A DNA stretch of 63,272 nt, the filler included, from Basidiobolus ranarum (taxonomy: Eukaryota), in the NCBI GenBank assembly GCA_040143965.1. It is 5 parts of 5 records of this genome, joined end to end, with 100 filler letters (N's around TTAATTAATTAA, not from the genome) between each part and the next. Parts side by side here need not be neighbours in the genome. Positions count along the whole stretch, not along the records: positions 12,698 to 25,287 come from JASJQH010000531.1; 4 more parts are not named here. The stretch is one strand, 5' to 3'. Positions within the stretch are counted from its first letter, which is position 1, and each line of letters opens with the position of its first letter. Shown here piece by piece: positions 1-63,272 of this stretch. Under the pieces are notes generated by a model that saw nothing but the letters and a program-made list of their open reading frames with translations, was not told where the DNA came from and searched no databases. Made by a program: the position numbers and the translations under genes.

Positions 1-135
1 AAAGCAAGCATCAACTTGGTCCTTGCAATATGATTTGAAATGATTTAATAAAAAGACATCTTCTAAGAAAACAAATACAATGAATTGTAGGGAGAGGGAG
101 GGGGGATTAATTAGATGAATAATAAATTACCAAGA

Positions 136-3100
136 TTAATTAAAGTATCTAGGTTCATTGAATACATGATATTTATGATTACGAACACCATCACCATAGA
201 ATTGTGGTGGATAACGTTGACTTTCTGGAATATCAGATTCATTCACACGACGGTAGATATCTTTAGGTAATTCATTTTCTTGGACTATTTGGAATTTACC
301 CGATTGAATTTCAGTATCAGTAATTCCACCATGTGAGATTCTAGCGTAACCGATACGTTTAACTCCACGGAAGGCTACATATTCACACCATCTATCGTCG
401 TCCGTAGGATCGATATCATTGACATTACCATCTTCCATTAAGATATGATAGTTACCTACGTGTGGTTTAGTCACCACATACCCCAGGAAGACGAATGGAT
501 TGGGTGATTCCCGCATGATTCTAGCAATCTCAGTGGTTTGTAATTTTCGATCCAAAGGATCTTCTTCTTGTCCATTATGGGATACGATGACATCTACATG
601 TTTACCGTACACATCCAATGTAGCATGAATAGCACATGCTAATTCTCCCACCGGTGAAGGAAGTAAATGATGGGTAGAGTTGACGATTGGGAACTTAGAA
701 AGCATAGTACATCCCCAAGTATGACTGGTAGGTCCAGGTCCGAAATCAGCGTACATATTCAAATCTTCCGCTAACGATTGTGTAAGATCTCGATTACCCA
801 TGATGATACGTTGTGTATCTGATTCAAGTAATCCAACTACATCTAATTCAAGTTCACGAATGGTATCCCGCATTCTGGTCTCACTAGCCCACATGTCGTT
901 ATCAAGTGCAAAGTGGATGGTCCAAATACCCGCGGTCATTATCTTGTCTTCTGGATGATAGGGTTGTGGTTTCTCTAAGGGGATTCTGGAGATATAAGTA
1001 AGCGCTCCAGCTAGAACTAAACCGCTAAGCTTCCAATTGATGAGTTTACGACGGGATCTAAATGAAGAGGAATCCTGACTCTTAACGTATTTTTCATCCA
1101 CGGTAGGCATACTTCTGAGTCCAATACCAATCAGTCCCATCATAATCAACAAAATAACATGTGTACTTTCACGTAAGAGTGGCCCACCAGGAACGAAAGC
1201 ATAGGCAACCACCCAAACATGTAAAAGATCCAAGATGTTATAGGTAAGCATGGATAAGAATAATGTACGGCCAGGTGGACAGATGCTCACAGTACGAATA
1301 AAGGATGGGAGAATAGACATAGTATAGACGGCAAAACCCAAACCAGCAATAAACCCTGGGGTTTGAGGAACATAGTACAACGCAAAAACGGAGATAGTAC
1401 CAAAAGTCCACCAAGTTAACCCAGTAACAAACACTTTGTGAGATAAGGTATATCCTAATGCTAGAGCAGCAATAACTAAAGCACCCCATGGGACGGGCGC
1501 AGGCTCATGGTGAGAGTATCCACGGGCAATCCAGCGGGAAATAATAGAAGAGTCAGATAGCATACTATGAAGGATGAAAAAGATTGCACCGAAACCAACA
1601 GCGATTCCACTCCAACGAACATCCACATTAGAGCTCACAGAATGGTCGTGAGTACGCTGTTTTCTGGAGAAATCTCTATAAATCAAGGTAATACAGGCCA
1701 AAACTCCAATAAAAATACCAGTAGCATTTGCACCTCCATTCTCAAATCGCATAATGGGCCAAATGGGATTGTTACTTCTCCACATAGCCTTTACAACATT
1801 ATGTAAAACTAAACCAAGAGATAAAGACGCGATATCACGTTCTAAACGGCCGGTTTTTTCGTATTCTCCATACCATGTGGCAGCCCAAGTAGTCAAGCTA
1901 ATACCGCAGCCAATGGCAGCATAGATAAGTCTATGAGTAGGAGTTTCCCATAGGTAAGAAGCAACACCGATAAGCGATATGAGATGGAAGATGCCTCTAT
2001 ATGAACGCACGATATTGCGCACAAATGGTACACCGAGAACGACTGGCAAAAGAGTGATGAACAGGAAAGCTTCGTACCCAGAAATACCCATGTGCCACAA
2101 TGGGAAATACCAGATAAGCAAAGGCAAAGCGGTAAGCATCGACCAAAATATGAAACCAAGATAAACGTCAGCACTGAAAAAAATGAAGTTCGATAACCAC
2201 TCGCGCTGGCTAGACATGACGCTGAAAGGACTCTTTCCGGCGGAGGTGAAATCGTGATCACGATCTTGCTTTTCCATAGTATTCACGTCTAATACCTGAA
2301 TGTGGAGAGTCTGGAAATCATACACGGAGGCCGCATCAAAAGAGATATCGTACATAATAAGAGACCATTCGAAGAAAGCATAGATAGTGTAAGCACCGGG
2401 GATTTTGTCAACCTTGTGCTTGATGTAGTAGTGAACCAAAGGACCCAGAGTAAAAATGAACAAGCCACACATGATTTTACGAAGTCTATTTGCCTTGGTA
2501 ACCAGAGTTGGGCTGGACTGGAGTAAACTTGAAGAGGAAGTATACATGGTTCCAAACATGTAAGGGAAGGTAAACAGAATGTAGATAACCATCCCTACAT
2601 CATGGATCATGTGATCATCACTGGAAGTGACATATACAAAAACGGCACAAGCAAAAGTACGAATAACACCGATAACAAGGAGAACTTTCTTGAAGGTGGT
2701 GGAAGATCCACTACGTGAAGCGGTCACAAAATACCACAAAAATAAAAGAAGGAATCTGGGAGCTGCAATCCATTTTAGTTAGTAAACGTACTTTCATCAT
2801 AGTGGTATACAACAACTTACTTGCAGTTGCCGCAATAAAAATCTGAAAGATTGCTCTTGCCGGATATCTATCACCGATTGTCGCACTGACACTAGGGAAC
2901 CATTCCTTTATAGAGTGGAGTTGTTACTTAAAAATACTCGAGAAAATAGTGGTGAGAATAGGCTTACGTCAGGGTAACGAAAATATTCGTTTTCAACGAT
3001 CTTGTAGTAGTGGGTTTGACAACCAACCACCAAAGCTACGAGAAAAGCACCTGAAGGAAGAAAAATCAGTTTTTGAGACTATTTTTGAGCTTTTATAAAC

Positions 3101-3306
3101 AAACATACGTACTGAAAGCGAGTATAGTATGCAGATAAGCAATGTATTTGCCATTAAACTAGTAAATGATAGTGTTAGAGTAGCTATTTTGAAGAGAGGA
3201 AGCTAAGAAAGTGAGCACATACTCCTCCTAGGATTGCTTGAGGCATGAATACAGCCTCTTCAGCGTGTAGTAGTGGTTCACGCTTTGAACGTCGCGAAGT
3301 AGCCAT
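136..3306 (-). CDS. CWH43: Cwh43/PGAP2-interacting protein (Frag1/DRAM/Sfk1 N-terminal domain, multi-TM region, C-terminal nuclease-like domain); GPI lipid remodelling
   Basis: 867-aa final exon with [22 protein letters not shown] and HNGQEED motifs. Upstream small exons splice via GT-AG introns to [29 protein letters not shown] at 3306. Confidence 0.92.
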
Positions 3307-4224
3307 TGTGAAAAAAAACTCTAGACCTCAGAAATAATCTTCAACGTGAATAGAGAGACAGACTAAAAGAAGCGAGTGAAAGTGCTTAATTCACCAACTT
3401 CTCTTTAAAGGATTTATTTTGGGATCTCAAGTTGGTGGTAACATTGTTTGTGGAACTAGACTTAATATCAATGTTTATAAAATGGGATGATTTAGATCGA
3501 TGCTTATTGAGCAAAATCACTACAATCCATATCTGCTCGCGAAAATCCATCGAATTCTAGGGCTTAACTCACCTTTTCGGGTTAACTTGAGAAAATCCGG
3601 GAAAATTATTCTCCTGTCATGAATTCTGATAATGGTTGGATGTTCGTCGCGGTAAACATTTGATCTAATAAGCAAGCCTATACAGTGATGATGAGCTAGT
3701 GCATCAACATTGACGAGACCGTGGAGATCAACAACCTTTTGCTGGGTGGTGGGTGATTCTACCAGCTTGATCGCCTTAAATTATGATATTCAATTTCAAT
3801 CAGTCAACTTCAATCAGTCGGGTTTAAGCTTGACAAAGTCTTGGCAATAAACAATTATCTCTACTAGGCCCACCCTAACCCTTGGATTACCAAGATTGGT
3901 TACTAAGGGAAGAGGCACCTATCCGATTTGCTAATGAGAATAGTCTCTCCCTGAATGACCTATTTGGATAGCCCATTTGGATGGGCGTGGACAAAGATCA
4001 ACAGTTAATGTTCCTATTAAGGTTACACGCAAAGTAGCTTTATCGGATAGTTCCTACAGCTGCAGAAAATTAGAAGTAACAGTAACCTAACCCTAAGCGA
4101 TGAAAATGACTACATATTTCCGAACTTTAAGTTGACAATCCACACACTGTACACTACACATGACTCCATCGCTATTTAAACTACGACGTATGTCTCGACT
4201 TTAGGTGAAAAGTCTCTTTTGAAG

Positions 4225-5596
4225 ATGATGAAATTTGTTACGTTTCTTTGCTTGCTTGCTTCCACGGTGAATTCCAATATTCTACTAGGATATTATACTG
4301 ACTATGCTGCTGATCTCTATCCACCATCCGCAGTTCCTTATAAGGATTTGACTCACATTAATTATGGTAACTATTGGCTATTCTGTTAATTTGATCGTTT
4401 ATGCATTCAGTTCCATCGGCAACACTTTATATTAACTCGTTCATATAGCGTTTGCAATGTTCGACAACATCAATTACTCTCCAACCATCAAATCTACCGG
4501 CATCCTAACGGATTTAGTGACTAGAGCTCATGCCAACAATACCAAGGTTTTGATTTCTATAGGTGGCTGGGGTGGATCGAGGCACTTCAGTAGTATGAGT
4601 ATGTTCAATCACACTCGCTCCATGTTCATCGAGGGTACGATACAGTTGATGAAAATGTATAATCTTGATGGAGTTGATATCGATTGGGAGTTTCCTGGAC
4701 GACTAGGTGACTCTATGAATGAAGTCAACTCTCAACTTGACACTCAAAATTTCCTGATACTGTTGAAAGAACTGAAACAAGAAATGGCTAGACATTCTCT
4801 GAGTGAAAAGTTGCTTACCCTAGCTGTTCGGCATGAACCCTTTGATGGCCCAGAAGGGCCGATGAAGGATGTATCAGAATTCGATCAAGTGGTGGATTTT
4901 TTCAGCATCATGGCTTACGACGTTTTTGGATCGGAGGTCTCTACCACTGGTCCTAATGCCCCATTACACTTGGTTCCAGGACAACATCCACCCTTTTCAG
5001 TTAGTCAAGCAGCGGCTGCCTGGAACAAGGCTGGTATTCCTCGGGGGAAGATAGTCATTGGGGTACCATTTTATGGTCGGTTATTCACTGTAGACACAGA
5101 TATGAGGTCAAGTGATAATATGATTGTTCCACATGCCAGTCGTTACGGAAAAAGTTTGAATCCATCTCAAAGAGTGGTACCTATGATTCAATACAAGTCA
5201 CCAGATGCTGCACTTCAAATTTTTGAGCGCCGTACGATGATCCCATGGTCATATTTGATGACATATCAAGTGCTAACAAATCCCACTACTGCCAACGAAA
5301 CAGCCGGCTGGATCCGGAAGTTTGATAATATCACCCAAACACCTTGGTTGTTCCACGCTGAATCCAAGACTTTCATTTCCTACGACGATCCCCAATCTTT
5401 AGCTGCAAAAGTTACTTACTCACGAAAAGAAGGATATGGTGGGATAATGATTTGGGCATTAGATCACGACAACAGTCATTTAATGAATGTATTTAGAGTA
5501 GCATTTGTATCCCAAGCTCCACAGATTTATCTAAATTGGACCCATTCATGGTGCCTACTATTACTTTTATTCTCTACCAGTTTTGTGCAGGCGTAA
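4225..5596 (+). CDS. Secreted GH18 chitinase
   Basis: Signal-peptide exon MMKFVTFLCLL..YKDLTHINY, then one intron (~4367-4448). Motifs KVLISIGGW, DGVDIDWEFP (DxDxE), MAYD, SYDD and GGIMIW; hydrophobic C-terminus. Confidence 0.9.
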
Positions 5597-6101
5597 GGCT
5601 AAAACTACCTTATATATTCTATCTGAGACCATGAGGCTTTATATATTGTATCTGAACCTAAATCTGATATCCGTCATAGATAAATGTAAATAAATCTGAT
5701 TTATAATTAAACAATAATGGTAATTAGAATAAGGTGTAAATATTGGATACAATGGTAAGAGTGAAGGTGCTTTATTTGCTTGGAATTGGTTCAAGACCAA
5801 AATCAATCTAAATATCTGAAATAAACAGAGTACCAGTGTTAAGAATAGGCAGCCGAATGGAAAATCTTATAGGATAGTAAATGAATGGAATATATACACT
5901 GGTAACATGAAAGTGATATTCGACTTTTCATGGCAGAAGACTGAATAAACCAACCGAAGAATGGATGTTCGATATTTAAGTCAAAAAGTGAGGAAGATCA
6001 ACATTGAAAAATATCCTTCACTGTTGCTACTCACTGCTTTCAACTAATCGCTTAACATCATGTGCGATTGGAACTATAAGTGCGGAAGCGACATGAGCTT
6101 C

Positions 6102-7401
6102 TTAAATTGTGCTAGCACCATTGAAAAATATCACCATTACTGTAATATCATCCCGAGTGCCGCGAGAATAGGGTGGTCTAGGTGCCAGTTTATATGTTAA
6201 ACTACGTTGGTTGCTTCCTCCAAAAGCATTTCGGATGAGATGCGTGGAGGCATTTGCATCCGTAAAGCACCATCGCGAGTCTTCTTCACAAGGGTGTTGA
6301 TGGAGGTGAGACGCAACTAGTTGTACGATTTGATCATTGTTAAGTTCGTCATACAATCCATCTGTGGCTAATACGAGGAATCGATCGCTTGGAGTTAAAT
6401 GACAATGCTGGACTTCGGGAGAGGAATGTATATAAGGAGGTGAGTGATAATGTTCGAGACTAGCACGAATATCAGGAAAATATTGACTGGGTATGTTAGA
6501 CTGGGTTTCACATCCCCATTTCAAATCACAATCTCCTATAAAGCAAAATATTTGATGGTAAGTATAGGTAACAAGGATATGTGTTAAAAGTGTTCATACC
6601 AAATGCTCTAGTAGGTGCCAAAAGTCCTAGGACTCGATCTAAACTAAATAGAGTATCCGCTTCATTTGGGTGTTCCTGATGCATCCGAGTCTGCTCGTCC
6701 AGATTCAGTGCCGTGTGGTCATTACTCATGGGCTTCGCATGCCAGCCATGTTCATCGCATACACCCATTACCGCTCGTGAATCTCCAGTGTTAGCGATGT
6801 AGAGGTCCCCATTTGGGATGTCGACGTAAGCAAGTAAGGCACAAGAGCCCGATATAGCAGCTAAAAAATCTTTACCTGGTTCTTCAGTTGGATTAGAAAC
6901 TACCTCAGCGAGAGCCTTTTCAGAAATTGCTTTATCAAGATCAAGAAAGCAGTCTTGAAATGAGCTAGTGACAGCTTCAATTCTAGAAGCCTCGGTTTCG
7001 AAAGGAGTAGCATTTAGAACGTCTACTCTCTCCAGAATCTTGTGTGGTAAAAGATCTCTCACAAGCTGTCCACATTCAGGTCCACCATGACCATCAAATA
7101 CACCAAATAAAAGACTATTAGGGTGTTCTAGGTGAAAGCAGTGTTGATCCTCACTAGGTTGATTAGAAGCAATGTGGTTGATATCGAGGCGCTCAACGAA
7201 CTGGGTATCAAGTGTTACTGATACTTCATTTTCGACTATGAGGGCTTCGATTTCAGGCCATGTGAGGTCGTCATCTTCATAATCGGGCTCGTCCTCACAA
7301 ATTATGTAATTAGGAAGCTCAGGATAATTATCAGTAGATATACAACAGGAAGAAGGTGTGGTGGTGAGCATGTTTGAAACTGGAGTACCAACCAAAGTCA
7401 T
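6102..7401 (-). CDS. PP2C-family phosphatase, pyruvate dehydrogenase phosphatase (Ptc5/PDP)-like
   Basis: Motifs SNQPSED, FGVFDGHGG, ANTGDSRA, LAPTRAFG|DCDLKW (intron 6536-6599), LATDGL and RDDITV. Confidence 0.85.
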
Positions 7402-8235
7402 GTTGGTAATATGTTCAGGTGGGTGGGGAATGATAGATTAGCAGTAATATGCAGAGGAAGATAACACTTCGTAAATAATAATAAATATTCAGTGAAGGAA
7501 AGCTAATAAGGTGGAAGTGACAGAACAGTTGAGGTAAGATGAGGTAATGAGCTGAGAATATATAGTATCTTACTAATTGAAGATCCAATGTAATTCTGAG
7601 GAAAATTTGAATAATCCACTTGGTTCTCACATATGATGCAACATCATGTCGCGTCCTAAAAAGTCCTAGTGTTTTTACATTCATTACAAATTATCATTAA
7701 TCAGAAATCACTCTACTGATTGACTTCAACTCATTTGCAGGATAGTGACGCATTAACGTGGCGCAGTGATTTTGCATATTGGATGAGTTTAAAATAATAA
7801 GGCTAAGCAATGAATGATTCCAAGTTGATAAGTTGGAGAGTTTCATATTATGTGATAGAAATTTATTCATTCTGTAGCTTTCAAAATCGGCGTTATACTA
7901 GAAAGAACTTCCAGTAGAAAGCGTGGTTTTTATCTTATCTTTAATCATATATAACCCTAAGCCAATTTGTATTCAGGAAAATTCATCATTGCGTAGTGGT
8001 GTGATCTATTCCTGATCTTTTTTTCGTCAATTTTGAATACCATAGCAATTTGCAGTAGCGTAATTAGAGTACGTCATCCGTAAGGTAAGGTTAAGAGGCT
8101 TTCAGTGGAGCGTAATATAGTAGTTAGTTTACCAAGATCAGAGTAGGCATTCATCTACAGCTCTCCTCAAGATCAAGTCATTTATAACACAAACCTCACG
8201 TAAAATTCTAGTACTTAGTTCAATTGCTATAGAAA

Positions 8236-10044
8236 ATGTCTGACGGTAGATTGGAAAAAATGGAGAAAGACTACAGTGATGTAGTTGATGTACAACTCCC
8301 AGAAGCTGAGCAACTTGCTAAGGTAAATATATGCTTACCTCGTAGAATGCATAACTCTTTCTTCAAGGGGTACTTATTCGGTTTTTTCAGTAAACTAATT
8401 GTCGTCGTTATATTTTTTATACTTAAGAATGGAGAACTCCGTAAAGCTTTAGAACAACTTCTTTCTCTCGAGAAACAAACCAGAACGGTAAATACTCACC
8501 TTTATGCTTTATATATTGCTGATACTCAATCTCCCATTTAACTAGGCTGGGGATCTTGCTTCTACCACACGTATTCTCACCGGTGTTGTTAAGATCTGCT
8601 ATGAAGCCCAAGATTGGAAGACTCTCAACGAGCATGTTGTTTTGCTATCCAAAAAGCATGGTCAATTGAAGCAGGTTGGTCGGGTTTCCTTTCAAATGAG
8701 TTCCAAGTATGTTTTCAATAACCTATTTCCCTACATTAATAGGCTATCACCAAAATGGTTCAAGAAGCTATGTCATATTTAGACAAGACACCCGATATGC
8801 CAACTAAACTCGAGTTAATTGACACCTTGAGAACTGTTACTGAAGGCAAAGTATGTGCAATTTTAACATACGCATATATTACTACAATGCTTAACTCCAT
8901 CCTTGTATAGATTTATGTGGAAATTGAGAAAGCCCGCTTAACTCGTATGCTCTCCAAGATAAATGAGGATGAAGGCAAGATTGCCGAGGCTGCCGATATA
9001 TTACAAGAACTCCAGGTAGTTCCTCATCGGTTAATATAACATTATGACACATAGATGTTGACTTGTTGGAAATCATTAGGTGGAGACTTTCGGCTCAATG
9101 GAGAAAAGAGAAAAGACTGACTTTATTTTGGAGCAAATGAGATTGTGCTTGGCTAAGAAAGATTTCATCAGAACCCAACTCATTAGTCGCAAGATCAGCA
9201 CCAAGTTCTTCAATGAACCAGAACAGGCTGATTTGAAGCTTCGCTATTATAACCTTATGATCGAATACGCTCTTCATGAAGGAGAATACCTCAACATCTG
9301 CAAATATTACAGACAGATCTACGAAACCGAGTCAATCAAGGCTGACGAGGCCAAATGGAAAGAGGTTAGTATTTTATATTGACCGATTCTTTCATTCGCA
9401 CGACATTTAATTGTGATGTTTAGATTCTTCAAAACGTGGTATTATTCATTGTGTTGTCACCATACGATAACGAGCAATCAGATTTAATCAACCGCATTGC
9501 CGAGGATACCAACCTTGTCAAAATCCCACTTTACAGAGAGCTCCTCAAAAGCTTTATCACCATTGAGCTAATGAGATGGCCCAGAGTGGAGGAGATCTAT
9601 GGCCCTACTCTCAAGGCCACCTCCATCTTCAGTCAAAAAGAAGGTGGCAGCGACCGCTGGAATGATCTCCACAAGCGTGTTATTGAGCATGTAAGTCTTT
9701 CTCCCCATTTACTTGGCCATGCGACTTGCTGACCCTTTTTTGTTTAGAATATTCGAGTTATCGCCAAATACTACACCCGCATCACAACCAAGCGTTTGAC
9801 ACAGTTACTGGATTTGTCTGATCGTGAAACTGAAGAGTTCCTTTCCAAGTTGGTTGTGTCCAAGACCATTTATGCCAGAATTGACCGCCCTGCCGGGATT
9901 ATTAGCTTCTCTGCACCCAAGGATCCCAATCAAGTGCTTAATGACTGGTCCCACGATGTCAACTCCCTACTTGGCTTAATTGAGAAGACTACTCATTTGA
10001 TCAATAAGGAAGAGATGATCCATAAGATTACCAAAGCATTGTAA
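8236..10044 (+). CDS. RPN5: 26S proteasome lid subunit Rpn5/PSMD12 (multi-exon)
   Basis: Exons encode [34 protein letters not shown] and a PCI C-terminus [20 protein letters not shown]. Confidence 0.95.
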
Positions 10045-10385
10045 AAACTCGATCACCTCAAAAATATCTTGTTCTCGTTCTTATTTCGTTGGATTGTTTG
10101 GAGATCTTCATAATTCTTTTACATTCTAAATATTTCAACATTGGCCAAGATTAATTGGCAAATGTATTTAATTAAACTTGGTCTTTTACTTTCAAATGAA
10201 ACATTCGTTGATCAGGCCTTATGCCTTACTCACTTGAGGCTAGAACATGTGCCAAGCTATGTTTGAGCTTAATGGGGTTGGGGGCTTATCGCTAGTATAA
10301 GCTGTAGGGACCGAACAGTAGATAAAATATTGATTTGTATACAGATCATTTAATCGGATTTATTTATATATATATGGTCTTCAAA

Positions 10386-12000
10386 TTAACAAACACCTGC
10401 GGTTTTATCTGGTAGTTGATTACCACTTGGCTCATGCTCTCCAGCATGGTTTGTTCGGTGGAAAGTGACCCGAGCGATGTTTCTTAGTTTGTTCCAATGT
10501 TGCTTTGCCGAGGGTCTTTGTAATTTAATGGTTTCGTGATCTAGCTTGTCAAGATGATGAACAGCTGCCATCAAATCCTTGATCAATAGCTCGCATCTTG
10601 AGCGGGAGAAGTCTTCACGAATAACGACTCGACATAATTTGACGCTTTGGGCATTTGGTGCCATAGTATAGGCGGGAATGATCCATCCACGTTCCCGTAA
10701 TTTGGCTGCTATGTCAAACTCATCATAATGACGCTTGCTATTCAATTTGAATGCTACAAGAGGAAGTCCAAAACCATTTCCTTCACTTAGGATTTTGAAA
10801 TAACCAGTGTCTACCAGAGCCTCAGCCAAATGATCAGCAGTCCGTGTCAGATTAGCCATAATCGAACGGAATCCTTTTTTACCCAATCGAATTAATATGT
10901 AATATTGAGCAATTACGTGTGCAGCCCCTTTACTGAAGTTTAGGGTGAACGAAGCTTGGTCAGCACCGAGGTAGTTAATGTTAAAGATCAGATCTTTTGG
11001 CAAGAACTCAGGACTACGCCAAATGCACCATCCAATACCAGCGTAGCAAAGTCCATACTTATGACCACTGGCGTTGATAGAAGCAACCAAAGGTAAACGG
11101 AAATCCCATTCCAACTCTGGTTTAACAAATGGCGCTACAAAGCCACCAGAGGCAGCATCAACATGGATGGGGACGTTCAAGCCTAATTCTTGGTTCTTTT
11201 TTTCCAACAAATCATTCAAAGTCTTGACATCCTCATAATGCCCGGTATATGTGGAGCCTAGAATGGCAGCAACACCGATTGTGTTCTCATCAACGAGCTC
11301 GACAGCCTCTTCCGGAGTCATAACATAACAGTCCTCAGTACAATAAACGTAACGAGGTTCAATCTCAAGATATCTGACAGCTTTTTCCCAGCACACTTGA
11401 ACATTGGCACCCATTACTAGATTAGGCTGACTGGCATCTTTTCCCTCTTCTTTCCGCTTTAGTTGCCAGCGACGCTTCATGGCTAAACAAGCCAATATGA
11501 TAGCCTCGGAGGAACCAATGGTGGAGCAACCAAGAGACTCTTGAGTTGGATTATCCATTGGTGCATTGAATAGACGGGCAATCATACTAACACAGCGATT
11601 TTGGATCTCACATGTCATAGGATATTCTTCGTAGTCGATAAAATTCTTACTCATATTCTCGGCCATTAGTTTTTCTACCTCTTCTTCCATGTAAGTAGTT
11701 ACAAAACTGGCCAAATTAAGCACCGGGTTTCCATCAAGTGCTAGCTCATCTTTAATCAGTTTATAGGCAACCTTGGGAGGCATTTCGTCACTTGGCATGT
11801 CAAATCTTGGGATGTCTTGAGCAGCCCAATGGCTGCCATAAACTGTGGTAGAAGTGACGTCCTCTTCATGAATTTTGCTGGAGGGGTCATCAGATTTCTC
11901 GAGGCGAGCTGAATAAAACAAGTTAGGCCGGCATTTGAATTGTCGAATGAAAATAAAGAAGGCCTTTACCATCAGAAACTGCGGTGGCAAGAAAAACCAT
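10386..12000 (-). CDS. GAD1: Glutamate decarboxylase (PLP-dependent, group II)
   Basis: Motifs LNLASFVTT, HVDAASGGF and SGHKYG (PLP lysine). True start is MVFLAT at 12000, followed by a short intron. Confidence 0.95.
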
Positions 12001-12597
12001 AGTGAATATTATCAAAGGGTATTACAAAGAATAACTCTTGAGACGTTCCGAGGAGACATAATTCCATTAAATACCTCTCATCAATGACCCAAGCCACATA
12101 CTCGGAGACTAACCAATCCAGCTCTGCCTACTTATTACGCACGTCAGCAGCCAATCTTGTTCGGATTTGCTGGGTCAACAGTGACAGTAAGTGTTTTGGG
12201 ATTACGCTCTTGCTGCAACGTCACTATTTATGACGTCTTCATGTGAGTAATAGATATGGTAAACTATCTTAATCCGGCATATTTGGTACCGGTTAAGCGT
12301 TCAGTGCCACATTAAATATTGTAAGTCAGGTAGCGCCACGATATATCCTGAAGTACTGTTTAGCCTAATATAAAGGCCGCTATTCGATGGGTTATCTTCA
12401 TATCGTCATTGTATTAACGTCCTTTTAAGATAATCCATCCAGATTGGAATCATGGTTCAAGCAATCAATCTGGTAAACAGTATAGTCCGAAATCACTTGT
12501 TAACAGTCCATCAGCCTACAAGTAAGGTCACTTGACATGATTATCTCGGTGATAAATCTAATATTGAACATCTTTTGGCTATTTAACTTTAACATCA

Positions 12598-12697
12598 NNN
12601 NNNNNNNNNNNNNNNNNNNNNNNNNNNNNNNNNNNNNNNNNTTAATTAATTAANNNNNNNNNNNNNNNNNNNNNNNNNNNNNNNNNNNNNNNNNNNN
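12598..12697. other. Artificial contig spacer (44 N + TTAATTAATTAA + 44 N)
   Basis: An identical 100-nt spacer with a six-frame stop linker occurs four times. Confidence 0.99.
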
Positions 12698-12825
12698 AGC
12701 AACCACCCCCCCACACAACCCCCACCCACATCCCTTTCCACAGCCCGCCCCCAACCCCCGTCCCCCCCTCATTTTATATTTTTTACCCCCACCTAAAAAA
12801 ACCACCCCACGACTCGAAAGAACAC

Positions 12826-13545
12826 TTGGCTATTGTATTCGGAGATGATATTCGAAGTGCTACTCTAGACGCAGTTAAGGAAGGGGAAACTGATATGGAT
12901 CGAATCATTCGTGGGGCCTACCATGGTCGCTTGAACCCAAATAAAACCAACCAGGTATTGCCAGATGTTCCGGTTTCCCCACTCGTGCCACCACTCATTC
13001 GAATTCATTCGGAATGTTTCACTGGGGAAACTGTTCATTCTGTCCGTTGTGACTGTGGTGATCAGTTGGCTGAAGCAATGCGCTTGATGCACGCTGAGGG
13101 ACGAGGAGTAGTCGTTTATCTTCGTCAGGAGGGTCGTGGGATTGGTTTACTTGAAAAAATCAAGGCATATAACCTCCAAGACTTAGGATACGATACTGTG
13201 TCAGCAAATGTTGCTCTCTCGCATCCTCCTGATCTTCGCAAATACGATGTTGCTTGCGAAATTCTCAAGGACCTTGGAGCACCCAACATTAGGCTACTTA
13301 CCAATAACCCCGATAAAATTGAACAGCTTGAAGTAGGTGGATTAAAGGTGATAGAAAGAGTCCCAATGGTTCCCAAGGAGTGGTCGCAAGAAAGTAGCAC
13401 CCAAATCATTCATAAACACAAACATCAAGATGGCTATACAGAAGTTAGTACGTACTTGAAAACTAAAGTTGAACGCATGAGACATTTAATCGATATCCCT
13501 ACAGTGGAAGCCACTGCCAACAACATCTCCCCCGAAGAAGATTAG
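12826..13545 (+). CDS. RIB1: GTP cyclohydrolase II (riboflavin synthesis), 5' part lost in low-quality contig end
   Basis: Motifs RIHSECFTGE, RCDCGDQL, YLRQEGRGIGL and LLTNNPDK. Confidence 0.93.
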   Translation: MAIVFGDDIRSATLDAVKEGETDMDRIIRGAYHGRLNPNKTNQVLPDVPVSPLVPPLIRIHSECFTGETVHSVRCDCGDQLAEAMRLMHAEGRGVVVYLRQEGRGIGLLEKIKAYNLQDLGYDTVSANVALSHPPDLRKYDVACEILKDLGAPNIRLLTNNPDKIEQLEVGGLKVIERVPMVPKEWSQESSTQIIHKHKHQDGYTEVSTYLKTKVERMRHLIDIPTVEATANNISPEED

Positions 13546-14091
13546 ATGAGGTATCATCAATTCCGCCCTTAATATATACGGATTACCTTCAGTGAATTAA
13601 GCATCATTCATTATAGAAAAGAATCACTGTTCTACTGCATTTCATCTACTTCACAAAGTATCCTTTATAACTCTTGCCTCACATGATCATATTTTACTTT
13701 TCGACCTCTGCTCTGTATTACATCCGTTGATCCGATTTGTAATGTTGTGATATGTTATCGTTTCTATATAATCATACAAGGTATTCTAAGCTATTCACTA
13801 ACGTAGAAAAGCCCTGTTTAACCTGAAAGAAAATTATTCGTGAAAAAGATTAAATTGTTTTAAATGTTCCAACCTTTTATTCTTTTCCAATTGAATGTAA
13901 AGTAATGAGAATAACGCACCTAAAGCATAAGATTCAAGAATAAAGTTCGATGAAATAACGTACAATTGAGTTAAAACCAACACTAGAATGGATAAAGGCG
14001 GTGGGGCTATATATATATAAGAATGAACAGAAGTTTGAATAGATCATTCAATTCTTATCATTTTATCATCTTGCCGTAAGATATATTAACC

Positions 14092-14565
14092 TTATTTCAC
14101 TTTGGTTTCTAAAAAATCTTTAGCTTCGTTGATTTTACTAGCGAGATAAGGCGAGCCTCCTCTGTCTGGATGGTTGAGCAACATAATTGTACGATGAGCC
14201 TCTTTGATTTTGGTTTTACTCAGACCAGTTTCACTGTTTTTCATCTTTAACAATCACGGTGAATATGAGTGAATGATAAATAATTATTTACCGAAGACCA
14301 AGAATTAACGTAGCCTCTCGACGATTAATCTTTGGGTCAAAGCCACCTTTGTAGTGACGTGAAGGTGCAGTGAAATTTGGCAAAGTAATCTTTGGCATCT
14401 TAAGAGCACCAGATTCGTATGCTTTAATAGCAATACGAGCGGTTGTGGCAGCAGCAGCCAAACCAAGTCCAATAAACAAGGGAGTAGCCTATACAGACCG
14501 TGACACGTACAAGAAGATATAATTGTTAACAATCATCAAAAGACGAAGTCAAATGAGTTTACCAT
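14092..14565 (-). CDS. PAM18: Mitochondrial import motor J-protein Pam18/Tim14
   Basis: [40 protein letters not shown]. The first coding exon is the ATG alone (14563-14565); two introns. Confidence 0.92.
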
Positions 14566-14979
14566 TTATTTGAGCTATGGTTAGAGGTGGTAGTAATCAA
14601 CAGTAACGGTAATCCAAGACGTATCTTGCAGTTTTAGGTAAGGTACTGATTGGTGAGAGTCAATTCCAAATTCACAAAGGCTTATTGAAAAGGGGTTTAC
14701 TTAATTGCATAGATTAAATGATTTGATTTAATCCTAAACGAATATCAATTATTCCCATAACTAATGGACGGGGAAAATATTCTTTAAGGAAAAAAAGAGG
14801 TTTAGGAAAAAAAATATAAGAAAAAAGAAAAAAAATCTATGGAACAAAAGTAATCGTTAGATTGCATTTGCTTGTCCCTTGCTTTGGCGTTATAGCAAAG
14901 ACAAACACACTTTCTTCTATATTTTTTATTTTATTATCTTATTTAGTTTGTGCTTATACATTTATTGTAACTCTAAAGT

Positions 14980-15593
14980 ATGCGTTTAGAAAAGTGTTAT
15001 TTCTGTTCCTCCACTTGCTACCCTGGACACGGTAGCATGTTCGTCCGTAACGATAGTAAGGTATAGATTAAGTCAATATTATTTTCGAACCGGTTTACTA
15101 GTAGCAATTCTTTTACGCAAGAACCAGATCGACCTCCTTATTTTTTGCTTTTCAAATTTACAAGCATCACTTTATTGACTATTTCCTTCCTTAGATGTTC
15201 CGTTTCTGTCGTTCCAAGTGTCACAAGAATTTCAAAATGAAGAGAAACCCTAGAAAGGTTCGCTGGACTAAGGCTTTCCGTAAGTCTGCTGGTAAAGAAA
15301 TGACCATCGACTCCACTTTCGAGTTCGAGAAACGTCGTAATGTACCAGTTAAATACGATCGTGACTTAATGGCTACTACCATCAAGGCTATGAAGCGGGT
15401 TCAAGATATTCGTGCTCGCCGTGAGCGCACTTTCTTCAAGAACCGCATGTCTGGAAACAAAGAGAGAGAAAAGGCCGAAAATATCAAAGAGATCCAACGC
15501 AGTATTCATCTCGTTACTTCACCTGCACTCAAGAGCAAAATCCAAGTGGAAAAGATTCTCCAGAGCAGCAAGCAGATGGATGTGGACGCTTAA
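14980..15593 (+). CDS. RLP24: Ribosome biogenesis protein Rlp24 (RSL24D1)
   Basis: [23 protein letters not shown] | intron | [20 protein letters not shown]. Confidence 0.95.
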
Positions 15594-17303
15594 ATCATTA
15601 TTCATCATTTATTGAGTTAATCAGTACTCCCCTTTACCATCCTATTACTTCACCCGTAACGTCGTTTTGTTCCTATTCTCTTCTGCACACAAACCTTATC
15701 ATTCATAAATTGTTCTTCATTTTTCTGAATTCAATAGAATCAATTGTCATTCGGTGATTTTATGTTTTACTCTTCTTTAAATTGTAATCTTTACATTCAT
15801 GGTCTTGTTCAATGTCAAATATATATATGAATATCTATTTATTTCCCATCTGCAGTTAGTATAGAGCCTCTATATCACATGTCAGATGTTTATTAAAAGT
15901 ATAGATTTTATTTGCCAGAGATTTAAGCCATGGAAAGCACGTGACGACGATGGTACCTATTATAGTATGTTATATCAATAGATGCCAATTGACTTTTTCA
16001 TGACAATGCAGCAGTTAGATATGGAGATTCAAGGCCTCAATACGGGCTTGCAAGGAAATATGTTTGAGATCCCCATTTCTAGCTGCTGTAGTAAACCAAA
16101 GCAGCTACCCAAGAGAAAGGTCGGTAGTTAAAATAAGGTTAGACATGCTTTTCTCAAAGCTAGGTAACTGTTAATGGAGCAAAACATCGAGATATTCACC
16201 AACGAACAGATGTCGAGGTGCCAAGGTACCACACAAATATATCTTCACGGGCGATTCTACAGGCTCCACCCATATCAACAAACGAGAAGGCGGATACTGG
16301 ACTCTAGAGAGACCTAGATTACTAGCTGAGTAGGGTATTCTTAGGGTCAGCACTTTATGAAGCAGTAATTTGATATTGAAAAGGATTTATTAACAGTAGG
16401 TAAGAAAGCTGGGGGGGGGGGAGTCGCACATAATTTCGGTTTATGACTGACTAACCCGTAGCTTAAACTTGTACCCTCAGCCACCCCGACGGATCTGATA
16501 ACTAATGCAAATACTCTCCTGGTTAGTGTAGTTGAATGTATTTGTCCTAAAGCTAAAGATTCAGGACAGCAAATGAAGTTACTAAGCGCCTTTTAGAGAC
16601 GATTTTCGTGTAGAAGGTCAACTGCCAGTGTTTAGTAAATATTTAGCTTGAGGAGATCAGGTTTGGTGCCAACCTGACGCAATCAGATGTCACATTTTCG
16701 CATGGTTATTTATCGATTTTATTCAGTCATTTTGGTGGGAACATCGCATTTGACCTTAATATTGATTGCTGTTGTATCTCTAGCTTAAGGTGCCAATCCG
16801 ATTTGTGTCTAGATGACTCCCAGATTTGTCAAGATAATGTCCAAGAATTCAGTTTTGACAAGCAACTAGAGTTGTTAATGTAGATACTCTAACCAATTGA
16901 GGCAATTGCCAGTCCTGATGGTCGAATAGTGTAGTCCCATGGTGTGTTGATCGATAAATACTAGCTGTACAGTTTGGTAGTAACAAAATCATGGTGAATT
17001 AAATAAATCAGTGTGATGTTCGGAATTCTAAGATGGAAATTTTGAACCATATCCTAGTGTCTAGAGTGGCATAGTATAGTATTCCAATAGTTTAAATGAA
17101 AATCAGTCATCAGTAATGGATCAAATGAAGGCAGCGTAAGCATCGTTCGTCACTGCGAAACATTAATACGTAAACCTTTCAGAAATTAAATATGATCCAA
17201 GGTTTATAGATGCTACTTCAGTGTATTTGTCATCACAGTGATTTCGCGCTTCTACTCCTTACCTCAATATAAAGAACTGCTAGCTCGTTGACCTTCTATC
17301 AAA

Positions 17304-18899
17304 ATGACAAGTGTTGAAAAGAACCCGGAAATGCAACAGAACGAGATGTCGGAGGAGCTGAGTGCTGATATTTTAAACTCCAGCCGAGGAGAGATTCAAA
17401 ACCGAACACGGTTATTGGAAAATGATATTAAAGTAACGTATACCAAATTGCATTCTTATGTACAATGTGTTCATCCTCTCTACAGGTCATGAAAAGTGAG
17501 CAGATGCGTCTGCAACACGAGCAAACTGCTATGATGGAGCATATTAGAGAGAACAAAGAGAAAATCAAAATGAACAAGCAACTGCCGTATCTCGTTGGAA
17601 ATGTTGTAGAGGTATGTCTTAGTATCGTATTTAATAAATAATTACCACTGTTTACTAACAAAGCGTTGCAGATTATGGATATGAATCCAGATGATGAACC
17701 CGAAGAAGAGGGTGCCAATATCGACTTGGATGCTCAGCGTAAGGGGAAGTGCGCTGTAGTCAAAACCTCCACTCGACAAACTATTTTTCTGCCGTTGATA
17801 GGCTTGGTTGATAGTGATCAATTAAAGCCGAGTGATTTAATTGGAATGAATAAGGATAGTTACTTAGTATTGGATACGCTGCCTGCAGAGTTGGTTCATT
17901 TCACATTATAATGGCTGAACATTCCTGTTCTAACATTTTCATCCAGATATGATTCTCGTGTCAAGGCCATGGAAGTTGATGAGAAGCCCACTGAGGATTA
18001 CACAGATATCGGTGGATTGGACAAACAAATTGAGGAACTTGTTGAGGCCATTGTACTTCCTATGACACATGCAGATCGGTTCAAGAACCTCGGGATTACG
18101 CCCCCTAAAGGTTCTTTGATTTTTGCTTTTTATTGAAATGTCATTTGCTTACTTACCACATCTTGATCTATTCTAGGTGTTCTAATGTATGGGCCTCCTG
18201 GTACAGGGAAGACGTTGCTTGCTAGAGCGTGCGCTGCTCAAACCAACTCAACCTACTTGAAACTTGCGGGTCCTCAGCTAGTTCAGGTAAGCGATAATAT
18301 GTGGTTTAAACAGTAGTGATATACAATCCCAATTCGACTCAAATTTGACTTAGATGTTTATCGGTGATGGTGCCAAACTTGTCCGCGATGCGTTTGATTT
18401 AGCTAAAGAAAAGGCGCCTGCTATCATCTTCATTGATGAATTAGATGCTATTGGTACTAAACGTTTTGATAGTGAGAAAAGTGGCGATCGAGAAGTACAA
18501 AGAACCATGTTGGAGCTACTCAATCAACTTGACGGATTCAATAGCGATGAAAGAATTAAAGTAATAGCCGCTACAAACCGAATCGATATTCTTGATCCTG
18601 CTTTGTTGCGTTCAGGTCGTCTTGATCGTAAAATTGAATTCCCACTTCCTACTGAGGAGGCGCGTGCTCGAATTTTACAAATTCATTCCCGAAAGATGAC
18701 AGTCTCTTCGGATGTCAATTTTGAAGAGCTTGCACGATGCTGTGACGAATTCAATGGTGCACAGTGTAAAGCAGTGTGTGTGGAAGCTGGTATGCTTGCG
18801 CTTCGCAGAAGTGCCTCAGCACTAAGCCATGAGGACTTTATGGATGGTATCCAGGAGGTAATGGCAAAAAAGAAGACCTCTTTAAAATATTTTGCCTAA
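17304..18899 (+). CDS. RPT5: 26S proteasome AAA-ATPase Rpt5/PSMC3 (multi-exon)
   Basis: Motifs [40 protein letters not shown] and [16 protein letters not shown]. Confidence 0.96.
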
Positions 18900-19519
18900 A
18901 TATAGCGCACATTTTCATCTTTCTCGGTCGTATCTGGAGGGTGGGGGTTTGGAATCCTCTGTGCTCTATATGTATTGTATATCCGTTAAACAAATTGTTT
19001 TGAAATGTCAAATAAGGGTTGAGGTGTTGCTTTTGCCTGACTTGATCGTTCCTGTTGATGTTGCATTTAGGGTAGGGATCTAAGAATATCCAATGTCGAT
19101 CAAGATTTCCTAATTCTTGCATAAGATTGCACTTGATATGAATTAGTGGTGCTATTTAAATTCAATAAAGTCAGATATTCTATTAGTATCCACAGGCGGC
19201 CGATGATAATTTCATATCATTTCACAACTGGTTATTTTACGAAGTAACATTGGTGTCACTCTGTAGACCGGTAGCGTTACACTGACCGCATCGGGATCGA
19301 AGAAAAGTGACCTTACCCAAAGCGAGCTCCATTCATCACACCTAATCTGGATATTTCGTTGTTACTGAAGAAAAGGGTAATGATGGTACAGAAAACCATA
19401 CCAGTTCTACACACTAACACTAGCATTAATCAAAACAGTATGCTACATTCTTTTGGAGACGAAAAAAGCTGAACTCAAACGCTGAGTAGATTCATAGTTT
19501 CCGATGCCTTGGCTTTATT

Positions 19520-19828
19520 TTATAAAATGACGCACCCATAATAACGAATTTTGCGCGGAGGCGCTTGGGGAGGGATTGGATTATTCACGGGAGTTGTGAT
19601 TTGAGTCAAATTCATTTGAGAATCTGCTGCAGGGATTATCTGTTCGGACTCCAAGTTTTCAGCTTTGACAGTAGTCAGGGCGAACGAGGGGAACAGATTA
19701 GTACTTAGTTTATCTACAGGAAGCATTGATGTTGAGAGATCTTCAGAGTTAGTGGGAAATGATTGTGTGGTAGGTATCAAAACGGAGGCTACACTAAAGC
19801 AAGCGGAGATCTCAGTAGAAATTTTCAT
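19520..19828 (-). CDS. Small CaaX protein 1 (102 aa, ..PPRKIRYYGCVIL*); candidate prenylated peptide/pheromone precursor
   Basis: Intronless ORF that is paralogous to 20462-20734 at both termini; C-terminal CaaX box CVIL. Confidence 0.75.
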   Translation of the reverse strand: MKISTEISACFSVASVLIPTTQSFPTNSEDLSTSMLPVDKLSTNLFPSFALTTVKAENLESEQIIPAADSQMNLTQITTPVNNPIPPQAPPRKIRYYGCVIL

Positions 19829-20461
19829 TTTCTCAGATGGGTAGTTACAATTTGAATTCCAACTTAAAGCTCTCTTTATACGATTATAATCCTTTTCAAA
19901 AAAAGCCCACTTTATCTAAAAACGGTCAGCACTTCTTTCAATACTGTTCCAGAAGGATAACAGGGTCGTTGAAGGAGAAATCTTTAGCAAAGAAATGTAG
20001 GCTGCCTTGTGTTAACCAATCCAAATATTTAATACCGCCCTTTTGGTTGTGTTGAGATTCTTCAAAATCTGTATTAAAGAGTCCTGATGCCATGGACTTT
20101 GTTTGTATTGGATTATTTTGTTGAATGAATCACATGTACCGTTGGCGAGCTTCATTCAAAAACATGTTTGTGGTGAATGGTTGTTCCGGCTATTTAACAA
20201 TACTTCTGTGGGGATACAATTCACAGAAAACCCCATCGCGAAGTTTCGCGGGATTACCAAATGCATATAACACGTTATCTGTGAACCGTGTTCCACATGG
20301 GGTCAAAGAGAATTGACATCTACTTAGTAGTTTATTGTAGGCGTGTGGTAAATTTAAACATTCACACTGCTGAGAACAATTGAAAAATGTATAGGAGTTA
20401 CAATACAAACTTGCAAGTTTATTAATAATAAATAATGATTATACGGTTAATTCTAATGGAG

Positions 20462-20734
20462 TCAACAAACAACACAACCATAGTATCTAATTCCGCGTTT
20501 GGCCCGTACTCTAGGTACTGTTTTGATAATGTCAAACCCCTCCCTGGTTAGATTTTCGCTGTGACATCGAGCCACTCGCGTAGATATCCTTGGCAACAGC
20601 TCAGGTTTAGTAGTAGCCACTGGTATACTGAGGGGCAACAGAGGATCTTCAGATGTTAGGGGATACGGTTGTGTGGTAGACACAAAAATTGAGGCAACGC
20701 TTAAGCATGTCAAAGCTTCACCTATGACTTTCAT
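20462..20734 (-). CDS. Small CaaX protein 2 (90 aa, ..RAKRGIRYYGCVVC*); candidate prenylated peptide/pheromone precursor
   Basis: Shares MK...E...C.SVAS....TTQ..P..SED, ENL and IRYYGCV with the 19520-19828 ORF; CaaX box CVVC. Confidence 0.75.
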   Translation of the reverse strand: MKVIGEALTCLSVASIFVSTTQPYPLTSEDPLLPLSIPVATTKPELLPRISTRVARCHSENLTREGFDIIKTVPRVRAKRGIRYYGCVVC

Positions 20735-21290
20735 TATTTAACTGTCGTGTGAGTGTATGTGGGGTCCTATGCAGAGAAAAAGGATACAACACGTTCTTTT
20801 ATCCTCTACTGATTCTTAACTTCCTCAACAATTGGAAGGGTGTTGATTAGATGGGGTGGTCGTACCTGACCCTACAAAAGCAGAGACTGTTTAGATACAG
20901 GCCATCTGTTCCATTTGATGCTTGATTCATTAATTTGGCCACACCGCTCTACAAAGGGACTCGATTCAATTCACAGGTTCTCTATACTTGACCTTGTTAC
21001 TTTCCATAAGTAAATGCCACTTCTGCTTGAATCCTAAATTGCTCTTCGTATATCATCCGCACGCTTGAAAATATTAGCACACTTTCTTGGTTGATCGTCG
21101 TTGTTAGCTATATAGGATCACCTTTTTTGGTTTGAAATTGTCAAATTCAGATCCTTGATATTAAGTGCATTGAGGGAGGTTTTAATGTGATCTATATTGT
21201 GTGACACAAAATGCGATCATTACTGATGTAGTGTAGAGCTTATTATTGCTTAGATATTTGAAGACAATTCCTGATTGTCAGTATCAATAG

Positions 21291-22802
21291 GACTGCAGTG
21301 TTCCGCACCTTTAAACACTGTATTAACCAGTCGAGCTTAGCGAGTGAGTGGATCGTTATCTCATTCCTCATTTTGTTATATACCAGGGTCCACTTGAAAG
21401 CCTGCTCGATTCCTTGCACAAAATATACTTCCAGCACGAACATACCTATTTTGTTGTTGATTTGTTTGACTTTTGAGTTCTTGGGTACTTATCCGAAACG
21501 CCACCTCTCTAATCAAATCTCTCGTATATTACTTGATGAAACAGATTTGAAGGGCCAAGTCAATATCTTAAAGTATTACTTGACTAACACCAATGTATCA
21601 TTGATCCCCATATTCATTAATATGAGTATATTAAGCAGCTTCCAGTGAATGATTTTGCCTTAGATCTTGAGCTCATTTTCAGTATTCATTCACTTTCCAA
21701 AGGGTTACTATTACTGGAATAGACAAAAGTTTCAAGATATTACATATCAAATGAATGCACCATTGATGTTCACCCTGTTGACTGACGATTTACCTTTGCT
21801 GCAGCCTAAACATATGCAAAGAAAGTAGGATTGCATCATCCTTAATGGTAAACCGAGTGAATTCCTTCATACTTTCACTAACACTTGGAGTTGCAGAAAA
21901 AACACAACGCCTTGCAGGTAAGAACGTGCAAAAGTATGAGGTTCACAGAGGATTTAAATGATTCATATCGCCACATATACTAGAGATCCATTTGTTTCTT
22001 CGAGCTCATTAAAAAAATGTCACTTGAAAACTCCACGGCAGCAATACACAAGGACGATGATTGGTAAACATATTCGCTTGGTCAAAAGGGTACAACTATT
22101 TGCTAACCATAATTCAGTTCAGACGTTGAGGAGATCGACCAGTCATTTGGTGAGCTTTCAGTCGACGATATTGATTTTTGGAGTAGCCGGTTTATATCTC
22201 AATACCACTCCAACTCTACATATGATGAAGAAGTGGACTCAGATATCGAGCAGGACACTATTAGTAACTTCAAGTTCGATTTACTATTGGAGCGGGTTCT
22301 GAAAAATGACCCGCAAGAGGAACTGAGAAGTTGGATAGAATCCCCTGATTCTGAAGTGCCCCATGTGGATTTCGATGAATTACTGGACGTTATTTTGACC
22401 GGAAGCGACAATCAAGTAGAGAGATGTATTAAGACCGTTGAAAGGTAACTTTCTTAACGAGTGCAATTTTCTAGTTGGATTATTGACCTGCTATATTTGT
22501 AGAGCCCACAACTTGATGAGGAGTCAGGCCTTTCGACAATTCTAGCCACTCCAGATATTATGACTCCAAGCTTGCTTGCTGTTAATGGAGAAGTCGGGAT
22601 TTTTACGCAGTTACTATTATTGGATTAACGGATATTTATCACTGAGAACCTCTGGTGTTATTCAGGCATAGACTTTAAGAAATCAATCGAATTTGCTATT
22701 AAATCACCGAGTATTTTCATTACTTTGGATATGTTTCGGTTCAAAATGAAAGTATATGTTGAACAATGCTGTATTCTTGTATATGATATGGATGAACCTT
22801 AA
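21291..22802 (+). CDS. Multi-exon hypothetical protein (start not determined)
   Basis: A series of open segments bounded by plausible GT/AG sites: ..ILLLIYLKGQVNILKYY.., an acidic central exon DVEEIDQSF..DFDELLDVIL, and a final GIDFKKSIEFAIKSP..MDEP*. Confidence 0.4.
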
Positions 22803-24703
22803 TACAAACTCAACATCTGCAACATCAATAAGTCTTATCATTGGACTGAAGTAGTATTGTGAGTTCACACTTCATAACTGTGGCAAATAGTAGAGAATGC
22901 GGAGTAGACAGGAAATCGGACACTTGGTGCCAATTTCTACGACTTGATCTGCATACAAAACATGCGGATTATTATAACTAGTAGAGGATGACATTCAAAT
23001 CCATGGAGCTGAGGTAGCCAACATCTTTAATCTCTGTTCCTTAGACTAAATCTTTGAAATCCAATACGGATTAAGCAGTCACACGTTGCTTAATTCAATC
23101 CGATATATCGTTGGTTGATTGCACGAATCGTTATTGTCCACTTGAGAAGTGCCTTTGAATGGCTTACATTAGTTATCTCCAGTGGATGAGTTGCTAGCTT
23201 ACAGTAATAATTCTATAGAGATTATATATATGTGGGTGTAGGTGCATGATGAAGCTTGACTTGAGAGATAGAACCCGAAAAGCATAGCTGTCGTTTTTTC
23301 TTGATACAAGACAAAGGCTATACCGAGTTTCATTTCAAAATTGATTACTGTTTCTACCACCACACAAGTAACATAGTAAGTACTTTTACTCAACTTTCAC
23401 TTTTACAAGTTAATTGGATTACTATTGATTGGAATGAAGGATAGTTTGGAAATATGTCTGATTCTTACGGACTTTAATGGTGCGAATTTCGTGACTCACC
23501 CGAATTTCCGTAGTACTTCGGTAACCGTTCAAGTCAACGATCACATGATTAAACAGAGAAAAGACTAGATGTGTCAGTAGTCATCAGGACTCTATGATTG
23601 GAGAAAGGTAACAGAAAGTATTTTGATTTTCCAAGGTGTCCATCTAATGATACTCCAATCATATAACATGTATGTAGATTTGAGTGATTCTTTGTTATTA
23701 GGGTTCTACTCGGTTATTTGATTTATAGGAAGAATAATTTTCACTAGAAATGATGAATTCATAAATGACTACAAAAATAATCTAATATCAAAATAAGTAT
23801 ATCCTAAAATAAAATACTATCGACATTTATCGAAATTGTTAACATATATCCCATGTCTAATCACCACTTTCCTGATAATTTTATCAATTCAAATAATCTA
23901 CTGTAACGCTACGTTATACTGTATGATTGGAATTACCCAGCATCTGTTCTTATGCAAGTGGATTACGAGATAACAATCTTTTGTCGCTCCATACTTTGTG
24001 TAGTTCACTCAAACTTTGACACTTGGCCCTCAAGCATATCCTCAAGACGATAACGTAACGATATGGATATCTCAATGAGTACTTGGGATACCTAGTAATA
24101 ACCAAGTCAGTCAGAGATTATATCAAGGATTCATAGCAAATATCTCAAAAAGTTTCACTTTCGCCAAAAATAAGAGTTAAATAATGGTAAAAATAGGTAG
24201 ATCCTCTCAGTTGAGTTCTCTACAAAACTTGAGCAAGTATTGAATATATTTGGATTTATTTATGTATTAAATTATATATACTTGGGACTATGACGTTACG
24301 CTTCTAAGAATTTATCTTTGGGTAGTTCCTTTCTATAAAGATTTCTTCAATTACTGGATATCTCTTCTACCATCGACCATAATGTACTTTCTATAGAATA
24401 AAAATCGATTTTGATTTCGCATTTAATTCTCTCCTCAATACATCTTCACATTGCAACATATACACATCTATACTAATTCATTGGAAGTGTAAAATGGTTT
24501 TTTTTAGGAATTATTAAAAGCATTTGTCTTTTATGAATACTATTTTCGCTCTTATAGTTCAACTTATTAGAGTCAAAGAAAAACTGACATAAACGTGTAT
24601 TGGTGTACTATTTGAAATCCTTATTTGTCTTGCCTTGCCCTGCTTTGCATACTTTCATTCGTCTTATACTGTAAAGAACAGTAGTAATTGAGCAATATAC
24701 ATT

Positions 24704-25287
24704 TTAGCGATGAACTTTTTCTCCTTGATCTTTAATCCATATACAACTCCATCCTTGGGGGGTGAATTCCTCACCAGAATCCCAACGCCGCCAGGCCTCC
24801 AAATAGCCTTTCTCTAAGTTTCGTACCCATCGAGGTGTATCGAATAATGGTGAATGGTCTCGCTTAAGGAATAGATCACGTCGGAGATCCATTAGAATTC
24901 CTCGGCCAACTCTATACACTGATGCTGGAGATGGTTGGTGAACAGTCTCGTCCATAAATCCAAATGCTTGGTGGGTTGGTTGCGATGGAGCCTCGTCATC
25001 CACTACAAATTCATAGCTTAGATCCTGAGCATATTTAACCGCTATATCTTCAAACTCCCATTCAGATGAGGCCACCATTTTGTCTCCATGCCCAGTAGCA
25101 TATGCTATACTAGCAGCAACTCGAGAGCAAAGCTTGTGCCGATGACGAGGGAAGGTAAGAATTGGTGTACCTGACCATAGAATATCACATCCAGTTGTAT
25201 GTCCGTTGCAGTCCGGTGTATCAAGGAACACGTCAGCCACACGTCCACGATGAATATGGCCACTTTTGGGTGCTACATCGGTGAAAA
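24704..25287 (-). CDS. OGT: O-GlcNAc transferase (GT41) catalytic C-terminus; 5' truncated by contig end
   Basis: RGRVADVFLDTPDCNGHTTGCDILWSGTP..SRVAAS..SPLFDT..NLEKGY. Confidence 0.9.
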
Positions 25288-25387
25288 NNNNNNNNNNNNN
25301 NNNNNNNNNNNNNNNNNNNNNNNNNNNNNNNTTAATTAATTAANNNNNNNNNNNNNNNNNNNNNNNNNNNNNNNNNNNNNNNNNNNN
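25288..25387. other. Artificial contig spacer
   Basis: N44-TTAATTAATTAA-N44. Confidence 0.99.
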
Positions 25388-26160
25388 AGTTATATGCACT
25401 ACAGAAGTAAACAAGTTTTTAGAAAGAGGCTCACATTTGTAGTGCACATTGACAGTCTACCACCAATGTAGCCCCTATAAAATCAGGGGCAATGCATAAA
25501 TGCATGTTTCCAGTACTATGCAACTTGAAAATTAGTATGTTTTTGAAATTATAGAGGGTTCAATAGTGCACTTTGCTTTTATTTATATTATTTGGAATAC
25601 CTTAGTTACAAATACATTGCATTTTATACAACTTTTTAAATTTGTAGCACCTTTGTGCTGTGCAGGTTACATAGCCCAAAAGTTTATTTTAATGACTATT
25701 TGTTGTTTTGTATATAAATAAAAATGTATGGAGCTTAGTGCTAGTGGTATGTCAATATTTATAAACATGAGTAGAAAGCTTTTATCAACACTTTCAATAT
25801 TTCTAGATTTGTAATATAATTATGATATATCCAATATTCACTTTCTTCTTTATTTAATTTTCTAAACCTCACAAAGTTCTTACAAATATTGCTAATTCAT
25901 AATGTTAATCAAGTTTCCTCATTACTGTCAATAATATATAGAGGATATTCTCAATAAGTAATTTATGAATTATTAAGCTAAAAAGTAGCCAGTTTACTTA
26001 TGGTAAAATTATAATACTTAAAAGCTTTCAGAGTCTGAAAGAAAACATCTGCACTTGGATTTCCTAGAGACTTATAAATTTACAAAAATTAAAGAAATAT
26101 TTAATATCTGGGAAATTTCAGCTTTCTTTTTATACTGGGAGGACTGCGTCCCCCAGACCC
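25388..26160. mobile_element. Decayed repeat/transposon relic (AT-rich, CpG-free), ending in a GC hairpin
   Basis: No CG dinucleotide seen from 25388 to ~26146 and no long ORF. Ends at CTGGGAGGAC-TGC-GTCCCCCAG followed by ACCCC. Confidence 0.4.
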
Positions 26161-26432
26161 CTTCTTTTCATCCTTACCCTTACCAGAACATCTATACCCA
26201 CTTTCTCCTCTTCCGGAAGAGCAACAAATGAAGTTACTACACGCTTGTGGTTCTATACTAAATAATGAAGTAGTGAACGCGCTAGTACATGCTCATTAAA
26301 TTGAAAGTGTATGTGGAGACATTTATTAACTGCAGTTCTTGATACTGTCATTGTCTATCCAAATTCAACGAACTTATCCAAACATGAATAGGGAGCTTAA
26401 ACACCTGGAAATGGAGTGTGGTAGGTGGTTTT

Positions 26433-28583
26433 CTAATCGGAGATCTTAGTGAACTGAAGGTGCAAGTTTTTTGCTTTGAAAATCATCTCTGCCTCGAATT
26501 GAAGTCCACTCTCACCGGAACTGGTTTCGGGGAGTGTCAAATAATATCTGCGAACTAAAGAGGCATGAGGAATCCCAGAACTCTACAAATAGCATGCCAC
26601 TTAACTTACCTATCATGGATAATGCTATCTTCATCTCTGCCATGGCGAAACTTTTTCCGATACCTGGATATACACCTTGCTTAGCCTTCATGAATTTTGA
26701 CTTACTGCTTGCTTATCAACTTACATGTCCGGATCCCGTCAGAAAACGGACCCCACGAAGGGAGGTTCTTAACAGTGCCCTCGGGCGACAACCACCTGTC
26801 GGGCTTGAATAGGTTGGGCTCATCCCAATACTCTTCACACCGATGCATCGCGTAAAAATTCAGGTTTATCAGGGTTCCTTTGGGGATGGCTATGTTCCCG
26901 ATTCTAGTATTCTCGGCAGCAGCGTGGGTCAGTAGTATAGGTGTGGGTGGATATAGGCGCAGCGTTTCTTTAATAATGGCCTCTAGATAGTGTAATGCTA
27001 AAAAAAAGGTTAGATCACTGAGCTCTCAGTTAGAGTCACTGAATCCTACATTTAATCTGATCAGAGGAAGGAATATCGACGGTGGAGGTATGTCCCTCAA
27101 AGATACTGTTGATCTCCTCCCTAGCTTTGGTCTGTATCTCTGATTGCTCCGCCAAAAGATATAAGGCACATGAGAGGGTATTTGCGGTGGTGTCTACGAA
27201 TAATTGGTTATCGAAGTTCATACACTTATGAGTGCAATGAATCATTACCGTGGCCTGCAATGATCAGAGTAACCATTTCGTCCTGAAATTGATCCTGTTA
27301 GTCTGACTATCTAAAATCACGAACGCTAATATCCCTACGATGATCTCCTCAAATGTGAGGCGTTTATCGAGCCATGACTGTACAAGCACAGTTAGTAGAT
27401 CAGAGGGGATTTTTTCTGGATCATTTAGCTGATTTTCAATCTCCTTCGACTTTGCTATTGCCAAGGTGCCCAACAAATCTCGGAATTCCTTTACTGCCAG
27501 ATGCCCCTTGGTTCTACCTGGCGTTGGGAATCGGTCCAGAATTGGGATGGCGATGTAGAGGACATTGAAGGCAGCTTTTATTGCTTTGAAGTACGTGGAG
27601 ATATACTCACCCTCAGGTTTGCGAAGAGCCTATACATGCGAAATATATAAGATTCGATCAAGCAATTGGAATTTCCAACATTACCTCAAAGTGGAAGCCA
27701 AACAAGACCTTCCCTAAGGTGTCCAGAGTCATTCTAGAGGGGTATGATTCAGTCAAAAGCCTTTCCAGTTGTTATAAATATGTACTTACAACTCCATAAT
27801 GTGGTATAGATCAGGTACAGATTCCATGGAATCCACACACTCAAAGAAATCCAATACTGAGGAAGAAAACCGGTCTGGTTCCCAACCCATTCGAAATTGT
27901 TGATTGATTACATCTCGACGTAGTCTCCAATCCTTGGAGAATATTGATTATTGGCTTGCCGTAACCTGGGAAAACTGACAAAAGTAGATTACCTTGCCAT
28001 TACTTCACATGGGTTAGATTATTACTAGGGGGAAGGAATACGCAGTCGTCTTACCTAAATACAATGTTGTTTCCCAGAAGCTTATTGACAAGAGCATGCG
28101 GAGCAGTCAAAATCGGAATCTTCGGAAACATTTCTACAAACATGAATTCAGACAAACTACGCAACAACAAGCGATACGATATATAGCTACTGGTATTGGT
28201 CAATACATGCTTGAAATATTCTACTTTGGACACCTAAACAATGGGTTACCAAGTTATACATTAGGACCATTCATAACATAAGGCAATACCAGCAATCCGG
28301 CATTTCCTTTGATATAGGTCTAAACGCATTCATGTGGGTTAGCTCCGAAAGGTGTTTGCAAAGGTACAATACTGTGACGGAATACCTTGGCAATCCCTCC
28401 AGGGTTCATAGGGGACAAATAACACTGATCTAAAATCTTTGCTATGTCTACACCAGTAAACAAAAGGTAGGCTGCGGATAGGTCTGGGGTTGATGGTAAC
28501 CGATCAAATTCACTAGACCTGCTCTTCCGGTATTTAACAAAGACTCCTGCGAAAACGATGAAGATTATTGAAAGCAGCCACAT
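26433..28583 (-). CDS. Cytochrome P450 (intact, ~12 exons)
   Basis: Manual splicing gives an N-terminal TM (MWLLSIIFIVFAGVF), I-helix AGHDTT, K-helix KETLR, FKPDRW and heme motif FSDGIRTCIG; stop at 26433. No frameshift is needed. Confidence 0.9.
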
Positions 28584-29481
28584 TGTTAGTATCAAGTATC
28601 AATGACACGAAGCGGCTTTTTGAACAGATTTTGTTTGCAAACCTCATGCAACTCCTAATAAATAACTAATCGGCCTAGGAGCTACGTCCTTATCCTACCT
28701 AATGTTGAATATACGCAGGATATAGAATGTCGAGCTTAATCCCTGTTGAGGATGAAGTACCTCGCATGATGATGGGTAGTGATTTAATAGACAATTGAGT
28801 TAATAGAATAAATCCTAAAAAGGAGAGAATTGTATACCGATTCAGGGGAGTGGATTTTATGCTGGTTTAGAGCTTACTCATGAGTGAAGCATATCATCAA
28901 GATGTACGCACAGCATCAAATAAACACTTGGTAGATATTGGCAGCATTAATAGTCAAGTCTTACAATAAGTTGACCATATTTTGAACTATGAAGACATTG
29001 ATTCCGCATCGTATCATACACTTAAATCAACAGACAAGGAAAAATGCTTTAATAAAATACCGAATATTATATTCTTGACATCTGATAAGTTAGTACAATC
29101 AAAAAATCTGTAGCCTGGGCCTTTCCAAACCAAGCTTTGATCATGGCTTTTTTTATTAGGAGGCACCAAGTTTCTTTATTCATTGCAAATGGTTAAGCTT
29201 TGGGCAAGAAGAGTAGTGTTATTACTGCAAGAAAACATGACTTCGTAAAATGAGAAGCTGGAGATGCTACAGGCAATGTACTCCCAATACCATATGAGTT
29301 ACTTTGGATGAGCTTTGCATACAGAAGGGGGGAGAATAACACTAGGGGGGTTTATTCAGGGCCTGGGAAAAACTTGGTGAGCAATGGCATAACATCACAG
29401 TAGCATACGGGGATAACAAATTGAGCAAGGTGACTTCAGAGTATTGGAAAACTCCGATAGGTTCCCAAACTCTCCAAATCG

Positions 29482-29548
29482 GACTCTACATTCTTCATTT
29501 TAATAATGTCATTAGACTCTAAATTCTTCATTTTAATAATGTCATTAA
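29482..29548. repeat. 33-bp direct tandem duplication
   Basis: gactctacattcttcattttaataatgtcatta / gactctaaattcttcattttaataatgtcatta. Confidence 0.8.
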
Positions 29549-29708
29549 TTAGTAGTAAAGGTGTTGCTTGAGACATGCGGAATACCTTGCAAATTCCAAA
29601 TTATTTTTAATAAAAACCCTTCGAAATTGCAGCTGATGAATCACTGCATTTTTTATTTAGAACAAAACACAAATGGTAACATTGCCTCTCTACTCAACTA
29701 ATGCATAT

Positions 29709-32108
29709 CTATGTAGATTCTACAATATTCTGAACGTCTTTCGCTATCATCTTGAATGGTGACAACAGTGTTTCGACTAAAAAGAATGAAGTCACACCAT
29801 TTAAAGCTTGCAAAGCTGCGGTGTCACTAATATCTGTCAGCCAAGTAATACAATCCACATAGCAATTATACCGGTACACAACTTCTTTATCAATAGTTTC
29901 TAAGGATATCGCTGGGTAGAGCCTTGGTACTAGTACTGGAACAACCGCTTCTAAGGCACTGAGTAAGGCTTTGCTGGAGCACACATGACAGTCCATTGCT
30001 TGAACACAATGAACGAGCGTAAACAATGACCACATTAGTTCCAACAGGTTTTGGATGGACAAAGCCTTGTTCGAGCTGCACAACAGAAGGACTTTCGTTT
30101 TTTCGCGTAATTGTGTATCAGGACTAGTCTCGCATGCTCTTAATAGGAAAGTAGACACCAGCTCATCTATATTGAAGTCATCCACTTCACCTTGCACATC
30201 CCATTTATCGTTGTGAAAGAGTGTACCCGAGCGTGGCACGAATATCTTCATGTCGTATATTTCCCCTAGACTGCCGCATTCGAAATAATGACGTTGTTTG
30301 GTATTCCAATATATATCCATCACTTGCAAAAGTGTGGTAAACCGCGGGTTGAGTGCATAGTATACACAGCAGCTCATCTCGTAGCGTACAGCATACAGAT
30401 GTATAGCACAGGGCTTGTCGCATCTAGTCAGTAATCTAACACTGTCGCATGTTGCTTTCGCATACATGACCAAATGGTTGATATCTGATGCCATCACCAA
30501 TGCCGCTTCATTCATCATCTCTTTGCAAGAGATGTCACTCACAAGATCTATTATATCGTCATATCGATAACTGGTTAGATAGCAGTTCATACTGAAGTGA
30601 CAAGTATTAATGCACATCAGCGATCCCACATCTGTGTCCGTGCTTTTACCACCAGCTCTCAGATACCAGTCAATTGTCAATAGCGCATGCATTGCCACAT
30701 CACTTTGCCTCATCCTGCGATATTCACTTGGAGTAATCAGCCCGTCCGTATTCGCATGACCAGTATCAAAGCGTTTACCTTGAGAATTGTTATTGTATGC
30801 CATGCACATAAACGAGAAACCTAGCACCGCATACGTATATGAGTTTTCCGCAGTTAAAGTTGGAATAGCCAACGCGCCAGACTGAGAGCAGAAATCAGAT
30901 ACATACTTGCTATTTGTTTCATCTAGGCTACCGATATAGTCAGCGGCAAGTGTAAACATGGCCATATCTCCAGCCATGAGTATATGCGCATTGGTTGTGT
31001 AGTAACAGGATAGCAGTCGTATAATCATGCACCATGCTGTTTTAATCGCGGATGAGAAGTCAGTTGTGCGCCCTTCCTCACCCTTGATGACCCCTTGGCA
31101 ATACTTCTCACCGAGTTTCTCAACCAAGTACTCTGACTCGTGACTTCTCATGGCCTCGAAGTGCATATTTTCGGCCAGTGCCGCCATCTGCTTTGAGCGG
31201 GAGTGCCGGAAGTTGACTGGCTGTAGCCTGGCCGGAGCAACCGTCTCATACATGCGGATCAAAGATTCGTCCAGTACAGCTCGATGGGCAGTATTCTTGG
31301 CATTATGTAACTTATTGGATAGGGCGACAAAAGCACTACCATAGAAACCATTGTTCATCCCGTCAAGGTCTCCGCTTCGAATACTTTTCATCACCTGGTT
31401 GATCCAGGATACGCGTTCTGATAGGGATTCCATGTTGAAATGTGGGCATGGTACATCGACATCAGTCAATATTCCTTCATCGCACAATATGATGGCAGTC
31501 TGAATCTTAGTTATAAAGTCAGCAGTACTGCAATGGGAACATGCCTGTAAACCGTGTAAATTGCACGCATGCCGATCCACTCTCACACTTTTAAGTTTCT
31601 TCGAGGGGAGCAGGCAGAGGTCCAGATATTTGTTACTAGCATTGTGATCAATGTGGAACAGGTCGTCATCGGCAGCCATAAAGCATTTCGCAACGCTAGG
31701 AGATACATCCTTTTCCGAGTTTTGCTTTACCAGGATGATGTCAGCAATGTCTTCGCGCGATAGGACGATTCGTATATCTCCATTTCCAGTAGAGGAGTAC
31801 AGGCCAGTTGAGTCTAGTTGCGAGTTATTTAATGGAAGTTTAGGACCGGTTTTGAGGTAATTACTAATCAAGCTTCTTAAGGGACTTGAGTCGATGTGCC
31901 CGCTGCCATCAGCACTCCCCACAGGCATTGGTGATTTGGTAAATGGTGTCTTGAGTATTTCTGATTGTGCCAAATATTTCCGTAGGTGACGATCGTGCGC
32001 GGAACAGATACGACACTCGCGACAAACAGGGTTCCTTTGTAGCTTATCCGGTGTACCTTCCTGCCCTACAGAGCACTTGTGATGTGACAGCTTCTGGAAA
32101 TCGTACAT
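29709..32108 (-). CDS. 799-aa intronless protein; putative divergent class I terpene-synthase-fold domain with Cys-rich extensions
   Basis: Long clean ORF with PSEYRRMRQSD, YDDIIDLVSDxxxxExxN and YYALNPRF in terpene-synthase-like order and spacing. The function is inferred. Confidence 0.6.
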   Translation of the reverse strand: MYDFQKLSHHKCSVGQEGTPDKLQRNPVCRECRICSAHDRHLRKYLAQSEILKTPFTKSPMPVGSADGSGHIDSSPLRSLISNYLKTGPKLPLNNSQLDSTGLYSSTGNGDIRIVLSREDIADIILVKQNSEKDVSPSVAKCFMAADDDLFHIDHNASNKYLDLCLLPSKKLKSVRVDRHACNLHGLQACSHCSTADFITKIQTAIILCDEGILTDVDVPCPHFNMESLSERVSWINQVMKSIRSGDLDGMNNGFYGSAFVALSNKLHNAKNTAHRAVLDESLIRMYETVAPARLQPVNFRHSRSKQMAALAENMHFEAMRSHESEYLVEKLGEKYCQGVIKGEEGRTTDFSSAIKTAWCMIIRLLSCYYTTNAHILMAGDMAMFTLAADYIGSLDETNSKYVSDFCSQSGALAIPTLTAENSYTYAVLGFSFMCMAYNNNSQGKRFDTGHANTDGLITPSEYRRMRQSDVAMHALLTIDWYLRAGGKSTDTDVGSLMCINTCHFSMNCYLTSYRYDDIIDLVSDISCKEMMNEAALVMASDINHLVMYAKATCDSVRLLTRCDKPCAIHLYAVRYEMSCCVYYALNPRFTTLLQVMDIYWNTKQRHYFECGSLGEIYDMKIFVPRSGTLFHNDKWDVQGEVDDFNIDELVSTFLLRACETSPDTQLREKTKVLLLCSSNKALSIQNLLELMWSLFTLVHCVQAMDCHVCSSKALLSALEAVVPVLVPRLYPAISLETIDKEVVYRYNCYVDCITWLTDISDTAALQALNGVTSFFLVETLLSPFKMIAKDVQNIVEST

Positions 32109-33649
32109 TGGCCGGAGTGAGCGGTCTTAATAGTAGATCGAAATAGAGGAAAAATGAATAAATATGAAGATCTGAACAAAGTGTCCGTGCCGAGGTGGCG
32201 GCTCTACTTATAATGCTCCCGTACCCAAAAAATCTATTTTATGAGGGGAAACCTGGGCATATTAGAAGGTTGTTTCCACGACCAAAGGACAAATTTCACA
32301 GAAAGTGCATATTATTGTTTCAACATAAGATGAAACATGTATGTATCTTTGACATTATGTAGGCTAAACATTATTAGTAATCACGGTGGAAATTACCAGC
32401 GCACGAATCATATTATACTCTTACCATGGATATAGGGGACCATAAGGCTCATACATAGTATACGGTATCCAAATTATTGATACTACGTTGTTTTCCGATG
32501 AAGTTTCAAGCATTTTGAAAAATATGACCAAACATATTCGCTAACAGTATTGTAGCCAGGCCTCTTATAATTGTAGTGTTTTGGCACAATATTAATTAAT
32601 TAAATGTACTTTGCTTATCATTCATTCTATGTCCACGTCAAAACCCCTATATCTTATCTTAATTATTATATTTTATGAATTAACTCAAAGTGTTTAAAAT
32701 ATGTTTACATGCACTAACTTTCAACTCTTTTTCTTATTTTGGCTGCATAATGGATATTAACTAAAATTAAAAAACAGCAACCTGCTGCAATCACTGGTAG
32801 TCTGCAATTATGTAGCATAGTTTGCATCCGCTAACCGCTGATACTACTACGGTGGCAGCAATGTTCATCCTCGGAATGTAATGAAATGTGGAAATGTTAG
32901 GTTCCCAATTTGCAGAACGTGAGTAGGAATCTACACTTTCACATGACGTATTGATCACCAGTAGATATTCTTGGCTTATGTGAAAGTGATGGCTTGGCAC
33001 AAAGTAAACTGATAATAATGAAAGCGCTGACTACAAGGGTATTCTGCTAACTTGAAAACTCTTGTAACTTGCTCTTCCAAGTACTCATGTTGATTCCATT
33101 ATGCCAACAATATCCACAACAGCATAGCACTTGTGAAAGGTTAGAATACTTAGCTTGCAACATGCTTTAGCTGTGTAATATTGGTATTTAACTGCTGGTA
33201 ATTAAGTCCTCTTTATGTCACAAATTTCCTTTATTTAACTTAACAATGTTGGTGAAGAAGCTATTGCACTATTAGGAGCTTTAATTTTTCTTTTGAATCA
33301 CACGTATACATAAATGTCTGTAAATAAAAATTACAATTTAACTTTTGAAAAACTCCTAAAAAGTGTGAGGAGTTCCTCAAATAGGACGATTTACTAAGTA
33401 GGTTTAGAGCTTCAACTGACTCAACTTAATGACTAATTCATATGCCCATTGGCCATTTGCTTTGCTACACCAATCAAAGAGTTTGCATTTGTCAACAGTT
33501 GGTTCATATTGTTTAACTATAGTAAACAAACTTTTAGATCATATCCTACTTCAGCTGAACTATAAGACCTGTGCCCGTGTATATCAGCATAATGTATGGT
33601 TATTTACTTCATAGAAGTAGAGAGAATCTATTTAGAGTAGCTCGATCTG

Positions 33650-34662
33650 TTAGTTACAAGCATTCCACTTGCAGTATTTACTGAACCACTGACAGCAGTT
33701 ATCAGCCTCAACAGTATCGCTTCTATAATATTCAGTGTCTGGATTAGTCGAGGTAACCATAGTGTTGGGAGGAGAATGAAGAGCTCTATTGTTCAAAATG
33801 CAGAGATAGAGAATAAATATAGATGGTGTATTTAGAACAACTCAAGTGATGGATAATGTGCTACCATCATTACTTGAATTCATGAAGATGATGGGTTATG
33901 TAAATCAAAAATCTTGCACTAGACATAAATAGATTCCTTCGATATCAAAAGAAGAGTTTCAAAATTTTTCGACATCTCAAGTAGCGCTTCTATCTGTTTC
34001 TCATCTGGATATATTCTAGATATATTCCAGTACTTCTATCTGATTTGGCTCTTGGTTTGTTTATTTGAATAATTCGTAAAGAGTTGAAGAATTGAAGCTA
34101 AGATATTACAGGCATATTATGTGAATTACTTCTATCATAAAGCGGTAATGACGCCTAAACACTTGTTATTTTGAATCTATGAAGGTGTTTACCTGTTGGT
34201 TCTCTAGCCAATGCTTATTACTTGAATGAATACCTCATGTCAAGTGAACTCTACTGATTAGTTGACTGAGCACTACAACATTATATATATGAAGTACTGA
34301 ATACAACACTTAGACACTAAACGCGCAAATCATTGTCTAACCTTGTTAACTTTACGACCATTCACAAGCTGACCATACAATCTATCGAACGCATCAACTC
34401 AACTAAAAAGATTAATCATGAATTGAATTTCGTTATCTCATTTCTTCTATTCAGGTAATGCTCGCTGAGGTAGAGTATTATCTAACTGGCACGTTAGATA
34501 TAAGGGTATAGCATCTGCTGAGCCTGAATCAGTTATTTTTTGTGCTTCACTAATATCAGTGCATTCTTTTTCACCACTGAACTAGTATTATTATTAGAGC
34601 TTTGTCCCTCGATAACAACTGCCACAGTAATAACGGCCAGGATTACGTGGTGAGAATTTCAT
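33650..34662 (-). pseudogene. Degenerate secreted-protein gene with a Cys-rich C-terminal segment
   Basis: ATG AAA TTC then a frameshifted signal-like HVILAVITVAVVIEG; in-frame stops downstream; final open segment ..EADNCCQWFSKYCKWNACN*. Confidence 0.4.
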
Positions 34663-35099
34663 GGTAGTTGGTTGATACGATACGAAATGGAAGATGGCAA
34701 CGGTTTATATATTGCTATATCTGTATCTAATAGAGAGACTGGGAACCAGTTTCAACGTTCGTGGTACCTGGAACGTTGAATATTGCGATCATTTCGTTTT
34801 GGAGCTGTGACATTGGTACTCTATTACCAATCTGAGCCATCAAAACACGCAACATGATGTGCTTAGTGGTTTATGTATAATTATGAACAGAACAGCAGGC
34901 TCGCTCTCAGAACTTCGAGAAGCAATCGGTAACGAAACAACTAGGTACAAGTTTCCGGATTTAATTAATTAGTATTTATATATTCCAGTTAATATACATC
35001 GTAGCACTGATCAACCACACTGCGATCCATATACAATTAATGTTACTTGAGTACTAAGTAAACCAATTCCAGATTTCTCATATTGCATCTGGAATATTC

Positions 35100-35823
35100 C
35101 CTCAAGTCCAGCTTCATGTGGTGGACTCTCCTATTAGGTGTACGCCGGTTGTGTTTGCATATTTAACAACCATGCTTGTGAAAAAAATCACTATCTACTC
35201 CAAAAATAACTAAATCTTCTAATAGTTTGTTAGGCCCCATCAGGTCAAGGGAACTTAACTCATAGCATAGTCTATACCGTATTTGCGCCGAGTAGCTCAG
35301 TATAACTGAAGCTGTTACTTTCATTACCCATGACAGATGGGAATGATTAATATTTGACTATGCAATTCTGCGTTGACCAAGTGGATTATTGAATGAACAT
35401 TCATCGCCTTCACTATAATGATCACCAGCTTTTTATCACAACAACTCTAACAGAAGTTGTTGTTGATCCAAAGTTAGCACGAATCGCGCAAGTAGCGTAT
35501 GAATAATCCACTCAGTTGTTAGTGTGCATCAACACTTGCATTCATACTTAAGTTAGGAACTTGGTACACTGATTTACGTCAAGCAAAGATGGGGATATAC
35601 TCAACCCAAGTAATCTAAGCCGCGAGCTGCTGAATTCAAGAAAGGGGGAGCGACCACCATGGCCTCTTTCTTACCTACGATCAAAGTAGAAACACTTGAT
35701 AAAGCATTCTCTGGTGAGCTGTAGTGGTAAATCTTTAACTTATGGCCGGAATTGTCCCCATGTGCTTCCACGTATGAACAGAGTAAGCATAGGATTGGAA
35801 GAGACAGAACAAGGAATCTCATG
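35100..35823 (-). pseudogene. Secreted metallo-beta-lactamase-fold protein, decayed
   Basis: Signal peptide MRFLVLSLPILCLLCSYVEA followed by SVSTLIVGKKEAMVVAPPF, typical of the first MBL strands, with the expected Asp replaced by Ala. Premature stop; no HxHxDH motif recovered downstream. Confidence 0.5.
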
Positions 35824-37285
35824 GTAGACAATATTCGATAGTCTATCTGTTTGCATCCATAGGCTTTATATGTATGACTATCTCGAACTCCAGGCTGACT
35901 AATTGCTCAGTCGTTTGTTTGTTATAGCATAGTAACTTACTGCTGACTAAACATCGAAAAGCCGGATGATTACCTCGAATAAGGAACAGTAACGCATCTA
36001 TAGTACATGCATCATGGTTAACAGAAAGAAATGTAGTGTAAGCGGGTAAGGTGTCTATACCAAGTAATAATTTATGCTCATTCTCAATAGAGAATGTCAA
36101 AATAGGAAGTTACTCTTATTTGAAAGTGATCGAATCTACTAGCTACACAAAACCAGAATTTCGGCATGAAACATAGTTAAGATTGGGTCAGTGTATGCAA
36201 CTAGATACCAAGCGCTTCATAAAATGAAAATTCCATATTAAGTCAAGTGATAAACACTCTTTATGATATCGTAAATGTAAATAATGAATGCATATTTAAA
36301 ATAAACATTTGAATGCTATGGCATATTTGAAGCTAACCAACAGTTTTTAGGCCTCTATCAGCTTCGCCATATTTCACTCTATTGCCAAACACCTTGTAGT
36401 AAAAATAGATCACCGATTCCCGAGGGGATGGATCTTTTGATGGTTTACAAAATATTGCGGGACAAAAATAAAACGAGTATCTGCGGTGGAATCTCTCAAT
36501 CTGTTCTCATCTACCACTACACAGCGGTAATTCTATTTGTTACTTTTAAGTCAGAATCTCTATATCTATAGCAATCATTCCTTCGATACTACATATGATC
36601 ACAAGTATTATGACTTTACTTGATGTGTTTTCTTGCTTCTAGATTATATTCAAGAAGGAAACTTAGACTGACAGTGAACTCAAACCGAAAACACAAAAAT
36701 AAAGGAGCAAGTTCCATGTGAAAACCTCATCTCTCTATAGCGCATGATAATGATTGTATCGTTAGAATCCAACTTCTATCGAATTCATTGTCCAAGGATT
36801 TTGTAATTTCAGGTATGAATTGAACTATATTGGCTAACGTGAATTTCCAAGTATTTGAATATCGATGGATTGTGTCCGCGGTAGCAAGCATTTGTAAATT
36901 GATACATGGATGAAACCTGTCTATGGTCGTTGTTGTATTTCGAACTTGTACCTGTTGTTACGAACTCTGGCTAATCGGATTAGGTGTTTACACTCTATCA
37001 CATTTTTTTATTATTCAAATCCCTATTCAGTCTTACTCGATGTTTGAGTCATTATCCATTGCATTTTGTTCATTCTCCTCTGAATAGTAATCACAAGCTT
37101 CATCTACCAAATAAGGTTTCTGTTCAAGGATTATCACGGTGAGTATCAATGGGCTAAGCTAAGGATTCCACCCGTTTAGAATATAGATGTAAAGTAGTAA
37201 TAAGATCATTTGCCGAGTACAGAATAGACTTTTATTATTATTCAATTTAGAAAACAATATACTACAGCCCAGAATTCTCGATAAT

Positions 37286-37650
37286 CTAATCATATTGGCG
37301 ACCAGAACCAGAGTGGTTCTGTTGGCCATTTCTGCGAGAGATTCCTCGTTCGTATTCGTTATTGTACTCGTCTTGTTCGTATTGACGGCCATAGCGAGAG
37401 CGAGGATAGTTTTGTTGACCGTTTCTGCCGGTCACACCACGTTCGTATTCGTTATCGTACTCGTCTTGCTCGTATTGACGGCCATAGCGAGAGCGAGGAT
37501 AGTTTTGTTGACCGTTTCTGCGAGACATACCACGTTCGTATTCATTATCATTATTGTTCGTATTGGCGGCCATAGCGAGAGTTATTTTTCTGATCACTTC
37601 TGCGAGTCAAACCTCTTTCGAAGCGGCTTTGTGATTGATGTTGGTTTTAC
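37286..37650 (-). repeat. 93-bp tandem coding repeat (31-aa hydrophilic unit NEYERGxxxRNGQQNYPRSRYGRQYEQDEYD)
   Basis: About 2.7 in-frame copies in ORF 37286-37597, plus a more diverged upstream copy in another frame. Confidence 0.8.
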
Positions 37651-37910
37651 AGGTTATCAAATGAATTGGTATTCAAGTATAGTGATATATTTACTTCCTA
37701 CTCCGTTATATAACAAGAAGTGGCTTAGAAAGCTGACACGTGAAGGCTAAGCCACCACATCCAAGGAGTAATTTTGAAATATTATTCGTATATTCTGGTA
37801 CAGATGGTCCTATTTCTAATACCTTCTCATTAGTATATAGTCATATTGCTCGTAACACATCATAGCATATGAAGGATTCATGATTGCCAACTTTTAGTTA
37901 ATCATTCATG

Positions 37911-37930
37911 ATATATATATATATATATAT
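37911..37930. repeat. (AT)n microsatellite
   Basis: About 10 AT units. Confidence 0.9.
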
Positions 37931-37968
37931 TATTTAACATTGATCGAGCACTAGGTATGGATTCAATG

Positions 37969-38068
37969 NNNNNNNNNNNNNNNNNNNNNNNNNNNNNNNN
38001 NNNNNNNNNNNNTTAATTAATTAANNNNNNNNNNNNNNNNNNNNNNNNNNNNNNNNNNNNNNNNNNNN
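37969..38068. other. Artificial contig spacer
   Basis: N44-TTAATTAATTAA-N44. Confidence 0.99.
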
Positions 38069-38160
38069 GTGTATGACAAGATGGGAACAGATGGACCCCC
38101 GACACTTCATATTTTATCTACAGTAGAGCTAACCCCCCCCCCCTTATTATCTGTATATAG

Positions 38161-39582
38161 AAAGAAAACGCCTGGCGGAGTTTGGCAGTTTTCTCTCGTA
38201 AACAACTTATCAGCTCTACACCCACTGATTTGGAGAAGATCCTTTTTGTTAGTAGTTGATTTAAAAAGCATCAAGTATAAGATACAAGATAATCATACTC
38301 TTTATTATTAGTTGTGGTATTGTAGAACTTTATCTTTGGTTAAACTAAGAATGCACTCCTTGGCTGCAGGTGAATTGACTCGACTGGGCGATTTGAATTC
38401 CAAAAAATTCCATTACGAAAGTTATCCGGATATATACTCAGATCATTCACCTGGTTCTATCGTTCCATTCGAATTACTAGTACTCGCAGCAAGAATCCCT
38501 GCTTTTATGGGAAACAGTCAAGAGAGCATCAACAGATTATACAGGATTATCTTTACATGCAAGAAGGTCAACTGAAATTTGTGTGATTATATATGTAAGT
38601 AAATTATTCTGATAGCTTTTTGGGAATTTCCAGATGCAACTGGAGATAAAGAAAACGGGGAATGTTGAAGGTAAGTGAAATCCCATCCCATTGTTATTAC
38701 ATTTCAATAAAATCAACCTCATCTCCTTGTAGAACAACAAACATGGTTAGATAGAGAGGCCCAATTATTGCTCATGGTTGTTAACCATTTGGTCGAATTG
38801 AAGGTAGTTTGAGAATAAATCACCTTCAAAATGATCCGATTGTAATGTTGGATACAAATAGGATAACAATGCGGCGACTTCTTTACTGAATCGTATCTGT
38901 CAAAAGTTCGACAATCAACCGGATGTATGGTCGGCGTTGGGACGTATGTACATACAGGCAAGCCGGTCAACATCCTATTAACTGTATCTTACATATCTTG
39001 ACTCATGAGTTCAATCTATTACCTTTCTTCCTTAAGGCTGGGAACTTGAAACAAGCCCAATCCGCCTTTCAACATGTTGAGAGGATGGCAAACTCGCAAG
39101 AGGCTCTAAAAGAGACTGTATTGTTAAACAGGTACTAGAATCGACTTGGACTCTACGAATCTCTTGCTAACAAAACTTGCTTATCTAGCTCATATGTTCA
39201 GATGGCTGGTGGGAAATGGGAAGAGGCTTACAAGACTCTGGATCAAGTGTTAGCAATCAATCACAAAAACCCTGCGGTAAGATTCGATAGGCAATTTGCG
39301 GACCAGATGATTTACTAATTCGGAAGATTTATTTAGGCAGCAAATAACCTTGCAATATGCTCACTTTATCTCGGGAAGATTGATAAATCCATCGATACAC
39401 TAGAGACACTTATTTCGTTCGCACCATCCACGGTTGGCAATTCAGAAAGCATCTTATTTAACTTGTCTACTTTTTATGAATTAAGAAGCGACAGTAGTTT
39501 AGATAAAAAACGAAAATTGATGGTGGAGGTGGGAAAATGGGCAGGTGACGGATTTCCTGTAGACTGCTTCAAACTTAATTAG
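38161..39582 (+). CDS. TRAPPC12: TRAPP complex subunit TRAPPC12 (TTC15), 5' truncated, multi-exon
   Basis: LWYCRTLSLVKLR..YESYPDIY..GSIVPFELLVL..GNSQESINRLY; TPR-like exons ANNLAICSLYLG and FNLSTFYEL; ends GDGFPVDCFKLN*. Confidence 0.85.
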
Positions 39583-40305
39583 TACCACCTGGCTATTTAT
39601 CACATTGTGTGCTATTGTATTGTGTTGTCATCGTATCGTATTGGTTATCTGAACTAGATCTGAACTAGCCTAACCCTAACTAGCCTACCAACACTAGTAA
39701 TAAAATGAGAACTAATCGTCCATCCATCACTCAATATAGATATGAACGTCCATCACTCAATATAGATATGAAAATAGAAGTTACCTCAACTATTCTGACT
39801 CTAAGCGTATAATGCATATATAAATAGAATCGGCAACGATGCCTAATTAATGAGAAACCTAATTCCACTACTAATTTCACTACTAAATATAATCAAGCCC
39901 CACAAAGTTCCTGCTATTAGCCACCAATCTGTGATAAGTATCGTATGTGATTGGCTTCCTTTGAAAATGCTGTGATCACCAACTCTTATTTTGGATCAAT
40001 ACTTGTAAGCTTGCCTCGTATTTCCATGGTTCCTTGGCGTGTCTATGCACTAATATTCTTAATATGAACTGATCCAGGAGGTCGACTACTCTATCGGTTT
40101 TATAACTATTCTACTTCTGGATCCATTTTTTCTTACAGGACTTTCTTAGACTTTCTCTAAAGGAACCATAAGTGTTCTTCGAAAATTTTCACTATTCTAC
40201 CTGTACCACACATATTCATTTGGAGAACTCTTCACCAGTATATCTGTTGGTGTGTTGAGTAATTACCTTCGTTAACTTACTAATTCCAATTAAACTGACC
40301 AAAAA

Positions 40306-42039
40306 ATGTGCTGTTGCGGTGGTGATGCAAAATGGAAACGTGAAGCTATAAACGACCACAAATTCGACTATGTAGATGTTGAGGAGTACTATGATAGGAG
40401 TTTCATGACCAAGTTCAAATATTGTTTTGTATTCGTTTTCACCATGAAGTCTATTCTCATCTATGTGCTGGATGTTTACACAGCTGTTATGCTGGTGGTT
40501 TTTGAAACTTGGACAAGTTCTTTGAACGGCGAGTCCGACACTTTTACGTCTCAGCCTTATATTCGTTGGATATTCGTTGCCTCTATCGCTTTTTCGTACA
40601 TTCTGTTGTTCTTAGAAATAAGAAAAACTAGAATTATCATTCTCTCTAGAGATATCTCATTCACTTTCACCTCCATCATGGCTACTCGATATTACACCCT
40701 GAGGTCGTACGAGCACTACTGCTTCTTCAAGCAAATTCATAATCAAAAGAGGTTTAAAGACGAGCTGTCTTTTTTTGTGTTCTTTTCATTAAAAGGTGAG
40801 TTTCACGTAGACGTAATGTCTGGTGGAGTATTTTAGGCTTACAAGTTATGTATTCATAGGTTGGAAGAGACTATTTTTTGCAGAAGCACCACGTCAAGTA
40901 ATCAATGGATATATTTTGGTAAATGCAATTATTAAGGGTGTGGATAAGCTTCGAGGAAAGAATATGAGTATCGGAGCAGTTATCGATGCTGCAACGGGAT
41001 CTACTGGGGGAAGCGATTTCAGTACAAAACTAACATTCATCACGATGGGTGTTCCTTGTTTGCTTTTCATCATTTCTGCACTGCGAACCATTTTCGCGGC
41101 AGTACTCTATTTGTTTTTGGTTTGTGAAATCCAAGGCAATTTGAAGGAGTATTGTTGCCATAAGATTGATAAGAGGTAATTACATTTGATAATCTCATTT
41201 TTAACATGATAATTACTTACAAATTTGTTGTTAGACTCACCGAGCTGCTACGCTACAAAGCTCGTAAACGTGCATACAAAGATAAAATCATTAATGGAGG
41301 AATTCACCCTACTAAGCCAGTAATTGATGGCTTCGAAGATGAAATCATGATGGAATCTGTTGGAAAACCAGCGACAGCTAATGATCACTATATCGATGAG
41401 AAACGAGGAATACCGGCGCATACCATCTCTCCGATTCACTCTGATTTTCCTTCTAGCAGGCTAGATGATAATCGTAGACAGATGGCTCATCCCTCACTTC
41501 AACAGCCTACACTTCCTCAAATTGATTTGAATTTGGATGAACCAGACTCTTATAGAGCTCAGGGAACAGGCCAAGTACACGGCAATCCTACCTTGCGCCG
41601 TTTGTCATTATCCCCTCGGCGTGATTACATGGAAGTCAGCAGTCAAGCCAACTCTGAATGCTCCGAGGACAACTATGATATGCGTTATCCATACGAAAAC
41701 AAACCAGTTCCTTTCACTGAGCCATATCTGAACCCCTCACAGATTGGACATAACTCATCAAGGAATCAACATATACATGAGCATCCATTGCGCCCCACTT
41801 CCCCCACACACAGTGAAACTTCTTCGCGAAGTGCCAGTACTCACCCAAGTCATGGCTATCGTCCAGGGAAGGCAGCCTCAAGTAATGGAAGATCATTGAA
41901 CGGCTTCGTGGAAGATGATGAAGTTATACCTGACAGATATCAAGACCATTACCATTCCTCCGCCAATACCCGATCCAGAGGTAAAAGTAGCAAGAACCCC
42001 TCTATAAAGACCAGTAACCCTGGTGCTGTCAACTTTTAG
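40306..42039 (+). CDS. KCH1: Fungal potassium transporter Kch-family membrane protein (3 exons)
   Basis: KWKREAINDHKFDYVD, SRDISFTFT, GWKRLFFAEAPRQVIN and GNLKEYCCHKIDKR; disordered C-terminal tail. Confidence 0.85.
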
Positions 42040-42277
42040 TTCTGCGGGTGGTTGACCTATTATATATATTCAAGATTTTGACTGTTCAATGGTTTTACAG
42101 TTCAATTAGTATCTAATTTCGTGTCAATATCCTGCCCCTTCATGCTTCTCTATATAATTTTTATTTCAAGATATAGAGCCCCACTGTCAATTATTTACTC
42201 CACTACTGATGAGGATAAGCATTATCTATATTCATTCCATCTGTGCTCATTTCCCCAAGTTCCCTTCCCCACAAACA

Positions 42278-43309
42278 TCATCTAAACAAATGTAGTCCCC
42301 GGCTTCGAGGGCCGACTTCTTGGGGTTGGGTTGGTATACTGGATGGTTGCGACTTCATTAATTCTTCGATCCAAGCTTTGCGAGTGGATACTCTAGCAAA
42401 TCCCTACAATAAAACATCCCTAATAAGGAGGGTGATGAAATGTGATGAAAGGATAATTGTTTTTACCGAAGGAATCCCAGCCTCACAATCTCGAGTGAAA
42501 CTGGTCACTCCTACTAAAACAGGAACCCCCTTTCCATTTATTTGAAACAGTGGACCACCACTGTCACCAAAGCATATATCTAAGTAACAAATTCATTAGT
42601 AAAACAGTTATCAAATATTTCTTGACCAATAATTACTTTCGTCCCCCACGTCAGTACCGGCGCAAAGCTCAACCCGGGAATCAAAACCCCCCAAGTAAGA
42701 CTCGCATTTTTTAGATGGGAATATTTGTAAATTGGCCTGTTGAAGTGTTTCCGCCATCTTTTGTTCGTTCAATCTACCCCAACCTAGGGTGCGTACCAGA
42801 GCACCAGGTACTGAGGCACTTCCGTCATCTAGTATTATTTGCGAGTCGTATGGAGAAGACTTTTCTAACTTTAGTACGGCATCTTGAAATGATTCACAGT
42901 TAGTGTCGTATTATGACAAATAGAAAAGCTACTATATACAAGTACAATCATTAAGTAGTTTATTACGATCCCATTCAGGATGTATGTTCATGGTTCGAAT
43001 ACCAGTCACAAATCCGTTTTCCTCACGAGCAGAACGGGTCCGATTATGACGATGAAGTTGAACCGTAACCACCTGTGGGGATGTCGCCATATCTACACAG
43101 TGAGCAGCAGTCAAGATAGTATCCCGATCTAACAAAGTTCCACCACAAAAGATAGCCTGTGTTTGGGAAGTGCGAACATAAACCATTGCCATCCAAGGAT
43201 AACTAAACGATGGATACACCTCAGACCCACCAAAAATACCAGAATTAGGACGAGCAAAGGGAAATGATTCACAACACAAAACCAGCATCATCAGTAGCCA
43301 AATATGCAT
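42278..43309 (-). CDS. Secreted trypsin-like S1A serine protease (multi-exon)
   Basis: Signal peptide, IFGG mature start, FCGGTL, LTAAHC, LLND and DICFGDSGGP. Confidence 0.9.
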
Positions 43310-43923
43310 AGTATGAACCTAGTATCAATGAAATACCGTCTAACTGGCCTAAATTTATATACTCTTTCGAAGGAGTGGCTGATACAAGTTCTTGTATATG
43401 CATTGCACCTATTATGAATATTGGGAGTATCCAAGAAACCACAAAGGATCTTCAATGACGTCGATACGTTGCATGCTCCAAAATGTTGATCATTGTGCAA
43501 GCAAACATTGATAGTACATATACACCTGCCTTAGATTAATTGCTGTTATGAACTAAATAATGTCGCATTTGTCCATTATTTATGAAAGTAGACTAACGAT
43601 CCCAACTATATGTATGCTATTGTTGTTTTAGCGTAATCAACTTTAATAGCTAGGGATTTGCGTAGGCATTAACACTCCCAGTTCACTTTAAATGCGTACG
43701 TTCCTTTGAATTTCTAGAGCCCCTTGCGTATATTCGCACAAGCCATTATTTTACTACATTGGCGTAACTCAGAATACGTTTATTGGACTAAACTTTTTCA
43801 TTATCTGAATGAAAAGTATGATACAAGAAAACTAGCATGGATAAGAGCTGACAATTAAATTAACTCTAATATACATGGGCGAAAGGCTCAGTAGGTAACG
43901 GTAGCCGTTAGACAACCTTAGTT

Positions 43924-44544
43924 TTACCTTTGTTCAGGGCCACCCTTTGGTGGTTTAAAACTATTACTTTTCTTCTTACTTTTCTTGTTTAAAAAGGTAC
44001 GCCAACTACCTACTCTAGCGTCTCTTCCCTCGTCCCACATCTTTTGCTCTTGAATTTTACGTTTTCTCTCGTTCACCTCCTCTTCTTTTTTCGTTGCTTC
44101 CGCACCTTCTCTCTCCATCTCTAACTTTTGAAGTTTACGTTTTCTCCACTCGATATCGATAAGAAGTTTTTTAAGTCTTTGTTCTACTATAGCTTTGTAT
44201 TCGTTTTTCAACTTCTCCGAGTCCGGTTTTAAACCTTGCTCTTTACTCACTTCAAACCTAGCCTCCAAAAGTAGTTTTGAAATAAACTCTCTTCTCTCTT
44301 CAGTTTTAGCATCGACTTCAGCTTTTTTTAACAGATCGAAAGCGGTTTGTGAGTCAGGATGGTGACATTTATCTGGGTGAATTAATAAAGATTTCTTTCT
44401 ATAGTTTATCTTGATATCTTCGTTGGTGCACGTTTCAGGATCTAAAGTTAATATCTCGAACGGGTTAAGTTTGAAACAACCTAAAATTCTGACCACTTCA
44501 TCATCGCGTTGTTGCTCCATTGTTCGTGTTATTGGGTCGGACAT
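43924..44544 (-). CDS. J-domain protein DNAJC8/Spf31-like
   Basis: RILGCFKLNPFEIL..KKSLLIHPDK..WDEGRDARVGSWRTF..FKPPK; likely start MSDP at 44544. Confidence 0.85.
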   Translation of the reverse strand: MSDPITRTMEQQRDDEVVRILGCFKLNPFEILTLDPETCTNEDIKINYRKKSLLIHPDKCHHPDSQTAFDLLKKAEVDAKTEERREFISKLLLEARFEVSKEQGLKPDSEKLKNEYKAIVEQRLKKLLIDIEWRKRKLQKLEMEREGAEATKKEEEVNERKRKIQEQKMWDEGRDARVGSWRTFLNKKSKKKSNSFKPPKGGPEQR

Positions 44545-44634
44545 TCTACTATAATGAAAAAGAGGAATTGAAGTTGGTGGATTAATCTCTTCATCCAAAT
44601 GTAGTCTGGAGTATTCATTTTCAGGGGGTGATGA

Positions 44635-44722
44635 TGTTAAATAAAATGTAAAAATCACCCTAAGCACTCTAATCATCTTTGTTAAATAAAATGTAAAAAT
44701 CACCTTAATCACTGTAATCATC
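44635..44722. repeat. ~45-bp tandem duplication upstream of DNAJC8
   Basis: tgttaaataaaatgtaaaaatcacc..taatcatctt occurs twice. Confidence 0.75.
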
Positions 44723-45012
44723 TTATCCTATTTATTCATATATTTGGTTGCCGAAGCACTTCATCACTCTATATTCCATATACTCCTCTCAAGCCATCAG
44801 AATTCCCTCATCATCGAGGTAAATAAATATTCTAACTGCAAACGGGCCAAACGGAGCCAAATGATGAGTACTGATGTGGTTTTTAAAAAAATTGGTGGAT
44901 TTTACTATTCATGATTAAGAGGATGTAGATGAATACATGAAATAGCAGCTATTGCTAAAGATAGGTATGATACATTCGGTTAATGCAAGTTAAAGTCATT
45001 AATAAACAAGGA

Positions 45013-45579
45013 TTAAATCTCCCAAGGCTTCTTGGCTCCATCCTTGATTTTCTTGGAGATATCATCAGATTTAGACATGGAGATTCCAGCGGTGGCAGTT
45101 AAACTTATAAGGGTGATGGCTTGAGCGTACATTCTAGCCTGAACGATTTTCTGAGACATCGTCAAGTATCTTTGCTTTGCTAAGTAAACCATAGAAGCGG
45201 ACATACCTACTGCCCAAGTCAATCCTATAATACCATATCTATGTTCGTTAACGTAATCCCTCCAATCGAACTCCTCGTCAGCAGATTTGGGTGCTCTAAG
45301 ACCTTTCGCAATTGAGTCAGCTTCTTGGAAGTCTTTCATCATACGAAAGTGAACGCGTTCTCCTTGGATAACGGCGGTTCCAGCTGTGGCATATGCCACA
45401 AAGTAGGTCTTGAGCTTGTTGGACATATTTTGAAAGTAAGGGTAATGACGACGTCCATATGCCAAGGCGGCTAATCCAACCATACCACCGACAACAGCAC
45501 CTTGAATTCCAGCTACTGTTACTTTTTGGTAGTATAATTTTTCCTCTTCAGAGGTTAACAAATGACCTTTTGCGCCCAT
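45013..45579 (-). CDS. RCF2: Hypoxia-induced (HIG1) domain respiratory supercomplex factor, Rcf2-like
   Basis: Two TM hairpins; HRYGIIGLTW..SQKIVQARMYAQA motif. Confidence 0.82.
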   Translation of the reverse strand: MGAKGHLLTSEEEKLYYQKVTVAGIQGAVVGGMVGLAALAYGRRHYPYFQNMSNKLKTYFVAYATAGTAVIQGERVHFRMMKDFQEADSIAKGLRAPKSADEEFDWRDYVNEHRYGIIGLTWAVGMSASMVYLAKQRYLTMSQKIVQARMYAQAITLISLTATAGISMSKSDDISKKIKDGAKKPWEI

Positions 45580-45959
45580 GATTAGAATGAAGTAGAATTA
45601 TTTAGATGAACAATACTGAAGCCGTGGAATGTTGGTGCTTATATAACGATGGCTACAACGTCAAGTTCGTACCTGATTTCAAATGCTTAGCTTAAACGTA
45701 TTGGGTACCGTCGTTTCTCTGTGCCGCATGTATTTCTCCTCTGGTTAAGGGAATTATGGTTAGTGGAACATTCCTCAATTAGCTTGGTGTTGAGATATTT
45801 CAAATCTTAAGGTTACCATATCTGTCTTGGGATATTCTATACAAGATATTCTATGCGTACTTTCACTTACGGATTCAAATATCTTTTGGGATTCATTCAG
45901 GACTCAGGATTTGCCAACATTTACAATCGTCCTCTTTCCACAAATGGATGCTCATAGTG

Positions 45960-46070
45960 TTGGGTTAGGGTTAGAGTTGGGTTAGGGTTGGGCTATTTGG
46001 TCTAATCCTGATCGTCAGATTTTCGGTGGAATTAGGTAGGCAATTAGGTGGTTAAGTGGTTAGGGTTTAA
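45960..46070 (+). promoter_or_regulatory. Interstitial TTAGGG-like cluster in the divergent RCF2/COX5 promoter
   Basis: gggttagggttagagttgggttagggttggg and ggttagggttt. Confidence 0.5.
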
Positions 46071-46505
46071 TTCTCATGTTTGTTAGTACTTGGTGTGACA
46101 TCATTCCGGATAAACAATTGTTATACGATCTGAGGCCTAGGTCTAGATTTCGGGGTACTTCGGGGTAGAGAATTAGGGTGGGGGAATACAGTAAAAAAAT
46201 GGGGCGATTCGGTAGAGTCTAGTGTTGGCAGATACAGTAGATTCCTGAGTGAACCAAGAAAAAATTGTATACTATAGTTAGATGCTAAAAAAGCTGGGGA
46301 AATCGAAGGGGTAGAAAAGGGTACTAAACGAGTAAAGCCAATGTTTAGTCCTTCGTAACTTAACCGGACCGAATATTCATTTGGTATGTGGGTTTTTTTC
46401 GTTGTTTTGATTTAATTCTATGATTTTGTGTTATTTCACTTGAACTGTCATACTGACCTTACTGTTTGTTTCTTTCCTAAACTTATCGAACTAAAGATTA
46501 CCAAC

Positions 46506-46985
46506 ATGTTCGCCCGCATCGCTTCTGTTAATGCTAAGAGAGCTCTTTCTCGCTCTGCCTCCACAACTTCCACCCCTGCTTTGACAAACATCCGCAGTTC
46601 TTGGAAGACTTTGGCCCAAGAGGAGAAGGTCAATATCTATAACAAGATCTTGGAAGCCCAGAAGGGTGATTGGAAGGCTTTAAGTCTTGATGAGAAAAAA
46701 GCTGCCTACTGGATCGCTTTCGGTCCTCACGGTCTTCGTAAACCTCCTTTGGAAAAGGGAGATGGTATGAAGGTATTCCTCGGTGTAGTTGCTGTTACTG
46801 CTGTTTCTGCTGGTCTCTTCCAACTCATCCGTCAAGCCGGACAACCCACTCCTCACACCTTCACTAAGGAATGGCAAGAAGCTACCAACGAGAAGATGAA
46901 GGAACAAAAATCCAATCCTTTCACTGGTATTGCCTCTGAGGACTATAAGGGTTCAGGCTTCCTTCACTTCACCAAGGAAGAATAA
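46506..46985 (+). CDS. COX5: Cytochrome c oxidase subunit 5 (COX4/IV family)
   Basis: Presequence MFARIASVNAKRALSR; KGDWKALSLDEKKAAYWIAFGPHG..TKEWQEATNE..NPFTG. Probable 5'UTR intron ~46384-46496. Confidence 0.92.
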   Translation: MFARIASVNAKRALSRSASTTSTPALTNIRSSWKTLAQEEKVNIYNKILEAQKGDWKALSLDEKKAAYWIAFGPHGLRKPPLEKGDGMKVFLGVVAVTAVSAGLFQLIRQAGQPTPHTFTKEWQEATNEKMKEQKSNPFTGIASEDYKGSGFLHFTKEE

Positions 46986-47942
46986 ATTTCACGTCACGAA
47001 GTATTCCTTGACACATAATATTTCTGAGCATTTTGATTTTCTATGCTTTTCGTTTTTCGTACAACAAATCTATACATCCTACTGCTCTCAATACTTCATC
47101 TTCGATTTGGTTAAACATTTCACCAACAACCTAAATATTTCATCTGCATGTCAGATTCCTCCAAGGGAAATAAACCCAATCTTTACATTTTATTTGAGTG
47201 GGATATCTCCTTCTTTTTACGCATTGTGTGGCTTGAGAATGTCGTAATCAACTACGCGACACTGCATCATCCAAATCCTCCATATTTATCAGAAAGGAAA
47301 TCAGGTGAAATCCATATTTTTTCCTACTTGGATTTAATGAGTACAAAAATAATATTCGCATCACTAGTTGACATGCTTTCTGATAACTGGATATTTCACA
47401 TAAACTCTGGAGTCCAGAATCGATCAAAGTACTACCTAACAATTCATGAGGTGCCTCAAAACCAGTTGAACGCTCATAAAGAAAGGTCATATATACAAAT
47501 AGCGAATTGCCCTCTGTGCAACCGAATATGTATAGTGTGAAATAGCATGTCAGATGAAAGAACAGAACAATGTGAGTATGACCATTCCATTTCTTGGATC
47601 TATTCGAAATATCAATAGATTTAGTGCTGTCAATGCGGAATAATCCATTCACACTTCATTTAACTGAATATTAAACCAACAACAGTTCAACTAGTATAAA
47701 TACTAGCAACTTGCTACTCATCAAACTCTGACAGATAATAACAGTGCATTCTCTCAATACGAAAATGAATTTTAATAATCGAGAAGAGCTCTGGTAAAGA
47801 TACAAAGGACGCTATGTTTAGAGCGAAAAAGTAAGGAGTAAAACCAAATCAATGTAACTATAAGAACCACTAAAAAAGATTCTAAATTGGTTACTAAGTA
47901 AGATAAAAAAGAGAGACCGGGATGGTATTTGAGTTGATTTCT

Positions 47943-48680
47943 TTAAATATGTCCCTTCTTGTTCGTAGCAAAGAGCATACGAATGGCAAAGACTTGAAGA
48001 GAAGCAATACCAACAATAAGAACGCATTCAGAGAGTGAGTACCAGAAAATTCGTCCTTCAGTAGACTCTACAGTGGCAAAGTTTCTGTTTTCACGTGTGC
48101 GGAAATATTTCTGCATACGGTTGATGTTATGTAAAGAACCACCGATACGCGTGATAGAATCCTCAGTGGGATTAGTGTGATGATCTTCCAATGCTTGTCT
48201 GTGAGGTAACATGGCCTTCACTTCATTTTCAACGCTGATGTCAAAGTCTACCAATTTTTCGGCAAAAGTAGACATTCCATTGCTAAAGCAGAAGGAATAT
48301 TCTCCTACTTCATTACCGGTAAATACCATATCACCTTGACGTTCCTTTTCACCTTTAGTAACTAAACGTCCTTTAGGGTCTGATACTTCATAATCGATAT
48401 CAAAGTTACCACCAGTTTGTACCTATCAATTAGAAGAGAAACATCGTTATAACTCACGAAAGCATTGTACAAATTTTGAGAAAAAAACTGGTCTTTAACT
48501 TACTGCAAAATAAAAAGAAATTTTTTTGCCGGCGGCATCTACCCAAGTATAAAAGCAAGCTTTATCATTGGCAGGAACCCAATAAGTCAAAGCGGTTGCT
48601 TGAACTGTCGGAGTATATGTGGACAATAAAAGAGTGATATAAACACTCAATAGAGTCGCAAAAGCAGTGAGACTCTTCAT
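47943..48680 (-). CDS. p24/emp24/GOLD family cargo receptor (gamma type, Erp3/TMED-like)
   Basis: Signal peptide, ACFY..FYFAV|QTGGNFDIDY, YSFCFSNGMSTFAEKLVDF and YFRTRENRN..TVESTE; one intron. Confidence 0.9.
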
Positions 48681-49126
48681 AGTAAAAATATTGCTTGGTT
48701 TTTCGAAATCAAGCTTCGATTTTCCTAAAGTAACCTAACAGAGAGAAAAAAACAATAGCAAAGCTAAGATGGCAGGTATATCGTTCTAAGCGTGAGCTTA
48801 ACTCCGATGAACAAGCTTGAGCACTTACAATTACGTCCGTTCTTTTGCATCTACTCAAGCATTGATCTCTTACATGGGTCAATTGGATTGGTTCATTTTC
48901 AATCAATTGTTTAGTATGGCGAGTCACGTGCTATTTGAAATGTTTTTAATCAGTATTGACAAAGTTGATTTAATGTAGACAGAAACAACCCAATTAGTCA
49001 TCATTATTTTCCTGAATTGTATGGTGATGAAACAAGTTCGATCGGGACAATTCTTTATTGATTTCATCGAAAAAGTTGAACCATACTTCACTTGTTTCTT
49101 GATAACTAAATGAGACATTTTTGTAC

Positions 49127-49600
49127 ATGAGATTCATTTGGAGTATTGCCATAGTTATCTGGTGCTTATTGTTGGCATTTCTCGGGTTTGCACCCGGGCT
49201 AGAGATAGCGATAAACGATAAAGTTTTACATTTTTTTGGTTTTGGGATTTTGACTTTGCTTATATATTTTTTCCTGGATTGCCGTGTTCTATTGCAGAAC
49301 GTTATAAGAACCGCAATCATTGCTTTCATCTTGAGTTTGACGAGTGAGTTTATACAAGGACTATTGCCATATAAGGAATTCGATGGGTTTGACATTTGTG
49401 TGAGTATTTGTGTGCATGAAGGTGTTTTGGTTCAAAGCTGACTTGACTATTTTTCATTCTTTAAGGCAAATCTGCTGGGCAGTTCTACTTTCCTTGGAAT
49501 ATCCGCTACCATAGATTATCATCTTCGTTCCCGTCAACAGCACAGATCTTGGACGGAGCTGAACAAAATTTTGGAAGAAGAACCACTAGAGGAGGTATAA
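49127..49600 (+). CDS. VanZ-like small membrane protein (2 exons)
   Basis: LAFLGFAP..NDKVLHFFGF..SEFIQGLLPYKEFDGFDIC|ANLLGS. Confidence 0.75.
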
Positions 49601-50005
49601 CACATATATACTATCGGTGAACCTTTTTGTCTACGGGAGTTGATTCTTGTACGCACACGTTTGAGCATAGATGTGATATTATTCTGCTAATTAGATTTTT
49701 GTGAATAAACTTATATTTTGATTGTGACTGGTGTGAATGTCTTGAAGTTTCAAAATTTAAATATACATATTTAAATCGAATTTAATAGTAATTTTATTTA
49801 CTTTGGAATCGAGACATCTTGTTATACTAGATCTCTAATACATCTACTTCTTATGAGGGACTTATAAATATAATAAGTAACGAACATCTTGAAATTTCTA
49901 AGGTAACTTGGTTTAAAAACTGATATGCGCATCTAATAAACTGAGAGGGATGCTTAAAGTTGTAGATCAAAAGCGTATTTTTCGCCTTTACTATCCTTGC
50001 CAGAA

Positions 50006-50639
50006 TTAAAGCATAGCTTGGCCTGCGGCTTTTCCGTCTTTGCCATCTTTACCATCCTTTCCGTCTTTGCCATCTTTACCGTCCTTTCCGTCTTTTCCTG
50101 GTGCTCCGTCCTTGCCGTCTTTACCGTCTTTGCCGTTCAAACCATCCTTACCATCTTTACCATCTTTTCCGTCCTTTCCGTTCAAACCATCTTTACCATT
50201 GAGGCCATCCTTTCCATTCTTGCCATCAGGTCCTGGAACTGGAACGAAGATTGGTACTGGTGATGGCTCTGGCTTCTTGTAAGCCCTAGCAACAATGTGG
50301 GCATCCTCATCAGTTGACTGGAGCATAGCTTGACCTGCGGCTTTCCCGTCCTTGCCATCTTTACCATCCTTTCCATCTTTGCCATCTTTACCGTCCTTTC
50401 CGTCTTTTCCTGGTGCTCCGTCCTTGCCATCTTTACCATCTTTGCCGTTCAAGCCGTCTTTGCCATTGAGACCATCCTTTCCATTCTTGCCATCAGGACC
50501 TGGAACTGGAACGAAGATTGGTACTGGTGATGGCTCTGGCTTCTTATAGACCGCTCTGGCAATGAGGTGAGAATCCTCATCTGTTGACTGGAGCATAGCT
50601 TGACCCGCAGCTTTCCCGTCCTTGCCATCTTTACCATCC
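50006..50639 (-). CDS. Modular collagen-like repeat protein (3' part; 5' truncated by gap)
   Basis: Repeated module STDEDxHxxAR-A(V)YKKPEPSPVPIFVPVPGP-(G-X-Y, mostly GKD)n-GKAAGQAML; unit lengths 270 and 312 nt. Confidence 0.8.
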
Positions 50640-50739
50640 NNNNNNNNNNNNNNNNNNNNNNNNNNNNNNNNNNNNNNNNNNNNTTAATTAATTAANNNNN
50701 NNNNNNNNNNNNNNNNNNNNNNNNNNNNNNNNNNNNNNN
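50640..50739. other. Artificial contig spacer
   Basis: N44-TTAATTAATTAA-N44. Confidence 0.99.
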
Positions 50740-50740
50740 C

Positions 50741-50944
50741 GATAGAGATTCTAGACGTTACGACCGTGATAGATATGCTGACCGTGACTACAGGCGCAGG
50801 GATCGTGATGGCTTTGAAAGACGTAGATCTGGTGACAGAGATTACCATAGAGAATATGAAGATAGAGACGCCGATAACAGCCGTCGTAGATCTCGGTCAA
50901 GGGAATATGACGAAAGAGATAGAAAGCGCCACCGGGAGATATAA
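50741..50944 (+). CDS. 3' end of an RD/RS-rich (splicing-factor-like) protein
   Basis: Open frame DRDSRRYDRDRYADRDYRRRDRD..RRRSRSREYDERDRKRHREI*. Confidence 0.65.
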   Translation, partial: DRDSRRYDRDRYADRDYRRRDRDGFERRRSGDRDYHREYEDRDADNSRRRSRSREYDERDRKRHREI

Positions 50945-51663
50945 GGTTAGTGGAGGATTAGTTTGATATAGCCACAGTGCTGCCACCCTCCCATTTTAGA
51001 AACCTTTCAGTAGACCTCATATTTACCTCATGCAATGGTAACATATTGAATTTCATTCATGTTTTCAAACAATCAATTTTAAGTTTAGTTTGGTTTATTT
51101 CTTTCTATTTGTTTTCATCGGTGCACGTTCATACCTAGCCAAGGCTTACTCGCCCATGGTTTCTAGCATGTCTGTGTAGCCTCGTCGGACTTTCATGACT
51201 GAGCCATTATGTTTATCCAGGTACTTATTCCTTTTCATTTGATACAATTTGTAGACTCCACTATAATCTGTACCTGTACGTATATCGAAACCTTGCCTGT
51301 AGCCCAAAGTCAATCAGTTAATTCCTGAATCTCCTTTGTCTGTTTACATCGTTCTTCTATTTTGGTCTATTCCATGTTGCTTGTATTTGAAGATTGCGAT
51401 ACATCAGGTAAAGGAATTCTAGCTTTGGGTGTATCCTTGGTAGACCTTTGATATCTGCACTTAAATAAATAAACGAAAATCATCCAAATATGCAAACTAG
51501 TTACCGAATATCAATCTAGGCTAATTTTATATAATCAGGAAACTAAATCATGCAAATGCTGATTTTCGTTGTAGATTCTTATTGAAACTGGTAATCATTC
51601 TTGATTGCACGTAATTTTTAGGTGAAGTACTTTGTTGAAGTGTGAAGAAGAACGTGATTTTCA

Positions 51664-53446
51664 ATGAATATACGTCGGTACACGGGCGCAATCTCTCAAG
51701 CGATTGCTTTAGACAATGGCCCACAGCTAGTTAAACTGTTAAGTATTGATGATACTACATCCATAGCAATATCTACTACTTCCAATCAGGTGAGCATTCC
51801 CAACCTTTTGACTTGAGGCAAAGTTTACTTATACTAATCCGTGATTTCTGTAAAGCATCAAATCGAGAGACAATGTCAACATGAAGTTCCACCTGCCTGG
51901 GAGGGTGTTGTAACGAATCACCTTCAGGCGGCTCGTTTTCTTCAAGAAAAAAATTACACAGACGCGTATGCATCGCAACTTGCATGTTGTCAGTATCCTT
52001 AGTCAAATATGAATGAGTAGATATTGTGAAAAATTACCCTTAGGCTGGATACTTTCCTACTTTCCAAGTTAAATCTTTAACTCAAATTACTGTATTATCT
52101 AAGAGCTTTTCTCAGAATTTTCACAACACAAACAAATTGGTGTTTACCAGTACTTTATGTTGTTAACAAAAACCTTCGAGATGTTGCTATTATGGTAAGC
52201 GAATGCCTATATAAGCAAGTATTTAAAGATTTATTAACCTTCTCCCTTGAACGGTTTAAATTACCTCCGTTAGGCTGATAAACAACTTTTACTTCGACAC
52301 CAAAAAGCTGGCAAGTTGGAAGACGCCGCGAGACTTATCAACAAATCTTTTACTGCTTGTATAACAGATAGGTAAGTACAGATTTTTATTAGAGCTGCTT
52401 TAACACCCAGTCTTCTAATCTATTATATCGACTCAGAAACTCGGGTATTCAAAGTTCTCGCAAATGGGGTACATACCGTATCATCAATCTACTGTTTAGC
52501 ACTTACTTCAATGTATGCGTATTACTTTACATCTACTCATTCTCATCTGTATTGACTAACTCCGGTGCAATTTTACTTAGCTGAAATCCCATGGACTATG
52601 TGAAAATATTCTAAGAGCAGTCAAAGCATCGGACCTCCCTTCACTCGAGCGATATCCCAAGTCTCATCAGGTTGGATATAGATATTATTTGGGGAGATTG
52701 GCATTTATGAAAGAAGACTACAAAAAGGTAATTGATTTGATATGTACGAAGCACTTTCCTTCTCATGCTTACATTGCTTACCATCTAGGCTGAGGAAGAA
52801 TTCATGTTTGCGTTTAAACGTTGCCCACGCTATAGTCGTAAAAACAAAGGGTAACCTTGTGAATTTTGGAACTACTAGCAACCTGACCACATATTGACCT
52901 TTCTATTGATTATTCTAGAATCATATTGACTTATCTTGTCCCATCATTACTCGCACGTGGAGTATTGCCAGCACCCAAATTATTCCTTATGTTTTCGAAC
53001 ATCAAAAGCCTGTACGAACCCTTTGTTCGAGCCATTAAAGTTGGGAATTTAAAGCACTTTGATGAGGCTTTATCGAGGCTAGAAAAGCCCCTTGTTCAGA
53101 AAGGTGTTTATTCTACGATTGAACGTACACGTGGAATTGTGATTCGCACATTATTCAAGAAAGTGTAAGTTTGTTTAATTAGAATCAAATTCGCATTGCC
53201 ATTCTCAACGAAAATTCATTGATTAGATATCTGTTGACGAACAGAAACTCTCGTCTTCCATTCAATGTGCTGCAAACAGCATTAGTTTTTGTTGGAATTG
53301 AGCTAGAGCTAGCTGAAGTGGAGTGCTTGCTAGCCAATATGATCTTTAAAGGCTATATCAAAGGCTACATGTCTCATGATAAAGGCTTCTTAGTTTTAAG
53401 TAAAGATGACGCTTTTCCGAAATTTTCCACAATTTCGTTAGCATAG
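51664..53446 (+). CDS. PCID2: PCI-domain protein PCID2/Csn12/Thp1 (multi-exon)
   Basis: NWCLPVLY, LEDAARLINKSF, SRKWG, YPKSHQVGYRYYLG and a C-terminal EVECLLANMIFKGYIKGYMSH..VLSK..AFP. Confidence 0.88.
51993..52103 (+). other. U12-type (minor) GT-AG intron in PCID2
   Basis: 5' site GTATCCTTA; branch-like TCTTTAAC at 52074-52081; removal restores CCQAFLRIF. Confidence 0.75.
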
Positions 53447-54002
53447 TCCCCACTCTTTTCAATAAAATATCTCTTCCGTCACGTCTCTATCTTTATTATC
53501 TTGTAATGTTTTTTTATTTCATTACCAGATCCTCCATCTTGTGTTTCTATAGCTGGCATTTCCCTGCACGATTTACGCAGCGACTTATACTTGGCAATTG
53601 AACATGTTGTGATAGAGTTCCTCAAACAATATACAACATACCAATGTATCACCTGATCAGGCAAATGATTGGATAATGACCTAGTCTGCATATCGATGAG
53701 TTGTCATTAGCATAAATTTGACAAATTTGGAAGACAGGATCCTCAACTAAAAAGATCGAAATTTTTCAAGGTGAATTTATCTCTTTTGTAACTGAGATAT
53801 TCCTAGGGTAGCACAGGTATTAAAGGGAGGGGTAGATATGGAGAGAGCATGAGCCAATACTAAATGCCCATTTAGACCTGTCATACTTGATATTTTGGTG
53901 CGCATTTATTATCTTTGGCTAGTCCTAATTTATTTTTCCTTGACTAGTATACTCGATAGTTTCTTCCTTTCAACACTTTTACTTGTTACTAGTATCTATA
54001 TC

Positions 54003-55630
54003 ATGGGTCAAACTCTTTCTGAACCTATAGTCGAGAAGCACACAACTTTTGGTGGGAATGATCGTTTGATTTACGGTGCATCAGCCATGCAAGGATGGAG
54101 AGTCAGTATCCTTTTTGTGAGGCTATAGATAGATAGCTTATATGCGATGCTTGATCAAAGGTTTAGCAAAACCAATGGCAGCAACGCCCGAGATCTAGAT
54201 TGTGTTTTTGATTCCAAAGAGCCCTTTTAAATATTATTAGTTATCACTTAACCTTAACTCCTTAACTTTAATTTTAAAGCTATGGAGGATGCACATACCA
54301 CTATCTTGACACTGAAGAATCTACAAGATACCAGCTTCTTCGGAGTGTACGATGGCCACGGTGGTACTTAATTTACTACTGATATGGATAAATAGCTATA
54401 CATATTTAAAATCCTTCTTTTATTTTGGTGTTTTGCATTAGGTCGAGGTGCTGCTAAATATTGCGGGGAGCAACTTCATGAGCGCATTGTTAAAGATGAA
54501 GCGTTTACACAAGGAAATTACGCTCTTGCTATAAAACATGGCTATCTAGGCGCCGATGCTGATCTCAGAGGAGGTTAGAATGAGTAATTTAGCTGGCTTG
54601 TATAAACGTCATATTCATCTTTATTTTTATGGCCGTGTCAGATCCTGACTTTATTCACGATTCTTCGGGTTGCACCGCAGTTTCTGCTCTTATCACCCCG
54701 GATAAACGTATATTTGTAGTAAGTAATGATATCGATTGATTATTCATGCTTAAAGATCAACTGACCAGACTGGATTCTCAGGGAAATGCCGGTGACTCTA
54801 GAGCCGTCATGTCCATTGGTGGCAAAACCAAAGCCTTATCCGACGATCATAAGCCAGTGAACCAAGGTTTTTGTCTAGTATTACGTATCATGGTAATCTA
54901 ACCTTTCGGGACTAATACTTCTTGTACTTAGGTGAATCTGATCGTATTGTCGCAGCTGGTGGATTTGTTGAATTTGGCCGTGTTAATGGTACGTACGAAT
55001 AGCGCGAAATATGCAAGCTATTTGATCACTAATTAGACCCGTTCTTTCTTTAGGTAATTTGGCACTTTCTCGAGCCATCGGTGATTTTGAGTTTAAACAA
55101 AATATGAAACTGAACCCTGAGGATCAAGTAGTCACTGGTAGATCTTAACTCCATTACACCGTGTATAACTTAGGCTCCACACTAACACTCTTACATAGCC
55201 AATCCTGATGTTGAAACCCATAGCATCACTTCAGATGACGAGTTTATTGTTCTAGCTTGTGATGGTAACAGTGTGTTTGTCTGCTTCCATAACTGATACA
55301 ATCAAAACTGAATGTTGTTATCGCTTAGGCATCTGGGATTGCATGACCTCGGAAGAAGTTGTCCAGTATGTTAGAGAGAAGATTGCCGATAACCAAACTC
55401 TACCTCAAATTTGTGAGAATATGATGGACCACTGTCTAGCTTCCGACAGTGAACTTGGTGGTGTCGGATGCGATAACATGACCGTAATGATTGTTGGTAT
55501 TCTTCATGACAATACTGAAGAGCAATGGTATCAAAGCATCCGGGAACGAGTTCAAAAAGAAAAGGGAGATACCGCAGTGAACCCCGACGAAATGAAAGAT
55601 ACCAATGTTGAAGCTGCAGCCGAATCTTAG
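54003..55630 (+). CDS. Protein phosphatase 2C Ptc2/Ptc3-like (multi-exon)
   Basis: [56 protein letters not shown] and GCDNMT. Confidence 0.93.
54106..54279 (+). other. U12-type (minor) GT-AG intron in the PP2C gene
   Basis: 5' site GTATCCTTT; branch point TCCTTAAC at 54259-54266, 13 nt before the 3' end; removal restores GWRVTMEDAH. Confidence 0.9.
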
Positions 55631-56450
55631 AGATTTACATAGACAGCATTAGACTTTAAACCTTTTTTGACTTCTTACCATCTGTTCTTATATATTTTAA
55701 GCGTTGTTTGACGATATATTCGACTGGTATCTTTTATTTCATTCACCCACTCATCCATTCCTCTCCCCAATCGCCACCAAATCCATTCCATGTGTACTCG
55801 GCTATCCTATGTTAAACTCTGGTCATCTTCTGACGGACCTACTTAGCTACTTATATTTCAAGTTGTTCCATTGACTCGATCCTTGTGTTTATTAAAGACC
55901 CAATTGTGTCTGCAACCACCCTCATTTCACTGCACTCTACCGTCATGGTGAGGCAGTATGTGAGATTTGACAGAACCAATCCATTGCATCCGATCAACAA
56001 CGAGCAATGATTGGATGCTGAGAAAAATCAGCAGACTCACCTCATCTATCATCCTAAAATCTACGATTCTTTCAAGCTTCTGGAACTCAATAAACCCACC
56101 TATATGTTATAATTTCTTTATTTGGTCGAGAAGTAGAAATATTAATAGAATATCTCTTTATCATTCCATTTATATTGTTTGAAGCATTTCTTGGAATTTC
56201 CAAATGACCTGAGTAGCAGTTGACTTACCGTGTTTTGGAATTCGTTTTATCATTCTATTTTTCTGCTATGTCCGATTTGATTTTGGCCTTTCAAGAACTA
56301 AAGCTAACAGTTGACTAGTCAATGTGCCTTCCATACTTGTGATTCATTCTCCCTACGCTTCATTTTCTTGCTTTTAATTCAACTTTTCGCGTCTTGTTAT
56401 TTCGCTAGATACTCTATTTCCTATCTACTCGGAGACTATTGCTGAACAAT

Positions 56451-57264
56451 ATGTTGTTGTACCAGACGATAAGCCAACGATTCTCCGTAGTTTTTTTCCT
56501 CGGATTGATAGCATTCTTCATACCTTGTATAACCACTGAGACTGTCACCGAAGGTATACAACCGTTTTTATTCTAGGAAGAACCTTATGAATATTATATA
56601 AAACCTACTCTCACACTATATTTCTGTTAGAAAATATTGATACACCTTGTACCGATCTATATTGTTCACCTACTTTTAATGAAACCTGGACTGTCGGAAG
56701 CTCGCAGAAATTTATTTGGAACCCTAACTATGGTACTTTGGTATGGAAATCTACTGTCGATATATATCTCTACGATATGGGCGACACTCGTCAGCCGTTC
56801 AAAACATGGCTTGGCTACGATAACCAAGGCACCTTACCAATTGACGTCACTTCGGAATATTTCGCAGACATTCCAAGTGGAATAAGTGGCGCAAATCTTA
56901 TAAAATGGTATCGGTTTACTGTCGTTACCAGCGGTCAATATCCTAACATTTCACTTGCAGGGCCAATTTTCAAAATCCATGGTAAGAAGATGATATAAGT
57001 GATATTAGCTAGAATCCTTTTCATATTTACATTCTCGACCTTACCTATTGCTTAGATACCATTACAGACACTGCCACAATTGCTCTTACCACTACAATAA
57101 CGGAAACCGTCACGCTAGTACCATCGGGCACTGTTTTGGTTCCTCTACCATCAAGCCTTGACTTTAGTTCAGATGGAGTATCCAGCAATGCAATCAGCGT
57201 AATTACCGGGAGTATCCTAGGGGCTTTAGTTGCTGGGATATATCCTTTTGTTAGTATACTATAA
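56451..57264 (+). CDS. Secreted/cell-surface Ser/Thr-rich protein, probably GPI- or TM-anchored (3 exons)
   Basis: N-terminal hydrophobic segment; beta-rich exon CSPTFNETWTVG..WNPNY..GPIFKIH; Thr-rich linker; hydrophobic C-terminus. Confidence 0.6.
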
Positions 57265-58654
57265 TAATTAATAAAGTACTCCAAATAATCCTCTTCAACT
57301 TTTGTTGGGTTCCTTTCTGGTTAGACGCACTTATAAAATCACTAACGACATATCCAATAATCAGCAATCATAATGGTAGCCCATTGAAAACCTAGAATCA
57401 TGCCACTGCGAATATTGAGGAAGAATCTGGGCATAATTCTTGTCACTAGCCACCTAGATCGGGGTTTAATAAAATACTTTGTTTACCAAGAATATTATGG
57501 GGATTTTATATACTTCCTCCTAAATTCATTCTTTTGACTACTGTAATACTTGATGCAGTACACAAAGAAGATTCAAGCTGTGTTTCTTCATCCCCATTAC
57601 TGTCATAAATTGATACAAATGCATAGAGTTAGCCTCTAAATCGAGCATAAAACCCAACATATATTCTGGGTATGTGGCTTCTTTCGTGAATGATATGAAT
57701 GATAGTATTGGTATCAGTATCAGTATCAGTATCAGTGGTTGTATCCTTTTGAATAAAGTATTGGATTCATAGGTCAACCAAATAGAAAAATAGCAAGCTC
57801 ACCTCCTAACCTCACCTCACTCCACCCACTGCTCTTCATTTTCATCTCACTCTACCCTTACCCTTGTCTTTTCACCCTACAAAAAAGCTAATTTCGATTT
57901 GAGATACTATTTGCAATCTGAATTATCTGAATTAGATCTAGTGAGCACAACCTTAAACTTAATTAGCCTTTCTTTTGTGTAGCAATTTGTGATGAGCCGG
58001 TCAGAGCCTGTTCACGGATTATCTAGATGCTGGTACCAAAATGCCTTTTCTTTCTAGGGCAACCCCAAGCATTCTACTGGAGGCAGATGAGCGACTCAAC
58101 GTAACCATCTTTAACCTGTCTATTGCCACCTTTGACAGTGAGAAGTTTCTTAGATTTCTATTGGTTCCACTCAGCACTGAAAAGGGAACAATTTCTCAAG
58201 CTCTTCTGGGCCATCCTCTGTGCTGCCACATTCGTTTAAATTCACAGCGTCCATTTCCACTCTGTCGACCTATTTCTGATTTCATATTTAGAAAGGAGAA
58301 GCTTCTATTTAGAACCAGGTACATGGAAATTTAACTTTCCCATATAATTTACCTCATTTTTTTGGAATTCAATTAGAATCTTCTACTGTGATGGGTATAG
58401 TCTCCATATATTTAAATCTATTCAGTAATTTAACCTCTTTCGCATCCACCAATCAGTAATCCTGGATTTGTCCTAGCATTGAACTCTAGACATGGGTCCC
58501 TGCCAAAAATGTATTCAATTTTAGTAAAGTAAATTAATTACGCTTTCCAGCCGTTGTAATTTCTCCTATTTGATCTGTATTCCAACAGTTTATCTTGTAA
58601 CCTCGCTCCTCTTCTAAACCTCACACAAACTCCTTTTCCTTTCTTTGCACAGAG

Positions 58655-60385
58655 ATGGATCCCAGAATTACTGAAAAAGAAGCTGCTTCTATCCACGCAG
58701 CTGCAGTTACCAGAAACTATAGCTTACAACCGCGTTTAGGTAAGCATACACTTTCTTCATCGTTTCGGTTCATTTCTAACCATAGCGTTTTTCTATACTT
58801 GCAGACTATAGAACCGTTGCTGGTGTCAATGGTCCTTTGGTCATCCTCGATAATGTTAAGGTATTTCCCTATTCTCTCTAAGATGACTCCATAGGTTGTA
58901 GCTTGTGCCTAACTTCTTTATTTGCGTCTGATATAGTTTCCCAAGTTCGCTGAAATCGTAGAACTTACTCTTCCCGATGGTACCAAGCGTTCTGGTCAAG
59001 TGTTGGAAGTTCAAGGAAAAAGAGCCGTTGTACAGGTAAGCAAATTTCTGGGATAATGATTGTTTATTCACATTAACTGACTTTGTCCCTATAATCTAAA
59101 GGTATTCGAAGGTACTGCTGGTGTCGATGCTCGTCGTACTCATGTTGAGTTTACCGGTGATACTCTTAAGATGCCTGTTTCCGAAGATATGTTGGGTCGT
59201 GTTTTCAACGGTTCCGGTAAAAGTATTGACAAAGGTCCCAAGGTCTTCGCCGAAGAGTTTTTGGATATTGAAGGTTCTCCTATCAATCCTTTCTCTCGTA
59301 TTTACCCCGAAGAAATGATTCAAACTGGTATCTCTGCTATTGATACTATGAACTCCATCGCTCGTGGCCAGAAGATTCCCATTTTCTCAGCTGCTGGTTT
59401 ACCCCATAATGAAGTTGCTGCTCAAATCTGTAGACAGGCTGGTCTGGTTAAGAAGCCTACCAAGGATGTTCATGATGGACATGAAGAGAACTTTGCTATT
59501 GTCTTTGCTGCTATGGGTGTCAACATGGAAACTGCTCGTTTCTTCAAGCAAGATTTCGAGGAGAATGGCTCCATTGAACGAGTCACACTTTTCCTCAATC
59601 TTGCTAATGATCCTACCATCGAACGTATCATTACCCCCAGATTGGCTTTGACCACTGCCGAATACTACGCCTATCAACTTGAGAAGCACGTGTTGGTTAT
59701 CTTGACTGATATGTCCTCTTATGCCGATGCCTTACGTGAAGTTTCTGCTGCTAGAGAAGAAGTTCCTGGTCGTCGTGGTTACCCAGGTTATATGTACACT
59801 GATTTGTCTACAATCTACGAACGTGCTGGTCGTGTTGAGGGCAGAAATGGTTCTATCACCCAGATTCCTATTTTGACTATGCCTAACGATGATATTACTC
59901 CCCCTATTCCTGATTTGACTGGTTACATTACTGAGGGACAAATTTACGTTGATCGTCAACTCCATAATCGTCAGATCTATCCTCCTATCAACGTTTTGCC
60001 TTCCTTATCCCGTCTTATGAAATCCGCTATCGGTGAAGGTATGACTCGTAAGGACCACGGTGATGTTTCTAACCAGTTGTACGCCAAGTATGCCATTGGT
60101 CGTGATGCCGCTGCCATGAAGGCTGTCGTCGGTGAGGAAGCTCTTAACCAGGAAGATAAGCTTTCTTTGGAATTCTTGGATAAGTTTGAGAAGACATTCA
60201 TTTCCCAAGGTCATTACGAATCGAGAACCATCTTCGAATCCCTTGATCATGCCTGGTCTCTCCTTCGTATCTTCCCCAAGGAGTTGCTTAACCGTATTCC
60301 TCAAAAGACTCTCTCCGAGTTCTACCAACGTGAACGTAAGCAAAAGACCAGCGGTAAGGACGTTCTTGACTCCCAAGATGCTTAA
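58655..60385 (+). CDS. VMA2: V-type ATPase subunit B
   Basis: Motifs [29 protein letters not shown] and [16 protein letters not shown]; three 5' introns. Confidence 0.97.
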
Positions 60386-61280
60386 GTTCGTTACGAACAT
60401 ATATTTGTTATCAATGATGGCATCCACATCCGCACCCACACGCACACATACATACTACAACCATACATTCCCCATCCAATTATTCCTCTTTATTTAATGG
60501 CAAATCGGTTAACTACAATGTCACCTACTTTACTTTTGTGAGGGGTTTTACTGTTTACAGGATCAGCTCTATCTTTGACTTTCTTCAACTAATCCACCTG
60601 CTCTACATTTTTCAAATAAATCATTGTTATACATGTAAGTTGGCCTTGTAGATCGGCGGAGAAGCATTACGATGGCACTTTCTCACGCCGGATAAATTCT
60701 ACGCTAGATATTTTGACATTCCTCAATCCAGGCCTTCTGTAGATGTAGGTGTGGGAATGATCGGAATTAGTGAGAATCACAATGATTTACCCTTTACTGC
60801 TTATTTCTCCATCATTGACTGAGCTTTATTACCTCCCATTTCATGTGGGTGGGTGGAATAATGGAATCAGACTGAAACAAAAGCCATTCATTGGTCATCG
60901 GCATTGACCCTTCGACTCGATCAACCGACAACAGGATCCCGGATGTTGGTAGGAGTCAGAGGCAATGAAACTGTCAAAGAATGATATAGTCACGAATCCC
61001 CTTGGCGTCGACCAATCACATGCCTCTAAGGTAGTAAAGTCATATAGATTCACTTAATTTAGCTACTTCAGTCATTTGTGTTGACAAACTCACTTCGGCA
61101 TCTGCTAGTTGTGTCACTTCCAACGGTGGACCAATTCATATGATTGTCTCAGATTTCCTCTCATAAAATCAAGCCAGAGCCCTATCAGTTCGTTAAGAAA
61201 CTGACAACATCTCTGGACATACCAAACACACGTAGAACATTTCCTCTCTATCCATCACCTGTTTGTGTTGACTTTAAAGG

Positions 61281-62522
61281 ATGATTCCTACTCCGTGCTT
61301 GAAATCGTTGCCCAAAGATGTTATCCTCAAATACGCCTCATCAAAAGCTACCCGGGTTTCTTTGAAACAGATGTTCACCTTGGGTAGTAGACTATTAGAG
61401 CGTACAGACCCCCTCGCTCTCCTAATTCCCACCCAGTTTCTTCATCAAGAGCTACCTATTCGACTTACCCAGAGTGTTAAGATGTTGAACTCCCACGAGC
61501 TTCCATACAACATGGGTGGTCTCCCTACATTTCGTCGGATCACTTATGACCAACTCGAAGACATCAGCATCTTATCCCAAATCGCCAAACCGAAAACCAC
61601 GAAACAAGTAGAGGAGTTTACAGATGTGATGAAATACATTCAAAAACGGCACACCAGTAGGATCCTAAGTGTTGGTCAAGGATTCAAAGAACTCATTCAA
61701 GAAAGAAATATCCATCCCCGTGAACTTCATGCGGAAAAATTCCAAAAATTCTTCGACTCATTTTACACACTAAATCTTGGAACTCGATTGTTGATAGGAG
61801 AACATCTGAATCTTCATGATAGAGGTAGAAATCTTGTTCGTAACATCTCCCCTATGACCATTGTTCAACGTGCTATCGATGATGCTAGAAGAGTGTGTGC
61901 GAATCATTTTGCTCGTGAATCACCGGAGGTACAGGTTCATTGTGGAGTGGAATCAGTGAATGCACTTTACATTGAAGAACATCTACATCGAATTCTATTT
62001 GAAATATTGAAAAATTCCCTTCGAGCCACAGTGGAGTCCCACCAGTCAGAGCAAACTTTACCTCCATTAAAGTTAATCATTGCTAATGGGGGTGAGGATG
62101 TTTCCTTTAAGCTTTCTGATCAAGGGGGTGGAATTCCCATGTCAGCCATGCCACGTCTTTGGAGCTATGTTTACTCTGAGCCTCAAGGGGATGATTCGGT
62201 TCAAATCAGTGGTGAAGTGAATGATTATGTTCATCGTCCGTTATCAGGATTTGGACATGGTTTACCGTTAGCGAGATTGACCGCTCGTTACTTTGGTGGG
62301 GATTTGAATGTAGTCTCTATGGAAGGCTACGGTACGGATACTTATCTTCATTTATACCGAGAGGACTCGTGTCTAGAGAACCTCCCAGAGATTGCTCATT
62401 TAAATCTCCAATTTGAAAGTTTTGTGAGGAATTTACCACCTAATTTGGAGTCACCATCCAATCCATTGACTCCACTCTTTACTCCATTGGAGAGATCCGA
62501 ACCCACCATGGCCACCGCTTAA
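61281..62522 (+). CDS. Mitochondrial PDK/BCKDK-type protein kinase (intronless)
   Basis: ELPIRL, FEILKNSLRAT, SDQGGGIP and GFGHGLPLARLTARYFGGDL..SMEGYGTD. Confidence 0.9.
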   Translation: MIPTPCLKSLPKDVILKYASSKATRVSLKQMFTLGSRLLERTDPLALLIPTQFLHQELPIRLTQSVKMLNSHELPYNMGGLPTFRRITYDQLEDISILSQIAKPKTTKQVEEFTDVMKYIQKRHTSRILSVGQGFKELIQERNIHPRELHAEKFQKFFDSFYTLNLGTRLLIGEHLNLHDRGRNLVRNISPMTIVQRAIDDARRVCANHFARESPEVQVHCGVESVNALYIEEHLHRILFEILKNSLRATVESHQSEQTLPPLKLIIANGGEDVSFKLSDQGGGIPMSAMPRLWSYVYSEPQGDDSVQISGEVNDYVHRPLSGFGHGLPLARLTARYFGGDLNVVSMEGYGTDTYLHLYREDSCLENLPEIAHLNLQFESFVRNLPPNLESPSNPLTPLFTPLERSEPTMATA

Positions 62523-63272
62523 TTCCCTTTAATGTTTCTTTTTGTAAATTTCCAACATGTATTTATCCACCCCCATAACAATAACCAACCCCTGTTTCGT
62601 ACATATAAATTCAACCAGAGTAGTGTATAGATTTGATAATTGGTAGATAGATGTTAGTAATCATGTATAACCCGTGATTTCCCGTGCAGACTTATCATGG
62701 GGAGAATTCCGATGATTTTGAACCTTTATTCTAACTACCCATTTTATCAATACACTTAATCATTCTTAAACAGCTTCAAGATGATTCAATTTTAACAGTA
62801 ATTTATCAAGTTACTCAATACCTAGTAATATAACACTTTCAAGTAATTATTTAATACTACTAGCATAAATTTTAAGAATTTTTACTGTCATCAAGTATTG
62901 GATTGAATCATCGTTGAAATAGAATGTGGATCCCTTGATTAGTAGTCGGGAACAACGACAATGAATTAATTCTGGTTGCATTGGCTCCAGAGTTCTATTT
63001 ATTTATATTATTCTTGTATTTCTTCTCTTTGACTCACATATTTCTATATGATCTCCAAACTCTACCATTATAACAGTTCCGCATTCCAGATATAGTGAAT
63101 GCAATCTGAATAAATCTTGTTCAAACTTCTAAGTAAATTCCTCATGAGAATAATGGGTGATATCTGTTAAAGTATTTGGGAGCCTGTTGGAAGTGGTTTG
63201 GAGAATTAGAGGAATTGGTGGTTTTCACTTATTGATTTATTGAGTAGAAAGTTGACATTTATAGTTTTGTCA

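Follow-up and report, generated by a model that had tools for sequence, protein, structure and literature searches.

A tandem gene pair in Basidiobolus ranarum encoding candidate precursors of a short C-terminal peptide with a CaaX-like ending

Introduction

What is made from two small neighbouring genes that both end in a CaaX box, in a fungus outside the Dikarya? The genes lie in Basidiobolus ranarum, a frog-gut fungus that is self-fertile and culturable. Mucorales use trisporoids, and we know of no established peptide pheromone or peptide hormone in zygomycete-grade fungi. A preliminary description of the locus proposed that the genes encode lipopeptide pheromone precursors of the a-factor type. 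Below this proposal is weighed against other readings, foremost the release of an ordinary secreted peptide. The window, i.e. the whole stretch of DNA that was analyzed, is 63,272 nucleotides long with filler included, and all positions refer to it.

Results

The gene pair

The locus consists of two open reading frames and the DNA between them:

19520..19828, minus strand: ORF A, intronless coding sequence of 102 aa plus stop (ORF listing, best codon score of six frames, Atlas model)
20462..20734, minus strand: ORF B, intronless coding sequence of 90 aa plus stop, paralogue of A (ORF listing, BLASTP, AF2 model)
19829..20461, minus strand: spacer of 633 bp from the stop of B to the start of A, comprising the sequence 3' of B and that 5' of A

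The ORF listing agreed with the earlier account of two intronless same-strand ORFs of 102 and 90 aa about 630 bp apart, the exact gap being 633 bp. In both ORFs the annotated frame had the highest codon-usage score of all six (+0.203 for A and +0.025 for B, others at most −0.109). An AATAAA is found 39 nt past the ORF B stop, and a TATAAA occurs at 19875-19880, 52 nt ahead of the ORF A ATG. Comparison of the upstream regions of A and B gave no common promoter motif above shuffled sequence (18 8-mers versus a mean of 12.4 and a maximum of 27 in 200 shuffles). Only A and B, out of 86 ATG-initiated ORFs of at least 60 aa in the window, end in Cys-aliphatic-aliphatic-X, and no third copy was found within the window (next tblastn match at E 0.19). 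ORF A is present in public protein collections as an identical gene call (P0001); ORF B is absent from the protein collections searched. The assignment to a non-Dikarya fungus held, as the glutamate decarboxylase encoded next to the pair matches a Basidiobolus ranarum NCBI protein at 100% identity and its B. meristosporus counterpart at 81%.

Paralogy and selection

BLASTP aligned A and B with 35/101 identities (E 7e-14). When the DNA was aligned with 200-bp flanks, similarity spanned the ATG to the stop codon and the flanks were unalignable. Only ~30 residues at the start and R-x-IRYYGCV-x-x at the C-terminus are conserved between the two proteins. The N-terminal 30 residues share 50% identity (tblastn), with a pN of 0.30 versus a pS of 0.53, and this block holds four further DNA changes that have no amino acid effect. 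The middle evolves near-neutrally (pN 0.61 versus pS 0.72). In the IRYYGCV segment 5 of the 7 codons differ in DNA while the residues are unchanged, and from these synonymous differences it follows that the two are genuine genes kept by purifying selection. The shared N-terminus, near-identical C-terminus and freely diverging middle of the preliminary description were all recovered in this way. Judged from their sequences, A and B are genuine, selected, paralogous genes in a non-Dikarya fungus.

Searches for homologues and predicted structure

No Pfam family was matched by A or B at E ≤ 0.01, including the pheromone families, G-gamma and GTPase. The miss of pheromone families carries little weight because such peptides seldom show homology. 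A profile search against 1.84 billion representative proteins returned three matches, one of them ORF A and the other two repeat proteins that are unrelated to it. The word-index search gave no candidates for ORF B and only the protein itself for ORF A (1 member, 1 contig). In JGI metagenomes 363 stretches fit the back-translated patterns, of which tblastn confirmed 0, and the ESM Atlas held no usable feature match for either protein. Scans for Rfam families, tRNAs and tandem repeats found nothing. In the literature searched no CaaX or other peptide pheromone was described in Basidiobolus or Zoopagomycota, and the string RYYGCV was in no paper.

The Atlas model of ORF A has a pLDDT of 0.30; its structure neighbours all had TM <0.5 on that model and hence are meaningless. 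The AF2 model of ORF B has a mean pLDDT of 41.6 and is devoid of secondary structure, with no helices. With conserved ends, a free middle, basic residues before the C-terminal core and no predicted fold, the precursor architecture noted earlier was upheld. A G-gamma identity, prompted by an E-D-P-L-L motif in B, was rejected on the lack of a Pfam match and the wrong position of the motif.

The N-terminus

The conserved N-terminal block is encoded by the following segments:

19739..19828, minus strand: ORF A codons 1-30, conserved signal-peptide-like block with MK, one Glu, 22 uncharged residues and a 13-residue hydrophobic core (alignment, pN/pS, hydropathy, tblastn)
20645..20734, minus strand: ORF B codons 1-30, the same conserved signal-peptide-like block (alignment, pN/pS, hydropathy, tblastn)

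The best 13-residue Kyte-Doolittle mean was 2.01 for A and 2.02 for B, and the uncharged run that follows MK and the Glu measures 22 residues. With the same measure, signal peptides encoded in the window scored 2.22 (p24/EMP24) and 2.35 (trypsin), and 6 of the 8 comparison proteins not expected to be secreted scored ≤1.0, the membrane proteins HIG and PGAP2IP reaching 1.67 and 1.87; the comparison thus draws on a single window, with two genuine signal peptides set against eight proteins for which no secretion is expected (two membrane proteins among them). By hydropathy the evidence leans towards a signal-peptide-like N-terminus, which the earlier reading overlooked.

A shared sequon in the middle region

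A second feature that points to the secretory pathway is an N-glycosylation sequon:

19604..19612, minus strand: NLT at residues 73-75 of ORF A, its sole N-X-S/T sequon (sequon scan; reverse complement read by eye)
20546..20554, minus strand: NLT at residues 61-63 of ORF B, its sole N-X-S/T sequon (sequon scan)

In both proteins the NLT lies 29 residues from the last residue, and MAFFT aligned the two. When the middles were shuffled 20,000 times with their composition preserved, 0.2% of the shuffles gave both proteins a sequon at one common position; this test was devised post hoc. The ENL motif reported earlier does occur in both proteins (A 57-59, B 60-62) but was not aligned by MAFFT; the aligned shared motif is NLT. 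The composition of ORF A includes 10.8% Pro and 22.5% Ser plus Thr.

The C-terminal peptide

The strongest conservation is found at the C-terminal ends, PPRKIRYYGCVIL in ORF A and RAKRGIRYYGCVVC in ORF B:

19523..19555, minus strand: last 11 codons of ORF A, RKIRYYGCVIL, with invariant Arg, core IRYYGCV and CaaX box CVIL (ORF listing, alignment, pN/pS)
20465..20497, minus strand: last 11 codons of ORF B, RGIRYYGCVVC, with RA-K ahead; invariant Arg in R-A-K-R, core IRYYGCV and CaaX box CVVC (ORF listing, alignment, pN/pS)

As claimed before, both proteins are CaaX-terminated, CVIL and CVVC being formal CaaX boxes. Such a CaaX/CpaX box serves as a criterion for a-type precursors but is not exclusive to pheromones, according to a study of ascomycete genomes (PMC10569646). 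The invariant Arg lies 8 residues before the Cys and is preceded by K in B and by P in A, so that the basic site before the peptide reads R-A-K-R|G in B and P-R|K or R-K in A. The residues after the Arg are G-I in B and K-I in A, with no Ste13 signature (X-A/X-P). Over the last 14 residues the net charge is +3 in A and +4 in B, and each protein has one copy of the peptide.

We also considered a ribosomally synthesized, modified peptide (RiPP) with a Tyr-Tyr core cross-linked by the P450 encoded at ~26.5-28.6 kb, and rejected it. The P450 is a generic eukaryotic microsomal enzyme (best PDB match CYP17, E 1.6e-19) that lies ~6 kb off in window coordinates, beyond an O-GlcNAc-transferase gene, and the window ORFs scanned with Pfam included no DUF3328, tyrosinase or methyltransferase.

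Discussion

A secreted single-copy propeptide is tentatively favoured

Both unstructured proteins, conserved at their two ends only, probably release a short C-terminal peptide. Sequence alone cannot separate a lipid-tagged mating pheromone from an ordinary secreted peptide. We tentatively favour a secreted, Kex2-type, single-copy propeptide over a prenylated pheromone, giving the former somewhat less than an even chance and the latter a real but minor one. The same tentative weight applies when this reading is joined to the view that A and B go back to an old tandem duplication of a lineage-restricted B. ranarum gene, encoding intrinsically disordered prepropeptides.

The conserved hydrophobic N-terminus would act as a signal peptide that routes the small protein into the ER, where the lone conserved NLT sequon in the freely evolving pro-region would become N-glycosylated. 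A Kex2/furin-type convertase would then cleave after the invariant Arg (R-A-K-R|G in B, P-R|K in A), freeing a 10-residue C-terminal peptide x-IRYYGCV-x-x in one version per paralogue. The peptide may act extracellularly as a signal or bioactive peptide, and the CaaX-like ending would be a coincidence of the core sequence.

The secreted-propeptide reading is consistent with selection restricted to the two ends, where IRYYGCV stayed invariant despite five differing codons next to a near-neutral middle, and with the lack of a predicted fold in both models. The N-terminal hydropathy is near that of the p24/EMP24 and trypsin signal peptides, exactly one sequon occurs per protein at an equal distance from the C-terminus, and an invariant Arg with K or P before it resembles a Kex2-type site. 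The genus is also the richest in repeat proteins processed by Kex2 (KEPs): B. meristosporus has the most (43) among 1461 fungal strains in a survey (PMC7329392). The missing Ste3 family in sampled Zoopagomycota and the length of 90-102 aa, long for an a-type precursor, point the same way (see below).

Several observations fit this reading poorly. In form, the CaaX box is perfect in both paralogues, which also share the position of the stop codon, and a Cys at −4 with two aliphatics is expected by chance in only ~0.2-0.5% of C-termini (rough estimate). Invariance ends one residue past the Cys, the pattern expected from removal of the final three residues. The freed A peptide would have a lone Cys left unpaired, something unusual among secreted peptides, and the A site is P-R|K or R-K instead of a canonical K-R. 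Furthermore, a Glu lies within the short n-region of the putative signal peptide, and the peptide is single-copy, unlike the repeats that define KEPs or alpha-factor.

In layout the pair resembles Kex2-processed propeptides such as alpha-factor and KEPs, with a signal-peptide-like N-terminus followed by a variable pro-region with a sequon, a basic motif (K-R in B) and a short conserved peptide. KEP surveys require at least three repeats (PMC6339444, Le Marquer 2019), and the cleavage site looked for in this class is a dibasic K-R or R-R. With one peptide copy at the extreme C-terminus A and B are by definition not KEPs; they also differ from alpha-type pheromones in lacking the Ste13 signature, and from KEPs and alpha-factor in the non-K-R site of A and the free Cys of the released peptide. 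Neither RYYG nor YYGC appears in three supplementary files of a KEP survey (PMC7329392, Umemura 2020); one table head row there lists accessions and types, so that the repeat sequences themselves may not be tabulated.

An analogy in layout and selection pattern may be offered by single-copy peptide-hormone precursors of plants, of the CLE/PSK/RGF type. These have a signal peptide, a free middle and a conserved peptide of 5-15 residues at or near the C-terminus that is the sole strongly selected part. They belong to a different kingdom and show no homology to A and B, and no CLE/PSK/RGF-like peptide-hormone family in zygomycete-grade fungi was described in the literature searched.

A possible prenylated pheromone of the a-factor type

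The leading alternative, to which we give the minor chance named above, is that A and B are cytosolic precursors of a-factor-type lipopeptides. The Cys of CVIL or CVVC would be prenylated, aaX removed and the Cys carboxymethylated. After cutting of the N-terminal part near the basic residues, a Ste6-like ABC transporter would export IRYYGC-prenyl, which a Ste3-like receptor would sense in zygospore formation. X=L would direct geranylgeranylation and X=C farnesylation. That A and B are the first genes for a ribosomal prenylated peptide pheromone outside the Dikarya, giving one farnesylated and one geranylgeranylated IRYYGC-prenyl in a homothallic zygomycete-grade fungus, we judge unlikely. A hybrid precursor that uses both the hydrophobic N-terminus and the CaaX end may be imagined as a bolder variant.

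Part of what speaks for the pheromone lies in the C-terminus: the CaaX box and the stop position are kept in both paralogues although the last two residues differ, and the invariant stretch comprises the residues ahead of the Cys, the Cys itself and one more. Like the a-type precursors of Dikarya (S. cerevisiae a-factor, S. pombe M-factor, basidiomycete Mfa/Phb), A and B are small, intronless and multi-copy, with a single candidate C-terminal peptide ending in Cys-aliphatic-aliphatic-X. They are also hard to find by homology and poorly annotated, as is usual for pheromone genes. Aromatic residues and Gly adjoin the Cys, loosely like the Gly-Tyr reported before the CaaX box of Sordariomycete and Leotiomycete a-factors (PMC10569646). 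Further support comes from early-diverging fungi. Glomeromycotina have STE3 and STE6 orthologues for which no peptide ligand is known (PMC3834313), and type II CAAX prenyl endopeptidase-like (G05) peptidases are reported from every early-diverging fungus examined in PMC8778642. The placement of Basidiobolus is unsettled, either sister to Mucoromycota or earliest Zoopagomycota (PMC10386755).

Against this, the original a-factor-type proposal is supported only in part: it stood with respect to precursor architecture and CaaX box, but the signal-peptide-like N-terminus, the conserved sequon, the Kex2-type Arg and the length speak against it. A signal peptide and cytosolic prenylation are mutually exclusive, and the sequon and Kex2-type Arg have no role in the prenylation route. 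The secretory marks argue for a different route because a-type precursors stay out of the secretory pathway (PMC6339444). With 90 and 102 aa, B and A are at or just above the <100 aa limit used for a-type precursors, most of which are far shorter, A and B exceeding most by two to four times; the CaaX box alone is unspecific, with 2-12 small CaaX proteins per ascomycete genome (limit and counts from PMC10569646). A published survey detected the Ste3 family in none of 12 Zoopagomycota, a sample to which Basidiobolus did not belong (PMC10406608, Supplementary Data 4a).

The pair shows no similarity to any pheromone family in Pfam. No Ste3, ABC transporter, HMG, homeodomain or prenyl-processing enzyme was found by Pfam among 95 window ORF translations; the Pfam sample included 26 of 62 ORFs of at least 60 aa in 13-30 kb and 50 of 91 ORFs of at least 75 aa outside 13-29 kb, the ORFs omitted being mostly antisense to or overlapping already assigned ones. 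Finally, one copy has X=L, for which we know of no precedent among known pheromones.

Possible products that stay intact

If the proteins are secreted and remain uncleaved at the Arg, the whole disordered and glycosylated chain of ~70-80 residues would be the product, e.g. a cell-wall or host-interaction factor. We consider this quite improbable: the signal-peptide-like N-terminus, the sequon common to both proteins and the abundance of Pro, Ser and Thr in the pro-region would suit such a protein, but selection is centred on the last ~9 residues and the Arg ahead of them, and most of the chain is under next to no constraint, with a length difference of 12 residues.

Very unlikely, in our view, is a role as small prenylated membrane-anchored proteins, in which polybasic residues and the CaaX box hold the full-length disordered protein at the cytosolic face and no peptide is freed. 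A polybasic stretch plus a prenyl group is a classical plasma-membrane signal, and both paralogues combine a CaaX box with a net positive charge in the last 14 residues. Like the anchors of Ras/Rho tails and G-gamma, A and B have basic residues directly before the CaaX box, and their size is near that of G-gamma. Unlike these, they have no GTPase or G-gamma domain (Pfam), coiled coil or predicted structure; the almost neutral middle is odd for a protein acting at full length, and the hydrophobic signal-peptide-like N-terminus and the sequon are left unexplained.

That A and B are chance ORFs or decaying, functionless pseudogenes is scarcely credible: the lack of homologues in the databases searched and the marginal codon score of ORF B would fit, but neither frame is broken, their start and stop codons are homologous, the changes in five IRYYGCV codons and the four in the N-terminal block are all silent, and the ORF ends align while the flanks do not.

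Implications

The pair is species-restricted and its only strongly selected part is a C-terminal peptide of 7-10 residues, which thus forms a concrete, synthesizable candidate. The secretory route predicts an intact 10-mer in the medium, whereas from the prenylation route one expects a peptide that ends in S-prenyl-Cys methyl ester. ORF B, one gene of the pair, is absent from the public protein collections searched. If the peptide is a secreted one of Kex2 type, it would add a single-copy class that repeat-based KEP surveys miss by design. If the prenylated pheromone were true, it would provide a ligand class for the orphan Ste3/Ste6 orthologues of early-diverging fungi and place the origin of a-factor-type signalling deeper than the Dikarya node.

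Sequence and coding status of the gene pair

The two paralogous genes, ORF A and ORF B, are intronless and lie on the same strand:

19520..19828, minus strand: ORF A, 102 aa from ATG to stop, C-terminal end ...PPRKIRYYGCVIL
20462..20734, minus strand: ORF B, 90 aa from ATG to stop, C-terminal end ...RAKRGIRYYGCVVC

The ORF B stop and the ORF A start are 633 bp apart. BLASTP aligned the proteins with 35/101 identities (E 7e-14) and MAFFT gave 39% identity, which bears out the tandem pair of CaaX-ended ORFs with conserved ends reported in the preliminary description. Within residues 1-30 the invariant columns are M1, K2, E6, C10, S-V-A-S 12-15, T-T-Q 20-22, P25 and S-E-D 28-30; a second cluster in the MAFFT alignment is the C-terminal R-x-I-R-Y-Y-G-C-V. 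When the DNA was aligned with 200 bp of flank per side, the likeness was bounded by the ATG and the stop codon. Only ORF A and ORF B, 2 of the 86 window ATG-ORFs of at least 60 aa, have a Cys-aliphatic-aliphatic-X ending, and tblastn found no third copy in the window (next match E 0.19).

We are highly confident that both ORFs are genes. Of the seven IRYYGCV codons, five differ silently between them (CGT/AGA, TAT/TAC, GGG/GGT, TGC/TGT, GTC/GTT), as do four further conserved N-terminal codons. Nei-Gojobori counting gave pN 0.30 and pS 0.53 for the N-terminal 30 codons, and 0.61 and 0.72 for 49 aligned middle codons. Because synonymous sites are near saturation the duplication is old, and the middle region drifts almost freely. 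Eleven long window ORFs (4520 codons; nine of the ORFs with Pfam-supported domains) served to train a log-odds score of codon usage, which was highest for the annotated frame in both ORFs, every other frame scoring -0.109 or lower. ORF A scored +0.203, inside the range of real genes, and ORF B a marginal +0.025. ORF A is present in public collections as an identical predicted protein (P0001); ORF B is absent from the protein collections searched and is probably a missed gene call. Both products are predicted to be unstructured (ORF A, Atlas model pLDDT 0.30 and pTM 0.08; ORF B, AF2 mean pLDDT 41.6 without secondary structure).

Search for relatives

A profile of both proteins run against 1.84 billion representative proteins matched two unrelated repeat proteins besides ORF A itself. 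A word-index search gave no match for ORF B and only itself for ORF A; in a JGI metagenome scan 363 stretches fitted the patterns, of which 0 were confirmed, and Pfam and the ESM Atlas gave no match for either. Because small ORFs often go uncalled and the searches covered protein collections and metagenomes, they show only that annotated relatives are absent. A full-text literature search found no description of a CaaX-type pheromone or a single-copy C-terminal peptide hormone for Basidiobolus or Zoopagomycota.

Organism and genomic neighborhood

An intronless glutamate decarboxylase gene (10386..11972) encodes a protein 100% identical to that of Basidiobolus ranarum at NCBI, and the earlier inference of a non-Dikarya fungus was therefore right. 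Identity to B. meristosporus CBS 931.73 was 81%, and the next relatives were Mucoromycota (~70%). A review gives Basidiobolus one of two positions, the sister group of Mucoromycota or the first branch within Zoopagomycota (PMC10386755). The genes around the pair are housekeeping genes; the surroundings include:

about 15.2 kb: ribosomal L24e
17292-18899, plus strand: proteasomal Rpt AAA ATPase, convergent with ORF A
24704-25339, minus strand: glycosyltransferase family 41 (O-GlcNAc-transferase-like), exon-sized ORF, E 2.5e-28, lying between the peptide pair and the P450
26480-28600, minus strand: multi-exon cytochrome P450, nearest solved structures CYP17 of animals (one exon, E 1.6e-19)

No link between the P450 and the peptide genes was found. 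The ~4 kb upstream of ORF B (20735-24700), unusually long for a gene-empty stretch in this window, held no Pfam-recognizable ORF, Rfam family, tRNA or tandem repeat, and its longest ORFs had negative codon scores (e.g. 21958-22302, -0.143). Among 95 window ORF translations compared with Pfam, covering 26/62 and 50/91 ORFs in two of the ORF listings, none matched a Ste3-type receptor, ABC transporter, HMG, homeodomain, prenyltransferase, CaaX protease, DUF3328 or tyrosinase.

The 63-kb window also contains three proteasome/PCI-type genes, all on the plus strand: an Rpn5/PSMD12-like gene (8233-10041), the Rpt AAA ATPase (17292-18899) and a further PCI-domain exon (53183-53443). A 225-aa minus-strand ORF (50006-50683) has two stretches of collagen triple-helix repeats (Pfam Collagen, E 3e-19), which are uncommon in a fungal genome. 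An uninterrupted 805-aa minus-strand ORF (29709-32126; 799 from the first ATG) gave no Pfam match at E<=0.01; it scored positive for codon usage (+0.107) and was part of that score's own training set.

Proposed secretory processing

The first six residues of both proteins, MK and then four that include one Glu, are followed by 22 uncharged residues. The 13-residue core has a mean Kyte-Doolittle hydropathy of 2.01 in ORF A and 2.02 in ORF B. Two proteins in the window with clear N-terminal signal peptides served for comparison:

42614-43318, minus strand: trypsin-like serine protease, 2.35
47946-48734, minus strand: p24/EMP24 cargo receptor, 2.22

Of eight proteins for which secretion is not expected, six scored 1.0 or lower, and two, the membrane proteins HIG and PGAP2IP, scored 1.67 and 1.87. 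By this comparison of hydropathy the N-terminus leans towards signal-peptide-like. The preliminary description saw the CaaX end and left this opposite end unweighed. Each protein also has a single N-X-S/T sequon, NLT, 29 residues before the last residue within the otherwise drifting middle; a shared position arose in 0.2% of 20,000 composition-preserving middle shuffles, a post hoc test. Only one basic residue is invariant, an Arg that precedes the Cys by eight positions; the residue in front of it is Lys in ORF B (R-A-K-R|G, which we take to be a textbook Kex2/furin site) and Pro in ORF A (P-R|K).

A putative signal peptide with sites for lumenal glycosylation and for convertase cleavage would make up a classical prepropeptide, from which processing would free x-IRYYGCV-x-x. 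Secreted, convertase-processed single-copy propeptides are our preferred reading, held tentatively at somewhat less than an even chance. Single-copy C-terminal peptide-hormone precursors are known from plants, and theirs may be the closest architecture. The Kex2-processed repeat proteins, of which B. meristosporus had the most (43) among the 1461 strains of one survey (PMC7329392), are defined differently: ORF A and ORF B hold one peptide copy each, without the Ste13 signature.

Possible prenylated pheromone precursors and other readings

The preliminary description took the pair for a-factor-type lipopeptide pheromone precursors. Of such precursors it is stated that they do 'not enter the secretory pathway' (PMC6339444), so that the prepropeptide route and prenylation in the cytosol rule each other out. 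Both proteins end in a formally perfect CaaX box, the stop codon is at one place despite differing last two residues (IL and VC), and invariance ends one residue past the Cys, as expected for a removed tail. By our estimate such a C-terminus would arise by chance in roughly 0.2-0.5% of cases, and a secreted peptide from ORF A would carry a single unpaired Cys. The aromatics and Gly beside the Cys loosely resemble the Gly-Tyr before CaaX described in a study of Sordariomycete and Leotiomycete a-factors (PMC10569646); there, CaaX is the only strict criterion yet 'not exclusive', with 2-12 small CaaX proteins per genome. Length is borderline, and the pair are candidate members of this class only; the absence of a signal peptide may not extend to them.

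Rhizophagus has STE3 and STE6 orthologues without a known peptide (PMC3834313), which makes a ligand class yet to be discovered in early-diverging fungi a real question. In the rows listed in Supplementary Data 4a and 1 of Merenyi et al. (PMC10406608), whose study covers 123 genomes, the STE3-annotated group occurs in 28.6% of Mucoromycota, 67-100% of Dikarya subphyla and none of 12 Zoopagomycota species, which do not include Basidiobolus; for the nearest phylum sampled, the receptor family is unrecorded. In an earlier preprint the family is described as 'generally conserved across fungal species' (10.1101/546531), and this literature is therefore not unanimous.

The pheromone route must treat the signal-peptide-like N-terminus, sequon and Kex2-type Arg as coincidence, and the secretory route the CaaX box; the two demands on chance are about equally large. 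Secreted propeptides are much commoner than lipopeptide pheromones, and the richness of B. meristosporus in Kex2-processed repeat proteins and the STE3 distribution point the same way, towards the secretory route. The choice would hinge on the N-terminus being a real signal peptide, judged by hydropathy comparison only. Prenylated pheromone precursors are possible, given the CaaX box, and rather unlikely, with the N-terminus, sequon and Arg against them. Together with secreted propeptides they give about two thirds of our confidence to precursors of a short C-terminal peptide.

Uncleaved small secreted proteins are improbable and prenyl-anchored proteins slightly more so. A non-functional pair is scarcely credible. 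G-gamma subunits or GTPase tails were rejected, no such domain being matched in Pfam.

ORF A and ORF B form an orphan pair of peptide precursors, kept by selection, whose sorting signals contradict one another; its interest, moderate at present, would become high were a prenylated form found.
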